Assembly: GCA_045541135.1 (NCBI GenBank)
Contig: JAZQIO010000088.1
Location: forward strand, 12,136 to 76,135
Reading direction: 5' to 3'
Source: Clostridia bacterium
GTDB lineage: Bacteria; Bacillota; Clostridia; Monoglobales; Firm-18
Length of the DNA: 64,000 nucleotides
Positions 1 to 64,000 of this stretch are shown here, in pieces. Under the pieces are notes generated by a model. The model saw only the letters and a program-made list of their open reading frames with translations. It had not been told where the DNA came from and ran no database searches. Within the stretch, counting starts at the first letter, position 1, and every line of letters starts with the position of its first letter. The translations under genes and the position numbers were made by a program.

Positions 1-800
1 TTAGTATTTCTGCAGCATTAACACAAAACAGCGGTATTTCTGTAGGTAATGTTGTAGGCTCTAACATTTTTAACCTATTGGTTGTTGCAGGTGCCAGTGC
101 TGTTTTATGCCCTATTTCTGTTAACAAATCAATTATCAAAAAAGATATGCCTTATTCATTGTTACTTGCATTGGCACTGTTATTCTTAACTTTCAGTATA
201 TTCCCGGGCTCTGCAGAAGATAATGTAATCACAAGAGCAGACGGTATGATTTTATTGCTTTTCTTTGCTGTGTTTATGTTTTACACTGTTAGTTCTGCAT
301 TGTCAGCACCCGCACCGGAAGAAAACAACAATGAAAAAATTATGCCTGTATGGCAACAGCTGTTGTTTATTGCAAGTGGTCTTGCAGGAATATGCTTTGG
401 CGGTAACCGAGTTGTTGCAGGTGCAACTGAAATTGCAAGAACATTTGGTTTAAGTGAAAGTCTTATTGGTCTTACAATTGTTGCTATAGGTACTTCACTT
501 CCGGAACTGGTTACATCAATAGTTGCTGCTAAAAAAGGTGAAAGTGATATTGCTATAGGTAACGTTATTGGCTCTAATATCTTTAACATTGCATTTATTC
601 TTGGTGTTTCCTCTTTAATTACTCCTATAGCAATCTATACACAGGATATATTCAATTCAATGTATGATATTATTATATTGGCTATTGTAACATTAATTTG
701 TTTTATTCCGATTGTAAAAATAAAGAAAATTTCCAGAACTGTAGGTGGCGTAATGGTTATTGCCTATATTGCATATACAGTTTATATTATGATGAGATAG
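1..800 (+). CDS. CaCA-family sodium/calcium antiporter (YrbG-like); 5' end cut by the window edge
   Basis: The frame is open from base 3. Its translation (SISAALTQNSGISVGNVVGSNIFNLLVVAGASA) parallels residues ~55-90 of the downstream paralog. It has the GTSLPE alpha-repeat motif and a multi-TM hydrophobic profile. Confidence 0.85.
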   Translation, partial: SISAALTQNSGISVGNVVGSNIFNLLVVAGASAVLCPISVNKSIIKKDMPYSLLLALALLFLTFSIFPGSAEDNVITRADGMILLLFFAVFMFYTVSSALSAPAPEENNNEKIMPVWQQLLFIASGLAGICFGGNRVVAGATEIARTFGLSESLIGLTIVAIGTSLPELVTSIVAAKKGESDIAIGNVIGSNIFNIAFILGVSSLITPIAIYTQDIFNSMYDIIILAIVTLICFIPIVKIKKISRTVGGVMVIAYIAYTVYIMMR

Positions 801-851
801 CATTATAATATAATTTAATAAATACAATTTAATAAATTCAGGAGGTAAAAA

Positions 852-1811
852 ATGGAATATTTATGGTTAATTTTAGGCTTTATTTTGCTTATTAAGGGGG
901 CAGACTGGTTTGTAGACGGTGCATCTGCACTTTCTAAAAAATTCGGAATTCCATCTGTTGTTATCGGTCTTACAGTAGTTGCATTTGGCACATCTTTGCC
1001 GGAAGCATCAGTAAGTATTTCAGCAGCATTAAGTCAAAGCAGCGGTATATCAATTGGTAATGTTGTAGGCTCTAACCTATTCAATCTTTTGGTTGTGGCA
1101 GGTGCAAGTGCAGTTTTTTGTCCTATCAGAGTGGATAAATCAATTATAAAGAAAGATATGCCATTTTCCTTTATAATTACTCTTGCTATTCTTTTCCTTA
1201 GTTTCAGCATATTTCCATCCGCACCCGCTGACAACATCATTTCAAGAGCTGACGGTATGATTTTATTACTATTTTTTACAATATTTATGTTCTATACTGT
1301 TCGTTCCGCTTTGGCAGCTCCTGCTCCTGAAGAGAACAAAAACGAAAAAATTATGCCTTTGTGGCAACAGTTTATATTTATAGTTATTGGTATTGCAGGA
1401 ATTGCTATCGGTGGTAACAGAACTGTTGAAGGTGCAAAGGTTATTGCAAGCAATTTTGGTATGTCCGATAGTCTTATCGGTCTTACAATTGTTGCAATCG
1501 GTACATCTCTTCCTGAACTTGTTACTTCAATAGTAGCCGCAAGAAAAGGCGAAAGTGATATTGCTATCGGCAATGTTATTGGTTCAAACATATTCAACAT
1601 TTTGTTTGTACTTGGTGTATCATCTGTAATAACACCTATTGTTATAAACCAGGCTGATGTTATAAACTCAATGTATGACATTATTTTAGTTGCTCTTGCA
1701 ACATTGCTGGTTTATATACCAATTGTTAAAACAAAGAAAATTTCAAGACCTGTCGGTGCGGTAATGCTCATTGCATACATCATATATACAGCATACATTA
1801 TAATGAGATAA
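852..1811 (+). CDS. CaCA-family sodium/calcium antiporter (YrbG-like), full length
   Basis: 319 aa. Two alpha-repeat signatures (AFGTSLPEASVS and AIGTSLPELVTS). GGAGG Shine-Dalgarno 6 nt upstream of the ATG. Roughly 10 predicted hydrophobic helices. Confidence 0.9.
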   Translation: MEYLWLILGFILLIKGADWFVDGASALSKKFGIPSVVIGLTVVAFGTSLPEASVSISAALSQSSGISIGNVVGSNLFNLLVVAGASAVFCPIRVDKSIIKKDMPFSFIITLAILFLSFSIFPSAPADNIISRADGMILLLFFTIFMFYTVRSALAAPAPEENKNEKIMPLWQQFIFIVIGIAGIAIGGNRTVEGAKVIASNFGMSDSLIGLTIVAIGTSLPELVTSIVAARKGESDIAIGNVIGSNIFNILFVLGVSSVITPIVINQADVINSMYDIILVALATLLVYIPIVKTKKISRPVGAVMLIAYIIYTAYIIMR

Positions 1812-1815
1812 GGAA

Positions 1816-1852
1816 AAATCCCACAGATTTAATCTGTGGGATTTATTTTTTT
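1816..1852 (+). terminator. Intrinsic terminator after the antiporter pair; bidirectional hairpin
   Basis: Perfect 13-bp stem AAATCCCACAGAT / ATCTGTGGGATTT with a 3-nt loop, followed by ATTTTTTT. The stop codon of the convergent ORF 1829..2359 sits in the loop. Confidence 0.8.
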
Positions 1853-2359
1853 GGCTATGCTTGACGTATACAAATTTGCTATATTGTTATATGTTTGGGT
1901 GTCTATAACCCCCGTAGGTTCAAGTCCGGTAATTGTTTGAACAAATATAACTGCATCTACGGAATTTTCATCATGCTTACCGGTTATGTTTACACCGGGT
2001 GAATTTGGATATTCAAGAAATATTGCATAAAGCATTGCCTGAACAACATATAATTCAGAAAGTTCCTCCCCCGCTTCTATATACACCCTTTTTCCGAACA
2101 CAGGAAAAGTAATGGGAATAACATATATTTTTTCAAGCTCGTTATTTACATCTCTTATTTTTTGCCAGGTTGCACTGTCCGCCTCACCTGTTGGTTGTAA
2201 TCCATATGCTTTCTGAAATGAAATTACACTATCCCTTGTATTTTCGTTAAAGATACCATCAGGTATAACAGGCAGTACATCCTCTACATAATATGATATA
2301 TTTCTAAGCATACTTTGCAAGCCACGTACAGGCTTTGCATCTGTATTTTCCACAATCAT
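1829..2359 (-). CDS. Peptidoglycan-binding (PG_binding_1-type) repeat protein
   Basis: 176 aa. Two copies of the motif typical of PG_binding_1 (FQKAYGLQPTGEADSATW, VQTITGLEPTGVIDTQTY). Confidence 0.6.
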   Translation of the reverse strand: MIVENTDAKPVRGLQSMLRNISYYVEDVLPVIPDGIFNENTRDSVISFQKAYGLQPTGEADSATWQKIRDVNNELEKIYVIPITFPVFGKRVYIEAGEELSELYVVQAMLYAIFLEYPNSPGVNITGKHDENSVDAVIFVQTITGLEPTGVIDTQTYNNIANLYTSSIAKKINPTD

Positions 2360-2370
2360 ACATACACCTC

Positions 2371-3792
2371 CTAAAAGTCAGAATCTCCCTGACGTAATGT
2401 AGCGCCCGAAAATTGCATACTTTCCGTTTGTTGTGAAGAAATTACGTTTTTATATTCATTTGCTATTGTATTCCACGTTGATTCATTAACGTTACCCGTA
2501 CGTATAAGACCGTTTTCGCCTTGTATTTGCATAACGGCACTTCGTGTTGCTCTGCCATACACACCTGTTACACTTACGGGTGTAATATTACTGTTTACGG
2601 TAGAGATGGTATTTATATATTCCTGTAATGTTCTTACACCGTCACCTGTTGAACCAATCTGTAAAACTGTACCCGGAAATGATACTGTTTCTATATTTAG
2701 TTCTCTGCTGTCAAACAGTACAAGATCATACGAATTTTTAAGCACTCTGTAAATTAAATCCCATGTATTTGCATCTGTTATTCCTGTTACAGGCAAGCCA
2801 TAAATTGCCTGAAAGCTTTCAACAGCCGCGGCAGTATTTGCACCGTAAATACCGTCTCTTGTAACGGTGGGAATACGGTTATCGAACTGTGATAAAGTAG
2901 CAAGCATATACTGTAAAGCCGCCACTTTTTCACCTCTGTCACCAATTTCTAATCCATTTGGATATTGCAGGTCTATACCAACAAAAGTCTGACCTTCTGA
3001 ATACAATTCGGAAAGTCTAAGCAAGCCAACATAAAGATATACCATCTCATACCATGTAGCTCTTCCCACTATTCCGTCAACGGTAAGATTAAAAATTTCT
3101 TGAAACTTTCGCACTGCAGCTTCGGTATTTTCACCAAATATTGCATCAATTGGTTGGACTTTCGGTATAGCAGGATAATCGTTTGAAATTCTGTTTAACA
3201 TTACCTGAATTATCTGCACGTACACACCCGAATCTCCTCTGCGTATCGGATAACCGGGATAAGACTCATTAATACCACGAATGGGAGCATTTGTAACAAT
3301 TTCAACATCGTCTCCGTAATAATTACGAATTATCTGTACATAATCAAGTCCGTCACGTGCCAAATATTCACTTCCCCATTGTGAAAGTCCCTGGCAGGTT
3401 ACTGTAGTTCCGTTACAATATTTTGCCGCCAGAGGTTCTACTCTTCCCATAACACGCAAATATGAATCAAATATTTCATCTACAATCTCTGATATATTTG
3501 AAAAAATATTTCTGCCCTGTATGTACTTCTGGTCGTATGCCGTGTTATTTGTTATATCAAAATTATACCCCTGGGAACGGTAAAATTCTGTATAAACTCT
3601 GTTAAGTGCATAAGATATCTGTGCCAGTATATTGGCATAAAGTGCATCTTCATCCCATGTTGGGTATATTTCACTTGATGCAACGTTTTTAATGTAATCT
3701 CTGAATGAAACGGTTACATTTTCCGCCACCTGTGACGGTGCCCCTAAATGTACCGTTATTTCCTCCGGTATGTAAGGTATTACAGTTGGCAT
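2371..3792 (-). CDS. sleC: SleC-like spore cortex-lytic enzyme core with three PG-binding repeats
   Basis: 473 aa. From memory, the N-terminal region (DYIKNVASSEIYPTW..., NRVYTEFYRSQGYNFDIT, CQGLSQWGS) resembles the catalytic region of clostridial SleC. It is followed by repeated PG_binding_1-like motifs (FQEIFNLTVDGIVGRATW, FQAIYGLPVTGITDANTW, MQIQGENGLIRTGNVNESTW). Own RBS GGGGTGA. Confidence 0.5.
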   Translation of the reverse strand: MPTVIPYIPEEITVHLGAPSQVAENVTVSFRDYIKNVASSEIYPTWDEDALYANILAQISYALNRVYTEFYRSQGYNFDITNNTAYDQKYIQGRNIFSNISEIVDEIFDSYLRVMGRVEPLAAKYCNGTTVTCQGLSQWGSEYLARDGLDYVQIIRNYYGDDVEIVTNAPIRGINESYPGYPIRRGDSGVYVQIIQVMLNRISNDYPAIPKVQPIDAIFGENTEAAVRKFQEIFNLTVDGIVGRATWYEMVYLYVGLLRLSELYSEGQTFVGIDLQYPNGLEIGDRGEKVAALQYMLATLSQFDNRIPTVTRDGIYGANTAAAVESFQAIYGLPVTGITDANTWDLIYRVLKNSYDLVLFDSRELNIETVSFPGTVLQIGSTGDGVRTLQEYINTISTVNSNITPVSVTGVYGRATRSAVMQIQGENGLIRTGNVNESTWNTIANEYKNVISSQQTESMQFSGATLRQGDSDF

Positions 3793-3802
3793 AAAATCAC
3801 CC

Positions 3803-4189
3803 CTACAAATTTTGTGGTGTTACAGTAAATGTGTTGCTGAATTCATCATATTCGGATTTTTCGGGCAAAGGTATCATTTCTATACTTTGTTCACTTAGCC
3901 TGTTTGCAAAAATCTGTACATTTTTTATAACAAAAATTATAAACCCTTCTTTTTCCACCTTAATATTAACACTTGTAAAAGGTTTTAAAGTATTGTTTTG
4001 GTCTAACGAAAGTTCCATATCGGGAGTATTAATTTCTATAATTTCCGTTTTGCCGTTTTCATCCGTTAATCTGAATGCGAGTATCTCTTCACCGTTACCG
4101 TTATTTTCTGTAACAGTAACACGCACATCCCGTATAGGTATAAGCATATCTGCAATATATGTTCTTACAAGCAAGCTACCTTTTTGCAA
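3803..4189 (-). CDS. Small beta-rich protein resembling the N-terminal pre-pro segment of SleC, encoded as a separate ORF
   Basis: 128 aa. TTG start with GGAGG ~10 nt upstream. Its stop lies 10 nt before the start of the SleC-like ORF. Sequence style (LLVRTYIADMLIPIRDVRVTVTENNG...) resembles a carboxypeptidase-regulatory-like or SleC prodomain. Confidence 0.4.
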   Translation of the reverse strand: MQKGSLLVRTYIADMLIPIRDVRVTVTENNGNGEEILAFRLTDENGKTEIIEINTPDMELSLDQNNTLKPFTSVNIKVEKEGFIIFVIKNVQIFANRLSEQSIEMIPLPEKSEYDEFSNTFTVTPQNL

Positions 4190-4190
4190 T

Positions 4191-4230
4191 AAAAAAACAC
4201 CTCCTGATATCCTATAAAAAGTATATCAGG
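4191..4230 (-). terminator. Probable intrinsic terminator downstream of the Ldh_2-family gene
   Basis: On the - strand: CCTGATAT ... ATATCAGG stem, followed by AGGTGTTTTTTT. Confidence 0.45.
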
Positions 4231-4261
4231 AAAGTGTTTAATTATGATTATTTTTTAAATT

Positions 4262-5386
4262 TTATTTGTATGAGCTTTCTTTAGCATCATCAAGGTTAAC
4301 TTCACCAAGATAAGCCTTAGCGTCCATACCAACGAATTCAGCAAAGTCAATCATTTCGGCAACAGTGTTGATGTTAACGTTAATACCGTTAGCAAGTCTG
4401 TCTTCCATAGCGATGATTTCCTTTTCACCGTGTGTATAGATTCTTTCAGCACCTTCACTCTTTGGAGCTTCTCTAAGTTCCTGAAGGAATGTTGAAAAAT
4501 GTTCTTTAATAGCAGCTGCATCGCCGAAAATCTTAGGATCAATAGCCATAAAGCCGTGACATGTGCCACCCTTACCGTTTGTATGAGTGTGGTTAGATGT
4601 CATACCCATTGAAAGGATTGATGAGAAGATTTCACAGAACATACCGTAACCGTAACCCTTATGGCTACCTGTCTGTTCACTTTCACCACCAAGAGGCATA
4701 ATACCGCCGCCTACTTTACCAACAATGTTTTTAAGTACATCTGCAGCATCTGTTGAACCCTTACCGTTAGCATCCAACGCCCAACCGTTAGGAAGTTCTT
4801 TACCTGCTTTATTATAAACTTCAAGCTTACCTCTTGTAACAACTGTTGTAGAAGCATCAAAGAAGAAATCGTATGGTTCTGCAGGAACAGAAATAGCAAT
4901 CGGGTTACTTCCAAGCATAGCTTTTCTTGCATTTGTAGGAACCATAATTGCTTCAGAGTTTGTCATAGCCATACCGATTAAACCTTCGTCGCAAGCCATC
5001 TTTGAGTAATAACCCGCAATACCGAAGTGGTTAGAGTTACGAACATTAACAATAGCAATACCTGACTTTTTAGCCTTTTCTATAGCAAGGCTCATAGCAT
5101 AGTGGCTAAGAAGCTGACCCATACCATCGTTACCTTCAATAACAGCTGAAACAGGTGTTTCAAATACAACTTCAGGTTTTGAATCAATTTTGATAAGACC
5201 CTTTTTAATACCGTTGTGGTATCTTGCAATACGCTGCATACCGTGTGATTCAATACCGTAAAGGTCGGACAGCAACAATACATCTGAAATTATTTTACTT
5301 TCATCAGCAGTAAAACCGATTTTTTCAAACGCATCGTTACAAAACTTTTTAAGTTCTTCATAAGTATATTTCTTATACTTTGCCAT
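4262..5386 (-). CDS. Ldh_2-family (malate/L-lactate/ureidoglycolate-type) NAD(P)-dependent dehydrogenase
   Basis: 374 aa. Family-typical segments ESHGMQRIARY and NSNHFGIAGYY. Confidence 0.8.
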   Translation of the reverse strand: MAKYKKYTYEELKKFCNDAFEKIGFTADESKIISDVLLLSDLYGIESHGMQRIARYHNGIKKGLIKIDSKPEVVFETPVSAVIEGNDGMGQLLSHYAMSLAIEKAKKSGIAIVNVRNSNHFGIAGYYSKMACDEGLIGMAMTNSEAIMVPTNARKAMLGSNPIAISVPAEPYDFFFDASTTVVTRGKLEVYNKAGKELPNGWALDANGKGSTDAADVLKNIVGKVGGGIMPLGGESEQTGSHKGYGYGMFCEIFSSILSMGMTSNHTHTNGKGGTCHGFMAIDPKIFGDAAAIKEHFSTFLQELREAPKSEGAERIYTHGEKEIIAMEDRLANGINVNINTVAEMIDFAEFVGMDAKAYLGEVNLDDAKESSYK

Positions 5387-5479
5387 TTTATAATTACCTC
5401 CAAATAATTATTTGTTACTATAATTTTACAACAATTGTATATATTTGTCAACAAAACCAAACGAATTATTTTACTAAAA

Positions 5480-6907
5480 TCAACCGAACTGATCAAGAAG
5501 ATTCTGTTTCATCTGCCACATATCTTTTGATAAGTCTACATAATAGCGATGTGGGTTTTCAAAACGCTTAACTTCATCCCAGAGTGTTTCAATTTCTGCC
5601 TTACACTTATTCTGAATAGTTTTAAGATCCGGTGATTCGTAAACACATTTACCTTTGTCAAAAATCTGAGTAAGCAAAGGCTTTGCTTCAAAATCTGTAA
5701 GAGTTCTCTTCTTCCATGTGTGTTCCGGGTCAAAGATTGTATAAGGTTTAGATGTATCGATAACTTCTCCGTGTTTTGCAATTACATCTGCAACCGCCTT
5801 ACCGTCTTTATAAAGTCTGTAAAGGGATTTAAAGCCCGGGTTTGTAATTTTTGCAACATTTTCACTGAGCTTTATTCTTGGTATTATTTCATTACCACTT
5901 TCAATGGCAACCAACTTATAAACACCGCCAAAAACGGGTTCAGACCTTGAAGTTATAAGTCTTTCACCAACACCAAAGCTGTTAATTTGTGCACCCTGGA
6001 GCAAAGTATCACGAATAATGTATTCATCAAGTGAATTGGAAACTACAATATCGCAGTCCTCCATACCGTTTTCATCAAGAATTTTACGCACCTTTTTTGT
6101 AAGGTATGTTATATCACCACTGTCTATGCGTACACCCTTAAGTCTGTGACCTGCAGGCACCAAAACATCATTGTGAACTTTGATTGCATTAACAATACCG
6201 GATTTTAATACGTTATATGTGTCAATTAAAAGTGTGCAACTGTCAGGATAAACCGATGCATATGCACAAAAAGCAGAGTATTCATCAGGGAATGTCTGTA
6301 TCCAGCTGTGTGCCATTGTACCAAGTGCGGGAACGCCAAAAAGCTGTTCGGAAATTGTACATGCCGTACCTGCACAACCGCCGATGTAAGCGGCTCGTGA
6401 ACCGTATACAGCACCGTCATAACCCTGTGCACGTCTTGAACCGAATTCCATAACAGGACGACCCTCCGCAGCACGAACAATACGGTTAGTCTTAGTTGCA
6501 ATAAGTGATTGATGATTAATTGTAAGCAAAATCATTGTTTCAAGAAACTGAGCTTGAATAATCGGACCTCGTACAACTATCAATGGGTCATTTGGAAAAA
6601 TAGGTGTTCCCTCTTCTATTGCCCATACATCACATACAAATTTAAAATTCTTAAGATAATCAAGAAAGCCTTCACTGAACATATTTTTACTTCTTAAATA
6701 TTCAATATCTTCGTCTGTAAACTTAAGATTTTTAATATATTCAATTACCTGTTCAACACCTGCCATTATGGCAAAACCGCCGTTATCCGGTACTTTACGG
6801 AAATACATATCGAAATAGCCTATTTTGTCACCTATTCCGTTTTCGAAATAACCATTAGCCATGGTAAGCTCGTAAAAATCTGTTAGCATTGTTAAATTTC
6901 TGGTCAT
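5480..6907 (-). CDS. pncB: Nicotinate phosphoribosyltransferase
   Basis: 475 aa. N-terminus LTDFYELTMANGYF and the GTMAHSWIQ region are typical of NAPRTase. Confidence 0.9.
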   Translation of the reverse strand: MTRNLTMLTDFYELTMANGYFENGIGDKIGYFDMYFRKVPDNGGFAIMAGVEQVIEYIKNLKFTDEDIEYLRSKNMFSEGFLDYLKNFKFVCDVWAIEEGTPIFPNDPLIVVRGPIIQAQFLETMILLTINHQSLIATKTNRIVRAAEGRPVMEFGSRRAQGYDGAVYGSRAAYIGGCAGTACTISEQLFGVPALGTMAHSWIQTFPDEYSAFCAYASVYPDSCTLLIDTYNVLKSGIVNAIKVHNDVLVPAGHRLKGVRIDSGDITYLTKKVRKILDENGMEDCDIVVSNSLDEYIIRDTLLQGAQINSFGVGERLITSRSEPVFGGVYKLVAIESGNEIIPRIKLSENVAKITNPGFKSLYRLYKDGKAVADVIAKHGEVIDTSKPYTIFDPEHTWKKRTLTDFEAKPLLTQIFDKGKCVYESPDLKTIQNKCKAEIETLWDEVKRFENPHRYYVDLSKDMWQMKQNLLDQFG

Positions 6908-6920
6908 TTTTATCCTTCTT

Positions 6921-8921
6921 TCAATTCGAAATTAAATTATATATTATTTGTGCTGCAACATTACGTTTAATATAATACTTTGGCATAAAAGCATTGCCGC
7001 GGAAAATTCCAAGTCCTTTGGCAATTGCAGCATAACCTATTAAATCCTTTGATATCATACCTTCATCCACAAAGCCTGTTTTAAATGTATCCGGCAATTT
7101 TGCAATATTACTGTAGCCAAGATATGTAACAATATACTTAATTCCGTTTTCAGTTGTTATATATGGGTTTAATGCAAGTTCTTCATAGGTAACAATGCCT
7201 TTGTTCACAAGCTTATCTGCAACTTCATATATATTTTTATAATCTGCACAGTCTACTGCACGGCACATCCAGAGCAAATACTCACAAAGCAGGATTTTAT
7301 CATCAGGATAAAATTTTTCACCCTCGTCCAAAATACCGCATGCGTACAGAGTTTTTATCTGTTCTTCCGACATATCCTTTGAAATATCTGTATACATTGG
7401 TTTTTCGGAAGTCAGCTTGTTTCCCTTTGAATCTACAACTTCACCGGAAACAGCATCAATATATATTTTTGAAAGCGGATTTGGTGCATATACCGCACGA
7501 AGCTCCATTTCCTTTGTCATTGATTCTGCAGTAACATACTGAAGTTCAAATCCAACTGAATTTATATACTTTTCAAAAGCCTGTTCTGCCGATACAGACA
7601 AGGAATATTCCGGAATGTTTATATGCTCCCAGCCCGAGCTTACACTTATAATTCTACCGGTCGAACGTGACACACCAACAATTACACCGTTATCATCATA
7701 GGCAATATCGTTTATAAAACGGGTGTAATTAAAGTAATACACATCTTCTCCAATATAGTTTTTTTGATTATTACAATTTAAAAGTCGACAATTATTGATA
7801 AACGAGCCATTGTGTAATCTGACAAAGCTTTCTGCAACCTGTTCACATTGTTCTTTGCTGCAGTTAAGGTTTTCCGTACCTATCTCATGCTGATAATAAT
7901 CAAAATATCTTATGTCTCCGTTATCAACATCTACTATGTAGGTTTTTACACTGCCGTTAAAGTTATCGTAATACATATAAAGATAATTTCCGTAATTATC
8001 CTGCAGATACTGTATGCCCGTAAGTGTAAAATCACTACCGGGCGAAACATATTCACTGCTTTCAACAACTTCTATAGCATAATCTATTTCAAATGCTGTG
8101 GAAGAATAATCAAAATCAAACTTCTTTTCAGCTGTAAGTGCATTTTTGTACGGGCCTTCGGATACATAGTTGGTATTTACAATATTTCCGGTATATGCAT
8201 TCACATAGTTTATACCGTCAGATAAATCGGCATAACGTACAAAAAGTTCACCGCCCGATTTTTGCGCATACTCTTTTACCATACCAATGTTATCAAACAT
8301 ACTTTTGCCTGCATCATTAATATTAAGTTTTGTATTTGAAGGATATACTTTGTCATAATCTATCCATTTAACATCAAAAGAAATAACCTTTCCTTTTGAT
8401 GCATCAACAGTTACATCTATATAGTTATCATAACAGGGCAAGTCATTTTCATACCTTACAAACTTTAAATTATAAGGTTCAAAATTTCGGTGTACAGAAT
8501 ATTCCTGCTTAACAAGCTTTGTGTGCGAATAAAATTCCGGACAAGCTTTGGAAAGAAAAATTTTCGCTTCTTCTTCAGCATTAGTTGAAGTAAACGTCGA
8601 TAGCTTATAGTTACCGGTAAATTCACCGTAAAAATACTGACTGAATGATATTATGCGAAGGTTATCATCAACAGTAACATTTATCTGTCCGCCCGGGTTA
8701 AATTCATCATCATCACCGTACCATGTAAAATAAGCGTATTGCTTACCCGGTTCAAAAGTAACCTTGCTGTTAAATTCGTTGTAATTTTCAGGTATATTTA
8801 TTTTACTCTTAACTGCAATAACTGCTTTGGTAACAAAGGATTCATCATCCGCATAGCATAATACAGATAAACAATTTATCAATATAAAAATTGTAAGTAA
8901 AGAACATATGATTTTTCTCAC
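6921..8921 (-). CDS. Secreted protein of unknown function with an SLH-like C-terminal region
   Basis: 666 aa. N-terminal signal peptide (LLTIFILINCLSVLCYADD). Asn/Tyr-rich repeats resembling PepSY-type modules. The last ~170 aa resemble S-layer-homology repeats. It ends 13 nt upstream of pncB, so it is probably co-transcribed with it. Confidence 0.4.
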   Translation of the reverse strand: MRKIICSLLTIFILINCLSVLCYADDESFVTKAVIAVKSKINIPENYNEFNSKVTFEPGKQYAYFTWYGDDDEFNPGGQINVTVDDNLRIISFSQYFYGEFTGNYKLSTFTSTNAEEEAKIFLSKACPEFYSHTKLVKQEYSVHRNFEPYNLKFVRYENDLPCYDNYIDVTVDASKGKVISFDVKWIDYDKVYPSNTKLNINDAGKSMFDNIGMVKEYAQKSGGELFVRYADLSDGINYVNAYTGNIVNTNYVSEGPYKNALTAEKKFDFDYSSTAFEIDYAIEVVESSEYVSPGSDFTLTGIQYLQDNYGNYLYMYYDNFNGSVKTYIVDVDNGDIRYFDYYQHEIGTENLNCSKEQCEQVAESFVRLHNGSFINNCRLLNCNNQKNYIGEDVYYFNYTRFINDIAYDDNGVIVGVSRSTGRIISVSSGWEHINIPEYSLSVSAEQAFEKYINSVGFELQYVTAESMTKEMELRAVYAPNPLSKIYIDAVSGEVVDSKGNKLTSEKPMYTDISKDMSEEQIKTLYACGILDEGEKFYPDDKILLCEYLLWMCRAVDCADYKNIYEVADKLVNKGIVTYEELALNPYITTENGIKYIVTYLGYSNIAKLPDTFKTGFVDEGMISKDLIGYAAIAKGLGIFRGNAFMPKYYIKRNVAAQIIYNLISN

Positions 8922-9115
8922 ATCATCACCTACCTATACTTACTTAATGATATCATAAAAAAAATCAAAAAACAAGAATATTAACATTATTGTAACATAT
9001 AATATTTATCAGCACATAAAAAGGAGTGATAAAATGAAATATGAAAATGAAGAAAATAAAAAAACGCCTAAACCTGTTGAAGATTTAGACGATTTTATTT
9101 TTAAAGATGAGGAAA

Positions 9116-10063
9116 TTAAATATCAGTCAGAGCGTTAAGCAGCATTGCCATTTCATCATATGAGGTTGCGGCAGTAAGTTTGTTTTTTACAGCAACACTG
9201 TTCTTCATTCCCTTTATATACCATATGGCATGCTTGCGTGCTTCTCTGATGCCTACATATTCACCCTTGTATTCAACAATTTTTTTAATATGCTTAAGAG
9301 CCGTTTTCATAACCTCTTCCTGAGTAGGTTCCGGAAGTAACTCCTTATATTCCAGATAATGTTTTATTCTTTTAAGCAAAAAAGGATTACCGAGAATTCC
9401 TCTGCCAATCATTACAGCTTCACACCCTGTTTGCTTCATCATATTTTCAGCATCAATGGGCGACTTGATATCACCGTTACCGATAACCGGAATGTTTACT
9501 GTACTTACAACATCTTTAATTATTGAATAATCTGCACTCCCACGATATTCCTGTTTTACCGTTCTGCCATGGACAGTTATGTGGGAAGCACCTGCCTTTT
9601 CGGCAAGCTTTGCAACATCTACTGCATTAACTGATGAATCATCCCAACCCTTACGTATTTTAACGGAAACGGGCAAATCACAGTTTTCCTTTACCGCACA
9701 CACAATGTCATGTACAAGCTGAGGTTTTTTCATAAGCGAGCCGCCATCGTCATTGCCTATTATTTTATTGGCAGGACAACCACAGTTTATATCAATACCT
9801 ACTGCACCAAAAGATGCCGCCTTAGCCGCCACTTTTGCAAATATTTCAGGCTCATGACCGAATATTTGTGCATATAAAGGCTGTTCCTTTTCTGATACCT
9901 CTAACAGAGTTGCCGTTTTTTTGTCATTATAAAAAAGTCCTTTGGTGCTTACCATTTCGGTAAAGCACATATCTGCACCGTAGTCCATACATATTTCGCG
10001 GTATGCTCTGTCGGTAACCCCTGCCATTGGAGCAAGAACCACTTTATTTTTTAAGGATATCAT
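9116..10063 (-). CDS. dus: tRNA-dihydrouridine synthase
   Basis: 315 aa. LAPMAGVTDRAYR start, the NCGCP catalytic-Cys motif, and a TIM-barrel FMN pattern. Confidence 0.9.
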   Translation of the reverse strand: MISLKNKVVLAPMAGVTDRAYREICMDYGADMCFTEMVSTKGLFYNDKKTATLLEVSEKEQPLYAQIFGHEPEIFAKVAAKAASFGAVGIDINCGCPANKIIGNDDGGSLMKKPQLVHDIVCAVKENCDLPVSVKIRKGWDDSSVNAVDVAKLAEKAGASHITVHGRTVKQEYRGSADYSIIKDVVSTVNIPVIGNGDIKSPIDAENMMKQTGCEAVMIGRGILGNPFLLKRIKHYLEYKELLPEPTQEEVMKTALKHIKKIVEYKGEYVGIREARKHAIWYIKGMKNSVAVKNKLTAATSYDEMAMLLNALTDI

Positions 10064-10937
10064 ACATTACTCCCTCTCGCAGGCTACTTACACAGCTTAT
10101 AAGTTTTGGCGAATCTACATATTCCATTATAGCAAGCAACGGCACAACTCCGCCAAGTATAATATCTGCCCTGCCTTTTCCTATGCCTTCAATGTTAACA
10201 CGTTTTTCAATAGGCATTTTTACAAGCTCACGGATTTTACTGAATGTAAGTTCTCTGCTCATTGTATAGCCGTGTACTTTATCATCCGGAACATCCTGCA
10301 TTTTTGTAAGGGCACGTACTGTACCACCCATACCCACAACAGTAATATTTTTTATGTCCTTAACCCAACCTGCTTCGTCTATTTTATTTTTAAACTGACT
10401 TATTGCATAAACAAGTTCATCATCTTCAGCAATTGTGCCGGAAAAATATTTTTCGGTTATATTAACTGCCGCCATTGGAATGCTTACCATATTAACGTTA
10501 ACGTGGTCTTTTACATATATAAGCTCTGTGCTTGCACCGCCTATATCAACTATAAGGCAATCATTAACCGGCAAAGTGTTTACAACACTCATAAAGTCGT
10601 AGTATGCCTCTTTTTCACCTGTAATTATTTCAAAATCCACACCAATATCAGATGCAGGTTTTGTAAACAGTTCTGCGTTTTTTGCTGTACGAAGTGCGGC
10701 AGTTGCAATTGCTCTTACCTCATCTACGTGCATATCATCTATTATACGTTTGAATTTTTTCAGTTCACTTAGTGTACGGTCAACTGCATTTTGTCTTAAA
10801 AGTTTTTCGTCTCCCATACCCTCACTTAAACGTACAACCGTTCGGATATTTTCCAAAACGGTTGCATTGTTGTTTATAACTTCTATTATATTCATACGTA
10901 TAGAATTTGAACCCAAATCTATAATCGCAATTCTCAT
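10044..10937 (-). CDS. ppx: Ppx/GppA-family phosphatase (exopolyphosphatase-like)
   Basis: 297 aa. N-terminal IIDLGSNSIRMNI (ASKHA fold phosphate-1 motif) and DIGGASTE. Overlaps the dus start by 20 nt. Confidence 0.85.
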   Translation of the reverse strand: MRIAIIDLGSNSIRMNIIEVINNNATVLENIRTVVRLSEGMGDEKLLRQNAVDRTLSELKKFKRIIDDMHVDEVRAIATAALRTAKNAELFTKPASDIGVDFEIITGEKEAYYDFMSVVNTLPVNDCLIVDIGGASTELIYVKDHVNVNMVSIPMAAVNITEKYFSGTIAEDDELVYAISQFKNKIDEAGWVKDIKNITVVGMGGTVRALTKMQDVPDDKVHGYTMSRELTFSKIRELVKMPIEKRVNIEGIGKGRADIILGGVVPLLAIMEYVDSPKLISCVSSLREGVMYDILKK

Positions 10938-10946
10938 ACTTTTACC

Positions 10947-12428
<1,482 letters not shown>

Positions 12429-12453
12429 TTATGGTTCTTTGTTATTACATTAT

Positions 12454-12483
12454 AGTATACCAAAAGCCAACACGTTTCGTCAA
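12454..12483 (-). promoter_or_regulatory. Sigma-A-type promoter of guaB with an extended -10
   Basis: The - strand reads TTGACG, 18 nt, then TGgTATACT, about 40 nt upstream of the guaB ATG. Confidence 0.5.
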
Positions 12484-12504
12484 GATAAAAATTATATATT
12501 TTTG

Positions 12505-13251
12505 CTAAAATAAGCTAATAATTTTTAGTATTATCTGATAAAAAACCGGAACTAAAACTGCAGGTAAAAGATTTCCTACCTTTACAACTTTTTTATCAAA
12601 GAGCAGGTTAAAGCCTATTGCCATTACAAGTACAGAGCCTACAAGGGATAGCTGACTGATTAAAACATCAGTCATAACCGGTTCCAAAACACTTGCAAGT
12701 AATGTTATAAGTCCCTGATATACGGCAACTGCTACAACAGAAAGGAATACTCCTCCTCCCAAGGATGCTGCAAGTACAATTGACATTACACCATCAAGCA
12801 CAGCCTTTGCCGCAAGTATTGTGTAATCTCCAACCAATCCATCCTGAATGGACCCTACAATAGCCATTGCACCAACACAAAAAAGAAGTGATGTAGATAC
12901 AAATCCGTCTACAAATTTAGGATTATCCTTTGCCAAAAATGATGCTTTTTTCTTACAAAAGTTACCTACTCTTTCAAGCTTTTCTTCAACATCAACAGCT
13001 TCCCCCGCTATTGCACCAAGCACCAGTGAAATTACCATAAGCATAATGCCGTTTGTTGTAACTGAACCGTCGGTATTTACAGCAAACATCTCCGAAAATG
13101 TGCCGGTAATACCTATAACAATTGTGGAAAGCCCCGCTGCCGATTTTACTGTTTTTTCAAAACGGGAAGGCAAGCCACCTTTTAAAAACATACCTATGGT
13201 TGCACCAATTAAAATGGTAACAATATTTATAATTGTACCTAAACCTCTCAT
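12505..13251 (-). CDS. DUF554-family integral membrane protein
   Basis: 248 aa. MRGLGTIINIVTILIGATIG start and a Gly/Ala-rich multi-TM profile typical of DUF554 (YdfK-like). Confidence 0.7.
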   Translation of the reverse strand: MRGLGTIINIVTILIGATIGMFLKGGLPSRFEKTVKSAAGLSTIVIGITGTFSEMFAVNTDGSVTTNGIMLMVISLVLGAIAGEAVDVEEKLERVGNFCKKKASFLAKDNPKFVDGFVSTSLLFCVGAMAIVGSIQDGLVGDYTILAAKAVLDGVMSIVLAASLGGGVFLSVVAVAVYQGLITLLASVLEPVMTDVLISQLSLVGSVLVMAIGFNLLFDKKVVKVGNLLPAVLVPVFYQIILKIISLF

Positions 13252-13259
13252 ATAATCAC

Positions 13260-14498
13260 CTACTTAATTTTACGTGCTTCAACATAAAATCTCTTGTCGC
13301 AGGCTTCACCCATTGAAAAGGTTTTGCGTGGAAGTATGCCGTCTGTAATTATAGTTTTGAACAAATCTGACTTTTCCATAGACGGTAGTAAAAAGCCTAT
13401 TGAGTTGTCCTGCATTGAAAGGTCTGAAACAACATCGTCACCGTGTATGTAGTCAATTTCACAGTTTTTATCTGCAATATATTTATCCAGAAAGTTTTGC
13501 AATGTACCTACAGCAAGATTAGAAGTTGGATTTTTGATGTAAAGCTTTGTTGCCTTACCTTTTATAACACTGCTTATCTGCTGTTCACTTTCACTGCCTG
13601 ACTTACTGATGCCGCAGCAGTTATCAAGCTCTTTTAAAAGGTCATCAGCATTACAGTTTGTAATTATTCTGTGGATAGGTTCAAAATCAAGTGCGTGATC
13701 GTGAATATTTTCAATTTCAACAAGTGCATAACGAGCAGGATGATTTTTCACGTCAACACCTGACTTTTTAACATTTTCCCAACAAGCCTTTGCAGTTGCA
13801 AGTGAGTGGTTACCGTCACCTACGGCATAAAGCATTGTATTGTTTTGTGAATAGTTCTTTTCGTAAAGCTCAGCAAGCTTATCTGCCAGCGCTTCACAGT
13901 CATCAATTTTCCAACCGCAAAGATGACCGCTTTTTTGCATAAGTTCAAAATCATATAACTTTTCAAGCTTTGTGCTGTCAATACTTCCGAATACAATATC
14001 ATCTGCATCATCTATAAGAAGCATTACGTGCGGAAGCTCAAGGCAGGCATTTTCCCTTACCTTTAGTCTTGGAGGAATACGCTCTAAAACCGTTCCTTCC
14101 GTAGCACGAATCATTGCGGTATTACCGGGCTCAAATTTATAGTTTTCAAGGTCTATTGCACAAACAAAGCCCTTTCTTACCTTACCGTTATTTAAAGTTC
14201 TTTCTATGTATATGACAGAATTTTTATATTCATTAAAAATACCGTCCTCAACATATTTTTTCATATTGTAATTTATACTTTTAATCTTTTCATCAACATC
14301 ACTATCATTAAGGTAAAGCTCGGGCAGCACAAGATTGTATGTTGATGCACCTTCTGCAACCGTATTTTTCACAACTTCCCAGTATTCGGGCTGTGAAGTG
14401 TACTGGTCACAGGCTACCACACTCCATTTATTCATATCTGCATTTTTTGGCAATAGAATATCCGCCGGAAACATTGTAACTTTTTCAAATTTATTCAT
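13260..14498 (-). CDS. DUF1015-family protein
   Basis: 412 aa. PADILLPK...WSVVACDQYTSQ and AVGDGNHSLATAK segments match my recollection of DUF1015. Confidence 0.65.
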   Translation of the reverse strand: MNKFEKVTMFPADILLPKNADMNKWSVVACDQYTSQPEYWEVVKNTVAEGASTYNLVLPELYLNDSDVDEKIKSINYNMKKYVEDGIFNEYKNSVIYIERTLNNGKVRKGFVCAIDLENYKFEPGNTAMIRATEGTVLERIPPRLKVRENACLELPHVMLLIDDADDIVFGSIDSTKLEKLYDFELMQKSGHLCGWKIDDCEALADKLAELYEKNYSQNNTMLYAVGDGNHSLATAKACWENVKKSGVDVKNHPARYALVEIENIHDHALDFEPIHRIITNCNADDLLKELDNCCGISKSGSESEQQISSVIKGKATKLYIKNPTSNLAVGTLQNFLDKYIADKNCEIDYIHGDDVVSDLSMQDNSIGFLLPSMEKSDLFKTIITDGILPRKTFSMGEACDKRFYVEARKIK

Positions 14499-14560
14499 CT
14501 AAATACCTCCAAATAAATACTAAATAAGATTATAGCACATAAAAGAAAAAAAGTAAATTA

Positions 14561-14596
14561 AAAAAACAAGTGACAACGATCAACTTCGTTGTCACT
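14561..14596 (-). terminator. Intrinsic terminator after nagB
   Basis: 11-bp perfect stem AGTGACAACGA / TCGTTGTCACT with a 6-nt loop. A T-rich tract follows on the - strand (TGTTTTTT). Confidence 0.75.
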
Positions 14597-14606
14597 TTTG
14601 CATAAA

Positions 14607-15341
14607 TTATATACTTAAAATGCCTGATGCACTTTCTTCGTCAACATAAAGAACAAAGTCAGGATGTGTTTTAAGAAGTGTTGCAGGAATCATATTTGTT
14701 ACATCTTTTGCCTTAAGTGTATTTTCTATTGCCTCTGCCTTTACTTTATACGGAACACAAGAAACAATGCGTTTACATTCCATAATCTGGTAAGGTGTCA
14801 TAGAAACTGCCTGCTTCGGAACGTCATCAATAGTTGCAAACCAACCTTCACCCATCTGCTGTTTTTTACAACGCTCGTCAAGGTTTACAATAATGTATGC
14901 TTCCTTTGTGTCAAAGTCTGCAGGCGGGTCGTTAAAAGCAATGTGTCCGTTTTCACCTATACCGATAAGACCGATATCTATTGGTGACTTTCTTATTTCC
15001 TCAGTCAATTTTGCAATACATTCTTTTGTTCCGTCAACAAAGTGAACAGCCTTTAGAGTGCCAACCTTGTCAACAAAACGTTCCTGCAAATATTTTCTGA
15101 AGCTTGCACCGTGTGTTACGGGAAGGTCAACATATTCGTCAAGGTGGAACATTTCAACGCATTCCCACTTAATGCCCGGTTCTTCAACCAATGCCTTGAT
15201 TGTGTCAAACTGTGATGCACCTGTTGAAAGAACAATTCTTGCACTTCCCTTTTCTGCTATACAGTCTTTTAAAATCTGTGCTACCTGTTTAGCTGCACTT
15301 TTACCTAATTCTTCGCTGTTTTTACAAATTCTGATTTCCAT
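14607..15341 (-). CDS. nagB: Glucosamine-6-phosphate deaminase family protein
   Basis: 244 aa. LSTGASQ, HLDEYV and GIGENGHIAFNDPP motifs. Confidence 0.8.
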   Translation of the reverse strand: MEIRICKNSEELGKSAAKQVAQILKDCIAEKGSARIVLSTGASQFDTIKALVEEPGIKWECVEMFHLDEYVDLPVTHGASFRKYLQERFVDKVGTLKAVHFVDGTKECIAKLTEEIRKSPIDIGLIGIGENGHIAFNDPPADFDTKEAYIIVNLDERCKKQQMGEGWFATIDDVPKQAVSMTPYQIMECKRIVSCVPYKVKAEAIENTLKAKDVTNMIPATLLKTHPDFVLYVDEESASGILSI

Positions 15342-15354
15342 AATTTTCTCCTTT

Positions 15355-16590
15355 TTATTTTAAATCTTTATAAAACTCATTTAAGTTTACTCTGCGGTTT
15401 TCCTTCATGGAAACATTGGCAGCCATACCTATACCGATAGACATCATACCTGCACGAAGGTCTGCCATCTGTCCCAATGGATCGGGCTTATTTTTATTTC
15501 GGAATATTCTTTCACGTATTTCATCATCTGCACCGCCGTGACCTGCAGTAGATTTTTGCGGTATATTTATTCTGATTTCTTCACCCTGACGGTTGAAAAT
15601 TCTGACATTTCTGCTTTCGTTCAAATCATATCCGAATGTGCTGAGTCCCTTTGAAGTAATTTCCATTCTGCCCTCTGTACCGTTTAAAATCATCGACATT
15701 CCTTCATATGGAGAATGAGCAGTAAGAGAATAACTCATAACCGCACCACCTGAATACTGAACATTTACGCTAACGCTGTCTTCAATATCAATTTCATCAG
15801 AAAAAACACATTTATCACGCAAGTATCCGTCAACATCTTCACAGTCAAGATACAATTTCTGATGATTTACATCCTTTGTTACATCGAAGTAAAATTCGCA
15901 GGTTTTAGCATATGGGCAAGTCATACAACGTTCGCTTCTTTCCTCCCTTGTATGACCGTAAAAACGGCGTGTACCAAATGCATTGACCGAAACGGGATCT
16001 TCTTCCAAAAACCAGTTTACAAGGTCAAAGTGATGAGTTGATTTATGTACAAGAAGTGAACCGGAATTTTCTCTTTCTCTATGCCATCTTCTGAAGTAAT
16101 CCGCACCGTGACTTGTATCCAGCATCCATTCGTAATGAACACTTAATATTTTACCCAATACACCTGTAGAGATAATTTCCTTTATGCGTTTATAAAACGG
16201 ATGAAAGCGCAAATTGAATGTAACAACAACATCTTTACCTGTTTTTTCCTGAACTTCCTTTATGGCGTTTGCCTTTTCAAAAGTAGTTGTAACAGGTTTT
16301 TCGCTTATAACATCACAACCTGCTTCCATTGCCTTTGTTATGTAATAATCATGTGCACAGTCCTTAGTTGTTACAATTACAACATCAGGCTTTACTTCCG
16401 CAAGCATTTTATCAAAGTCGTCATACACCGGAATATCCTTACCGGCATACTCGCTTACAAGTTTTGCTCTCTTGTAGTTTACATCATAAACACCGCAAAG
16501 CTCGGCACAGTCACTGTAATTTTGAACCAACGGTCTTGAATATGCAATCATGCCACGATATCCGCAACCTACCTGAACATATTTTTTCAT
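15355..16590 (-). CDS. Gfo/Idh/MocA-family oxidoreductase
   Basis: 411 aa. N-terminal Rossmann region (VQVGCGYRG ... EKP motif) with a large C-terminal alpha/beta domain. Confidence 0.75.
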   Translation of the reverse strand: MKKYVQVGCGYRGMIAYSRPLVQNYSDCAELCGVYDVNYKRAKLVSEYAGKDIPVYDDFDKMLAEVKPDVVIVTTKDCAHDYYITKAMEAGCDVISEKPVTTTFEKANAIKEVQEKTGKDVVVTFNLRFHPFYKRIKEIISTGVLGKILSVHYEWMLDTSHGADYFRRWHRERENSGSLLVHKSTHHFDLVNWFLEEDPVSVNAFGTRRFYGHTREERSERCMTCPYAKTCEFYFDVTKDVNHQKLYLDCEDVDGYLRDKCVFSDEIDIEDSVSVNVQYSGGAVMSYSLTAHSPYEGMSMILNGTEGRMEITSKGLSTFGYDLNESRNVRIFNRQGEEIRINIPQKSTAGHGGADDEIRERIFRNKNKPDPLGQMADLRAGMMSIGIGMAANVSMKENRRVNLNEFYKDLK

Positions 16591-16780
16591 TTAAAGCACC
16601 CCTCAAGTTATATGATTTGACAACTACATTATATTGTGTTATCATCGATATGTAAAGTGATAAAATTATCTTTTTTAGGATAAAATTGCAATGTTAAGCG
16701 TTTTATAACATCCCATCTTTAAAGGGTTTTTAATTAACATCAGGACAATTATTCACTATACAAGACATTTTTGCAAAGGT

Positions 16781-17605
16781 GTGTTGATATTGAAAGGTCA
16801 GATATTCAAATTAGAAAATTTAAAAATAAAACCTATTGGAGTTTATTTGTACGTACCTCCAATTGTCTGGAAGGGTGATGCCGTAGGACACATAGGTGAA
16901 AACGACATTTTCTTCTGGGTTTTAGAAGGCGAATGCTTTTTGCATATTGATTCTGAAAGCTATATTGTAAGACCGGGTCAGCTTGCATATTTACCAAAGG
17001 GTAAAATGCGTTCATACACCCATGCCTCCGAACACTTTTCAATGTATGAAATGGCATTTGATGTTAAAGCAAACGGTGAAGAAATTATGGAGGTTTTAGG
17101 TCTTACGGAGCACAACTTTGTTGTAGACATTGCAGACACTAAAGAAATGAGCACTTTATTTGAAAGCTCACACCGTAAAGAATTGTACAAAAATCCAATA
17201 TACGATGTGGCGTGGTGTGCAAATATAATAAACATTATAAGAATTTATACCGAAGAAAGACAAAAGCAAAATACAGATAAAGTTGTTATTTTTAAACCCG
17301 TATTGCAATATATGACCAACAACATAAACAAATCCTTAAAGACAGAGGATTTTGCAGAGCTTGTATATATGCAACCTACATATTTTATAAAATGTTTTAA
17401 AAAACAGTATGGATTACCTCCTATTGCATATTTTAACCGTATGAAAATGTATAAAGCAATGGGAATGCTTGCCGGTACTGACCTTCCAATTGAGGATATT
17501 TCAAGTGAGGTTGGTATATCCGACACATCATATTTTGCACGAATATTCAAAAAGCATTGCGGTATAAGTCCTACAAAATACAGAGCAGAATTTAAAAAGT
17601 TGTAA
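16781..17605 (+). CDS. AraC-family transcriptional regulator (cupin sensor plus HTH)
   Basis: 274 aa. The C-terminal 100 aa have the AraC double-HTH pattern (ISSEVGISDTSYFARIFKKHCGISPTKYR). Divergent from the oxidoreductase/nagB pair. Confidence 0.85.
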   Translation: MLILKGQIFKLENLKIKPIGVYLYVPPIVWKGDAVGHIGENDIFFWVLEGECFLHIDSESYIVRPGQLAYLPKGKMRSYTHASEHFSMYEMAFDVKANGEEIMEVLGLTEHNFVVDIADTKEMSTLFESSHRKELYKNPIYDVAWCANIINIIRIYTEERQKQNTDKVVIFKPVLQYMTNNINKSLKTEDFAELVYMQPTYFIKCFKKQYGLPPIAYFNRMKMYKAMGMLAGTDLPIEDISSEVGISDTSYFARIFKKHCGISPTKYRAEFKKL

Positions 17606-17697
17606 TTTCTTGAATTATTTTTCAAAAAACTATTTATTTTTTTACATATTTATTGTATAATTATTTATAATGTATATTTTTACGGGAGATTGATATT

Positions 17698-18099
17698 ATG
17701 AACAGAAAAACTGCCAGAGATTTAGCTTTTAAACTTTTATACCAGGCTGATATTCAAAAGGAAGACGGCGAAGTTATATTTGATATTGCCAAAGAAGAAT
17801 ATGAAATTGACGACAAATCAAAAGTATATATAGGCAACATATTATACGGTGTTGAGGAAAATGCTGAAAACATAAACGGTATTATATCTGAAAAATCAGA
17901 AGGCTGGAAAATTAACAGAATTTCAAAAATTTCTCTTGCCTGCCTTAAGCTTGGAATATTTGAAATATTATACAGTGATGATATTCCCGACCAGGTTGCG
18001 GCAAATGAAGCCGTAGGTCTTGCAAAGCTTTACGAGGGTGAGGAAGCCGCAAAATTTGTAAACGGTATTTTATCTGTTGTAATTAAAGAAAAGGAATGA
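17698..18099 (+). CDS. nusB: Transcription antitermination factor NusB
   Basis: 133 aa. RKTARDLAFKLLYQ start. Sits in the conserved position ahead of xseA. Confidence 0.9.
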   Translation: MNRKTARDLAFKLLYQADIQKEDGEVIFDIAKEEYEIDDKSKVYIGNILYGVEENAENINGIISEKSEGWKINRISKISLACLKLGIFEILYSDDIPDQVAANEAVGLAKLYEGEEAAKFVNGILSVVIKEKE

Positions 18100-18106
18100 C
18101 CTTAAT

Positions 18107-19357
18107 TTGGCTATTACTGTAACACAGCTAAACAAATACATAAAAAATCTTTTAGAAACAGACATCAACCTTTCTCAGGTTTCCGTAAAGGGTGAAATAT
18201 CTAATTTCAAGCTTCATTCATCCGGTCATTGTTATATGACAATTAAGGATGAAACTGCACAGATTCGCGCAGTTATGTTTAAAACATATACATCTTCCCT
18301 TAAATTCACACCCGAAAACGGTATGAAAATTACAGCAACCGGAAAAATTTCCGTATACGAGCGTGACGGTCAGTACCAGATGTATATTTTTTCAATGCAG
18401 CCTGACGGTCTTGGAGATTTGCACGTTGAATTTGAAAAGTTAAAGGCAAAGCTTACTGCAGAGGGTATATTTGATGTATCTCACAAAAAGCCAATACCGA
18501 AAATACCAAAGTCAATAGGCGTTATAACATCGCCAACCGGTGCGGCTGTCAGGGACATTATAAATGTTGCAACAAGGCGTTACCCTTTAGCGGAAATTAT
18601 AGTTTGTCCCGTATTGGTACAGGGTGAAAATTCCGCAAAGCAAATTGCAAATGCAATTTCCTATATGAACAGAGAAAAGCTTGCAGATGTTTTAATTGTA
18701 GGGCGAGGTGGCGGCTCCATTGAAGACCTTTGGAGCTTTAATGAAGAAATTGTGGCTTATGCAATATACAATTCCGAAATACCCGTTATATCTGCTGTAG
18801 GACACGAAACGGACTTTACAATAGCAGACTTTGCGGCAGACCTTCGGGCACCTACCCCATCCGCCGCGGCAGAGCTTGCAGTACCGTCTGTATTGGAAAT
18901 TAAAGCAAACATATCAACGTATTTAAACAGAATGCTTTCCACAGCAAAGCAGACGATTGATTTAAAGCGTTCAATTATAAAAGGATTTTCACTTAAAAGT
19001 CCCGTTGACTATATAAACCAAAACAGATTGCGTACAGACAATGCAATGCAGAAAATTTCCAACTTTATGACGGAAACTCTTATAAAAAGCCGTAACAAAA
19101 CAGATTCTTATTCACAAAGGATAAACAATTCGGCAGAAGCTTTATTTTCCGAAAAATCAAAACTTCTTACTGTAAGCATTGCAAAGCTTGATGCACTAAG
19201 TCCTCTTAAGGTTATGACACGAGGTTATTCAGTAGCACTTGGCAAAGACGGAATTTTAAAAAGTGTAGAAAGCTCAAAAAAGGGCGACGAAATTACCGTA
19301 AGACTTACAGACGGAACACTTGACTGTACCGTAGAAAACATTAACAAGGAGCAATAA
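18107..19357 (+). CDS. xseA: Exodeoxyribonuclease VII large subunit
   Basis: 416 aa. TTG start. N-terminal OB-fold segment (VSVKGEISNFKLHSSGHCYMTIKD). GRGGGSIEDLW motif. Confidence 0.9.
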   Translation: MAITVTQLNKYIKNLLETDINLSQVSVKGEISNFKLHSSGHCYMTIKDETAQIRAVMFKTYTSSLKFTPENGMKITATGKISVYERDGQYQMYIFSMQPDGLGDLHVEFEKLKAKLTAEGIFDVSHKKPIPKIPKSIGVITSPTGAAVRDIINVATRRYPLAEIIVCPVLVQGENSAKQIANAISYMNREKLADVLIVGRGGGSIEDLWSFNEEIVAYAIYNSEIPVISAVGHETDFTIADFAADLRAPTPSAAAELAVPSVLEIKANISTYLNRMLSTAKQTIDLKRSIIKGFSLKSPVDYINQNRLRTDNAMQKISNFMTETLIKSRNKTDSYSQRINNSAEALFSEKSKLLTVSIAKLDALSPLKVMTRGYSVALGKDGILKSVESSKKGDEITVRLTDGTLDCTVENINKEQ

Positions 19358-19359
19358 CA

Positions 19360-19590
19360 ATGGCTGAAAATATAAATTTTGAAAAATCATTGGCAGAACT
19401 CGAAGAAATAGTAAAAAAATTAGAGGGTGGAAACATATCCCTTGACGAAATGTTAAAGTATTTTGAGCAGGGTACAAAGCTTGTGGCAGACTGTAACAAG
19501 GTGCTTGATGAAACCGAAGTAAAGCTTAACATACTTTTGAAAAAAGACGGCGAAATTGTAAAACAGGATTTTTCATTACCGGAGGAATAA
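19360..19590 (+). CDS. xseB: Exodeoxyribonuclease VII small subunit
   Basis: 76 aa. FEKSLAELEEIVKKLEGGNISLDE is typical of XseB. Starts 2 nt after the xseA stop. Confidence 0.9.
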   Translation: MAENINFEKSLAELEEIVKKLEGGNISLDEMLKYFEQGTKLVADCNKVLDETEVKLNILLKKDGEIVKQDFSLPEE

Positions 19591-19592
19591 AA

Positions 19593-20462
19593 ATGGATTT
19601 CAAACCCCGCTTTAACGAAAAGCTTAATACTGTAAACAGTTGGATTGATGAGCTTTCACCAAAAGGTGAAGGCTTACACAAGGTTATATACAATGCATCC
19701 AACTACTCTGTTCAGGCAGGTGGAAAACGAATACGCCCCATACTTGCATATGCTGTATGTGAAATGCTTGGGGGAGATGCAAAAAAAATAAAGCACTATG
19801 CCTGTGCTGTTGAGTTTATTCACACATATTCACTTATTCACGATGACCTGCCCTGTATGGATAATGATGATTTAAGACGAGGTATGCCTACAAATCACAA
19901 AAAGTTTGGTGAAGCTATTGCTTTGCTTGCGGGTGATTCACTGCTTACATATGCATTTGAATGTGCATCCTCTTCCGCTAACGATGCAAAGATTACCGTA
20001 AAAGCAATTAACGCCATATCTAAAGCCGCAGGCATTGCAGGTATGATAGGCGGTCAGGTTATAGATATAAACGGCGCAAAAGATTATGAAGAGCTTAAAA
20101 CCGTACACAAAATGAAAACAGGTGCTCTTATAAGACTTTCCGCACACCTTGGTTCAATTGCCGCAGGATGCACAGCTGATGAAGCCGGTGCAATTGATAA
20201 ATTTGCAGATAACCTTGGAATAGCATTCCAGATAAAAGACGATATATTAGACGTTGAAAGCACAACCGAAGAACTTGGAAAACCAATAGGAAGTGACGAC
20301 AAACGAGACCTTACAACATATGTTACACTGTTTGGAATTGACGGTGCAAAGGAAAAGCTTGACGAGCATACTAAAATGGCTAAAGATGCACTTTTACCAT
20401 TTGGTGATAAGGCTGAATTTTTACTTCAGTTTGCAGATATGTTATTAAACAGAAAGAACTAA
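19593..20462 (+). CDS. ispA: Polyprenyl (farnesyl/geranylgeranyl) diphosphate synthase
   Basis: 289 aa. First and second Asp-rich motifs (LIHDDLPCMDNDDLRRG and FQIKDDILD). Confidence 0.85.
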   Translation: MDFKPRFNEKLNTVNSWIDELSPKGEGLHKVIYNASNYSVQAGGKRIRPILAYAVCEMLGGDAKKIKHYACAVEFIHTYSLIHDDLPCMDNDDLRRGMPTNHKKFGEAIALLAGDSLLTYAFECASSSANDAKITVKAINAISKAAGIAGMIGGQVIDINGAKDYEELKTVHKMKTGALIRLSAHLGSIAAGCTADEAGAIDKFADNLGIAFQIKDDILDVESTTEELGKPIGSDDKRDLTTYVTLFGIDGAKEKLDEHTKMAKDALLPFGDKAEFLLQFADMLLNRKN

Positions 20463-20483
20463 TGAAAAGAGGATAAAAAGTCT

Positions 20484-22331
20484 GTGAGTATTTTAGAGCA
20501 CATTGACAATCCGTCAGATTTAAAAAAACTCAATAATGATGAACTTAATCTCCTTTCTGCTGAAATAAGGGAATTTCTTGTGGAAACTGTGTCTAAAACA
20601 GGTGGGCATCTTGCATCAAGCCTTGGTGTTGTTGAGCTGACACTGGCACTTCACAAAACTTTTAATTCTCCAAAGGATAAAATTATATGGGACGTAGGTC
20701 ACCAGGCTTATGTACACAAAATTGTAACAGGCAGAAAAGATAAATTCGATACACTACGTCAATTTGGCGGTCTTAGCGGTTTCCCCCGCGGTAATGAAAG
20801 CAAGCACGACGTTTTTGATGCAGGTCATGCGAGTAATTCCATATCTGCCGCACTTGGTTATGTATGTGCAAGAGATATAAAAAACGAAGATTACAGCGTT
20901 GTTGCAGTTATAGGTGACGGTGCAATGAGCGGCGGTCTTGCATTTGAAGGCATAAACAATGCAACAAGGCTAAAGACAAACTTTATTGTTATTTTAAATG
21001 ACAATGAAATGTCAATATCCAAAAACGTAGGTGGTCTTTCTAAATACCTTAACAATTTAAGAACAAGACCGGGATATATGAAAACAAAAAACGATGTATC
21101 TTCTACTCTTAATAAAATTCCGCTTATCGGTAAACCCATATACAAGCTTATAAGCGGAACGAAATCCGTATTCAAATACATTGTTACAAAAACACCTACA
21201 CATATTTTTGAAGAACTTGGATTTAAAAGCATAGGTCCCGTTGACGGTCACAATATCAAGGAGCTTTGTGATGCTTTAGAGCGTGCAAAGCGCATAAAGG
21301 GGCCTGTCATAATTCATATGTACACACAAAAGGGTAAGGGCTACGCATTTGCAGAACAAAACCCAAGCAAATTCCACGGTATAGGAAAGTTTGACCCTAA
21401 GGTTGGCGAATGTGCAAGCAAAGCATCAAAAAGTGTGTCTCCGTCTAAAGTATTCGGAAACAAAATGATTGAAATGGCAAAGACAAACAAAAACCTTGTT
21501 GCAATTACGGCGGCTATGCCTGACGGTACGGGACTTTCGGAATTTGCAAAGCTTTATCCCGAAAGATTTTACGATGTAGGTATTGCAGAAGGTCATGCAA
21601 TAACCTTTGCAGGAGGTATGGCAAAGGGCGGTGCTGTACCTGTTGCGGCAATATATTCCACATTCTTACAGCGTGCTTACGACAACATTTACCACGACCT
21701 TATTTTGCAGCGTGCACACGCAATAATTGCAATTGACAGAGCAGGTCTTGTAGGTGAAGACGGTGAAACACATCACGGTATGTTTGATATTTCATACCTT
21801 AGCACATTACCTGACATTTCAATACTTGCGCCTTCCTCTTCCTCTCAGCTTGAGGAAATGCTTGAGTATTCAGTTAACAAACACAATGGCGTTATTGCCA
21901 TCAGATACCCTAAAATTTTCTACAACGACCATAAATCTGATTATTCATTTGAATATGGCAAAGCCGCTATTGAAAAAGAGGGTACAGACATTACAGTTGT
22001 TGCAGAAGGTAATATGTTAGAACACGCCTTGGAGGCTGCTGAAATTTCAAAACACAGTGTTGAGGTTATAGATGTAAGAACAATAAAGCCATTGGATGCC
22101 CAAACTATTAAAGCATCTTTTAACAAAACAGGTAAAATCATTACTGTTGAAGACAACACAGTAAGGGGTGGGCTTGGAAGTATTGTTGAAGATGCAATTG
22201 GTGCTTCTGTTACAAAAATCGGCTACAATGATACAATTGTAACCCACGGTGATTTAAAAACACTTTATAAAGAAAACAAAGTAGATGCACAGTCTATTGC
22301 AGACGAAATTGAAAGGATGTGCAACATTTGA
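20484..22331 (+). CDS. dxs: 1-deoxy-D-xylulose-5-phosphate synthase
   Basis: 615 aa. GTG start. GGHLASSLG and TPP-binding IGDGAMSGGLAFEG motifs. Confidence 0.95.
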   Translation: MSILEHIDNPSDLKKLNNDELNLLSAEIREFLVETVSKTGGHLASSLGVVELTLALHKTFNSPKDKIIWDVGHQAYVHKIVTGRKDKFDTLRQFGGLSGFPRGNESKHDVFDAGHASNSISAALGYVCARDIKNEDYSVVAVIGDGAMSGGLAFEGINNATRLKTNFIVILNDNEMSISKNVGGLSKYLNNLRTRPGYMKTKNDVSSTLNKIPLIGKPIYKLISGTKSVFKYIVTKTPTHIFEELGFKSIGPVDGHNIKELCDALERAKRIKGPVIIHMYTQKGKGYAFAEQNPSKFHGIGKFDPKVGECASKASKSVSPSKVFGNKMIEMAKTNKNLVAITAAMPDGTGLSEFAKLYPERFYDVGIAEGHAITFAGGMAKGGAVPVAAIYSTFLQRAYDNIYHDLILQRAHAIIAIDRAGLVGEDGETHHGMFDISYLSTLPDISILAPSSSSQLEEMLEYSVNKHNGVIAIRYPKIFYNDHKSDYSFEYGKAAIEKEGTDITVVAEGNMLEHALEAAEISKHSVEVIDVRTIKPLDAQTIKASFNKTGKIITVEDNTVRGGLGSIVEDAIGASVTKIGYNDTIVTHGDLKTLYKENKVDAQSIADEIERMCNI

Positions 22332-23113
22332 AGGAAAGATTAGACATATACCTTACAGAAAACGGTTATGCAGAAAGTCGTGAAAAGGCAAAGAGCATAA
22401 TTATGGAGGGTATTGTATATATAAATAATCAAAAGGCTATGAAAGCCGGTGATATGGTAGCTGACAAAGATACTGTTGAAGTACGTGGTAACACATTAAA
22501 ATATGTTAGCCGTGGCGGACTTAAGCTTGAAAAGGCAATGACAAATTTTGACCTTACGCTTGAAGGAAAGGTTTGTATGGACGTTGGTGCTTCAACCGGC
22601 GGTTTTACAGACTGTATGCTTCAAAACGGTGCAAGTAAGGTTTATTGCGTAGATGTAGGATACGGTCAGCTTGCATGGAAGTTAAGACAGGATGAACGTG
22701 TACACAATATGGAACGTACAAATATAAGATACGTTACAGAAGCCGACATAGATGAAAAGCTTGACTTTGCATCAATTGATGTTGCCTTTATATCATTAAA
22801 GCTTGTTCTTCCCGTTGTACACAATCTTTTGAAGGACGACGGTGAAGTGGTTGCACTTATAAAGCCACAGTTTGAGGCAGGCAGAGAAAAGGTAGGAAAA
22901 AAAGGTGTTGTGCGTGATAAAAACGTACATATAGAGGTTATTGAAAATGTATTGGAATTTACAAGAAGCTTTGGATTCAGAGTTTCAGAAGTTACCTATT
23001 CTCCCATTAAAGGACCTGAGGGAAACATTGAATATTTAATGCATATTTCAAAACAGGGCGAGGATAACGAAATAGACGTTATAAATATAGTAGAAAATTC
23101 TCACAATTTATAA
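22319..23113 (+). CDS. tlyA: TlyA-family 16S/23S rRNA 2'-O-methyltransferase
   Basis: S4-like N-terminus (RLDIYL...) and SAM motif DVGASTGGFTD. The track start at 22319 is a GTG inside the dxs end. The TTG at 22328, 10 nt after GAAAGGA, is an equally good start. Confidence 0.85.
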   Translation: MQHLKERLDIYLTENGYAESREKAKSIIMEGIVYINNQKAMKAGDMVADKDTVEVRGNTLKYVSRGGLKLEKAMTNFDLTLEGKVCMDVGASTGGFTDCMLQNGASKVYCVDVGYGQLAWKLRQDERVHNMERTNIRYVTEADIDEKLDFASIDVAFISLKLVLPVVHNLLKDDGEVVALIKPQFEAGREKVGKKGVVRDKNVHIEVIENVLEFTRSFGFRVSEVTYSPIKGPEGNIEYLMHISKQGEDNEIDVINIVENSHNL

Positions 23114-23125
23114 AGGAGAATTATT

Positions 23126-23953
23126 ATGAAAAAAATTGCAATTATCCCAAACATTTTAAGAGATGAAAATTTTGTGGGTACAAAAAAGATAATTGAATAT
23201 TTAAAGTCAAAGTGCATTGATGTTATTGCAGACAACAGCCTTGAAAAATACTGTCTTGATGTAGAATACAAAGACCTTGAAGCATACAAGGATATTGATA
23301 TGGCAATTATTATAGGCGGTGATGGTACAATACTTGCATCAAGCAAAAAGTACATAAATACAGATATTCCCATACTCGGTATTAATCACGGTAATGTAGG
23401 CTTTTTAACAGAGCTTGAAAAAGGTGATGAAAAAGGCCTTGCAGACATTATAGGTGGTAATTATTCCGTTGAAAAAAGACCTGTCATAGAGGTTGAATAC
23501 TGTACAAACAAGTATTATTCCATAAACGAAGTCTCAGTACACAGAGGTAATTCCCCCAAAATGCTGCACATTGACATTATAATTGAAGATGTTTCAATGA
23601 ACAAATTTAAGGCAGACGGACTTATAGTTGCTACCTCCTCCGGCTCTACTGCATATTCCCTTGCGGCAGGAGGTCCAATAATTGACCCGTCGGTAAACGC
23701 CTTTGTTGTTACTCCCGTTTGTCCTCACAACATAAATATACGAAGTGTTGTTGTATCAAACGAGGCGGAAATAAAAATAAAAATTAAAGATTCCGAGCTA
23801 TGCACATTCTCTGTAGACGGTAATTTAATTGAAGAAATTAAAGGAAACAGTGAAATAATCATAAAAAAAGGCGGATACCTTAACACTGTAAGACAAAGCA
23901 AAAATTCTTTTTACAAAAAACTTAAAAGAAAAATATTTGAAAAGGAACTTTGA
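23126..23953 (+). CDS. nadK: NAD kinase
   Basis: 275 aa. GGDGT motif and the STAYSLAAGGPI region. Confidence 0.9.
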   Translation: MKKIAIIPNILRDENFVGTKKIIEYLKSKCIDVIADNSLEKYCLDVEYKDLEAYKDIDMAIIIGGDGTILASSKKYINTDIPILGINHGNVGFLTELEKGDEKGLADIIGGNYSVEKRPVIEVEYCTNKYYSINEVSVHRGNSPKMLHIDIIIEDVSMNKFKADGLIVATSSGSTAYSLAAGGPIIDPSVNAFVVTPVCPHNINIRSVVVSNEAEIKIKIKDSELCTFSVDGNLIEEIKGNSEIIIKKGGYLNTVRQSKNSFYKKLKRKIFEKEL

Positions 23954-24408
23954 TTATGTATACAAAAAAACAACGTCATGCTAAAATATTGGAGCTTATA
24001 AAAACAGAAGCCATTGAAAGACAGGAAGATATTGCAAAAAAGCTTAACGATATGGGCTATATGGTTACACAGGCTACAGTTTCAAGAGATATAAGAGACT
24101 TAAATCTTATAAAACAGTCTGTAGGCGGTGTTATAAAATACGTACTTCCCGAAGAGGTTACAACAGATAACACAGTTAAGCTTATAGATATTTTCGGAAA
24201 CAGTGTTGTATCCGTTGAAAGTGCCGAAAATTTGTTGGTTGTAAAAACACTAAGCGGTACTGCACACGCAGCAGCTTCTGCAATTGATGCAATGTCCAAC
24301 ACTATGATTTTAGGCACAATTGCAGGTGATGACACAATACTTGTTATTGCGAAAAATGCAGAACAGGCTGAAATTGTAAAAAAAGAAATTACTATGCTTA
24401 TAAAATAA
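23950..24408 (+). CDS. argR: Arginine repressor
   Basis: ~150 aa. Winged-helix N-terminus (QATVSRDIRDL) and C-terminal GTIAGDDTILV oligomerisation/arginine-binding motif. The ATG at 23956 is the likely start. Confidence 0.9.
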   Translation: MIMYTKKQRHAKILELIKTEAIERQEDIAKKLNDMGYMVTQATVSRDIRDLNLIKQSVGGVIKYVLPEEVTTDNTVKLIDIFGNSVVSVESAENLLVVKTLSGTAHAAASAIDAMSNTMILGTIAGDDTILVIAKNAEQAEIVKKEITMLIK

Positions 24409-24420
24409 AGGATGTAAATT

Positions 24421-26097
24421 ATGCTTGAAAGACTACACATTAAAAACATAGCTGTCATTGATGAGGCAGAAATTGAATTTAATAAAGGCTTTAACGTACT
24501 TACAGGCGAAACAGGTGCAGGTAAGTCTATTATCATTGACTCTATTAATATGGTGTTAGGTGAACGTACAAGCAAATCCATTATCCGTAACGGTGAAAAA
24601 AAGGCCGTAGTTGAAGCTATGTTTTCAATAGACAATGCCGAATTTATAAAAACACTTGATGAAAACGGCATTGAGGTTGAAGACGGAATGTTAATACTTT
24701 ACCGTGACCTTAATACAGACGGCAAAAGCTTGTGTAAAATAAACGGTTCTATGACTACTGCGTCGGGAATAAGAGAAATTGCAAATATGCTTATTAACAT
24801 ACACGGTCAGCAGGATAACCAGTCATTGCTTACACCCTCTTCCCACATTAACTTTTTAAACAGTTACGCAAACCTTGCTTCAAAGCTTGACGAATACAAA
24901 GTATATTTTAATAAGGTAAATGAAATTTCCGACAAGCTGAATTCATTGCAGGTTGATGAACGTGAAAAGGAAAGAATGACTGACCTTTACACCTTCCAGA
25001 TAAAAGAAATTGAAGATGCAAAGTTGGTTGCAGGTGAAGATGAACAGCTTGCAGAACGCAGAAAGTTTATAAGTGGTATAAGTAAAATTTCAGAAGCACT
25101 GAACTATTCTCATGAAGCTCTTTACAGTTCCGACCGCAATGTGTATGATACTATTTCCTCCGTTGTTAACAGCTTTATGTCTGTTACGGAATATGACTCA
25201 AAGCTTAATGACATTTACGAAAGGTTAAACAGTGCGGCAATAGAGCTTGAAGACATAATATACCAGATTCGCGACTATCGTGACGGTATGGATTTTGACG
25301 AAAGCGAAGTCGACAGTATTGAGGCACGTCTTGACCTTATCAATACTTTAAAACGCAAATACGGTAACACTATTGAAGATATAATTGAATATAAAAATGA
25401 AATTGAAGATAAGCTTTATTCCATTACAAAAAGTGATGAAGAAACAGAAAGATTAAACGAAGAACTTGTCAAAGCAACAGAATCCCGAAACAAGATTGCT
25501 TCCGAAATCACAAAAATGCGTACAAAATATGCTACAGAGCTTAGCGACAAAATATGCAAAGAGCTTGCAGACCTTGATATGTCAAAGGTTAAGTTTGATG
25601 TACAGATTAAAGAATGCGAATACAACAAAAATGGCTGTGACAGTGTGGAATTTTTAATTTCCGTAAATGCAGGTGAGCCCTTAAAGCCACTTTCCAAAAT
25701 AGCATCAGGCGGTGAAATGTCCAGAATTATGCTTGCAATAAAGTCTATATTTGCGGATTCTGACCCTGTTGACACATTGATATTTGACGAAATTGATACA
25801 GGTGTAAGCGGACGTGCCGCACAGAAGATTGCCGAAAAAATAAACAAAATTGCAGGAAGCAAGCAGATACTATGCATTACACACCTTGCACAGATTGCCG
25901 CTATGGCAGGTACTCACTTCCTTATTGAAAAGAATGTTGAGGCTGAACACACATATACAAAGGTTACTCCTCTTGACGAAGGTTCAAGAAAAAATGAGCT
26001 TGCAAGAATTATAGGCGGTGCACAGATTACCGACATTACAATTCAGGCGGCATCGGAAATGATTGAGCTTGCAAACAAAATAAAAGGTTGTGATTAA
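24421..26097 (+). CDS. recN: DNA repair protein RecN
   Basis: 558 aa. Walker A GETGAGKS, long coiled-coil middle, C-terminal signature SGGEMSRIMLA and Walker B LIFDEIDTG. Confidence 0.95.
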   Translation: MLERLHIKNIAVIDEAEIEFNKGFNVLTGETGAGKSIIIDSINMVLGERTSKSIIRNGEKKAVVEAMFSIDNAEFIKTLDENGIEVEDGMLILYRDLNTDGKSLCKINGSMTTASGIREIANMLINIHGQQDNQSLLTPSSHINFLNSYANLASKLDEYKVYFNKVNEISDKLNSLQVDEREKERMTDLYTFQIKEIEDAKLVAGEDEQLAERRKFISGISKISEALNYSHEALYSSDRNVYDTISSVVNSFMSVTEYDSKLNDIYERLNSAAIELEDIIYQIRDYRDGMDFDESEVDSIEARLDLINTLKRKYGNTIEDIIEYKNEIEDKLYSITKSDEETERLNEELVKATESRNKIASEITKMRTKYATELSDKICKELADLDMSKVKFDVQIKECEYNKNGCDSVEFLISVNAGEPLKPLSKIASGGEMSRIMLAIKSIFADSDPVDTLIFDEIDTGVSGRAAQKIAEKINKIAGSKQILCITHLAQIAAMAGTHFLIEKNVEAEHTYTKVTPLDEGSRKNELARIIGGAQITDITIQAASEMIELANKIKGCD

Positions 26098-26466
26098 TTG
26101 AATAAAAACGGTGTTGTTGAAAAGGTTGAAGGCACAAAGGTTACAGTAAAAATACAGCGTGATTCTTCCTGCGGTGAAAACTGTGCTATGTGCAATGCCT
26201 GCCCCGGTAAGGATATGCTTGTTACCGTTGAAACGGATATCCCTTTGCAGGTGGGTGACAGTGTAAGGCTTGAAACCAATACAAAAACAGTTTTATTATC
26301 CGCTTTTTGCGTATACATCCTACCTATAGTGCTACTGATTGTGGGATACGCCCTGCACACACTATATCTTGGGTTAATACTTATGGTAATTTCCTTTACA
26401 ATATTGTTACAGGTTGATAAAAAAATCAGCAAAAAACATTTTATAAAGTTGAGCAAAGTGCATTAA
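26098..26466 (+). CDS. RseC/MucC-family (SoxR-reducing system) small membrane protein
   Basis: 122 aa. TTG start abutting the recN stop. Cys cluster CGENCAMCNAC followed by two TM helices. Confidence 0.65.
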   Translation: MNKNGVVEKVEGTKVTVKIQRDSSCGENCAMCNACPGKDMLVTVETDIPLQVGDSVRLETNTKTVLLSAFCVYILPIVLLIVGYALHTLYLGLILMVISFTILLQVDKKISKKHFIKLSKVH

Positions 26467-26505
26467 ATCAAGCATTTTGCTCATTTTTATGTAAAAATAA
26501 ATTAA

Positions 26506-26557
26506 TCACAATATATTGTTTTTTACTATTGACAAAGCAACTATATGTTGTTATAAT
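26506..26557 (+). promoter_or_regulatory. nrdDG promoter (TTGACA, 17 nt, TATAAT) with two NrdR boxes
   Basis: -35 TTGACA at 26529-26534 and -10 TATAAT at 26552-26557, with exact 17-nt spacing. Two palindromic boxes, TCACAATATATTGT (26506-26519) and CAACTATATGTTGT (26538-26551), lie 31-32 bp apart centre to centre. They match the NrdR-box consensus (acaCwAtATaTwGtgt), and the second overlaps the promoter spacer. Confidence 0.8.
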
Positions 26558-26646
26558 ATAAATGCACGCAAACCCAAGATGTTGGGTTTTTTTAGTCAAT
26601 CAATAAATGAAATACCATATAAATTGCAAGGAAAGGAGATTTAATT

Positions 26647-28824
26647 ATGAAGATTATAAAGCGAAGCGGCGCAGAAGTTATATTTGACCCCGAGAAGATT
26701 ATTGTTGCTATTTCCAAGGCGAATGACAGTGTTGTTCCAAGTGCAAGAATGACACCTATACAGATTAAAAGAATTGCCGAGGACGTTGAAAGTGCGGCAC
26801 TTAATATTAACCGTTCACTTAGCGTGGAAGAAATACAGGATATGGTCGAAGACCAGATTATGAACCAGCGTGCTTTTGAAGTGGCAAGACGTTATATTAC
26901 ATACCGTTATACACGTGCATTGGTACGTAAATCAAACACTACAGACGAACAGATTTTAAGTCTTATTGAATGCAACAACGAAGAGGTTAAGCAGGAAAAT
27001 TCAAACAAGAACCCTACTGTTAACAGTGTACAGCGTGACTATATGGCAGGTGAGGTAAGTAAGGATATTACAAAGCGTATTCTTCTTCCTTCTGACATTG
27101 TTACAGCACACGAACAGGGTATTATCCACTTCCACGATGCTGACTACTTTGCACAGCATATGCACAACTGTGACCTTGTAAACCTTGAGGATATGTTACA
27201 GAACGGTACAGTAATAAGCGGTACTATGATTGAAAAGCCACACAGCTTTTCAACAGCTTGTAACATTTCTACACAGATTATTGCACAGGTTGCTTCCTGC
27301 CAGTACGGCGGTCAGAGCATAAGTCTTACACATCTTGCTCCATTTGTTGACGTAAGCCGTCAGAAGATTAAAAAGCAGGTTATTGAAGAATTCAAGTCTA
27401 TAAATCAGGAAGTTTCCGAGGAACAAATTAACGAAATTACCGAAAAAAGACTTCGTGACGAAGTTAAAAGCGGTGTACAGATGATACAGTACCAGGTTGT
27501 TACACTTATGACAACTAACGGACAAGCTCCTTTTGTAACTGTATTTATGTATCTTAATGAAGCTAAAAACGAGCAGGAAAAGAAAGACCTTGCTTTGGTT
27601 ATTGAAGAAACCTTAAAACAGCGTTATCAGGGTGTTAAAAACGAAAAGGGTGTATGGATTACACCTGCATTCCCTAAGCTTATTTACGTTCTGGAAGAAG
27701 ATAACATCCACAAGGACAGCAAATACTATTACCTTACAGAGCTTGCGGCTAAATGTACTGCAAAACGTATGGTACCTGACTACATTTCCGAAAAGGTAAT
27801 GCTTCAGAACAAAATTGACAAAAACGGTGAAGGTCACTGCTACACCTGTATGGGATGCAGAAGCTTCCTTACTCCTTTTGTTGATGAAAACGGTAAACCT
27901 AAATATTACGGCAGATTCAACCAGGGTGTTGTAACAGTTAACCTTGTTGATATTGGTCTTTCCGCTAACAAAGACCTTGACAAGTTCTGGGAAATATTTG
28001 ACGAACGTATGGACCTTTGTCACAGAGCATTACAGTGCAGACATGAAAGACTTACAGGCACGCTTTCCGATGCCGCTCCAATACTGTGGCAACACGGTGC
28101 ACTGCTTAGACTTAACAAGGGCGAAAGCATAGACAAATATCTGCACGGCGGATATTCTACACTTTCACTTGGTTATGCAGGTCTTTGGGAATGTGTTTAC
28201 AGTCTTATCGGCAAAAAGCTTACAGAAGCTGAGGGTGAAGAATTAGGCCTTGAAATTATGCGTAAGCTTAATGAATACACAGCCAAGTGGAAGGCTGAAG
28301 AAAATATTGACTATTCACTTTACGGCACACCACTTGAGAGCACAACATACAAATTTGCTAAAAACCTGCAGAGTAGATTTGGTATTATAAAGGGTGTTAC
28401 TGACAAAAACTACATTACAAACAGTTATCATGTTCACGTAACAGAAGATATTGACGCTTTTGACAAGCTTGCTTTGGAATCTAAATTCCAGGCACTTTCT
28501 CCCGGTGGTGCTATATCTTATGTTGAGGTTCCTAATATGCAGAACAACCTTGAAGCTGTTCTTTCCGTAATGAGATTTATTTACGACAACATTATGTATG
28601 CGGAGCTTAATACAAAGAGTGACTACTGTCAGGAATGCGGATTTGACGGTGAAATAGAAGTTAAAGAAGATGCTGACGGTAAGCTTATATGGACTTGTCC
28701 TAACTGTGGCAACAATGACCAGACAAAGCTTAATGTTGCAAGAAGAACTTGCGGCTACATTGGTACACAGTTCTGGAATCAGGGAAGAACTCAGGAAATT
28801 AAAGAACGTGTATTACATCTATAA
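26647..28824 (+). CDS. nrdD: Anaerobic ribonucleoside-triphosphate reductase (class III)
   Basis: 725 aa. N-terminal ATP-cone. C-terminal Zn ribbon (CQECG...CPNCG). Glycyl-radical motif RRTCGYIG. Confidence 0.95.
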   Translation: MKIIKRSGAEVIFDPEKIIVAISKANDSVVPSARMTPIQIKRIAEDVESAALNINRSLSVEEIQDMVEDQIMNQRAFEVARRYITYRYTRALVRKSNTTDEQILSLIECNNEEVKQENSNKNPTVNSVQRDYMAGEVSKDITKRILLPSDIVTAHEQGIIHFHDADYFAQHMHNCDLVNLEDMLQNGTVISGTMIEKPHSFSTACNISTQIIAQVASCQYGGQSISLTHLAPFVDVSRQKIKKQVIEEFKSINQEVSEEQINEITEKRLRDEVKSGVQMIQYQVVTLMTTNGQAPFVTVFMYLNEAKNEQEKKDLALVIEETLKQRYQGVKNEKGVWITPAFPKLIYVLEEDNIHKDSKYYYLTELAAKCTAKRMVPDYISEKVMLQNKIDKNGEGHCYTCMGCRSFLTPFVDENGKPKYYGRFNQGVVTVNLVDIGLSANKDLDKFWEIFDERMDLCHRALQCRHERLTGTLSDAAPILWQHGALLRLNKGESIDKYLHGGYSTLSLGYAGLWECVYSLIGKKLTEAEGEELGLEIMRKLNEYTAKWKAEENIDYSLYGTPLESTTYKFAKNLQSRFGIIKGVTDKNYITNSYHVHVTEDIDAFDKLALESKFQALSPGGAISYVEVPNMQNNLEAVLSVMRFIYDNIMYAELNTKSDYCQECGFDGEIEVKEDADGKLIWTCPNCGNNDQTKLNVARRTCGYIGTQFWNQGRTQEIKERVLHL

Positions 28825-28849
28825 TACGTGATGTAAAAATAAATTTAAT

Positions 28850-28878
28850 AACGGGCGCTTGAACGGCGTCCGTTTTTT
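28850..28878 (+). terminator. Terminator-like hairpin between nrdD and nrdG
   Basis: AACGGGCGC / GCGTCCGTT (9 bp, one G.T pair) with a 7-nt loop, followed by TTTT. It lies 26 nt after the nrdD stop and just ahead of the nrdG RBS. Confidence 0.5.
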
Positions 28879-28891
28879 AAGGATTGATTTT

Positions 28892-29443
28892 ATGAATTAC
28901 GCTACAATTAAAAAAAATGACATTGCAAACGGTCCGGGAATACGTGTTTCCCTTTTTGTAAGCGGTTGCCGTCACAGATGCAAAAACTGTTTTAACAGCG
29001 AGGCATGGGATTTTAACTACGGCAAGGAATTTAACGATGCTGTTATTGGTGAAATAATAACAGCACTAAAGCCCGACTATGTGGAGGGCATATCCCTTCT
29101 GGGCGGTGAACCCTTTGAACCTGAAAATCAGGAGGGACTTATTAAGCTGCTTGAAAAGGTGAGAAGTGAATTGCCCGGCAAAAACGTGTGGTGCTACACA
29201 GGCTTTACCTTTGAAAAGGATTTAATGAACGGCAGTGAAAATGCAAAAAAACTATTATCACTTATTGATGTATTGGTAGACGGAAAGTTTGTTGAGGAAC
29301 TAAAGGACGCTTCCCTTATCTTCCGTGGCTCTTCAAATCAGAATATAATAGACGTTCCGAAGTCATTACAAGCCAAGTCAACAGTTTTACTTGCAGGCAC
29401 CTGGAAGCGAAAAATGGGGTCTACAAATATATATGATGCATAA
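28892..29443 (+). CDS. nrdG: Anaerobic ribonucleotide reductase activating protein (radical SAM)
   Basis: Start moved to the ATG at 28892 (MNYATIKKNDIANGPGIRVSLFVSGC), preceded by TAAGGA. Radical-SAM cluster CRHRCKNC. The track's upstream TTG start lies inside the hairpin. Confidence 0.9.
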   Translation: MNYATIKKNDIANGPGIRVSLFVSGCRHRCKNCFNSEAWDFNYGKEFNDAVIGEIITALKPDYVEGISLLGGEPFEPENQEGLIKLLEKVRSELPGKNVWCYTGFTFEKDLMNGSENAKKLLSLIDVLVDGKFVEELKDASLIFRGSSNQNIIDVPKSLQAKSTVLLAGTWKRKMGSTNIYDA

Positions 29444-29477
29444 AAAAGTTGCAGTAATATTTTACTGCAACTTTTTT
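29443..29477. terminator. Bidirectional intrinsic terminator between convergent nrdG and the SNF transporter
   Basis: 11-bp stem AGTTGCAGTAA / TTACTGCAACT with an A-run upstream and a T-run downstream. Confidence 0.85.
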
Positions 29478-29483
29478 ATGCTT

Positions 29484-30812
29484 TTAAAATGCAACTTTCA
29501 TAAACAATGCTACACAGCAAAGAATTACTGCACATAAAACATACAGAAATTTGCCGCTGTAATACCATATATTGCCGTGTGGTTTTGATGTTGCTTTATT
29601 AATCTCTTTAAGTAAATCCTTCTTTTTCATAACCCAGAACCAGGATATTGCACCAAGTGTTGCACCTATTGGAATAATGTAAATTGAAACAATATCCATC
29701 CAGGGACCCCACTTGAAGATTGGTTCCATACCAAGACCAAAGCCTAGGCAAATAATGCTTATTAGCACAAGAACTGCAATTCTTCCAAGCTTTGGAAAAC
29801 GGTTCTGCAATGATTCGCCAACTGCTTCAAACATATTTTGAAGTGAGCTTATACCTGCAAAAATCATTGCTACATACAAAAATATCGCAAATACCTGACC
29901 AAATGGAATATCCTGAAGTATGCGTGGCAATGTAACAAATAAAAGCGACGGACCTGCACCAACATCAAGACCGTATGCAAAGCAGGCAGGAATAATAACC
30001 AAAGCCGCAACCATAGCCGCTATTGTATCAAACAATGCTGTACGCCATGCAACACCAACTACATTTTCTTTATTACTTAAATATGCGCCGTAAACTATCA
30101 TACCGCTACCGGTTACAGATAGCGAAAAGAATGCCTGACCCATAGCCCACACCCATGTCATTGGATTTGCAAGAACCGACCAATCGGGTGTAAACATAAA
30201 CTTGTAGCCTGCTGCCGCACCGGGCAAAAATGCAACACGTACAGCAAGAATTACAAATACAATAAAAAATACGGGCATCATAATTTTATTGGATTTTTCA
30301 ATACTTTTTGCACTGAAAAGAAGTGTTAAAATTGTACCTGCTACCACAATTACATGGAACGGAACAACAGAAAATGAGGTGGTTGAAAAGCTTTCAAACC
30401 AAGCGCCTGTATCTACTGCCATAAGTTCACCTGTAAGCGAGCTCCAGAAGGCCTTACAAACATAGGAAATAATTACTGCATATCCGATTGCTATACACAT
30501 TGAACCTGCAAGCGGAAGCCAACCAAGTATACCACCTGCATTGCCCATACCCTTGCCTCTTGTTGCCCACGCATTTTTATAAGATCCAAGTGTACCGGTT
30601 TTTGAACGTCTGCCTATTGCATATTCGGCAGATAGCCCAACCGTGCTGAATAGTATAATGAAGAACAGATATGCAACCAAAAATGCTCCTCCGCCATTTG
30701 CACCCATTTTTGCAGGAAAACCCCAGACATTTGCCATACCTACTGCAGAACCTACTGCAGAAAGTACAAAACCCCAACGGTTTGAAAATTTCAACTGTTT
30801 ATTTTGTGACAT
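29484..30812 (-). CDS. Sodium-dependent transporter, neurotransmitter:sodium symporter (SNF) family
   Basis: 442 aa. RWGFVLSAVGSAVGMANVWGFP is the NSS TM1 signature. About 11-12 TM helices. Confidence 0.9.
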   Translation of the reverse strand: MSQNKQLKFSNRWGFVLSAVGSAVGMANVWGFPAKMGANGGGAFLVAYLFFIILFSTVGLSAEYAIGRRSKTGTLGSYKNAWATRGKGMGNAGGILGWLPLAGSMCIAIGYAVIISYVCKAFWSSLTGELMAVDTGAWFESFSTTSFSVVPFHVIVVAGTILTLLFSAKSIEKSNKIMMPVFFIVFVILAVRVAFLPGAAAGYKFMFTPDWSVLANPMTWVWAMGQAFFSLSVTGSGMIVYGAYLSNKENVVGVAWRTALFDTIAAMVAALVIIPACFAYGLDVGAGPSLLFVTLPRILQDIPFGQVFAIFLYVAMIFAGISSLQNMFEAVGESLQNRFPKLGRIAVLVLISIICLGFGLGMEPIFKWGPWMDIVSIYIIPIGATLGAISWFWVMKKKDLLKEINKATSKPHGNIWYYSGKFLYVLCAVILCCVALFMKVAF

Positions 30813-30849
30813 AAATTTAATTCCTTTCTACACTGAATCATTTTAAAAA

Positions 30850-31677
30850 TTATATTTCAGACAACTCACTGAAGTCGCCTTCTTCAAATCCCACCGATGT
30901 CAGAATTTTTTCTGTTTCAGCTATATTTCCTATATATTCTTTATGAGAATCCGAACCGTAAGTTACAGGTATTCCCATTTCAAACTGTTCTCTTAAAAAC
31001 TCTGCGTATTGTATACGGAATTTTTCGCTTGTTTTTGGTGAACATAAAATACCGTAATTACATTCCACATATTTTTTATTTTCTTTAACTGCCGCGGCAA
31101 CATCCATCTTCATGGAACGTGGAATTACAGAAAAATCATCATACCAAAGTGCCTGACCGTTATACCAGGGATGTCCAAGAATTGTAACCCTTTCATCACA
31201 TGCAAGCCACATTTGCTGACGGTACCATTCCTTTATAGAAGCATCTATATCATCTTTTATAAATTTACTTCCCGGGCTGTCAACTCTCCAATGAGCAGCA
31301 CCTATTGTATAGCGTACACCTGCATTTAAAAGCTGTTCCTTTGTAAGTGCAAGTTCTATGTCATAAGGTTTATCTGTAAGTGGTGCAACATATCCTTCAT
31401 TTGAACCGTATTTTTCAATATAGTCATATTCAGGCTTTTCAATTGGTGTTAATTCAACACCCAAAACAACTTCAGGATATTTAGCCTGATGCTCCTTAAC
31501 ATAATAAACGGATTTTTCGAAATCACTAAGAAACTTCCTATCATTATAGTTTACGTGGTCCGTAACGCCAATGTTTACAAAACCAAATTCCCTCGTTTTC
31601 GCTACAATATCATCCAATGTTAGTGTCGCATCATATGAACACTCTGTGTGAATATGCCAGTCTGATTTTATAATCAT
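30850..31677 (-). CDS. PHP-domain metal-dependent phosphoesterase
   Basis: 275 aa. DWHIHTECSYD N-terminal motif, plus later GVTDH and SDSH motifs. Confidence 0.7.
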   Translation of the reverse strand: MIIKSDWHIHTECSYDATLTLDDIVAKTREFGFVNIGVTDHVNYNDRKFLSDFEKSVYYVKEHQAKYPEVVLGVELTPIEKPEYDYIEKYGSNEGYVAPLTDKPYDIELALTKEQLLNAGVRYTIGAAHWRVDSPGSKFIKDDIDASIKEWYRQQMWLACDERVTILGHPWYNGQALWYDDFSVIPRSMKMDVAAAVKENKKYVECNYGILCSPKTSEKFRIQYAEFLREQFEMGIPVTYGSDSHKEYIGNIAETEKILTSVGFEEGDFSELSEI

Positions 31678-31786
31678 ATTATCCGCTCCTTTATTTCAAA
31701 TTTTATATTAAAAATACTGTATTATAAATATGCAACTCTAATTTATTATGATTTTATCATGTCAAGGACAAAAAATCTTCATACTC

Positions 31787-32125
31787 TTATTTATTAAAAA
31801 ACTCATTCACATTGTACTCTTTATAGTTGTCTTCATCAACGGGATATGAATAATATATTGAAAATTCTGTTTCTGATAACCATTTGCTTGAAAAAGGAAC
31901 TGTTCCAAGCTTATACCATTTTGAAAACAAGCCTTTTTCCTTTATGTAAAAAGCACCACCATATCCGAAAGCACCTTTATCTATCCACCAACTAACTATT
32001 TGATAATCTCCATTTGGAGATTCATTTACAATAATTTCAAAACTTAAAAGGTCAAAAATCCCAAATGATAGCATTGCGAAAACAAGTGTGATTACTAATA
32101 CAACACCCAAAATTTTCTTTTTCAT
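31787..32125 (-). CDS. Small membrane-anchored hypothetical protein
   Basis: 112 aa. N-terminal TM/signal anchor. AAGGAG RBS 8 nt upstream of the ATG. Confidence 0.6.
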   Translation of the reverse strand: MKKKILGVVLVITLVFAMLSFGIFDLLSFEIIVNESPNGDYQIVSWWIDKGAFGYGGAFYIKEKGLFSKWYKLGTVPFSSKWLSETEFSIYYSYPVDEDNYKEYNVNEFFNK

Positions 32126-32197
32126 TGTTATATCTCCTTTACCTCATATTCGCCATACATACTATAAAGACTATATAATCCTGATGCCAAGTTTTTT

Positions 32198-32376
32198 AAT
32201 GAATTGACAACTCCGTTGTCGTGAATTGACTATGTCATGAATTCTCGCTTTGCTCCATGAATTGAATTGCCTTTACAATGCACCGCAAGGTGCAATTCAT
32301 GAGCCGCAGGCTCAACTCATGAAATCTTTGATTTCGATTCATGCCAAAGGCAATTCATTGCGGTCTAAAGACCGCA
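32198..32376. repeat. Non-coding array of 8 short motifs (4x TGAATTG-type, then 4x CAATTCA-type) interleaved with different mini-palindromes
   Basis: Motifs at 32198, 32221, 32237 and 32257 (forward) and at 32293, 32313, 32335 and 32351 (reverse complement). Mini-hairpins between them: GACAAC-tcc-GTTGTC, GAC-tat-GTC, TGCACC-gcaa-GGTGCA, GAGCC-gca-GGCTC, GAAATC-ttt-GATTTC, GCC-aaa-GGC, TGCGGTC-taaa-GACCGCA. There is no ORF in any frame. Confidence 0.7.
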
Positions 32377-32422
32377 TATGATTTTGTCAAGTTAGTGATA
32401 AAAATGTAAATAAATAAAAAGT

Positions 32423-33223
32423 TTACGGTCTGAGACCCATGCCACCTTCAAGGGTTAGGGTTTCTCCGTTCATATATTTAAAATCAGGGGAAGCAAGTTG
32501 CACACAAACTCTGCCGATTTCAAGTTCAGAATCTCCGAAATGACCTGCCGGCGGAATTTTTACATTTGCCTTAAATGCGTCAGGATATGCTTTTTCGAAA
32601 TTCTCAAGCTGGGCAGTCCATGCAAGAGGACAAACAACATTTGTATTTATTCCATCCTTTGCCCATTCGGTTGCAGCAACACGACTTAGTCCGCGGATAG
32701 CCTCTTTTGCAGCCGCATACGAACATTGGCCATAATTACCAAAAAGTCCTGCCCCTGATGCAAAGTTTATAACGCTTCCCTTTGTTTCTTTAAGGTATGG
32801 ATAGCAGGCTTTCATATAATAAAATGTTGCATATACACCTGAATACATAGCAAGATTAAACTGTTCTGTTGTATGTTCCTGAATAGTGACACCTGATGCC
32901 GATGCTTGGGCATTATTAATAAGAACATCTATCCTTCCAAAAGTTTCAATCGTTTTTCCAACAACTTCTTTTGCGATTGATTCATTATCATTTCCCTCTG
33001 AAATATCTGCAGGAAGTGCTAATACCTTTATGCCATATAGTTTTTCAAGCTCTTCCTTTGCCTTTTCAAGCTTGGCAGTATTTCTGCCTGTAATAACAAG
33101 ATTTGCCCCTTCCTTAGCATAAGCGGTAGCAATTCCATATCCAATGGAACCGCATTTCCCATCCGAAAGAATCGCATATCCTGCACCAGTAATAAGTGCC
33201 GTCTTACCTTTTAAAAAACTCAT
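32423..33223 (-). CDS. SDR-family oxidoreductase
   Basis: 266 aa. Gly-rich N-terminus (ITGAG...GSIGYGIA), NNAQ, catalytic YAAAK. Confidence 0.85.
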   Translation of the reverse strand: MSFLKGKTALITGAGYAILSDGKCGSIGYGIATAYAKEGANLVITGRNTAKLEKAKEELEKLYGIKVLALPADISEGNDNESIAKEVVGKTIETFGRIDVLINNAQASASGVTIQEHTTEQFNLAMYSGVYATFYYMKACYPYLKETKGSVINFASGAGLFGNYGQCSYAAAKEAIRGLSRVAATEWAKDGINTNVVCPLAWTAQLENFEKAYPDAFKANVKIPPAGHFGDSELEIGRVCVQLASPDFKYMNGETLTLEGGMGLRP

Positions 33224-33342
33224 TTTAATTTCTCCTTTTTATTTTTTATAGAATAGATAATTTACTCTACATTTTATTTTTTAGTTTGTTACAATTCAAC
33301 ATCTTTCCGTTTATGCTCGTATCATAATCGGAACAAAAATAA

Positions 33343-34098
33343 TTATTTTTTCGCAATAACTATGGGTTGATAAAAACCTGTTTCTTCAGGGAATTTCCAT
33401 ATCACACTACTACACCCGTCAGCGAGAAGTAAGTTAGTAAGTTCTTCCCTGCGGACCGCCCTGTATTCACATTCAAATTTACTTGTTTTTAAAGATATAT
33501 CGTCTTCAATAATATACTGAGTAAGTTTGTAATTATCTCCATTCCAATTCCAGGTTTGAAAAGATACCCTCTGCCCTTTTTCCGTTTTATGTATATATGG
33601 TGCAGAATATGGCGGCTTATTTTCAAGCAATGCATCATAATCTCTGATACTTGCAACAAACATACCGCCCGATGCCATTTGGTTTGTTATACTCTTGATT
33701 GCCATTTCCATATCATTTTTTGTAAGCATATGCGGAAGTGCATTATCCATGGCAATAACAATGTCAAAATTCTTAGAAAAGGATGTTGATAACGTGCGAA
33801 AGTCGGCATTTTTAAAACAAATCTTCACATTATTTTCTATAGCTCGCCGTCTTGCTTCCTCAAGCTCTGCATCACTTATATCAGAAGCTGTTACATTATA
33901 TCCCAAAGTGGCAAGTCCTACTGCTTGTGTTCCAATGCCACAGGCACAATCAAGAAGTTTGGATTTTTCATCATATCCGTTATCTTTAAATAACTTATCT
34001 AAAATTATGGATTGTTCTTTTATTGTGGCTTTCCAATCAAGAAAAAGTTTATCATATTGCGAAGCCAGATTATCATAAAAGCTCTGTATGATATCCAT
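33343..34098 (-). CDS. Class I SAM-dependent methyltransferase
   Basis: 251 aa. Motif I LLDCACGIGTQA. Overall resemblance to small-molecule (glycine/sarcosine-type) N-methyltransferases. Confidence 0.75.
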   Translation of the reverse strand: MDIIQSFYDNLASQYDKLFLDWKATIKEQSIILDKLFKDNGYDEKSKLLDCACGIGTQAVGLATLGYNVTASDISDAELEEARRRAIENNVKICFKNADFRTLSTSFSKNFDIVIAMDNALPHMLTKNDMEMAIKSITNQMASGGMFVASIRDYDALLENKPPYSAPYIHKTEKGQRVSFQTWNWNGDNYKLTQYIIEDDISLKTSKFECEYRAVRREELTNLLLADGCSSVIWKFPEETGFYQPIVIAKK

Positions 34099-34183
34099 AC
34101 GGATACTCCTTTCAGCATTTCAATTTTTAGTCAAATTACGACATCCTTACTGTAAAAAATCATACTGATATCTTTTTTTAAAA

Positions 34184-35332
34184 TTATATACAATAAATAA
34201 CTGCGGCAAGTCTTTTGGCGGATTCACCCACAGACTTAAGTTCAATATATTCATTAATGGAATGAATGTTACGTCCCTCTGTACCGATGCAGTCAACACA
34301 CGGGATTTTGCATTCTGTTACGTATGCCGCATCAGAACCGCTAAGGTTTTTTCTTGCCTTTAATACAGGCAAGTCATTTTCCGAATATATTTCATTCATT
34401 ATTTTCAAAAGTTCATAATTTTTTTCCGAATAAGGCATTGCAGGTCGGTAGCTTACTTCCTTTGCTATACAACTGCAGCCCTCTACATATGTGGTATTTG
34501 CAACCTTGTCCAGGTATTTTCTTGCTTCTGAAAGCTCCTCAGGTGTAGAAAAGCGAATATCTGCATAAAATGTACATTTTTCCGCAACGGTATTTGGTGT
34601 TGTGCCACCGTATATAACACCGCAATTACATGTAGTACCATCGGGGTTTTTTAGTTTTTCAAGTTCTATTATTTTATATGCAGCCTCTGCAACTGCATTT
34701 GCCGCCTCATGACAACGTGATGAATGCAGTGCCTTACCCTGCACATCAAACAAATAGCGAAGTATCCCTTTGCGTTCAAGCACCAAAGTATTTTTTACAT
34801 AGCCTTCCAAATTTAAAAATGCAATGGAATTTTCAGCTCTTTTACAGATATAATTTATGGTTGCCCTTCCACTTAAGGAGCTTCCCACTTCTTCATCAGA
34901 CTGCAACAAAAGCTGTACGGGACGTGAGTTAAAACCACATTGTTCCAATGCATCCATAGCTAAAAGTGCCGCAACGGTACCACCCTTACAATCCATAACA
35001 CCCGGGCCGTACATATTATTTTCATCACGTCTTACTGCAGGGTTACCAAATGAGCCAACAGGATGTACAGTATCCATATGTCCTGAAAGGCTTACAGGGT
35101 TACCCTCTGCATCGGGATTTAAGGTAATGCACACAACATTACCCGAAACAGGCTGTTCAAAAATCTCTACTTTCCAACCACGCTTTTCGGCAAAATCGAC
35201 GAAGTAATTTCCAACAGCATCAACGCCCTCTTTGAAGCTGGTGGGACTTTCTATATTACACACCTCTTCAAGCACATCAATATACTTTTCGCTAAGCTCA
35301 TCAATTTTTTTAAAAAGCAATTCACATTTCAT
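34184..35332 (-). CDS. M20-family metallopeptidase / amidohydrolase (ArgE/DapE/CPG2-like)
   Basis: 382 aa. SGHMDTVH, MDCKGG and SDEEVGS metal-ligand motifs. Confidence 0.8.
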   Translation of the reverse strand: MKCELLFKKIDELSEKYIDVLEEVCNIESPTSFKEGVDAVGNYFVDFAEKRGWKVEIFEQPVSGNVVCITLNPDAEGNPVSLSGHMDTVHPVGSFGNPAVRRDENNMYGPGVMDCKGGTVAALLAMDALEQCGFNSRPVQLLLQSDEEVGSSLSGRATINYICKRAENSIAFLNLEGYVKNTLVLERKGILRYLFDVQGKALHSSRCHEAANAVAEAAYKIIELEKLKNPDGTTCNCGVIYGGTTPNTVAEKCTFYADIRFSTPEELSEARKYLDKVANTTYVEGCSCIAKEVSYRPAMPYSEKNYELLKIMNEIYSENDLPVLKARKNLSGSDAAYVTECKIPCVDCIGTEGRNIHSINEYIELKSVGESAKRLAAVIYCI

Positions 35333-35342
35333 TTATATCACC

Positions 35343-36866
35343 CTACCACTCGTAGTCCTTATTCATCAAATCCGATTCATACACATATAGTGTGCCATAG
35401 CTCCAGTTATAATCCGAAGCATTATGGCGGTCAAAAGTAATCCACATATACTTTGTACGTGTGCCGCAGGGAACAGGTATAATAGTGCCCCAGCCCCGAA
35501 ATCCACCATCGTCAAAATCACATTTTAAGTGTGTACATTTTGTGAAATCCTTTGCATCGTATACGTTATACTGTGCACGTTTATCAAAATTTGCACCGCA
35601 TACAAAATATCTTTTGCCTCCAACCCTTGTAAACATACCACCTGTTACGGCATCGCCAAAGGTTTTGGAAACAAACTTATAGCCCACAAAAGGCTTTTCG
35701 GATTCAAATAGAAAATAGCTGTATTTCCCGTCTTGAAGTCTGTCACTTCTACAAATTGTCATATACCATTTGCCCGATTTCTTATCAAAATACATATCCG
35801 GGTCTTCGTCGCCTTCTCTGGCGAAAAAGTCAGTATCCTTACTGCCCTCTTTTTTATCCATAAGCGTTATATCTATAACATTTATTCCAAAACGCGGGTC
35901 ATTTTCAAACTGTGCATAGCCTAAAATATGTCCGTGTGAAAATGATGCCATCCATATTTTCCAGTTATTTTCGTTTCTGTCATATATTAAAGACGATGCA
36001 ACGTCACCGCACCAGTCACCGTCCCCCATATCAAAAAGCAACACGCCTTCAAGATTAAAGTCGCAGGTTGACGGATTCCAGGAAAGTACACTCTGATACA
36101 TTTCGAAGCCAAGTCTTGAAGTCATAGTCATATAAAGCTTGCCATTTTCCATAAGTGGCTGACCGTCTTCAAAGCGTATGGGCTTCATATCAGCCTGTGA
36201 CATACCTGCATCAATATACATTTCCGTTTTTAATATTTCAACACTTCCCAAACCTTCAAAACCGACGTACAATGATACAGTTGTATTTTTGAATACACTT
36301 TCATTTTTAAGAGCAGAAAAACCCTCCAAACGAAAAAATGCAACTTTTTTAATACAATTATCATAACGAACAAATATATCAAGTCTGTCACCGTGATGAC
36401 TTGTAACAACAAGTGACATATTTTCTTTATATTCAATTTCTTCCTCTGTTACTTTTACAGCATTTCCGTCTATGGAATAAAAAAACTGTACCGCAGAACC
36501 AACACGTTTCAGAAAAACATCAAAGGCTTTACCGATTTTTTCGCAGTTAACAGACACACCGACACAGGCACCGTCACTTATGTTATTTGCAGTAACTTCA
36601 TATGTAGCAAATGGTACATACTGCCCTATAAGTCTTTTAACAAATGATTTTTCAAAAGCTTTTGCAATATACTTATTTTCACATATCGCTTCTTCAACAT
36701 TGCCCGATGATTCAATGACAGGATAGGCATTTCCCCTGTCGGTTGTAATCCAGTCCTTTGTAAACGTCATTTTAGCAAGATTAAGCTTTGTGTTTTTAAA
36801 CAGATTTACACAGAATTTACGTTTAAAAGTCATACTTTCAAATTCATTTTGTTTCATAATAATCAC
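35343..36866 (-). CDS. Hypothetical protein; the C-terminal half may be a beta-propeller glycosidase-like fold
   Basis: 507 aa with no signal peptide. The C-terminal half has Trp/Asp/Gly-rich blade-like repeats (GDEDPDMYFDKKSGKWYM, GGKRYFVCGANF). This is a weak analogy to the GH43/32/130 superfamily, not a confirmed match. Confidence 0.3.
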   Translation of the reverse strand: MIIMKQNEFESMTFKRKFCVNLFKNTKLNLAKMTFTKDWITTDRGNAYPVIESSGNVEEAICENKYIAKAFEKSFVKRLIGQYVPFATYEVTANNISDGACVGVSVNCEKIGKAFDVFLKRVGSAVQFFYSIDGNAVKVTEEEIEYKENMSLVVTSHHGDRLDIFVRYDNCIKKVAFFRLEGFSALKNESVFKNTTVSLYVGFEGLGSVEILKTEMYIDAGMSQADMKPIRFEDGQPLMENGKLYMTMTSRLGFEMYQSVLSWNPSTCDFNLEGVLLFDMGDGDWCGDVASSLIYDRNENNWKIWMASFSHGHILGYAQFENDPRFGINVIDITLMDKKEGSKDTDFFAREGDEDPDMYFDKKSGKWYMTICRSDRLQDGKYSYFLFESEKPFVGYKFVSKTFGDAVTGGMFTRVGGKRYFVCGANFDKRAQYNVYDAKDFTKCTHLKCDFDDGGFRGWGTIIPVPCGTRTKYMWITFDRHNASDYNWSYGTLYVYESDLMNKDYEW

Positions 36867-37647
36867 CCGAAAAATATTCTCTTACCGCCGTTACGACGTG
36901 CACACCAAGTGTGGGAAGTTTATCTGTGTTGTTATATATATTGCAGATTTTCTCATCATCCGCACCGGAATTTTCAGTAATCAAGTCTTTTATTTTATAC
37001 AGCGGTTCAACACACATATCCAAAGCGTATAAAACCTCTTTCTTTCCGCTGTACATATGACCACATGGGTGATAGTCGTGTGCTGTAAGGATTGTATCTA
37101 TATCCATTGAGCGAAGTTTATCAACAGCATTTATATGTTCACCGATTAAACGTATATTTGCTCCCCACTTTCCGGAACCATAAATTCCGTAAAGCTGCAG
37201 ACTGTCACCGCTGATTAATGTTTTTGTGCGGGTATCTAAAACGCCGCTTGAATCTTTGGTATGACCGGGTATTGTTACAAGTTTTAGTACGTTTAAAAAA
37301 ACGTCACCGTCTTCAAGAGCAACAACATTAAAACCGGCATATTCCTCTTTAAGCTTTGAACTGCGTGAAAGTATGCAAACATCCGGATATGTTTCCAGCA
37401 GTTTTTTAAGTCCGCCTGCGTGATCACCGTGTTTATGAGATATAAAAATATACTTAAGCATATCTTTGGTAACCTTTAGTTCTTTAAGGAAAGGTATTAT
37501 GTAATTTTCAACATCCTCATCAAAGGTTGCTGTATCAAAAAGTACTACACCCTCGGGAGTATGTACAGTATACACTGTGGTATAAATGTCCTTAAAGGGT
37601 ATTTCAAGTCTGTAAATACCATCATTTATTTTTTCGTATTTTTCCAT
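36844..37647 (-). CDS. MBL-fold metallo-hydrolase
   Basis: 267 aa. HKHGDHAGG (HxHxDH) motif. Its 3' end overlaps the next ORF by 23 nt. Confidence 0.85.
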   Translation of the reverse strand: MEKYEKINDGIYRLEIPFKDIYTTVYTVHTPEGVVLFDTATFDEDVENYIIPFLKELKVTKDMLKYIFISHKHGDHAGGLKKLLETYPDVCILSRSSKLKEEYAGFNVVALEDGDVFLNVLKLVTIPGHTKDSSGVLDTRTKTLISGDSLQLYGIYGSGKWGANIRLIGEHINAVDKLRSMDIDTILTAHDYHPCGHMYSGKKEVLYALDMCVEPLYKIKDLITENSGADDEKICNIYNNTDKLPTLGVHVVTAVREYFSGDYYETK

Positions 37648-37702
37648 TATTTAAAACCTCCGACTTATGCCGTTATTATACCATATACGAAAGTAAACTT
37701 CA

Positions 37703-37734
37703 ACAAAAAAAGTACGGCAAAAAGCCGTACTTTT
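37703..37734 (-). terminator. Intrinsic terminator after the distal giant lyase-like gene
   Basis: The - strand reads AGTACGGC-tttt-GCCGTACT followed by TTTTTTTT. Confidence 0.8.
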
Positions 37735-37739
37735 AAGTA

Positions 37740-40700
37740 TTACTCAAATATTTTATGTGGTGCAAGTGGAACTGCTGTATTTAATGTATCCAGAAGGAAT
37801 ACCTTTGTTGTAACAGTTTCGCTATTTAAAGTATATTCGTAATCCACAAGCTTTTCGGTTACAGGCTTTATATGTTTATCACAAATAGCACCCTTGCTGT
37901 TATAACCAACTATAATAAGTGCAGGCTGCAGGCCGTAATTTTCATTCATTGAAGAAACTGAAGCCTTAACGGTTTTACCTGAATTTGTGGCACTAAGTGT
38001 CCACGAGCTTGGTGATACCACAGTCATTCCGTAAGTTCTTGTGAATGTGAATGTTCTGTTTGCAACCTCTGTATCTGCAACTGTTCCTGTTGCTGTAAAG
38101 GTTATTGGTGTTGGGGCAGTAACCTTGGTAAGTAATTTACCGTTTACATCAATTATTGACGGGTTACCGGAAGACCATGTTACACCTCTTATTGCAGGAA
38201 TATTAAGACTACCGTCAACAAGCAATGGATTACCCGCATATAATTTTGCAGGTAGAGCATTTATTGAAGTAAAACGTTCATCCTCTGCCTTTTCAATTTC
38301 ATAAATCTTAACATTTTTAATCCATACATAAGAACCTACACTGCTTGCATCCATGAATGTAAGCTGGAAGTCAGGCAGATATGTGCCCGGTTTTTCAGTC
38401 CATGTAACAACACCGTTAGTACTCTTTGAAACAACGTTATATGGGAAGTTCATAGCCTTTGGTTCAACTGCATCGTCTACAAAGACTGTGTATGTCTTAT
38501 TAATTGTATCAAATACCACACGAAGCTTCCATTCTTCATCGGCATTGAAATTCTGAAGTCCTACATTACCAACATCAAGTCGTATATTATCCTTTTGAGT
38601 ATTTGCTGTACGGACAATATTCAGAGTATTTGTATATAGTCTGAAGTCAACAAAACTATTTACTGCTGCTGTAAGGTCGTCATTACTTGTACCAAAATTG
38701 AAGGATGAATATGTTGTCTTTACAGAACCGTTTTCCATACGTTCGGTATTTATATTCTGTTGGAATGTAATATCAACAGCATATACACCTGACATAAGGT
38801 TTGTAGTTGTCTTAGTCTGATTTTCAAGATCCTCAATAATTCTTCCGAATCGGATACGACCTACTGCACGCGAAGTACTGTTTGGAGTAACACCATCTGC
38901 TTTATACGGAGCAGAAACTATGTTTTCAAACTTGATACCATCTTTACCCATATTTGTAGCTTTATAATATGCATGCTCAGGAATGTAAACCTGCAAAAGT
39001 TCAGGATTTACTGCAGAGTCATATATTAAAGTACCTGCATGTGGGTCGACATCAGGTTCTTCAGGTGCAACAACACCATCAAAAGTGATTTTACCGTCTG
39101 TTACAGTAAATTCAAATTCTTCGCCATCATAAACTACCTTATTTGCAAGTGCCGCATTGAATGTAACATCATTAAGTGCTGTAGCATCGCCGTCTTTTAC
39201 AGAATAGTCAAGAACCTTATCATTAAGTACAAATGCAGCAGATGTTTCTTCTTTTGTCTGCATCGTGATATTTCCATTCTTAGAAACATAAGTACCGTTT
39301 ACCATATATACAGATTTGATAAAGCCTGTTTCATATTCTTCAACAAGCAATGTCTGTGCATCAGTTTCATAGGCACCAACTTTAACAACATCTTTTAAAC
39401 TTGCATCATTAAGATGGTAGTAAATGAAATTTCTTGATTCTTCTGTTGCTTTATTTGTTACAGTAAATTTAAAAGCATTTACCTGATTTTCATCATAAGT
39501 TGTTTTAATAGGAGTTGTTGTAACTTCAAAGTCTTCTCCAACATCCATTGGAAGAATAATTGTGCTGTATGTTGTTGTGCCTGCCTTTGTCTTTTTATAA
39601 ACTGCCTTATGGCTGTCTATGAACTGACCTGAATCTTCGGAGTACAAAGTTTTAACGGTTGTTGCCTCATCTATTTCATCAGGCTTTACAGGAACAAGCA
39701 TAACATTTGGCTCGTTTTCAAAGTTACTTCTTACAACCTTATTCTCATCAAATGTCATATTTGAACCGGGGTACAAGTGCCAGTTTTGTGTATAAACATT
39801 TTCAGATGTGTCATCATTTGGAATAACGTAATCTGTTACAACAAATATTTTAGCATCTTTCAAGAATGTTACACTACGCTGTGCCTGCTTTGAAGTTGTA
39901 TATGCATCTGTTGAATATTCAATAAAGTCATAGTGCAGATTACTGTCGAAGCATTCTTCCTTACCGTCCTTATTGGGAAGGGTAGCAATTGCAGTTTTTA
40001 TAGTCGGATCTATTGCATTGGTTTCCGGATCAAGATAATTTTTATAGTCGTTTACAGTAAGAATGTTGTGCTGTTGCGGACTTATCATATAGTTACGGAT
40101 ATTACCTGTAAGGATAGCACCGTAGCCCGGGTCTACAAGTAAGAACTTATCGTAAGCATACATTGCAACGGAAAGTGCATCCTTATGACCGTGCGAGCCT
40201 ACCATTTTGTTTGTAAAGGACATTGCGACTGCGCCATCATCCCACGATTCACGCATAAATGTACGTAAGCCTACGGGATAGTTGGTTGTAGCATTTTCAG
40301 GCAACCAGCCCTTACTTCCCCCACTTCCCATATATGCTATAATCGGGTCACCCTCAAACAGATTATTATACCATCTTGTAAAGGTTGATGAATTAGTTGA
40401 GTACGGATTTGTATTGTCACCAAGACCAAAACCTCCGCCACCGGGAGCTGACTGCTTGAAAAGTGACATTACAAGGTTATAGATAACATTTTCCGTATTT
40501 GCGTTATATGGAGATTCTGCACCCAGATCTTGCATCATAGCATAAGGTGAACTGAATGTTCCCAGAATAGTGCTTGTATAACCCTGAGCAAGTTCAAGTG
40601 ACATACCGTCTTCAAATACAAAGTCGTTTGTTACACGTTCGTTTTCTGATCTTGTGCATTCAAGCCAGTCATTGTATCTTGCAAATTCAGGATATCTTGC

Positions 40701-43115
40701 ACATGTAGCATATACAGCACCTGTTGAATATGTAGCCCAGTTGTTGTAATGTTTTCCATATTCATTATAATTCTTATATTCTGTTGCAAGCCACAGATGT
40801 TTTAAGAATGCGGTAAATCTGTTTGGAGTCATGTAAGGACTGTTTATAAGTCTTAATGTATCCTGAGCAATAGTTGCAATGTGACCTGAATTATCAAGTG
40901 AGTTCATAACATCAGGTTCAGTACCCAATGAATTTACAAGAGCCATATGCTGTCTTATAGTTGTATAACCGTACTTTTCGTAGTTCGGCTCATATACAGG
41001 CTCGTTTGTTCTGCCTTTATCCTTTAAATATTCCATATAGCTATATAGGTCAGCAACTGAACCTACTTCGCCACCACGGTGATAACCACAGGTTTTACCC
41101 TTAACAGATGTATTGTTAGATGTTACATAATCCCAACACATCATATCGTTTGCAGAGAAATAAAAATGTTCGCTGAATGTATCAAAGCATACATATTCTT
41201 CCTGCCAACTACTGTCGCAATGCCAGTAAAGAAGCATTATTTTTTCCGGGTCAGAACCTGTATGTTCTGCTGTGATTTTTATATAAGCACTTTCAGCTTT
41301 TGAACCTCTTTTAAATTTGGAAATATCAAAACCTATGTACGCACGCTTCATTCTGTCATCATGGTTTCTGTGAACACCCGATTCTTCGGCAAGAAGTATT
41401 GTTTCACTGCCGTAATTGGTTTTTGAATACTGACCTGCCTGAATGTATGAGTCTTTTATAGCAGGGCATTCATGGGTAGTACCGTCTGAAAGTGTAACTA
41501 CAAGCACCGGAGGTGTTGATGATTCTCTTGAATAAATACGCGCCTGATTTTTATACTTATCTATTGAACCAATCATAGTTGAAAAGCATGTGAATGAACC
41601 GATAGCTTCATTAAGTCGATTGGTTACATCAACTGTAACTTCACCTTTGTTCTTTGGAATAGTAAATATGTTAATAGGGAATGAACTTATGTAACTTGTG
41701 GGGTATGCATTACGTGATAGATATTCGTACATTATTTTGTGATATGACTGATTTGCAACAGTCAAAGATGTCTGCTTTGTCGCCTTTTCATCAAAATGAC
41801 GCTGGTAATAAGCCTTAAGCTCTACCTTTGCAGTTTCGTAATTGCCTGATTTTGCTGCTGCTTCTACCTTTGCCATATCCGGGAAATCTGCATATCTGAA
41901 GTATGGATTTAATTCCCAGCTTCCCTTTGTGGCATTCCATTTACCAAAGAACGCTTCATCGGAAATGTGCATAGGGTCATCGAAGATAGGATAACCGTCT
42001 TCAATTTCTCCGCGTTCAGGCATTGTATACCATTTTTCTTCATTACTGCTATTAGGATTAATTGTAGTTGTTACAGCAACCCTGTTGCTGATACCTGTAA
42101 CATTCAGGTGATATGACGGTCTTAATGTAACAGTCTTACCGTCTGAAGTTTTACCTTCAATTTCACAATAAATTTCAACATTAGTTGGATCTGATGCAGA
42201 TTCTCTCTGTATTTTACCAAACTGATTCATAACATTATGATCTGAAGATATCCATTTAATACCCGGAACATCCCATGGTAGTGTAACATTTGTTGTTACA
42301 TTATCAGGGTCAGCTACAAGGTTTTTAGGCAAGGTTGATAAAATAGCCTTGGTTTCTTCACTTAGAGTTATTTGTGAATCCCCATCTGTTTCTACAACAA
42401 CAGAGCTTATATCCAGATATGAATCCTTAGCCATTCTTTCAAGGTTAGCAATTGTAAGGCTATCTACAAACCCCTTGCTTGCCTTATTAGAATTAATATT
42501 CAAAGAAGTACCTGAAGCAATTGTAGAACCACCGTTAAGTTGAACAGTAAGTTCATCATTTACTGTGTCAATGTTTACAACCAAAGTATTTTCATTTCCG
42601 GTTGCATAAGACTTCAAACTACTGTTTTCCACTGTATTTCCCGACGCAGAACCCGAATTAAGCACACTGACCTTGTCCTCGTAAATTCTCAGGTTTACAT
42701 ATCCCGGAATTGACATATTATAGAAAGCATTTCCACTCAATGAAGAATTATTTTTTGTTTTGTACTTAAATGTAATCTTTACATTTCCTGAAAAGCCCTG
42801 AGACATTATTACAGAATCCGTATCAGAAGATGTGAAATCCTGATAAAGACCAAGATAAACCGTACCATCCCATTCTCCATTACTTGTTATACCATCATCC
42901 TTATAACGTTTTTGATCGTTCTGAGTAATTCTTACGCCGTTTCCGCTTTCAGAAAATGTTGCATAAGTATGAGCTGATGTCACCTCCCAATTAGAAAATG
43001 CCGAAAAATCAAATGTAGAAGTCGCAGCCTCTACTTTTTCAGGCATAACCGGAAGCATGGTAATGCACATTATTGCAACAATTACCAGACTTAATATTTT
43101 TTTATGTATTTTCAT
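37740..43115 (-). CDS. Secreted ~1,790-aa multidomain heparinase II/III-like polysaccharide lyase family protein
   Basis: Signal peptide ending VEAAT. Two LamG/jelly-roll-like modules (N-terminal and at ~aa 1280-1500). Two short Ig-like 'ITW.SS' modules. An alginate-lyase/heparinase N-domain-like helical region (AAAKSGNYETAKVELKAYY). A DNRLRE/CBM-like insert (RAYIGFDISKFKRGSKAESAYIKI). Heparinase II/III C-domain signature MVGSHGHKDALSVAMYAY...VDPGYG. The ATG at 43115 follows a GGGGGTG RBS. Confidence 0.75.
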   Translation of the reverse strand: MKIHKKILSLVIVAIMCITMLPVMPEKVEAATSTFDFSAFSNWEVTSAHTYATFSESGNGVRITQNDQKRYKDDGITSNGEWDGTVYLGLYQDFTSSDTDSVIMSQGFSGNVKITFKYKTKNNSSLSGNAFYNMSIPGYVNLRIYEDKVSVLNSGSASGNTVENSSLKSYATGNENTLVVNIDTVNDELTVQLNGGSTIASGTSLNINSNKASKGFVDSLTIANLERMAKDSYLDISSVVVETDGDSQITLSEETKAILSTLPKNLVADPDNVTTNVTLPWDVPGIKWISSDHNVMNQFGKIQRESASDPTNVEIYCEIEGKTSDGKTVTLRPSYHLNVTGISNRVAVTTTINPNSSNEEKWYTMPERGEIEDGYPIFDDPMHISDEAFFGKWNATKGSWELNPYFRYADFPDMAKVEAAAKSGNYETAKVELKAYYQRHFDEKATKQTSLTVANQSYHKIMYEYLSRNAYPTSYISSFPINIFTIPKNKGEVTVDVTNRLNEAIGSFTCFSTMIGSIDKYKNQARIYSRESSTPPVLVVTLSDGTTHECPAIKDSYIQAGQYSKTNYGSETILLAEESGVHRNHDDRMKRAYIGFDISKFKRGSKAESAYIKITAEHTGSDPEKIMLLYWHCDSSWQEEYVCFDTFSEHFYFSANDMMCWDYVTSNNTSVKGKTCGYHRGGEVGSVADLYSYMEYLKDKGRTNEPVYEPNYEKYGYTTIRQHMALVNSLGTEPDVMNSLDNSGHIATIAQDTLRLINSPYMTPNRFTAFLKHLWLATEYKNYNEYGKHYNNWATYSTGAVYATCARYPEFARYNDWLECTRSENERVTNDFVFEDGMSLELAQGYTSTILGTFSSPYAMMQDLGAESPYNANTENVIYNLVMSLFKQSAPGGGGFGLGDNTNPYSTNSSTFTRWYNNLFEGDPIIAYMGSGGSKGWLPENATTNYPVGLRTFMRESWDDGAVAMSFTNKMVGSHGHKDALSVAMYAYDKFLLVDPGYGAILTGNIRNYMISPQQHNILTVNDYKNYLDPETNAIDPTIKTAIATLPNKDGKEECFDSNLHYDFIEYSTDAYTTSKQAQRSVTFLKDAKIFVVTDYVIPNDDTSENVYTQNWHLYPGSNMTFDENKVVRSNFENEPNVMLVPVKPDEIDEATTVKTLYSEDSGQFIDSHKAVYKKTKAGTTTYSTIILPMDVGEDFEVTTTPIKTTYDENQVNAFKFTVTNKATEESRNFIYYHLNDASLKDVVKVGAYETDAQTLLVEEYETGFIKSVYMVNGTYVSKNGNITMQTKEETSAAFVLNDKVLDYSVKDGDATALNDVTFNAALANKVVYDGEEFEFTVTDGKITFDGVVAPEEPDVDPHAGTLIYDSAVNPELLQVYIPEHAYYKATNMGKDGIKFENIVSAPYKADGVTPNSTSRAVGRIRFGRIIEDLENQTKTTTNLMSGVYAVDITFQQNINTERMENGSVKTTYSSFNFGTSNDDLTAAVNSFVDFRLYTNTLNIVRTANTQKDNIRLDVGNVGLQNFNADEEWKLRVVFDTINKTYTVFVDDAVEPKAMNFPYNVVSKSTNGVVTWTEKPGTYLPDFQLTFMDASSVGSYVWIKNVKIYEIEKAEDERFTSINALPAKLYAGNPLLVDGSLNIPAIRGVTWSSGNPSIIDVNGKLLTKVTAPTPITFTATGTVADTEVANRTFTFTRTYGMTVVSPSSWTLSATNSGKTVKASVSSMNENYGLQPALIIVGYNSKGAICDKHIKPVTEKLVDYEYTLNSETVTTKVFLLDTLNTAVPLAPHKIFE

Positions 43116-43138
43116 AAACACACCCCCATATATGCAAC

Positions 43139-43193
43139 ATTATATCATAAAACAAGATTAAAAAAAACTCGTAATATTACACAAATATTACAC
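43139..43193 (-). promoter_or_regulatory. Extended -10 promoter plus tandem direct repeats upstream of the distal giant gene
   Basis: The - strand has TATGATATAAT (TGn-TATAAT) at 43139-43147. AATATTACAC occurs twice (43173-43182 and 43184-43193), one helical turn apart. Confidence 0.45.
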
Positions 43194-43203
43194 GTTTTTT
43201 TAT

Positions 43204-43236
43204 GCAAAAAAACAGCACAGAAAATCTGTGCTGTTT
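43204..43236 (-). terminator. Intrinsic terminator after the proximal giant lyase-like gene
   Basis: The - strand reads AACAGCACAG-atttt-CTGTGCTGTT followed by TTTTTTT, starting 8 nt after the stop. Confidence 0.85.
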
Positions 43237-43243
43237 TAAATTA

Positions 43244-46200
43244 TTAATTGAAAATATAGTGTTTATAAAGGGGAATAACTGTTGATATACCGTCAAACAA
43301 AAATACCTTTGTTTTAACTGTGCCGTTACTTACTGTATAAGTGTAATTTTCAAGTTTGCCCTTTACTTCTTCTACCTTCTTGCCGATTAGCTTTCCCTTT
43401 GCATCATATTCGGCAATTACCATATAAGCAACCATTGAAGCATCGTCGGAAACATTTGTTACTGATGCTGTAACTACGTTATCTGATTTCGAAGCTGTAA
43501 GCTTCCAAAGGCTTGGAACCACATTCATATTATACATTTTACTGAATTTATATGTACGTTTAACTTCTGTATCCGAAACAGTGCCTGATGCTGTAAATGT
43601 TATCGGGGTTGCTTCTGCCACCTTTGATTTAAGTACACCGTTTATTCCTATAAGGTCGGTATTTGAAGATGTCCATGTTACGCCGCTTAAAGCAGGTACG
43701 GAAAGGTTACCGAATACTGCATTTGGATTACCTTCCAGTAACTTTGCCGGCAATAAATTTATGACATTATAACGTTCATCTTCCTTAGATTCAATCTCAT
43801 ATATTTTTACATTGTTAATCTGAACATAAGAACCAACATTATTAGCCTTCATCAATGAAATCGCAAAGTCAGGAACTAAATTGCCCTTTGTATTGATATT
43901 ATACGGAAAATTCATTGCTCCACGTTCCAGAACATCATTTACAAACACTGTATATGTTTTAGTCTCTGTATCAACAACAAGACGAAGTGTCCACTCCTTG
44001 TCTGCCTCAAAGTTCTGCATACTAACTTTATCGACATCGTTTCTTATACCGTCTGCCTGAGTATTTTCGTATCTTATAATGTTTACCTTTTCGGTATACA
44101 GACGAAATTCTATAAGCTGGTTTGAAAAACCGGATTTTAATGTTCCATCAGCATTTTCAGCAGCAAGACCAAAGTGCATAGTTGCGTATGTAGGCCAGTT
44201 TTTACCGTCTTCATTTACTCGATCAGTTACAATATTCTGTTGAATAGTCATTTCTATTGCATACTTACCTGACATAAGGTCCGTAACCGTCTTTGTATTA
44301 TTTTCCTCATCTTCAAAAATACCGCTGAATCGAATTGAGCCTACGGCATTTCCTCCACCGCTTTGGGTGCTATCCGATTTAACACTTTCAAAACGGATTC
44401 CTCCGCCTTCCTGACCGATTGTATTTGTTGCCTTATAAAATTCATTGCTGTTGTTAAGGTATACATTTAAAAGTTCAGGATTAACATCTGAATCGTACAC
44501 CAGTGTACCTATATCAGGTGATGCTGTAACATCGATATCTTCCTTAACATCTGCAAATGTCATATTGCCCTCAACAACTGCAAAGGGAACATTTTCTGTT
44601 TTATTGTATTTTACAGAAGTTGCAAGTGATGAATTTATAAGTGTGTTTTCAAGGACTTTTATATCACGTTCGGAAGAATGGAAATCAAGCACACCATCCG
44701 TAATATTGAATGAAAGATTTGCCGCACTTCCGTCAACAGTTTTTATTATATTTACAGAACCTTTATTTACAAAAGTACCGTCAACCATGTAAAGTGAAAT
44801 AACATTACCTTCTGTATCTTCTTCCACCAAAAGAGTATTTGCATCTGTTGAATATTCGCCAACATTTACTGTTGTCTGCAGTGATTCTTCATTTACATGG
44901 TAGTAATAGAATTTACTCTGTTCACCTGTAACTTCATTTTTAACCGTAAATGAGAACAAATTAATATTTTCGTCACTCAAAGCATTTGTAAGCTTTGTTG
45001 TTGTAACGTCAAAATTCTCACCAATATCCATTGGAAGAATAATTGTACTGAATACGCCATTACCTGTTTTGTTTCTGTAAAGCATACCCTTTTCACTATC
45101 GTTAATCTGTCCGCCGTTTTCAGAATACCAGGTACCGCGAACTTCTGTTTTATCAATGGTTGCAGGGTCAACAGGCACTATCATTACGTTTGGCTCATCT
45201 GCAAAATGACTTTCTATAACCTTTGTAGTAGGGTCTATTGTCATTTCCGCACCGGGATACAAATGCCAATTTTGTGCAAACTCATTTGTAACTGTTGTAT
45301 CATTGGGAATGTGGTAATCTGTTACAATCCAGAACTTCTGATTTTTAAGGAACATTACACTTCGCTGTGACTTTTCGGTTGATGTATATGCAGGTGTGTT
45401 ATATTCCACAAAATCATAATTATCGTTGCAATCAAAAATCATCTGTGTGCCGTCAACACTCTGTACAGTATCATAGGATTCTGCACGAACATCGTTAATT
45501 ACATAACCGTCTACAATGTAGTTTTTACTGTCGTTAACAGTAACCACATTATGCTGTTGCGGGCTTTTCATGTAGTACATTGTATTACCCGTTTGTACAC
45601 TACCGTAGCCCTGATCCGTAAGCAGATATTTACCGTAAGCAAACATCGCTATTGAAAGAGCATCTTTATGACCATGAGAGCCAACCATTTTATTTGTCAT
45701 TGCAAGCGCAAGAGCATTCTGCGACCAGTCGGAACGCATAACTGTTCTTTGTCCCGAAGGATAATTGCTTGTGCACAATTCGGGTAACCAACCGCCTTTT
45801 CCTGCCATATAGGCAATTGTCGGGTCATCACTGAACAGGTAGTTGTACCATTTTGTAAATGTTGATTTGTATGACCTATATGGGTCATAACCGTCACCCA
45901 TATTAAAGCCACCAAAGTATGGACCGCTCTGATTAAACAAAGACAACACTATATCATGAATAATTTCTGTTGTTTTTTCACTGTAAGGCAATGGCTCGCC
46001 TGTAAGTTCGTATGTTGAAAACGGTGTTGCAAAAGTACCGAGAAGTGTACTGTGATAGTTATGCGAAAGCTCTAAGCACATACCGTCTTCAAATGTAAAG
46101 CCGTCGAAAACACGATCATTTTCTTTTTTTGTTTCTTTCGTCCATATATCGTGTCTTTCAAACTCCGGAAAACGTGCACACATATTATATACGGCACCTG

Positions 46201-48589
46201 TTGAGAATGTTGCAAAGTTATTTTTAGCTTTACCGTACCAGTTATAAACATGGTAGTCCGTAAGCAACCAAAGGTGCTTTAAGTAAGCTGTGAAAACCTC
46301 ACCTGTCATATACTTACTGTTCATAAGTCGCAGTATATCCTGAGATACACCCGAAATATGTGTTGACATATCAAGCTGATTCATAACATCAGGCTCTACG
46401 CCTATGGAATTTATAAGTCCCATATACTGACGAAGATATGTATAAGCATATTTTTCAGGATACTGTTCAAGTTCAGGATGCTGAACATAGTAACTGTACG
46501 AGGTTGCAAGTGTTGCAGGTTCCGTATCACGATGGTAACCGCACACCTTACCCTTTATTGTAGTTGAATTTGAAGTTACCCAATCCCAGCAATACATATC
46601 GTTACATGAAAAATACATATGGTCTACGAATGTGTTCCAGCAAACTTTATTTTCAAGCCAGCTGCTTTCACCAATCCAATATGCAGCCATAAGCTTTTCA
46701 TCGTCTGTACCCGTATGACGTGCACGAAGTATAATTTTTGCATCTGTTATGGTATCGCTACGTTTTAGTCCCGACACATCAAAGCCTATGAACATTCTCT
46801 TTGTTCTGTCTTCAGGGTCCGCCCATGAGCCTGCCTCTTCTGCATACAAAACCGTATCTTTTCCAAAGTTTGTATTGCTGTACTGTCCGCCCTGAAGTGT
46901 GGCATCTTTTTCAACCGTAAATATTCTTTTCTCACCATTTACAGTAGCCTCAATAACAGGAGCGTAAGCAGATTCTCTTGAATATACCTCTGCCTGATTT
47001 CTGTACTTATCTACAGATGCAACAACCAATGTAAATATACCGTATGAGCCTTTTGCTTCATTAAGACGGTTTGTTACATCAATTTTAACATCAGACCATT
47101 CCTTTGGAATGCTGAACATATTTATTACATAGTTACTTATAAAGTTTGTAACATAAGCATTTCGTGACATAAGTTGATACAGTGCATCATAATATTCTTT
47201 ATTTGCATTACTTATGGAATTTACCGAAGAAACTCTCTCCGATGCCAATGTGCGATAGTATACCACAAGTTCATCTTTTGCAGTTTCATAATCTCCTGCT
47301 TTGGCTGCAGCTTCTACCTTTGCCATATGGGAATAATCGGAATATCTGAAATACGGTTCAAGTGTCCATATTGATTTTGAGGAATCCCATTTTCCGAAAA
47401 ATGCCTCATCGGTAATATAATCTGGGTCATCAAACATAGGATAACCGTCTTCTTCATTTCCGCGTTGTGGCATTGTGTACCATTTTTCGGTAGTGTCTGT
47501 TGCTCCCGGAGTAGGGTTTATAATGGTTGTATTTTCACTTCTTGATGTAACACCCGTAACATTTAATGGATACTGAACCTCAAGTGCAAAAACTTTACCG
47601 TCTGTGGTTTTAACATCAAATGTACCTGAAATAACAACCTTTGTAGGATCAGTTTGTGATGTTCTGCTGATTCTGCCTGTTTTAGTCATAACATTTTTAT
47701 CAGATGTTGACCATTTAATTCCTTCAATATGTGTCGGAAGTGTAATATTTTCTGTTACATTATTGCTGTCGGGAGCAAGGCTTGCAGGAAAACCATTAAT
47801 AATTGTCTGTGTTACTTCATCAAACACAAATGTCGCTTCTGTATCACTTTCAACCTTAATTGAAGTGAATTTTAAATATGCACCCTCATTCATACGCTGC
47901 ATATTACTTACACTGATGCTTTTAACACCGCCTGCACCTGCTTTGCCTGCAACTTTGTTTACGGAATCACCTTTTGAAACATTGCCGTTATGCGTAACAG
48001 TTACATAGTCATTTACTGTATCAATCTCTATAACAACCTGCTTATCTGTACCTGCACCGCCGGCAGATTTAAGTGCCTGTGTTGACATTGTGGAATTATT
48101 AACACTGCTTGTATTCAAAACAGTTACATTACCATTATACAATCTTAAATTTATATAGCCGGCTATATTCAAAGGGTAATATGAATTAGCGGAATCTGTT
48201 TCCGATTTTTGGTCTATAACATAATCTATCGTAATTTTAACATTACCTGTTGCACCGGGAGCAATTATTTGCATACCACTTGTGCTATCAGACTTCAATA
48301 TGGAATTTATATTTTTTATATATGTGCCGTCAAGTGTAGTATTTTTCTCTGTAGTTCCTTCTTTATATGCCGTCTGCTTTGTCTGCAGAATTCTTACACC
48401 GCCTGTAGTTTTCTGAAAAGCCGCATGGGTAGGCTGTGTACTTATCTTCCAACCGAAATTATCAGAAAAGTCAGTCATTTCACCATAGTTTTCCTCCATT
48501 ACGGTAGCAGCAAAAATATTCATCGGCAACATCGTTGCAATGAATACAACCATAAGCATTATAGATAAATATTTTTTAATATTTTTCAT
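43244..48589 (-). CDS. Secreted 1,781-aa paralog of the heparinase II/III-like multidomain protein
   Basis: Same domain order as 37740..43115. Alignable by eye along its whole length (for example MVGSHGHKDALSIAMFAY...TDQGYG, AAAKAGDYETAKDELVVYY, RMFIGFDVSGLKRSDTITDAKI). Signal peptide ending IFAAT. GGGGGTA RBS. Confidence 0.75.
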   Translation of the reverse strand: MKNIKKYLSIMLMVVFIATMLPMNIFAATVMEENYGEMTDFSDNFGWKISTQPTHAAFQKTTGGVRILQTKQTAYKEGTTEKNTTLDGTYIKNINSILKSDSTSGMQIIAPGATGNVKITIDYVIDQKSETDSANSYYPLNIAGYINLRLYNGNVTVLNTSSVNNSTMSTQALKSAGGAGTDKQVVIEIDTVNDYVTVTHNGNVSKGDSVNKVAGKAGAGGVKSISVSNMQRMNEGAYLKFTSIKVESDTEATFVFDEVTQTIINGFPASLAPDSNNVTENITLPTHIEGIKWSTSDKNVMTKTGRISRTSQTDPTKVVISGTFDVKTTDGKVFALEVQYPLNVTGVTSRSENTTIINPTPGATDTTEKWYTMPQRGNEEDGYPMFDDPDYITDEAFFGKWDSSKSIWTLEPYFRYSDYSHMAKVEAAAKAGDYETAKDELVVYYRTLASERVSSVNSISNANKEYYDALYQLMSRNAYVTNFISNYVINMFSIPKEWSDVKIDVTNRLNEAKGSYGIFTLVVASVDKYRNQAEVYSRESAYAPVIEATVNGEKRIFTVEKDATLQGGQYSNTNFGKDTVLYAEEAGSWADPEDRTKRMFIGFDVSGLKRSDTITDAKIILRARHTGTDDEKLMAAYWIGESSWLENKVCWNTFVDHMYFSCNDMYCWDWVTSNSTTIKGKVCGYHRDTEPATLATSYSYYVQHPELEQYPEKYAYTYLRQYMGLINSIGVEPDVMNQLDMSTHISGVSQDILRLMNSKYMTGEVFTAYLKHLWLLTDYHVYNWYGKAKNNFATFSTGAVYNMCARFPEFERHDIWTKETKKENDRVFDGFTFEDGMCLELSHNYHSTLLGTFATPFSTYELTGEPLPYSEKTTEIIHDIVLSLFNQSGPYFGGFNMGDGYDPYRSYKSTFTKWYNYLFSDDPTIAYMAGKGGWLPELCTSNYPSGQRTVMRSDWSQNALALAMTNKMVGSHGHKDALSIAMFAYGKYLLTDQGYGSVQTGNTMYYMKSPQQHNVVTVNDSKNYIVDGYVINDVRAESYDTVQSVDGTQMIFDCNDNYDFVEYNTPAYTSTEKSQRSVMFLKNQKFWIVTDYHIPNDTTVTNEFAQNWHLYPGAEMTIDPTTKVIESHFADEPNVMIVPVDPATIDKTEVRGTWYSENGGQINDSEKGMLYRNKTGNGVFSTIILPMDIGENFDVTTTKLTNALSDENINLFSFTVKNEVTGEQSKFYYYHVNEESLQTTVNVGEYSTDANTLLVEEDTEGNVISLYMVDGTFVNKGSVNIIKTVDGSAANLSFNITDGVLDFHSSERDIKVLENTLINSSLATSVKYNKTENVPFAVVEGNMTFADVKEDIDVTASPDIGTLVYDSDVNPELLNVYLNNSNEFYKATNTIGQEGGGIRFESVKSDSTQSGGGNAVGSIRFSGIFEDEENNTKTVTDLMSGKYAIEMTIQQNIVTDRVNEDGKNWPTYATMHFGLAAENADGTLKSGFSNQLIEFRLYTEKVNIIRYENTQADGIRNDVDKVSMQNFEADKEWTLRLVVDTETKTYTVFVNDVLERGAMNFPYNINTKGNLVPDFAISLMKANNVGSYVQINNVKIYEIESKEDERYNVINLLPAKLLEGNPNAVFGNLSVPALSGVTWTSSNTDLIGINGVLKSKVAEATPITFTASGTVSDTEVKRTYKFSKMYNMNVVPSLWKLTASKSDNVVTASVTNVSDDASMVAYMVIAEYDAKGKLIGKKVEEVKGKLENYTYTVSNGTVKTKVFLFDGISTVIPLYKHYIFN

Positions 48590-48619
48590 AGACGTACCCC
48601 CAAAAACACATATATGTTT

Positions 48620-48675
48620 ATTATATCATAACAAATTACAGAAATACAGTTTTTTATAAGTGACAAATTACACAA
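48620..48675 (-). promoter_or_regulatory. Extended -10 promoter and repeated ACAAATTACA motif upstream of the proximal giant gene
   Basis: The - strand has TTATGATATAAT at 48620-48628. ACAAATTACA occurs at 48631-48640 and 48664-48673, and resembles the ACAAATATTACAC repeats upstream of the paralog. Confidence 0.4.
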
Positions 48676-48692
48676 ATTTAAATGTTCTTTTT

Positions 48693-48730
48693 TGTAAAAA
48701 AACACATACCCGAAAAGGAGTATGTGTTTA
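48693..48730 (-). terminator. Intrinsic terminator after the activase-partner gene
   Basis: AACACATAC / GTATGTGTT stem with a 10-nt loop. On the - strand it is followed by TTTTTTAC. Confidence 0.75.
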
Positions 48731-48732
48731 AC

Positions 48733-49974
48733 TTATACATTTGCCGATTCACGACTTGATGCCATCATAAGCTTTATTCTGTTTTCCTGATTAACCTTTG
48801 ATGCACTTGCATCGTAATCTATAGGTACTATATTAACATCGGGATTATTTTCTTTAATAATTTTTATCATACCTTTACCAACAATATGGTTTGGCAAACA
48901 ACCAAAGGGCTGTGTACAAACAATGCTTTTAACACCCATATGTATAAGCTCCAGCATTTCTGCTGTCAAAAGCCAGCCTTCACCCATTTTGACACCAAGG
49001 CTTATATAATCCTTAACTATCTTTACAGTATCGCGGAAATATGACGGCGGCACAAAGTCGCTGTTTTTCCTGATAACCTTAATTAAAAAGCGCTGCTTTG
49101 AAAGGGCATACAGGTAAGCAATACGGTATATCAATGCTTTGGCCTTACCAATGCCGTAAAGCTTTTTATCCATAATGCTGTTGTATATACAGTAAAGACA
49201 AAAATCAAGAAGTCCTCCCATTACAACCTCACCGTCATTTTCAACAAGCAATTTTTCAAGGTCATTGTTTCCAAGAGGCGAAAACTTAACGAATATTTCA
49301 CCAACTACACCTACTTTAAGCTTATTAACGGATTTATCAAGTTTTATGGCTTTAAAGGCTTCGATAAGCCTTACATATTCTTTTTTGATTTGTTTTTTAT
49401 TAAGCTTATCCCGGGTTAGAATGTCTATAATTTCATTTATGTACTGAAGAGAAACTTTCTCTGTTTCTCCCTTTTCGACCTCGTAGGAAATACATTGATT
49501 TTTAAGGCACATTATAAGGTCACCAAACATCAGTGCATACATAAAGCGCACAAGCATCGGTGCAGTAATTTTAAGTGCAGACGCATCAAGTCCGGAAAAA
49601 TTTATTGAAATAACCGGAATGTGTCCGTAGCCTGCATTGTTAAGCGCCTTTCTTAAAAGCGAAATATAGTTTGATGCACGGCAACCGCCACCTGTCTGAG
49701 TAATCATAAGTGCTACCTTATCCTTATCGTATCCGCCGTTTTCGATTGCATCAATAAGCTGTCCTATAACAACTTGGGCGGGATAACAGGTATCGTTATG
49801 TACATATTTAAGACCGTATTCCTTAATTCTGTCGTGGTCGGTTTTTAAAAGCTCGGCATTATATCCATACTTTTTTAAAATACCTATAAGCATTTCAAAG
49901 TGAATGGGAAGCATTGTAGGTACAAGTATTTTATAATCTTTTTTCATTTCCTCGGTAAATACTGCGTAATCCAA
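48733..49974 (-). CDS. Acyl-CoA dehydratase activase-related protein (DUF2229 / HgdD-like fold)
   Basis: 413 aa. TTG start directly abutting the stop of the upstream activase gene. Sequence style matches the C-terminal domains of large 'CoA-substrate-specific enzyme activase' proteins (ILVPTMLPIHFEM..., TQTGGGCRASNY, CTQPFGCLPNH). Confidence 0.6.
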   Translation of the reverse strand: MDYAVFTEEMKKDYKILVPTMLPIHFEMLIGILKKYGYNAELLKTDHDRIKEYGLKYVHNDTCYPAQVVIGQLIDAIENGGYDKDKVALMITQTGGGCRASNYISLLRKALNNAGYGHIPVISINFSGLDASALKITAPMLVRFMYALMFGDLIMCLKNQCISYEVEKGETEKVSLQYINEIIDILTRDKLNKKQIKKEYVRLIEAFKAIKLDKSVNKLKVGVVGEIFVKFSPLGNNDLEKLLVENDGEVVMGGLLDFCLYCIYNSIMDKKLYGIGKAKALIYRIAYLYALSKQRFLIKVIRKNSDFVPPSYFRDTVKIVKDYISLGVKMGEGWLLTAEMLELIHMGVKSIVCTQPFGCLPNHIVGKGMIKIIKENNPDVNIVPIDYDASASKVNQENRIKLMMASSRESANV

Positions 49975-52953
49975 TTATAAACCTCCCCTTTCTTCAAGTG
50001 CGGCGGCAAGACTGCGAAGTCTTATTTTAACTGCACCGAGATTATTTATTTCATCAATTTTCAGCTGTGTATATATTTTTCCGCCATCCTCTAATATTGC
50101 CTTTACTTCGTCTGTTGTAATGGCATCTATACCGCAACCAAAGGATACAAGCTGTACAAGCTCGGTATTTTTATGGGTTGTTGCGTAGTTTGCGGCGTTG
50201 TAAAGACGTGAATGATATGTCCACTGATTAAGAACATCCACGTTTATTTTTTTATCAGTCATAGGTATGCAATCTTCACTTACAACTACAAAGCCCAGCG
50301 AAAGCACAAGCTTGTCTATAAGATGACATATTTCAGGGTCAACATGATAAGGACGACCTGCAAGAATAATAACACGTTTGTTATTTTCTGCAGCAAATTC
50401 CATTGCCTTTTTACCTTCTTCCATTACGTCATTTCTCCACTTTTTGTATTCCGCACAGCCTTCATTTACTGCGGCAAAAACCTTTGTAAAACGAATATGA
50501 GAAAAGTTTTTGTTTATTATCTTATAAAGTCCTTTTGCAAACTCATAGTTGTTGTTAATATTAAGGTAAGGTGCAATAAACTTAGTCTTCGAAAGTCTTT
50601 TTACATTAGACTTCAAAAGCTCGGAATAATATGCAACAACAGGGCAGTTATAGTGATTATCTCCCGAATGTTCGTCAAAATTATATGTAAGACAGGGATA
50701 GAATATTGCATCCACACCCATATCCAGAAGTTCCTCTATATGACCGTGCATCAGCTTTGCAGGATAGCAAACAGTGTCCGACGGTATTGTATGCTGACCT
50801 TTGATATATGTTTTATGAGTTGAAAACTTACTGAATTTTACCTTAAAGCCAAGGTTTGTGAATATGGTATACCACAAAGGCGCCATTTCATACATGGAAA
50901 GAGCAAGGGGAATACCTATGGTTTCCTTATGTCCCTTTGGCTTTAAATCCAAAAGCTTATTGCGTTTATACTCGTAAATATTCGGATAATTATTCTTTAC
51001 CTCAGTTGCTCCCGCACCCTTTTCGCACTTGTTGCCGGAAATAAGACGTTTTCCGTCATTGAATATATTGATTGTAAGATTACAGCGATTTTCACAACCC
51101 TTACAGTTTACAGCCTTAACGGTCTGCGAAAAGCTTTTAACCTCTTCATACGAAAGAATTGTTGATTTTTCCTTTTTAACAGATTTCGCATAAAGAGCCG
51201 CACCGTAGGCACCCATAAGACCTGCTATTGCCGGACGAACAACATTTCTGCCTATTTCAGTTTCAAAGCTGCGTAAAATTGCATCATTTAAAAAAGTTCC
51301 GCCCTGCACAACTATATTTTGACCAAGTTCATCGGGATTATTGGCACGTATAACCTTATAAATAGCATTTTTAACTACGCTAATTGAAAGCCCTGCGGAA
51401 ATATCGGATACATCAGCCCCGTCTTTTTGTGCCTGTTTTACTGATGAATTCATAAAAACAGTACATCTTGAGCCTAAATCAACAGGATTTTTGGCAGTAA
51501 GTGCAAGCTTTGCAAATTCTTCAACAGGATATCCTGCTATATTTGCAAAGGTTTCTATAAACGAGCCGCAGCCTGATGAGCAGGCTTCATTAAGCATAAT
51601 ATTGTCTATTGCATTGTTATGTATTTTAAAGCACTTTATATCCTGACCGCCGATATCAAGAATAAAATCAACATCAGGCTTGAAATGACGTGCCGCATAA
51701 AAATGTGCCATTGTTTCAACTATACCGTTATCTACACCAAAGGCATGTTTGACAAGTTCTTCTCCGTAACCCGTTACGGTACCTGAAGCAATCTTTATTC
51801 TGTCTTTGCACATTTCGTATATCTTTATAAGCTCTGTTTTTATAACCTCTGTAGGATTACCCTTATTTGAGCCGTAATAGCTGTATAAAATTTTATCCTC
51901 ACTGTCTAAAAGTACAAGCTTTGTTGTTGTACTTCCGCAGTCTATGCCAAGGTATGCTTCTCCGGAATATGTATTAATATCCGAATTTTCAACAGTAGCC
52001 TTTTTGTGACGCTTTACAAATTCATCATATTCCTGTTCGTTTTTAAAAAGCGGTGGCAATTTTGTAACGTTATCGCTTGAATAGCTTGCATTGTTAAGTT
52101 TATCTGTAATTTCATCAACAGTGTATTCTTCTGTATTTTTGTGAGCAAGCAAAGCACATCCCAAAGCAACGGAAACAAGAGCGTATTCCGGAAAAATAGC
52201 CTGAGAGGGTGACAAATCAAGTGTTTTTACAAAACGTTCCCTAAGACCCTTGCAGTAGTACAAAGGACCGCCCAAAAACATAACATTACCCGAAATTTCA
52301 TAACCCTGAACAAGACCTGAAATTGTCTGATTTACCACAGCCTGATAAATACTTGCGGCAATATCTTCCTTCTTTGCACCCTGATTTATAAGTGGTTGAA
52401 CATCGGATTTTGCGAAAACACCGCAACGGGAAGCAATAGAATATATTTTTTCGTGCTTTAAGCTAAGCTCATCCAAGGTATCGTTATCAACATTCAAAAG
52501 TGTAGACATCTGGTCAATAAATGCACCTGTACCCCCTGCACACGTACCGTTCATACGTTCATCCGTAATGCCTTTAAAAAAGATAACCTTTGCGTCTTCA
52601 CCGCCAAGCTCTATAACAACATCTGTTTCAGGAGCAAGAGTCTTTACCATTTCACCTGTGGCAAAAACCTCCTGAACAAAGTTTATACCCGTAGCGTTTG
52701 CAAGTCCTAAACCTGCTGAGCCGGAAATGCACACCTTTATTTTTTCATTTCCCGTTAAATCCTTTATACGATTAACAAGCTCAACTGTCTTTTTACGTAC
52801 CTCAGACATATGACGTTCATAGCAGCTGTATAAAAGCTTGCCATCTTTGATAAGTACAACCTTAACAGTTGTAGAGCCGACGTCAATACCGAGTGTTATT
52901 CCTTTTATGTCGTTAAAAGTAAAATTTTCATGCATAATATCACCATAAATCAT
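49975..52953 (-). CDS. CoA-substrate-specific enzyme activase: tandem BcrAD/BadFG-type ATPase domains fused to a DUF2229-like domain
   Basis: 992 aa. Two ASKHA phosphate-1 motifs (LGIDVGSTTVKVV and LGIDCGSTTTKLV). Cys motif CKGCENRCNL...GNKCEKG. C-terminal third is similar in style to the downstream 413-aa protein. The ATG at 52935 is an alternative start. Confidence 0.75.
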   Translation of the reverse strand: MIYGDIMHENFTFNDIKGITLGIDVGSTTVKVVLIKDGKLLYSCYERHMSEVRKKTVELVNRIKDLTGNEKIKVCISGSAGLGLANATGINFVQEVFATGEMVKTLAPETDVVIELGGEDAKVIFFKGITDERMNGTCAGGTGAFIDQMSTLLNVDNDTLDELSLKHEKIYSIASRCGVFAKSDVQPLINQGAKKEDIAASIYQAVVNQTISGLVQGYEISGNVMFLGGPLYYCKGLRERFVKTLDLSPSQAIFPEYALVSVALGCALLAHKNTEEYTVDEITDKLNNASYSSDNVTKLPPLFKNEQEYDEFVKRHKKATVENSDINTYSGEAYLGIDCGSTTTKLVLLDSEDKILYSYYGSNKGNPTEVIKTELIKIYEMCKDRIKIASGTVTGYGEELVKHAFGVDNGIVETMAHFYAARHFKPDVDFILDIGGQDIKCFKIHNNAIDNIMLNEACSSGCGSFIETFANIAGYPVEEFAKLALTAKNPVDLGSRCTVFMNSSVKQAQKDGADVSDISAGLSISVVKNAIYKVIRANNPDELGQNIVVQGGTFLNDAILRSFETEIGRNVVRPAIAGLMGAYGAALYAKSVKKEKSTILSYEEVKSFSQTVKAVNCKGCENRCNLTINIFNDGKRLISGNKCEKGAGATEVKNNYPNIYEYKRNKLLDLKPKGHKETIGIPLALSMYEMAPLWYTIFTNLGFKVKFSKFSTHKTYIKGQHTIPSDTVCYPAKLMHGHIEELLDMGVDAIFYPCLTYNFDEHSGDNHYNCPVVAYYSELLKSNVKRLSKTKFIAPYLNINNNYEFAKGLYKIINKNFSHIRFTKVFAAVNEGCAEYKKWRNDVMEEGKKAMEFAAENNKRVIILAGRPYHVDPEICHLIDKLVLSLGFVVVSEDCIPMTDKKINVDVLNQWTYHSRLYNAANYATTHKNTELVQLVSFGCGIDAITTDEVKAILEDGGKIYTQLKIDEINNLGAVKIRLRSLAAALEERGGL

Positions 52954-53032
52954 TTTTTGCGAATTTCTACCTATTTAATATTATACTACAAAAAAAATCA
53001 AAATCAATATTTTAATAAAAATTTAACATTTT

Positions 53033-53848
53033 TCACAAAATTCTGTCCATGCTTCCGCTGACAAAACCCTCCAAATCTAAAGTAACGTATAAAAAGCCAA
53101 GCTCTTTTACAAAGAGAATAATATCGTCTTTTTTATTTACAAGTAACGGTATATCTGATGAATCAACTTCTATTCTCGCAATTTTACCGTGAACACGAAG
53201 ACGTACATTGTAAAAGCCTAAAGAACGTATGTACTCCTCGGCTTTTTCAACCTTTTTTATTTCCTCATAATCAAGCTTCATACCATATTCAAACCTTGTT
53301 GCAAGGCAAGGTGTTGACGGCTTATTGCTTGCCGACACACTGTGTGCTTTCGCCATTTTACGTACCTCTTCCTTTGTCATACCCACATCTGCAAGTGGGC
53401 TTAATATTCCAAGTTCAGCTATAGCCCTGATTCCCGGGCGGTACATACCAAGGTCGTCGTGATTTGTTCCCTCTATAATCACTTTTACACCTACCGTTTT
53501 TGCATAATCCTTTAACCTTGAAAACATATGTTTTTTACAAAGATAACATCTTTCCTTTGGATTTTCTTCAATCCCGGCTTCACGCAGTTCGTCAATTTCT
53601 ATGATTTTATGAATTACACCATATTTTTTTGCAATTTCTACCGTAAAGTTCTTTTCCTTTACAGAATGTAACTTTGTGTGGAATGTAACTGCATAAACAT
53701 TAGTTTTGTTTAATTTTGCACTTTCGGAGGCAAGTTTTAAAAGCAAACTGCTGTCTACGCCTCCCGAAAATGCTATTACAACATCATTTTTTGTGTAATT
53801 TTTCATTAAATTGGTCAATTTATGACATTTTTCATTAAAATTCATCAT
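53033..53848 (-). CDS. larE: ATP-dependent sacrificial sulfur transferase LarE
   Basis: 271 aa. PP-loop AFSGGVDSS. Conserved Cys-containing segment STPCLATRF. 4-nt ATGA overlap with larC. Confidence 0.85.
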   Translation of the reverse strand: MMNFNEKCHKLTNLMKNYTKNDVVIAFSGGVDSSLLLKLASESAKLNKTNVYAVTFHTKLHSVKEKNFTVEIAKKYGVIHKIIEIDELREAGIEENPKERCYLCKKHMFSRLKDYAKTVGVKVIIEGTNHDDLGMYRPGIRAIAELGILSPLADVGMTKEEVRKMAKAHSVSASNKPSTPCLATRFEYGMKLDYEEIKKVEKAEEYIRSLGFYNVRLRVHGKIARIEVDSSDIPLLVNKKDDIILFVKELGFLYVTLDLEGFVSGSMDRIL

Positions 53849-55086
53849 TGTTGCTCCATTTTTTTACAAGCATTTACCGCTTCACTATAAGCGTCCTGAA
53901 AGGAAATGCCGAATTTATCACATATTCCGGATATACTTTCGTATTCGGGATAATATTTTATAGCGTTATTAAAACAACATTTTTTTACATTCACTGTACC
54001 ATATTTGGTTGAAACCTCAATTATATCACGTTTTAAAACTGTTCTTTCAACCTTGTATCTGCGTATTCCAATTGTTGTTGTATGTTTAAATATTATTTCC
54101 TCTACCTTTGAAATATCCTTACCATCACACAAAACATTAAGCTCGTATGCAGGTCTGTTTTTCTTCATAAATACCGGTGTAAAGTAAATATCCTTTGCAC
54201 CTGCCTCGAATACTTTTTTTACAATATAGCCCATTGCTTCTCCCGAACAATCATCTATATTTGTTTCAAGCTTGTAAATTTCCTCATTTTCGGCGTCTTC
54301 TATTATCATAGCACGAAGAAGACTTGGTTTTTCATAATTTCGTTTTCCTGCACCTATACCAACATTTACTATATTAAAGCTTTCAGGTAATTTTTGTGAT
54401 GTGCAAAGGGCGGCAACAATTGCAGCACCTGTAGGAGTTACAAATTCGCCTTTATATTCCGTTATATTAAGTTTTATGGAATATTTGCTTACAATATTCA
54501 AAACCGCAGGTACGGGAACAGGAAGCATTCCGTGCTGACAACGTACAAAGCCTGTACCTTCATACAAAACGGGAACTATAACATCTGTTATACCAAGATT
54601 GTCTGCGCATACGGCAACGGAAACAATATCTATGATAGAGTCTACCGCACCAACCTCATGGAATGCAACCTCTGTCTTGGGGACATTGTGGGCTTTTGAT
54701 TCCGACTCTGCAAGTACATCAAATATTTTCAGGGAAATATTCTTGGCATTTTCACTTATGCCCGAATTTTTTATTATATCTGTAATATCCGAATATTTTC
54801 TGTGTTTATGATGATGATGGTGGTGATGCTCTTCTGCCTTATTTCCGTGAAGATAATCCATATCGTGGTCGTGATTTTCGTGACATTCGTCTAAAACAAC
54901 ATTAAAATCATAAGCCTTTATGCCGTTTTTTAAAACATCCGTTATTTTAATTTCGTATCCCGAAAGCTTTAAGCTTTCTATTGCTTTTAAAAGCACATTT
55001 TTATCTGCCCCAAGGTCTAAAAGTGCCGCAACGGTCATATCACCGCTGATACCCGAAAAACATTCCAAATACAGTTTTTTAGCCAT
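53845..55086 (-). CDS. larC: Nickel-pincer cofactor biosynthesis (nickel insertion) protein LarC, single fused ORF
   Basis: Start set at MAKKLYLECFSGISGDM (DUF111 signature) after GAAAGGG. His-rich tract EEHHHHHHHKHR. No internal frameshift is needed. Confidence 0.85.
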   Translation of the reverse strand: MAKKLYLECFSGISGDMTVAALLDLGADKNVLLKAIESLKLSGYEIKITDVLKNGIKAYDFNVVLDECHENHDHDMDYLHGNKAEEHHHHHHHKHRKYSDITDIIKNSGISENAKNISLKIFDVLAESESKAHNVPKTEVAFHEVGAVDSIIDIVSVAVCADNLGITDVIVPVLYEGTGFVRCQHGMLPVPVPAVLNIVSKYSIKLNITEYKGEFVTPTGAAIVAALCTSQKLPESFNIVNVGIGAGKRNYEKPSLLRAMIIEDAENEEIYKLETNIDDCSGEAMGYIVKKVFEAGAKDIYFTPVFMKKNRPAYELNVLCDGKDISKVEEIIFKHTTTIGIRRYKVERTVLKRDIIEVSTKYGTVNVKKCCFNNAIKYYPEYESISGICDKFGISFQDAYSEAVNACKKMEQQ

Positions 55087-55102
55087 ATTAATTACCCTTT
55101 CT

Positions 55103-55846
55103 CTATTTACAAGCAAGATGATTTATTTGTGATGCAATGTAACCTGCACCGTAGCCGTTGTCTATATTTACAACGGAAATTCCGTTGGCGCATGAGTTTA
55201 TCATTGTAAGAAGTGCAGAAAGTCCTTCAAAACTTGCACCGTAACCAACGGATGTTGGTACTGCAATAATCGGCTTACTTACAAGCCCGCCTATTACGCT
55301 GGCAAGAGCTCCCTCCATACCTGCAACCACTACTATGCAATTTGCCTTTTGTATTACATCTATTTTAGAAAGAAGTCTGTGCAAACCGCTTACACCTACA
55401 TCATATACGCGTTCTACATCTGAGCCGAGATACTGAGCAGTTTGTGCAGCTTCCTCCGCTACCGGAATATCTGCTGTACCTGCCGTACAGACTGCAATGT
55501 TGCCTACAAGCTTTTTGTTTTCTTTTTCTTTTTTTAATATTTTCGAAATACTATCGTATGTAATATCGGGAATTACAGCTTTTACAATATTGTACTGATG
55601 TTCCGTCGCCCGTGTACCGAAAACCTCACCATCTGCTTCATACAGCTTTTTATATATATTGACAAGATATTCGTCGGATTTACCCTGACAGAACACAACC
55701 TCATTTACCCCCGTACGTATTTTACGGTGAGTGTCAAGCTTGGCATAACCAAGCTCTTCAAAAGGTCTTTTGCGAAAGTAGCCTTCTGCCTCTTCAACAG
55801 TAATTTCATTATTCCTTAACTTTTCCAAAATTTCGTATATTTCCAC
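55103..55846 (-). CDS. larB: Nickel-pincer cofactor biosynthesis protein LarB (NaAD carboxylase/hydrolase, PurE-like)
   Basis: GTG start at 55846, 4 nt after AGAGGTGA. PurE-like C-terminal domain (AVCTAGTADIPVAEEA ... VVAGMEGALASV). Confidence 0.8.
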   Translation of the reverse strand: MEIYEILEKLRNNEITVEEAEGYFRKRPFEELGYAKLDTHRKIRTGVNEVVFCQGKSDEYLVNIYKKLYEADGEVFGTRATEHQYNIVKAVIPDITYDSISKILKKEKENKKLVGNIAVCTAGTADIPVAEEAAQTAQYLGSDVERVYDVGVSGLHRLLSKIDVIQKANCIVVVAGMEGALASVIGGLVSKPIIAVPTSVGYGASFEGLSALLTMINSCANGISVVNIDNGYGAGYIASQINHLACK

Positions 55847-55903
55847 AATATCACCTCTGAAAACAACATATAATAATTTTATCACACTATAATAAATTTT
55901 TCA

Positions 55904-55931
55904 ACAAAAAAGAACTCCGAAGAGTTCTTTT
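55904..55931 (-). terminator. Intrinsic terminator after the lipoprotein gene
   Basis: The - strand reads AAGAACTC-ttcg-GAGTTCTT followed by TTTTGTTG. Confidence 0.7.
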
Positions 55932-55939
55932 AATTATAT

Positions 55940-56557
55940 TTATTCTATAGAGAAAAAGCCTATACTGTCCGTTTCATTATACAAAGCATAGCAGGACAGT
56001 GTATTTATATTATCCTCTTTATAATTATAACGATGTGGCCACCACATCAAAATATCATCGGAAAGGACTTCTACCGGTGTTGCATCCGTATACAAAATGT
56101 ATTCTGTACCCTTAATTACTCCGTAAGGTTCTGAATATACATATTTGATGCTGTCATCAATCCATTGGGTGTCCTTATCCTTTTGGGCAATTACTTCCGT
56201 AAAATTTAAGCTATAGGAATAATCGTCAATTTGTTTCGTAATTTCATATTTCCCGGAAAATTCACATATGTAAACCGTGTATTCAAAACCCGGACCGGAG
56301 CTGCCAAGTTCGGAGTCGTAATAATCACCTACAAAAGTTCCGTCGTCTTTAAGGGTTATTTGTGTTCTCCAACCACCTGCACCGCTTGAAAAAACCATAT
56401 TCATAGGAAATATATCAAGTTTTAGTGTGGTTTCTGTATTTTCTTCCGTTACCGGTTCCTGAGGGATAACTACAGGTTCTTTTTTACCGCAGCCTGCCAA
56501 AAAGCTTACACAAATAACAAAACAAAGCAGTAATAGAAACAATCTATTCTTTTTCAT
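55940..56557 (-). CDS. Lipoprotein of unknown function
   Basis: 205 aa. Signal peptide with lipobox FLAGC. Confidence 0.7.
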   Translation of the reverse strand: MKKNRLFLLLLCFVICVSFLAGCGKKEPVVIPQEPVTEENTETTLKLDIFPMNMVFSSGAGGWRTQITLKDDGTFVGDYYDSELGSSGPGFEYTVYICEFSGKYEITKQIDDYSYSLNFTEVIAQKDKDTQWIDDSIKYVYSEPYGVIKGTEYILYTDATPVEVLSDDILMWWPHRYNYKEDNINTLSCYALYNETDSIGFFSIE

Positions 56558-57587
56558 ACTTAATCCCCCTTGTATAATTTTTGAACATTACACACAAAGT
56601 AACACTTATGGAATAAACAAGCACAAAGTTTATAAGATACATTCTGAGCTGTCCAAATGAAAATACATTTGATGTAAAGCCATTAACTGCGTATATTACA
56701 AACACGTGGAAAAGGAATATTGAAAAAGTTGCGTTGTTGATTTTTTCAAACAGTTCTGTTTTAAATAATTTTGACCTGTAAATTGTAAAAAGTCCATACA
56801 TAAAAAGTATCATTGTATAAAGATACAAAAGGCGTACATAGTCAAGTACGGGATATGAAGCATTGTAATAGCTTGTGTTATACGCCATATATACGTCTGC
56901 AACAAGTAAAACCAAAGCCGCTATACCAAATTTCCAGAAATGAGTTTTTATAAATTCAATAAACACATCGTAATACTTACCGCATACACAGCCTAAAATC
57001 CATACAAAAATGTACGATGTAAAAAGACCGTGATTATAGTAAAAGTTTATATGCAACAACGACAAAATATCAGTAAGGTGGCAATAGCACACAATGTTCA
57101 AAACCGCTGCAACCGCAAGTAAACCAAACACATTTTTTGTGTTCAGCAATTTTCTCCACAGTGGGAAAAGCAAATAAAACTGCATTATAACAAATATAAA
57201 GTAAAAATGACTTTCACCGCTACCGAAGAGAATAAATTCCAAAAGCTGAGGTATGTTAAATTCATAAAATCCTCTTGTAACCTCAAAAAGATAGTATATA
57301 ACAACAAATATTAGATACGGTATATAAATTCTGCTGAATCTTCCCTTAATGTATTTGCGGTAGTCTATTTTTGAAGTATCCTTCAAAAACAGTTTAACAG
57401 ATGACAAAAACACAAAACCGTGTACCGCGACTCCGCACATACGGTGAATAAAGAAAAGTATTCTGCTTACGTGTTCAGTTGTATTATGTCCTGTTATAGG
57501 TGCCGCAGTTACATGAATAAAAATAACCATAAGACAAAACAGCACATTTAAAACGGAAATTTCATTTTTCTTCATAATTTTTACCAC
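56544..57587 (-). CDS. Acyltransferase family 3 (OatA-like) integral membrane protein
   Basis: 347 aa, ~10 TM. N-terminal LNVLFCLMVIFIHV is typical of Acyl_transf_3. Confidence 0.7.
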   Translation of the reverse strand: MVKIMKKNEISVLNVLFCLMVIFIHVTAAPITGHNTTEHVSRILFFIHRMCGVAVHGFVFLSSVKLFLKDTSKIDYRKYIKGRFSRIYIPYLIFVVIYYLFEVTRGFYEFNIPQLLEFILFGSGESHFYFIFVIMQFYLLFPLWRKLLNTKNVFGLLAVAAVLNIVCYCHLTDILSLLHINFYYNHGLFTSYIFVWILGCVCGKYYDVFIEFIKTHFWKFGIAALVLLVADVYMAYNTSYYNASYPVLDYVRLLYLYTMILFMYGLFTIYRSKLFKTELFEKINNATFSIFLFHVFVIYAVNGFTSNVFSFGQLRMYLINFVLVYSISVTLCVMFKNYTRGIKYEKE

Positions 57588-57661
57588 ATTCTTATAGATT
57601 ATATTTATATTCTAACATAAAAATATATTTTTTTCAACAATATTATATCAAAGGAAAATTC

Positions 57662-59035
57662 TCATGAACCGATTTTTTTACGATTTTTAAGTAAACCTAT
57701 AAGCATAATTAATCCCGATACCAAAACACCTGCAAAAAGCGGGTCAAAGGGAAGAACCTTCCACAAATTAAACAGCAGTACGGTTAACGGTCCGAAAATT
57801 ATTGAAAGACCTGCATAGGGATTTGAAACCCGTCCGGACAAAAATATTGCAAAGCACAGCGGAACAAAAACTGTTGCTCCCCGAAGTCCCATTGACATAA
57901 ATGAAAAGTTTAATATGGTATCTCCTATTGGTCCCATTGACATAACGCATGCCAAAAGCAAAATGAAAATTGTAAGCTTATTTTCTGTCACTTTACAGTG
58001 ATTTACACTGCTTTTAACCATAGGCAAAACATCTTTTCTTATAACAGATGCAATACCAAGTGCTAATCCTGCGCCCGTACCGACAACAGCGATAAACAAA
58101 GCTCCAAGCACTATGCCTCCCAATAGCGGTGGCATATATTCCGTTACAAAATAAGTAAGTGCAATTTTTGAAGTAATTTCCGGATGTACACTGCGCATAA
58201 AAAGTCCAACCAAAATTCCACCTATTCCTATAGGCGGAACAAGCACGGCACTTAAAAGTGCACCCTTAACTGCCTGTTTTTCTGAATTTGCCATAAAAAT
58301 TGCCTGTGCATAGCTTTGGGTGGTAATGACACCCAGAATAAGCGAAAGACAAGCACCTAAATCCTTGCCCATGCCACGTGCAAACAAGTTGTAAAATTGA
58401 ATATTTTGTGGATTATCTATTTTATCAACACTTTCGAAAAAGCCCGACAAACCGCCGCAAAGATATAACACCAGAATACCCACAGACAGCATACTTACAT
58501 AAAGTAAAAGCATTTTTAAAATTCCTACCAAGCCACTGCCCTTTACTCCGCCAAAAGCAATATAAAGAATCATAATAATTGCAGAAAAAGTCAACGAAAG
58601 GTACAACGGCAAATTAGGAAAGACCACTGCAATAATGGCAGTTGACGCTATAAGCTGTGAAATTATACTTATAAAGCTTCCAAGTGACGAAAGTGCAGAT
58701 GCCATTACACCTGTTTTACTTCCGTACTCACCTGTAATAAAGCCCATTAAGGTTGTATTGCCGCTTCTGTAAAATGGTTTTGCATATACCAAAGCCAAAA
58801 TAAGGCAGGCAATACCTCCACCGAGAGTAAACCACCATGCACTCATACCGTATTGATAGGCAAGCTGTGCTGTGCCTATGGTTGAAGAACCGCCTACAAG
58901 AGTACCCATAATTGCACCTGCAACCACAAATGAATTTGCACCCTTTTTACTTTTAGCCATTTTACCGGAAAGAACACTTACAACAACAAGAGTAATAATT
59001 GTAATTACAATTCCAATAATCATTTCTGTTTTCAT
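57662..59035 (-). CDS. Sodium:solute symporter (SSS) family transporter
   Basis: 457 aa, ~13 TM. Gly-rich helices and overall SSS-like pattern. Confidence 0.65.
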   Translation of the reverse strand: MKTEMIIGIVITIITLVVVSVLSGKMAKSKKGANSFVVAGAIMGTLVGGSSTIGTAQLAYQYGMSAWWFTLGGGIACLILALVYAKPFYRSGNTTLMGFITGEYGSKTGVMASALSSLGSFISIISQLIASTAIIAVVFPNLPLYLSLTFSAIIMILYIAFGGVKGSGLVGILKMLLLYVSMLSVGILVLYLCGGLSGFFESVDKIDNPQNIQFYNLFARGMGKDLGACLSLILGVITTQSYAQAIFMANSEKQAVKGALLSAVLVPPIGIGGILVGLFMRSVHPEITSKIALTYFVTEYMPPLLGGIVLGALFIAVVGTGAGLALGIASVIRKDVLPMVKSSVNHCKVTENKLTIFILLLACVMSMGPIGDTILNFSFMSMGLRGATVFVPLCFAIFLSGRVSNPYAGLSIIFGPLTVLLFNLWKVLPFDPLFAGVLVSGLIMLIGLLKNRKKIGS

Positions 59036-59089
59036 TATGATACTCCTTTCCGTAAAATCAACAAATACATTCTAACACAAAAAAGAAAA

Positions 59090-59131
59090 AAAGACAACAA
59101 AAAAACGGCACATCCGAAAGAATGTACCGTT
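59090..59131 (-). terminator. Intrinsic terminator closing the small-ORF array
   Basis: The - strand reads AACGGTACAT-tctttcgg-ATGTGCCGTT followed by TTTTTGTTGTCTTTTTTT. Confidence 0.75.
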
Positions 59132-59177
59132 CAGAAAACTTTAATCAGTTAAGCTATGCAGTCAAGGAAATTATGTA

Positions 59178-59519
59178 TTAACGTATATAAGGCCATATAA
59201 AATCATCTGCACTTCCGGTTTTAGACCATACTGTTTGCTCCCATTTATCATACTTCCATTCACCGCTCTTTTTGGAAAAAGTTAATACATCACCACCCGT
59301 TCGATTTTTAGAAACATAGTAAACACGTGCATAAGTATCTGAATACTCTAATACTTTTAAATATTCTATTTCTCCAATCATAGTGTTTTCCTGATATATC
59401 GTATTAAACTGATACCCATATTTATATGTTAAAATTTCGCATTTTAAAATTGCAATACCCCAAATCAACATAAACAGAACTATAAACGCCAAAAAAATTC
59501 TAAAGCAAATTTTTTTCAT
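59178..59519 (-). CDS. Array ORF 6: small membrane-anchored hypothetical protein
   Basis: Start moved to the ATG at 59519 (MKKICFRIFLAF...), 7 nt after AGGAGG. Single N-terminal TM. Confidence 0.6.
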   Translation of the reverse strand: MKKICFRIFLAFIVLFMLIWGIAILKCEILTYKYGYQFNTIYQENTMIGEIEYLKVLEYSDTYARVYYVSKNRTGGDVLTFSKKSGEWKYDKWEQTVWSKTGSADDFIWPYIR

Positions 59520-59560
59520 AATTAACCTCCTATTCAAATCCCAATAGCACTGTAACGGAA

Positions 59561-59624
59561 AGGACAGGGGGACGGTTCTCTTGTCTACCTATTTCAGGAC
59601 GGTAGAACCGTCCCCTTGTCTTTT
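59561..59624. repeat. Array repeat copy A (~60-bp imperfect palindrome)
   Basis: AGGACAGGGGGACGGTTCTCTTGTCTACCTATTTCAGGACGGTAGAACCGTCCCCTTGTCTTTT. 17-bp arms at 59563-59579 and 59604-59620. Confidence 0.9.
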
Positions 59625-59631
59625 GTGTTTG

Positions 59632-59868
59632 TCAAAAACAACTAAATGTTATTACTACCTTATCAAATATATCTTCCAACTTTTCACCATCCACACAATA
59701 TTTTCCAACATCATTTGGATTTTGATATATTTTTTCTGTTAAATAATTATAAAATTCCATAACATGTATGCCTTTTTCGGAATGTGTAATAGAATAATTT
59801 TTATTAGCGTATGTAAATTCTATTTCTCCACCACGCATAATGTTATTATATAACTCAATTATACTCAT
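59632..59868 (-). CDS. Array ORF 5: 78-aa hypothetical protein
   Basis: Start moved to the ATG at 59868 (MSIIELYNN...), 7 nt after AAGGAGA. The track's longer N-terminus runs through a GC-rich hairpin and has no RBS. Confidence 0.55.
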   Translation of the reverse strand: MSIIELYNNIMRGGEIEFTYANKNYSITHSEKGIHVMEFYNYLTEKIYQNPNDVGKYCVDGEKLEDIFDKVVITFSCF

Positions 59869-59960
59869 AAACTTAATTCTCCTTTTACTTTGTGCAAATA
59901 CTGGAGGGCAGAATATCCACCCTCCTGCCATTGGTCGTTCAGTCAGTAATTAAAACCAAT

Positions 59961-60377
59961 TTATTGCGTTGTTGTTGGATCCATAATCCATATACCTTTT
60001 GTTTGCCCTTCATTTTCAAAAAAACAATGTCTGATACCACATACACCATTGTCATCTTCGTATATTATAATTGCAGAGTTATCTTTCAAATGATAATAAC
60101 ATCTTATAATTCCAAACCCTGTAGTACCATTGGGTTCTCCTAAAACACCTACAATTTCCTCAATACTCATGCCTTTTTTAACAAACAAAAAGTCATCCAC
60201 TTCTAAACTACGCTCAATATGCTTATAATCATTTGTAATAATTGGTATTTTCACTAATTCTTCAACTAATTCCTGTTTGTTGCTCATTGCTTCACTACTT
60301 TCCATCTCATAGTTTTTATAATACAAATTGAAACTACTTAAACAAACTACAATAAATGCAAAAAACAAAACCCTCAA
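59961..60377 (-). CDS. Array ORF 4: membrane-anchored or secreted hypothetical protein
   Basis: The in-frame TTG at 60377, 6 nt after AAGGAGG, gives M-RVLFFAFIVVCLSSF... (signal anchor). Confidence 0.55.
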   Translation of the reverse strand: MRVLFFAFIVVCLSSFNLYYKNYEMESSEAMSNKQELVEELVKIPIITNDYKHIERSLEVDDFLFVKKGMSIEEIVGVLGEPNGTTGFGIIRCYYHLKDNSAIIIYEDDNGVCGIRHCFFENEGQTKGIWIMDPTTTQ

Positions 60378-60459
60378 ATTACCCCTCCTTAGAAATGGCA
60401 TAATATCCTACAAAAGATGTATAGCCAGCTTTATCTGCAGATACCATTGGATTTCCAAA

Positions 60460-60502
60460 AGGACAGGGGGACGGTCAAGACAGCAGAACCATCCCTTGTC
60501 TC
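60460..60502. repeat. Array repeat copy B (short variant)
   Basis: AGGACAGGGGGACGGTCAAGACAGCAGAACCATCCCTTGTCTC. Both arms are recognisable, but the central ~24-nt spacer is replaced by 9 nt. It overlaps the stop codon of ORF 3. Confidence 0.8.
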
Positions 60503-60839
60503 ATTGATTAGAAAAAACAATGCTTCCCCTTAATTTTTCATATACTACTACATAATAAAACAAATCTCCAAATTTCAAATTATAATTCTTTACATATTCA
60601 ATTGCTTGATTAAAGCTTATATTTATATTTTCTTCATAAGTTAATGCATAATTATAATTATAATACCAATTATCATATGTGTAACTCAAATCCTTATTAA
60701 TAACATCCCCACCTAAAATAAGAAATTGATTTTCGTATAACGATTTAATAACGTAAACAATATCAGAATAATTCCACGCCAATTCCCCAGTACAAACGTT
60801 TATAGCTCTGTTTCTTATTTTTTCTTGTAAAAATTCCAA
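60501..60839 (-). CDS. Array ORF 3: 112-aa cytoplasmic hypothetical protein (immunity-protein-like)
   Basis: TTG start 9 nt after AAGGAG. No signal peptide. Tyr/Asn/Trp-rich. Its size and composition resemble polymorphic-toxin immunity proteins, but I cannot confirm family membership. Confidence 0.5.
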   Translation of the reverse strand: MEFLQEKIRNRAINVCTGELAWNYSDIVYVIKSLYENQFLILGGDVINKDLSYTYDNWYYNYNYALTYEENINISFNQAIEYVKNYNLKFGDLFYYVVVYEKLRGSIVFSNQ

Positions 60840-60856
60840 TTCTAATCACTCCTTAA

Positions 60857-60920
60857 AGGACAGGGGGGACGGTTCTCTTGTCTACCTATTTCAGGACGAT
60901 AGAACCGTCCCCTTGTCTTT
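60857..60920. repeat. Array repeat copy C
   Basis: AGGACAGGGGGGACGGTTCTCTTGTCTACCTATTTCAGGACGATAGAACCGTCCCCTTGTCTTT. It abuts the stop codon of the CPCC gene at 60921. The left arm has one extra G. Confidence 0.9.
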
Positions 60921-61184
60921 TTATCTTTTTTCCATATTCATTGGTTTTCTAACAAAATTAATCATGTCTTTTTTTATAGCTCCAAATTCCAAAAAATTTT
61001 TTTTTGCTTCATTTAATGACACTCCATTGGAACCAAAATTTTTATCTGGGTTTAAATATTGTAAAGAGTCATCTTCCCATCCACATACCTCACATATTTC
61101 AAAAGTCCCAGGATATTCATATGGTTCAAGTGGTTTTTCTAATAAAGTGTAATAACCGCAACATTTACATTGATATTTTTTCAT
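60921..61184 (-). CDS. CPCC-family cysteine-rich small protein
   Basis: 87 aa. YQCKCCGYYTL ... FEICEVCGWEDD matches the CPCC pattern (Cys-rich, Zn-ribbon-like). Confidence 0.7.
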   Translation of the reverse strand: MKKYQCKCCGYYTLLEKPLEPYEYPGTFEICEVCGWEDDSLQYLNPDKNFGSNGVSLNEAKKNFLEFGAIKKDMINFVRKPMNMEKR

Positions 61185-61258
61185 AAACCTCGCCTCTATT
61201 TATCTGTTGAATCCAATAATCCATACCATTAGTTGGTTTAAAATATGTTGATATTGCA

Positions 61259-61364
61259 AGGACAGGGGGGACGGTTCTCTTGTCTACCTATTTCAGGACG
61301 ATAAAACCGTCCCCAAAGTGTCTCACTTTATTGGGTCACCTCAATCCGTCCCCTGTGTTTTGTT
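61259..61364. repeat. Array repeat copy D (rearranged right arm)
   Basis: Normal left arm and spacer. The right arm is truncated to AAAACCGTCCCC. A 31-bp unrelated segment containing the AAAGTG-tct-CACTTT hairpin follows, then a second partial right arm CCGTCCCCTGTG. Confidence 0.85.
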
Positions 61365-61369
61365 ATTGA

Positions 61370-62041
61370 TTACGGCATCAATAATTTTTTATCTTTTTCT
61401 AATAAAAGTGCTAGAAATCCATCTTGTTCATAAGTCATTTCGTCAATTTTCTTTTTTTCTATTTTTGATATTACACCATTTTTATTACAATGTACTTTAA
61501 CTTTGTACCCATCGGAGGTATAATGCGTTGTGTATTTTTCTATATTAACCATTCCAAGTTCAAACATACCATACTCGCCATAAGGATCTATAGACTTAAC
61601 ATCATCAAAGGTGTTTTTACCTATATTAAGGCTATCGAAATCTGACAAAGCAACCCTTTGTCCCAAGTAAAATAGCGAAAATGGATCAATTTCGTTATTC
61701 TCAAAAGAATAAAAACAAAATGCATACTGACCATCATCAGACTTATATACAAAATATGCATATTTGCCATCTTCGGATAATCTGACACATTCCGGTGGCA
61801 TTTTTTCTAAAACCTCATTTACATAATACGGCATATTCATCAAATCATCAGGAGAATATATTGTCCATATAACATCATCCGCATTTACTTCATTATTAAT
61901 CATACTCAATATTTTTTTATCCATTTCACTTTCATAAATATCAACCTTCGTATTTTTAGTTGATTTATCACAACCACAGAAAAGAATAATTAACAAAGTC
62001 AATACTATTAAAAATATATATTTTGAGTATAAGATTCTCAC
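61370..62041 (-). CDS. Array ORF 1: putative lipoprotein
   Basis: The GTG at 62041, 6 nt after AGAGGTG, gives a signal peptide ending ILFCGC-DKS (lipobox-like). The track start at 62059 is a TTG without an RBS. Confidence 0.55.
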   Translation of the reverse strand: MRILYSKYIFLIVLTLLIILFCGCDKSTKNTKVDIYESEMDKKILSMINNEVNADDVIWTIYSPDDLMNMPYYVNEVLEKMPPECVRLSEDGKYAYFVYKSDDGQYAFCFYSFENNEIDPFSLFYLGQRVALSDFDSLNIGKNTFDDVKSIDPYGEYGMFELGMVNIEKYTTHYTSDGYKVKVHCNKNGVISKIEKKKIDEMTYEQDGFLALLLEKDKKLLMP

Positions 62042-62087
62042 ATTGCACACCTCTCTCAATAAATTTTTAATCTGTTATAGCCATATA

Positions 62088-62150
62088 AAGGACAGGGGGA
62101 CGGTTCTCTTGTCTACCGATTTCAGGACGATAGAACCGTCCCCTTGTCTT
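62088..62150. repeat. Array repeat copy E (precedes the first array ORF)
   Basis: AAGGACAGGGGGACGGTTCTCTTGTCTACCGATTTCAGGACGATAGAACCGTCCCCTTGTCTT. Confidence 0.9.
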
Positions 62151-62234
62151 AAGTAACTGTGACAAAGATACAAACCATTGGAAACATCTCATTATGCAAA
62201 CGATAAAATATATAATATATAATGTTACATATTT

Positions 62235-62264
62235 ATTATATCATACCCAAAGTTTTTTTGTAAA
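62235..62264 (-). promoter_or_regulatory. Candidate extended -10 promoter for the small-ORF array
   Basis: The - strand reads TTTACA, 18 nt, then TGaTATAAT, immediately downstream of the gap terminator. Repeat E would then lie in the 5' leader. Confidence 0.35.
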
Positions 62265-62296
62265 CAAAAAAAGTGCACCCCGAAAGGGATGCACCG
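62264..62296 (-). terminator. Intrinsic terminator after gap
   Basis: The - strand reads GTGCATCCC-tttc-GGGGTGCAC followed by TTTTTTTG. Confidence 0.8.
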
Positions 62297-62309
62297 TTTG
62301 AAACTTAAA

Positions 62310-63326
62310 TTAGTTAAGTTCAGCGAAGTATTTGATTGTTCTAACCATCTGGCTTGTGTATGAGTTTTCGTTATCATACCAAGAAACAACCTGTACCTGT
62401 GTGTAGTCTGTGCCTTCGATAGGTGATACCATTGTCTGAGTAGCATCAAACAATGAACCGTATTTCATACCGATAACGTCTGAAGAAACAAGTTCTTCTT
62501 CTGTGTAACCGTATGATTCTGTAGCAGCAGCCTTCATAGCAGCGTTGATTTCATCAACTGTAACCTTACCCTTAACAACTGCAACAAGAATTGTTGTAGA
62601 ACCTGTAGGTGTAGGTACACGCTGAGCTGAACCGATAAGCTTACCGTTAAGTTCAGGAATAACAAGACCGATAGCCTTTGCAGCACCTGTTGAGTTAGGA
62701 ACAATGTTTACTGCAGCAGCACGTGATCTTCTAAGGTCACCCTTACGCTGTGGACCGTCAAGAGTCATCTGGTCGCCTGTGTAAGCGTGGATTGTGCTCA
62801 TGATACCGCTTTCGATAGGAGCAAGATCGTTAAGAGCTTTAGCCATTGGAGCCAAGCAGTTTGTTGTACATGAAGCAGCAGAAATAACTGTATCGTCAGC
62901 CTTTAGTGTTTCATGGTTAACATTGTAAACGATTGTAGGAAGATCGTTACCTGCAGGAGCAGAAATAACTACCTTCTTAGCACCGGCTTCGATATGAGCT
63001 GAAGCCTTTTCCTTAGATGTGTAGAAACCTGTGCATTCCAAAACAACGTCAACACCGATTTCGCCCCAAGGAAGATCTTTAGCATCTTTTTCAGCATAGA
63101 TCTTGATTGTCTTACCGTCAACTGTGATTGAATCTTCACCGGCTGAAACAGTATCACCAAGAGCATATCTGCCTTGAGATGAGTCATACTTTAGTAGGTG
63201 AGCAAGCATCTTAGGGCTTGTCAAGTCGTTGATAGCAACAACTTCATAACCTTCTGCACCGAACATCTGACGGAAAGCCAAACGACCGATACGACCAAAA
63301 CCATTAATTGCAACTTTTACTGCCAT
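62310..63326 (-). CDS. gap: Type I glyceraldehyde-3-phosphate dehydrogenase
   Basis: 338 aa. NGFGRIGR N-terminus. Active-site [10 protein letters not shown]. Confidence 0.95.
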
Positions 63327-63485
63327 TTTTAGTTTCCTCCTAAAAAAATAATTTATATTGTTATAAAATTAACTAATATATATAATATAACATTTTTCAA
63401 AATTTTACAAGTGTTTTTTTAAAATTTATCAAATTATCCTATGTATATGGTATATTGAATGTAAAATTTAGCTATTTTTATCATT

Positions 63486-64000
63486 TTAGCTGTTTTTACG
63501 CAGAAATTTCAGCACATCAATTTTCTGTCCTTCCATACTGTTTGGACTTCCGAATGCTTCATTCCACAAGTCAAGTGCCTCCACAAGTTCTTCCGGTATT
63601 ACTGCATAGTCGGAATTTTCAATATAATCAAGAAGAAAATGTATGGATTTTCTAAGATGCCATCTGTACATATTTACGCTTGCACAGTTTTTACAAAAAT
63701 CCGTAACTATACCTGCGGTATGGAATGCTATTGCCTCCTTGCTTCTTGACGTTGGTGGGATAAACCTTCCGTTTGCACGCTGTTTTTTCATAATTTCCGC
63801 AAACTGAATTTCTCTGACAGAATGAATCATAGTCTTTTCGGCGTTATTAAGCGAAGGCTCGTACCAGTCTGAGGAAATCTGAAAGCCCTTATCTACATCA
63901 CATTCAAAATTGTACCAGCCTGTTTTATCTGAAATTTTAAGCATTGTATATTTGCTGTGAACGGAATATTCTACCGAGCGGTTTATAACAGCCTGTTTTA
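63486..64000 (-). CDS. Hypothetical protein, N-terminus beyond the window edge
   Basis: The frame stays open upstream of the track's ATG (63944) to the end of the window (...KQAVINRSVEYSVHSKYT-MLKISD...). I recognise no motif. Confidence 0.4.
   Translation of the reverse strand, partial: KQAVINRSVEYSVHSKYTMLKISDKTGWYNFECDVDKGFQISSDWYEPSLNNAEKTMIHSVREIQFAEIMKKQRANGRFIPPTSRSKEAIAFHTAGIVTDFCKNCASVNMYRWHLRKSIHFLLDYIENSDYAVIPEELVEALDLWNEAFGSPNSMEGQKIDVLKFLRKNS

Follow-up and report, generated by a model that had tools for sequence, protein, structure and literature searches.

Hairpin-forming extragenic repeats have been linked to Y1/HUH transposases of the RAYT type in several bacterial groups. 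The closest described relatives of the locus reported here are the TIRtrons, or TIRYT repeats (Di Nocera et al. 2013, PMC3733652), which are equivalent to RAYT Group 1 (Bertels 2017, PMC5581495) and to RAYT subclass 2.1 (Quentin 2018, PMC6006769). They pair a single-copy transposase gene, whose product has a C-terminal extension, with GGGGWSAS-type inverted repeats that form moderately abundant families, often as dimers or clusters. No Firmicutes repeat family appears in the TIRYT and RAYT surveys cited here. No REP-like sequences were reported for subclass 2.1 (PMC6006769), which counts against assigning the present repeat to a REPIN/RAYT system. The REP, BIME and REPIN families of RAYT Groups 2 and 3 in E. 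coli and Pseudomonas consist of inverted, hairpin-forming doublets that are extragenic, sit at gene 3' ends and within operons, bracket the RAYT gene and are presumed to be mobilised in trans. E. coli REPs have roles in mRNA stability and recombination.

We analysed a 64-kb stretch of a Clostridia bacterium genome (the window) that contains, downstream of gap, a 3.1-kb array of six unrelated small ORFs with five co-oriented hairpin elements between them (Table 1). All five copies (A-E) lie on the plus strand between 59559 and 62150, and all six ORFs lie on the minus strand, with no mutual similarity (best pairwise E 0.05). The island has a GC content of 31.2%, compared with 36.9% in the rest of the window. 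Searches of the other 60.8 kb with exact and 3-mismatch patterns and with nhmmer doublet and unit profiles returned no further copies, and shuffled sequence gave 0 matches to the element patterns. The element occupies 5 of ~7 spacers in the island and 0 of ~45 outside (Fisher p ~8e-6, our own arithmetic). A scan of the window recovered flanking terminators and one strong promoter for the array. The initial annotation had described an AT-richer block between the gap terminator and a second terminator, with six unrelated ORFs and five co-oriented elements seen nowhere else in the 64 kb, and all of this was borne out. The upstream border is shared: the gap terminator is kept in four relatives (L003, L004, L038 and L049), and the promoter also heads a different, single-cassette island in L004.

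Table 1 Features of the array and its borders, in window coordinates
Feature	Position	Strand	Description
Gap intrinsic terminator	62272-62295	-	Terminator scan; upstream border of variable island
Sigma-70-like promoter, array head	62235-62264	-	TTTACA, 18 nt, TG-TATAAT; 11/12 matches
Doublet E	62087-62150	+	Two inverted 23-nt units 12 nt apart; in 5' leader of first ORF
Cassette 1, 223-aa lipoprotein-like ORF	61370-62041	-	Signal peptide + Cys; no family match
Extra partial unit beside D	61344-61358	+	Forms with D a three-unit cluster, 61257-61358
Doublet D	61257-61322	+	Outer arm degenerate
Cassette 2, 87-aa Cys_rich_CPCC protein	60921-61184	-	Pfam PF14206, E=5.6e-27
Doublet C	60855-60921	+	Abuts CPCC stop codon; Shine-Dalgarno of next ORF directly after
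Cassette 3, 112-aa Imm40-like protein	60501-60839	-	GGD motif; Pfam Imm40 E=5e-5 (24.2 bits, below cutoff of 25)
Element B	60458-60500	+	43-bp truncated doublet, loop deleted; overlaps Imm40-like stop codon
Cassette 4, 146-aa membrane-anchored ORF	59961-60401	-	Weak BamE/SmpA-like match
Second hairpin family (GGCAGGAGRGTGGATWTTC...)	59900-59930	-	Array-closing terminator in relatives; here internal, without T-run
Cassette 5 (ORF2), 78-aa ORF	59632-59868	-	Missing from L037 and L038
Doublet A	59559-59625	+	Right partner of hybrid doublet in deletion haplotype L049-L053
Cassette 6 (ORF1), 113-aa membrane-anchored ORF	59178-59519	-	Homolog in toxin locus
Array-closing intrinsic terminator	59103-59132	-	Terminator scan; 75% similar to gap terminator

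We consider it probable that the element is a REPIN/BIME-type miniature repeat derived from a RAYT system, and that recombination between its copies reshuffles an accessory operon, likely an orphan polyimmunity locus. In each element the 23-nt unit GACARGGGGACGGTTCTCYTGTC forms an inverted doublet with a 12-nt spacing. As first noted, the 17-bp arms keep one G.T position on the plus strand, which reads A.C on the gene-sense strand, and copies C and D have one extra G. Other parts of the initial description needed adjustment. A uniform ~60-bp element fits the near-identical copies but not the shortened B, a form kept in L038 and L040, or the imperfect D. Placement 0-10 nt past a stop codon holds for three of the four doublets that follow an ORF, but D starts 48 nt past one. 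Doublets also do not separate all ORFs: between ORF3 and ORF2 the doublet is missing and a different, conserved hairpin is found (59911-59929, minus strand).

The hairpins are very stable on the sense strand (-30 to -34 kcal/mol), and the plus strand folds ~10 kcal/mol better still. This stability, the proximity of most post-ORF copies to stop codons and the terminator-like appearance of A and C on the plus strand, where a T-run follows the stem, could mean that the elements are native attenuators, terminators, processing sites or stabilisers copied with their genes rather than mobile DNA. We regard this as very unlikely. The element recurs almost unchanged in unrelated genomes and gene contexts, as well as around transposase genes; the ORFs are unrelated, and the repeats were therefore not copied with them. 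The sense strand has no U-tract, as originally reported, although TTT does follow the hairpin, and no Rfam family matches the element. An RNA role fits the RAYT-derived repeat that we favour but cannot account for the repeat's origin.

Evidence for that origin comes from relatives. In four other Clostridia genomes, inverted 23-nt units bracket a single RAYT/TIRYT (Y1_Tnp) gene, which supports a suggestion offered at the outset as an alternative, a REP/BIME-like element with a RAYT-type transposase. In one of them (L027), a Y1_Tnp protein (Pfam E=8e-18) is encoded between inverted units at 3249(+) and 4114(-). Its NCBIfam score is 86.7 bits for REP_Tyr_transpos (cutoff 80) versus 22 bits for IS200. 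Acetoanaerobium noterae, Petroclostridium sp. X23 and Geosporobacter ferrireducens share the unit-RAYT-unit layout, and the downstream unit of G. ferrireducens is 23/23 identical to the window's unit. The unit-linked transposases carry HUH and Y...NP motifs. Their clade holds 6,239 homologs; the best organism-named matches are nearly all Bacillota, with RayT annotations from several sources. Around homologs from a viral contig and from Sporomusa, flanking inverted repeats carry GGGGACAG, GGGGACGT and GGGGTCAG, which match or nearly match GGGGWSAS, the TIRYT repeat motif (PMC3733652); the counterpart here, GGGGACGG, matches at 7/8 positions. The locus differs from described TIRtrons in that the core GGGGACGGTTCT is conserved over several Clostridia families and their phages, and in that the doublets act as junctions between the cassettes of a gene array. 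IS200/IS605 elements and their miniature derivatives (PATEs) likewise depend on a Y1 transposase for which imperfect hairpins on a single strand are the recognition sites, with strand-specific, co-oriented copies. Here, however, the linked transposase scores as a RAYT, tnpB is absent, and the units are symmetric inverted repeats without distinct left and right ends.

Outside the window, ordinary genes are followed by the unit in single, tandem or doublet form. The Acetoanaerobium variant is present at at least 31 places in 2.6 Mb, L027 has 10 units within 5.9 kb of polysaccharide-synthesis genes, and a phage structural operon holds five co-oriented doublets. In a Clostridia MAG, full doublets follow ordinary genes in the same orientation to the upstream gene. 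In other genomes the unit family is dispersed over unrelated intergenic sites, as in half of the objection that had been raised against a cassette reading, but in the window it is strongly enriched in the array. Several observations sit less easily with a REPIN/RAYT assignment. We found no RAYT gene in the 64-kb window, the GTAG tag that marks canonical REPs is missing from the unit, and confinement to one 3-kb island is unpredicted by simple random transposition. The locus also differs from the REP families of E. coli and Pseudomonas in that a single unit has a stem of only 6 bp, the copy number seen is low and local rather than in the hundreds, and the host is a Gram-positive anaerobe. Short length, 23-bp terminal inverted repeats, multiple copies and presence/absence polymorphism would also suit a MITE derived from an insertion sequence with a DDE transposase. 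We give that origin little credence: the copies have no consistent target-site duplication, units also stand singly and in direct tandem, and the sole type of transposase gene found bracketed by units, in four genomes, is Y1/HUH.

We compared the array with related contigs to follow its cassettes between strains. These are mostly short metagenome assemblies, in which mis-joins at repeats are possible in principle; the key arrangements are replicated in independent samples. Five independent samples (L049-L053), 99.4-99.8% identical to the window, lack 1.64 kb comprising four cassettes, and the lipoprotein gene is joined to ORF1 through one hybrid doublet whose left partner is D. This doublet carries a variant missing from the window copies. 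Where ORF2 is missing, 15 nt replace window positions 59885-59624, with a breakpoint at the doublet edge; in L038 the upstream breakpoint falls inside the Imm40-like ORF, 27 nt before element B and outside any doublet. Three contexts each were found for the CPCC, Imm40 and lipoprotein cassettes, and their homology stops at the edge of an element or within a unit core. The CPCC cassette recurs at a second locus beside a clpC-like gene (96-98% identical, both breakpoints inside units), the Imm40-like gene is found in the window, L040 and L039, and the lipoprotein cassette in the window, L055 and L054, its homology to L055 beginning exactly at the edge of doublet E (62087). One upstream ORF has CPCC on the other side of the joining doublet in L002 and, in L040, Imm40. 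The modularity anticipated for ORF-plus-repeat units is thus apparent as blocks gained, lost or re-joined at junctions that fall within the repeat or on its border. These alignments support the view that doublets mark the presence or absence of small-gene blocks between close strains.

Such junctions invite a more active interpretation, in which two co-oriented doublets on either side of an ORF serve as left and right ends, on the model of IS200/IS605. The hairpin-ORF-hairpin segment would be cut out by a RAYT, form a single-stranded circle and be inserted beside another doublet downstream of a fixed promoter, creating a functional integron analogue that assembles immunity arrays. Behind the conserved promoter, the window and L004 indeed carry first a unit and then different cassettes, three cassettes recur in several contexts, and the tract replaced where ORF2 is missing appears to take in the downstream doublet, like a module. 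Enrichment in the array and co-orientation with a common mismatch and bulge point the same way. We nevertheless judge this unlikely. Homologous recombination between 65-bp repeats accounts equally well for every junction seen. The unit has no fixed breakpoint position (for CPCC, the 5' edge of the GGGGACGG core versus the 3' edge of GGTTCT), and one lies inside an ORF. Doublets of the family also separate the structural genes of a phage and follow housekeeping genes, which are not cassettes; no RAYT is encoded nearby, and no circular intermediate was observed.

The array also resembles an integron CALIN in having one promoter, unrelated promoterless ORFs, an imperfect palindrome per ORF with conserved unpaired positions, and strain-variable cassettes. 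The hairpins would then be attC-type sites served by a tyrosine recombinase encoded elsewhere. The copies are ~95% identical, however, whereas attC sites typically share structure and not sequence. As initially observed, no RYYYAAC or GTTRRRY (R''/R') core sites exist in or near any copy, and Pfam detected no integrase, XerD-like gene or other recombinase among ~45 ORFs of at least 130 aa in the window. The 23-nt unit flanks genes for a different enzyme class, Y1/HUH transposases, and also stands singly and in direct tandem at ordinary genes. Bacteroidales rAID-1 arrays do combine immunity genes and repetitive intergenic sequences with a XerD-like recombinase (Ross et al. 2019, bioRxiv 10.1101/471110), but the integron reading, first proposed from the layout, is close to refuted and has only a negligible chance of being right.

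The gene content is most likely that of an orphan polyimmunity locus. Its layout fits the published criteria for such loci (Zhang et al. 2012, PMC3482391): like them and rAID-1 clusters, it is a toxin-free, low-GC array of tandem, co-oriented, unrelated small genes with strain-variable content. The same Pfam search found no toxin or transposase in the window. The locus differs in that its repeats belong to a RAYT-linked family, with no XerD-like recombinase, and in that support for immunity function covers only 2 of 6 ORFs. These are the Imm40-like ORF, whose three homologs carry precomputed PF15569, and ORF1, which shares 54% identity with a gene of an RHS toxin/orphan-toxin locus in Monoglobus pectinilyticus. 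An immunity function is presumptive for most of the ORFs.

Taken as a RAYT-derived repeat, the doublet would be a non-autonomous 'TIRtron' without its transposase gene, and GACARGGGGACGGTTCTCYTGTC would represent, in Clostridia, the terminal inverted repeat of a single-copy Y1/HUH transposase of the RAYT Group 1/TIRYT type. We surmise that a RAYT gene at another site in the genome supplies the enzyme that moves the doublets in trans, as single-stranded DNA, assuming that this organism has a cognate transposase. The five copies would have built up in the short gaps between genes of an accessory operon that varies between strains and runs from one promoter through six ORFs to a terminator. In mRNA, by analogy with E. 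coli REPs, the hairpins may block 3'-exonucleases or cause partial attenuation, and so uncouple the expression of neighbouring cistrons. Because the doublets are direct repeats of ~65 bp, recombination between them would delete or re-join cassette blocks, and homologous recombination of this kind explains the deletions. The doublets may thereby provide cassettes with portable homology, which would explain why the same ORFs reappear elsewhere next to breakpoints at a doublet.

The 3.1-kb island downstream of gap is a minus-strand array of six small, mutually dissimilar ORFs (best pairwise E 0.05) bounded by the gap terminator and a second intrinsic terminator, with a single strong sigma-70-like promoter at its head. 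Its GC content is 31.2%, versus 36.9% in the rest of the window, where the genes are ordinary chromosomal ones (guaB, dus, xseA, nusB, lar genes and heparinase-like lyases, among others). With P the promoter, T the closing terminator, A-E the hairpin doublets and lipo the lipoprotein-like ORF, the order along transcription is P-E-lipo-D-CPCC-C-Imm40-B-ORF3-(other hairpin)-ORF2-A-ORF1-T. The initial annotation had described five co-oriented hairpin copies between six unrelated ORFs, and this was confirmed. Because nhmmer profile searches returned zero further copies in the other 60.8 kb, degenerate ones included, the clustering in this one island, to which all doublets are confined, is real. 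The picture of uniform ~60-bp copies held for A, C and E, which are full-length, but not for B, which is truncated, or D, which has a degenerate arm and an additional partial unit. Nor does a doublet lie between every pair of ORFs, as none separates ORF3 from ORF2.

Features of the island and its surroundings in window coordinates
Feature	Position	Strand	Size or remark
Two tandem giant proteins	37740-48589	-	1,793 and 1,781 aa
SSF-family sodium:solute symporter gene	57662-59035	-	
Second intrinsic terminator	59132-59103	-	island end
ORF1, membrane-anchored	59178-59519	-	113 aa
Doublet A	59559-59625	+	co-oriented
ORF2	59632-59868	-	78 aa
Hairpin of second family	59911-59929	-	
ORF3, membrane-anchored	59961-60401	-	146 aa
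Doublet B	60458-60500	+	co-oriented; 43-bp truncated form
Imm40-like ORF	60501-60839	-	112 aa
Doublet C	60855-60921	+	co-oriented; extra G
Cys_rich_CPCC protein	60921-61184	-	87 aa
Doublet D	61257-61322	+	co-oriented; extra G; degenerate arm
Extra partial unit at D	61344-61358		
Lipoprotein-like ORF	61370-62041	-	223 aa
Doublet E	62087-62150	+	co-oriented
Promoter	62264-62235	-	sigma-70-like
gap terminator	62295-62272	-	island start

The gap terminator and the island-closing terminator form 75% identical direct repeats (62263-62298 and 59096-59131) 3,167 bp apart, which could be a duplication from island insertion or chance. The adjacent symporter gene is also variable: it is missing in comparison contigs L003 and L004, where an acyltransferase gene comes directly or behind an aminotransferase gene, and the variable region is therefore ~4.6 kb. 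The hairpin between ORF3 and ORF2 belongs to a second conserved family (GGCAGGAGRGTGGATWTTC...), with further copies in L001:390-408, L004:2378-2396, L033-L036, L037:135-153 and L038:684-702. In relatives it is a T-tailed, array-closing terminator; the window copy is internal, 3' of ORF3, and has lost its T-run, which suggests that two older units fused to give the array seen today. Elsewhere in the window, the two tandem paralogous giant proteins carry heparinase II/III N- and C-terminal domains and CBM96, and are probably secreted polysaccharide lyases. GC skew follows gene orientation and so does not fix the direction of replication; we therefore make no claim of lagging-strand targeting.

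Each doublet is an inverted pair of the 23-nt unit GACARGGGGACGGTTCTCYTGTC, with 12 nt between units and a 6-bp stem (GACAAG / CTTGTC) within each unit. Full-length doublets are near-identical (~65 bp, ~95% identity) with few differing positions, and near-identical copies occur in other genomes. All copies are in spacers, one overlapping a stop codon, and three of the four doublets behind an ORF begin 0-10 nt past its stop codon. The initial annotation was right about the conserved G.T / A.C position and about the additional G of C and D. Folding energies are -43 to -48 kcal/mol on the plus strand and -30 to -34 on the sense strand (z-scores -4 to -7), making the plus-strand hairpin ~10 kcal/mol more stable than its gene-sense counterpart. 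The same polarity, G.T versus A.C, was seen in doublets A, C and E and in the doublets at 3369, 3795 and 6361 of L015, a phage-like IMG/VR contig, where the antisense strand folds 6-10 kcal/mol better; the window and L015 represent two independent asymmetric subfamilies that both place the weaker A.C hairpin on the gene-sense strand. The extra partial unit lies upstream of doublet D (61297-61358); a 31-nt insert there is bracketed by direct repeats of the 8-nt core GGGGACGG and may be a scar of breakage and joining at that core.

Rfam gave no match for the whole window at the gathering threshold, and in E-value mode the island returned only chance miRNA-like hairpin matches. Literature searches with GGGACGGTTCT and AGAACCGTCCC retrieved only unrelated primer sequences. 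BLAST of the element against plasmids and phages gave no match, and the island yielded a single protein-level lead, in Monoglobus.

The layout had been likened to integron attC sites and CALIN arrays, a comparison that the analysis did not support. The copies and the 15 nt next to each contain no R'' (RYYYAAC) or R' (GTTRRRY) core site, nor does a pair occur on either strand of 59000-62400; among the ~45 window ORFs of at least 130 aa there is no Phage_integrase, other recombinase or transposase; and no Rfam family matches. attC sites differ in sequence and share structure only, whereas the window doublets are near-identical in sequence. The array also recalls the rAID-1 arrays of Bacteroidales, which combine repetitive intergenic sequences with a XerD-like recombinase (bioRxiv 10.1101/471110). 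There the recombinase gene heads the array at its 5' end, whereas here the upstream gene is gap, and the window holds no recombinase.

An alternative raised in the initial annotation, a REP/BIME-like element acted on by a REP-associated tyrosine transposase (RAYT), is supported in that inverted units bracket a RAYT gene in four relatives: comparison contig L027, Acetoanaerobium noterae, Petroclostridium sp. X23 and Geosporobacter ferrireducens. L027 carries 10 units in 5.9 kb, and its 276-aa Y1_Tnp protein (Pfam E=8e-18) scores 86.7 bits with the NCBIfam model for REP-associated tyrosine transposases, above the cutoff of 80. The downstream unit of Geosporobacter is identical to the window unit at 23/23 positions, and more distant RAYT homologs have flanking inverted repeats with GGGGACAG, GGGGACGT or GGGGTCAG. 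The RAYT proteins share HUH and Y...NP motifs, and their clade numbers 6,239 members at E<=1e-20, with nearly all of the best organism-named matches from Bacillota and RayT annotation in several sources. Finding RAYTs in viral contigs required a three-sequence alignment as query, a single-protein query having found nothing. A DDE-type MITE was set aside, as the copies show no consistent target-site duplications and the transposase flanked by units is of the Y1 type.

As in REP/REPIN-RAYT systems, the window element is a short, imperfectly palindromic extragenic unit paired in inverse orientation into a hairpin doublet; the flanked RAYT gene is found in the four relatives, and a tblastn search of the 64 kb with a RAYT query gave no match. 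The unit sequences show no GTAG tag, so the element is not a canonical REP. In the TIRtron/TIRYT class of Di Nocera et al., terminal repeats bracketing a RAYT gene share GGGGWSAS and occur as dimers and clusters (PMC3733652); GGGGACGG agrees with this motif at 7/8 positions, and GGGGACAG and GGGGTCAG of the related loci at 8/8. RAYT Group 1 is present in Clostridia (PMC5581495), and subclass 2.1 is a group for which no REP-like repeats were reported (PMC6006769). These three overlapping classifications correspond to the RAYT clade linked to the window. The most fitting description of the window's element is a REPIN-like miniature TIRtron.

Two side observations concern RAYT loci. In Petroclostridium and Geosporobacter (L047:9936-10000 and L048:8526-8590), the upstream terminal repeat of the RAYT gene abuts a TTGAC -35 box, and a -10-like hexamer follows downstream; by binding the repeat, the transposase may thus control its own promoter. 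In L027, direct tandem unit pairs 28-29 nt apart and mixed-orientation clusters (460-720 and 2086-2200) lie among polysaccharide-synthesis genes, and several annotated ORFs extend into units at their ends, with resulting peptide tails like ...GDGSPV and ...QENRPLV.

Beyond the window, many Clostridia and phage-like contigs contain the unit, whether alone, in direct tandem or in inverted doublets that differ in their loops. The Acetoanaerobium variant occupies at least 31 places in a 2.6-Mb record, and a 19-kb Geosporobacter locus has 7 units. The window-type loop subfamily is rare: a search of 185,579 species genomes for its diagnostic 20-mer gave exact matches in 5 stretches, and the JGI metagenome collection gave 6, mostly with the single unit in other arrangements; the window's own species was not among these few exact matches. 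In one Clostridia MAG, full window-type doublets lie 3' of a GH2 glycosidase gene and a sugar isomerase gene, with unchanged orientation relative to the upstream gene. On an IMG/VR contig, five doublets from a different subfamily, all facing the same way, occupy spacers of a phage head-tail operon, so that a shared orientation along an array is not peculiar to cassettes. The doublet-bearing phage contig L015 also contains a perfect 24-nt tandem repeat (4356-4449; 3.9 copies of GTATATGCCCCTCGCAATGACGAA), with related copies near 2550-2720 recognized by eye only, as similar peptide runs in ORF translations; this appears to be a dispersed-repeat family other than the doublets.

We compared the window with contigs carrying an identical Gap protein or near-identical cassette genes, most of them short metagenome assemblies. 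The gap locus exists in at least five states among these contigs.

States of the gap locus among the contigs compared
State	Contigs	Arrangement
H1	window	full six-cassette array
H2	L049-L053, five independent samples, 99.4-99.8% identical	promoter-E-lipo-[hybrid doublet, left D-like, right flank A-like]-ORF1
H3	L037, L038, two samples, 98% identical	new 36-nt leader, last 27 nt of Imm40-like ORF, B, ORF3, hairpin, 15 nt, doublet, ORF1
H4	L004, ~91% identical	same promoter, one unit, 148-aa multi-pass membrane protein, array terminator
H0	L003	island absent

That ORF-plus-repeat modules are gained, lost or shuffled between strains, as had been suggested, was borne out. H2 lacks 1.64 kb (CPCC, Imm40, ORF3 and ORF2), and its junction lies inside a doublet. 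This hybrid doublet carries the variant CCCCTTGTCC, found in no window copy at that position (A has CCCCCTGTCC), which argues against mis-assembly. H3 lacks ORF2 with a breakpoint at a doublet edge; its upstream breakpoint is inside an ORF. Other cassettes occur in further contexts. At 96-98% identity, CPCC has a second locus in five samples, ordered doublet, 382-aa DUF5050 protein, doublet, CPCC, single unit, terminator and clpC-like gene, with both homology breakpoints inside units. In L002 a doublet connects an upstream ORF to CPCC, and in L040 a doublet connects that same ORF to Imm40. Imm40 at 86% identity has ruvX-DUF1292 on one side and an unrelated region on the other, and units of a different subtype flank it. 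For the lipoprotein gene at 88% identity, homology begins exactly at the end of doublet E, where a different, GGGGACG-type hairpin is present; a homolog at 62% identity stands alone, with no units. In L036 (1-487), the order CPCC 3' end, doublet, CPCC could reflect a doublet-mediated tandem duplication of the cassette or faulty assembly of this 1.6-kb contig.

What two of the six cassettes encode points towards immunity genes. The 112-aa ORF scored 24.2 bits against Pfam Imm40, just under the cutoff of 25, and contains the family GGD motif; three of its homologs carry precomputed PF15569. ORF1 is 54% identical to a Monoglobus pectinilyticus gene that has a full-length RHS toxin and its immunity gene on one side and, downstream, orphan RHS C-terminal fragments on the other. 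No family assignment was found for the lipoprotein, ORF2 or ORF3, the lipoprotein had no tblastn match in plasmids, and PADLOC found no defence-system match among the six ORFs. Heterogeneous polyimmunity loci, as described by Zhang et al., are tandem, co-oriented arrays of unrelated small genes with low GC, strain variation and no toxin in the array (PMC3482391). The island likewise varies between strains, and neither it nor the neighbouring genes contain a toxin domain. Such loci comprise at least four tandem, co-oriented genes of different immunity families; the island has six genes and is probably an immunity array of this type, with sequence support confined to two of the six (Imm40-like and ORF1).

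The doublets belong to a repeat family that brackets RAYT genes, and where strains differ in blocks of cassettes the doublets form the junctions. They have most likely spread as non-autonomous elements moved by a RAYT whose gene lies elsewhere. Several direct doublets in one operon would then permit block loss, as in H2, by homologous recombination or replication slippage, and recombination with incoming doublet-sharing DNA would swap cassettes. At the RNA level the hairpins may behave like E. coli REPs: they would shield upstream mRNA from 3' exonucleases, dampen read-through and perhaps stall terminating ribosomes. A bolder reading makes the doublets recombination sites of a Y1/HUH (RAYT/TIRYT) gene-cassette system, a single-stranded-DNA analogue of integrons that would capture, excise and reshuffle Clostridia immunity cassettes downstream of a resident promoter. 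We entertained a RAYT moving 'hairpin-ORF-hairpin' units because all copies lie in one island and two subfamilies share antisense-strand polarity; we nevertheless regard such a system as improbable. The confinement to one island could reflect import of the island from a donor rich in doublets, hopping over short distances, or active movement of cassettes.

RAYT transposases occur widely, as single-copy genes that appear to be domesticated. For their largest group (Group 1 / subclass 2.1 / TIRYT), one survey did not find cognate repeats (PMC6006769). The present locus links a large Bacillota RAYT clade to a conserved repeat with core GGGGACGGTTCT, and natural differences between strains show that hairpin doublets are the junctions at which a probable anti-toxin immunity array has gained or lost blocks of genes. 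It offers a testable system for asking whether RAYT-linked repeats drive modular evolution of accessory genes, and how orphan immunity repertoires are assembled in gut Clostridia, as a Gram-positive counterpart of the recombinase-associated rAID arrays of Bacteroidales. If recombination is purely homology-driven, the island would be an instructive yet ordinary case of repeat-mediated deletions; if RAYT-driven cassette movement were true, it would give the widespread 'domesticated' Group 1 RAYTs a function.
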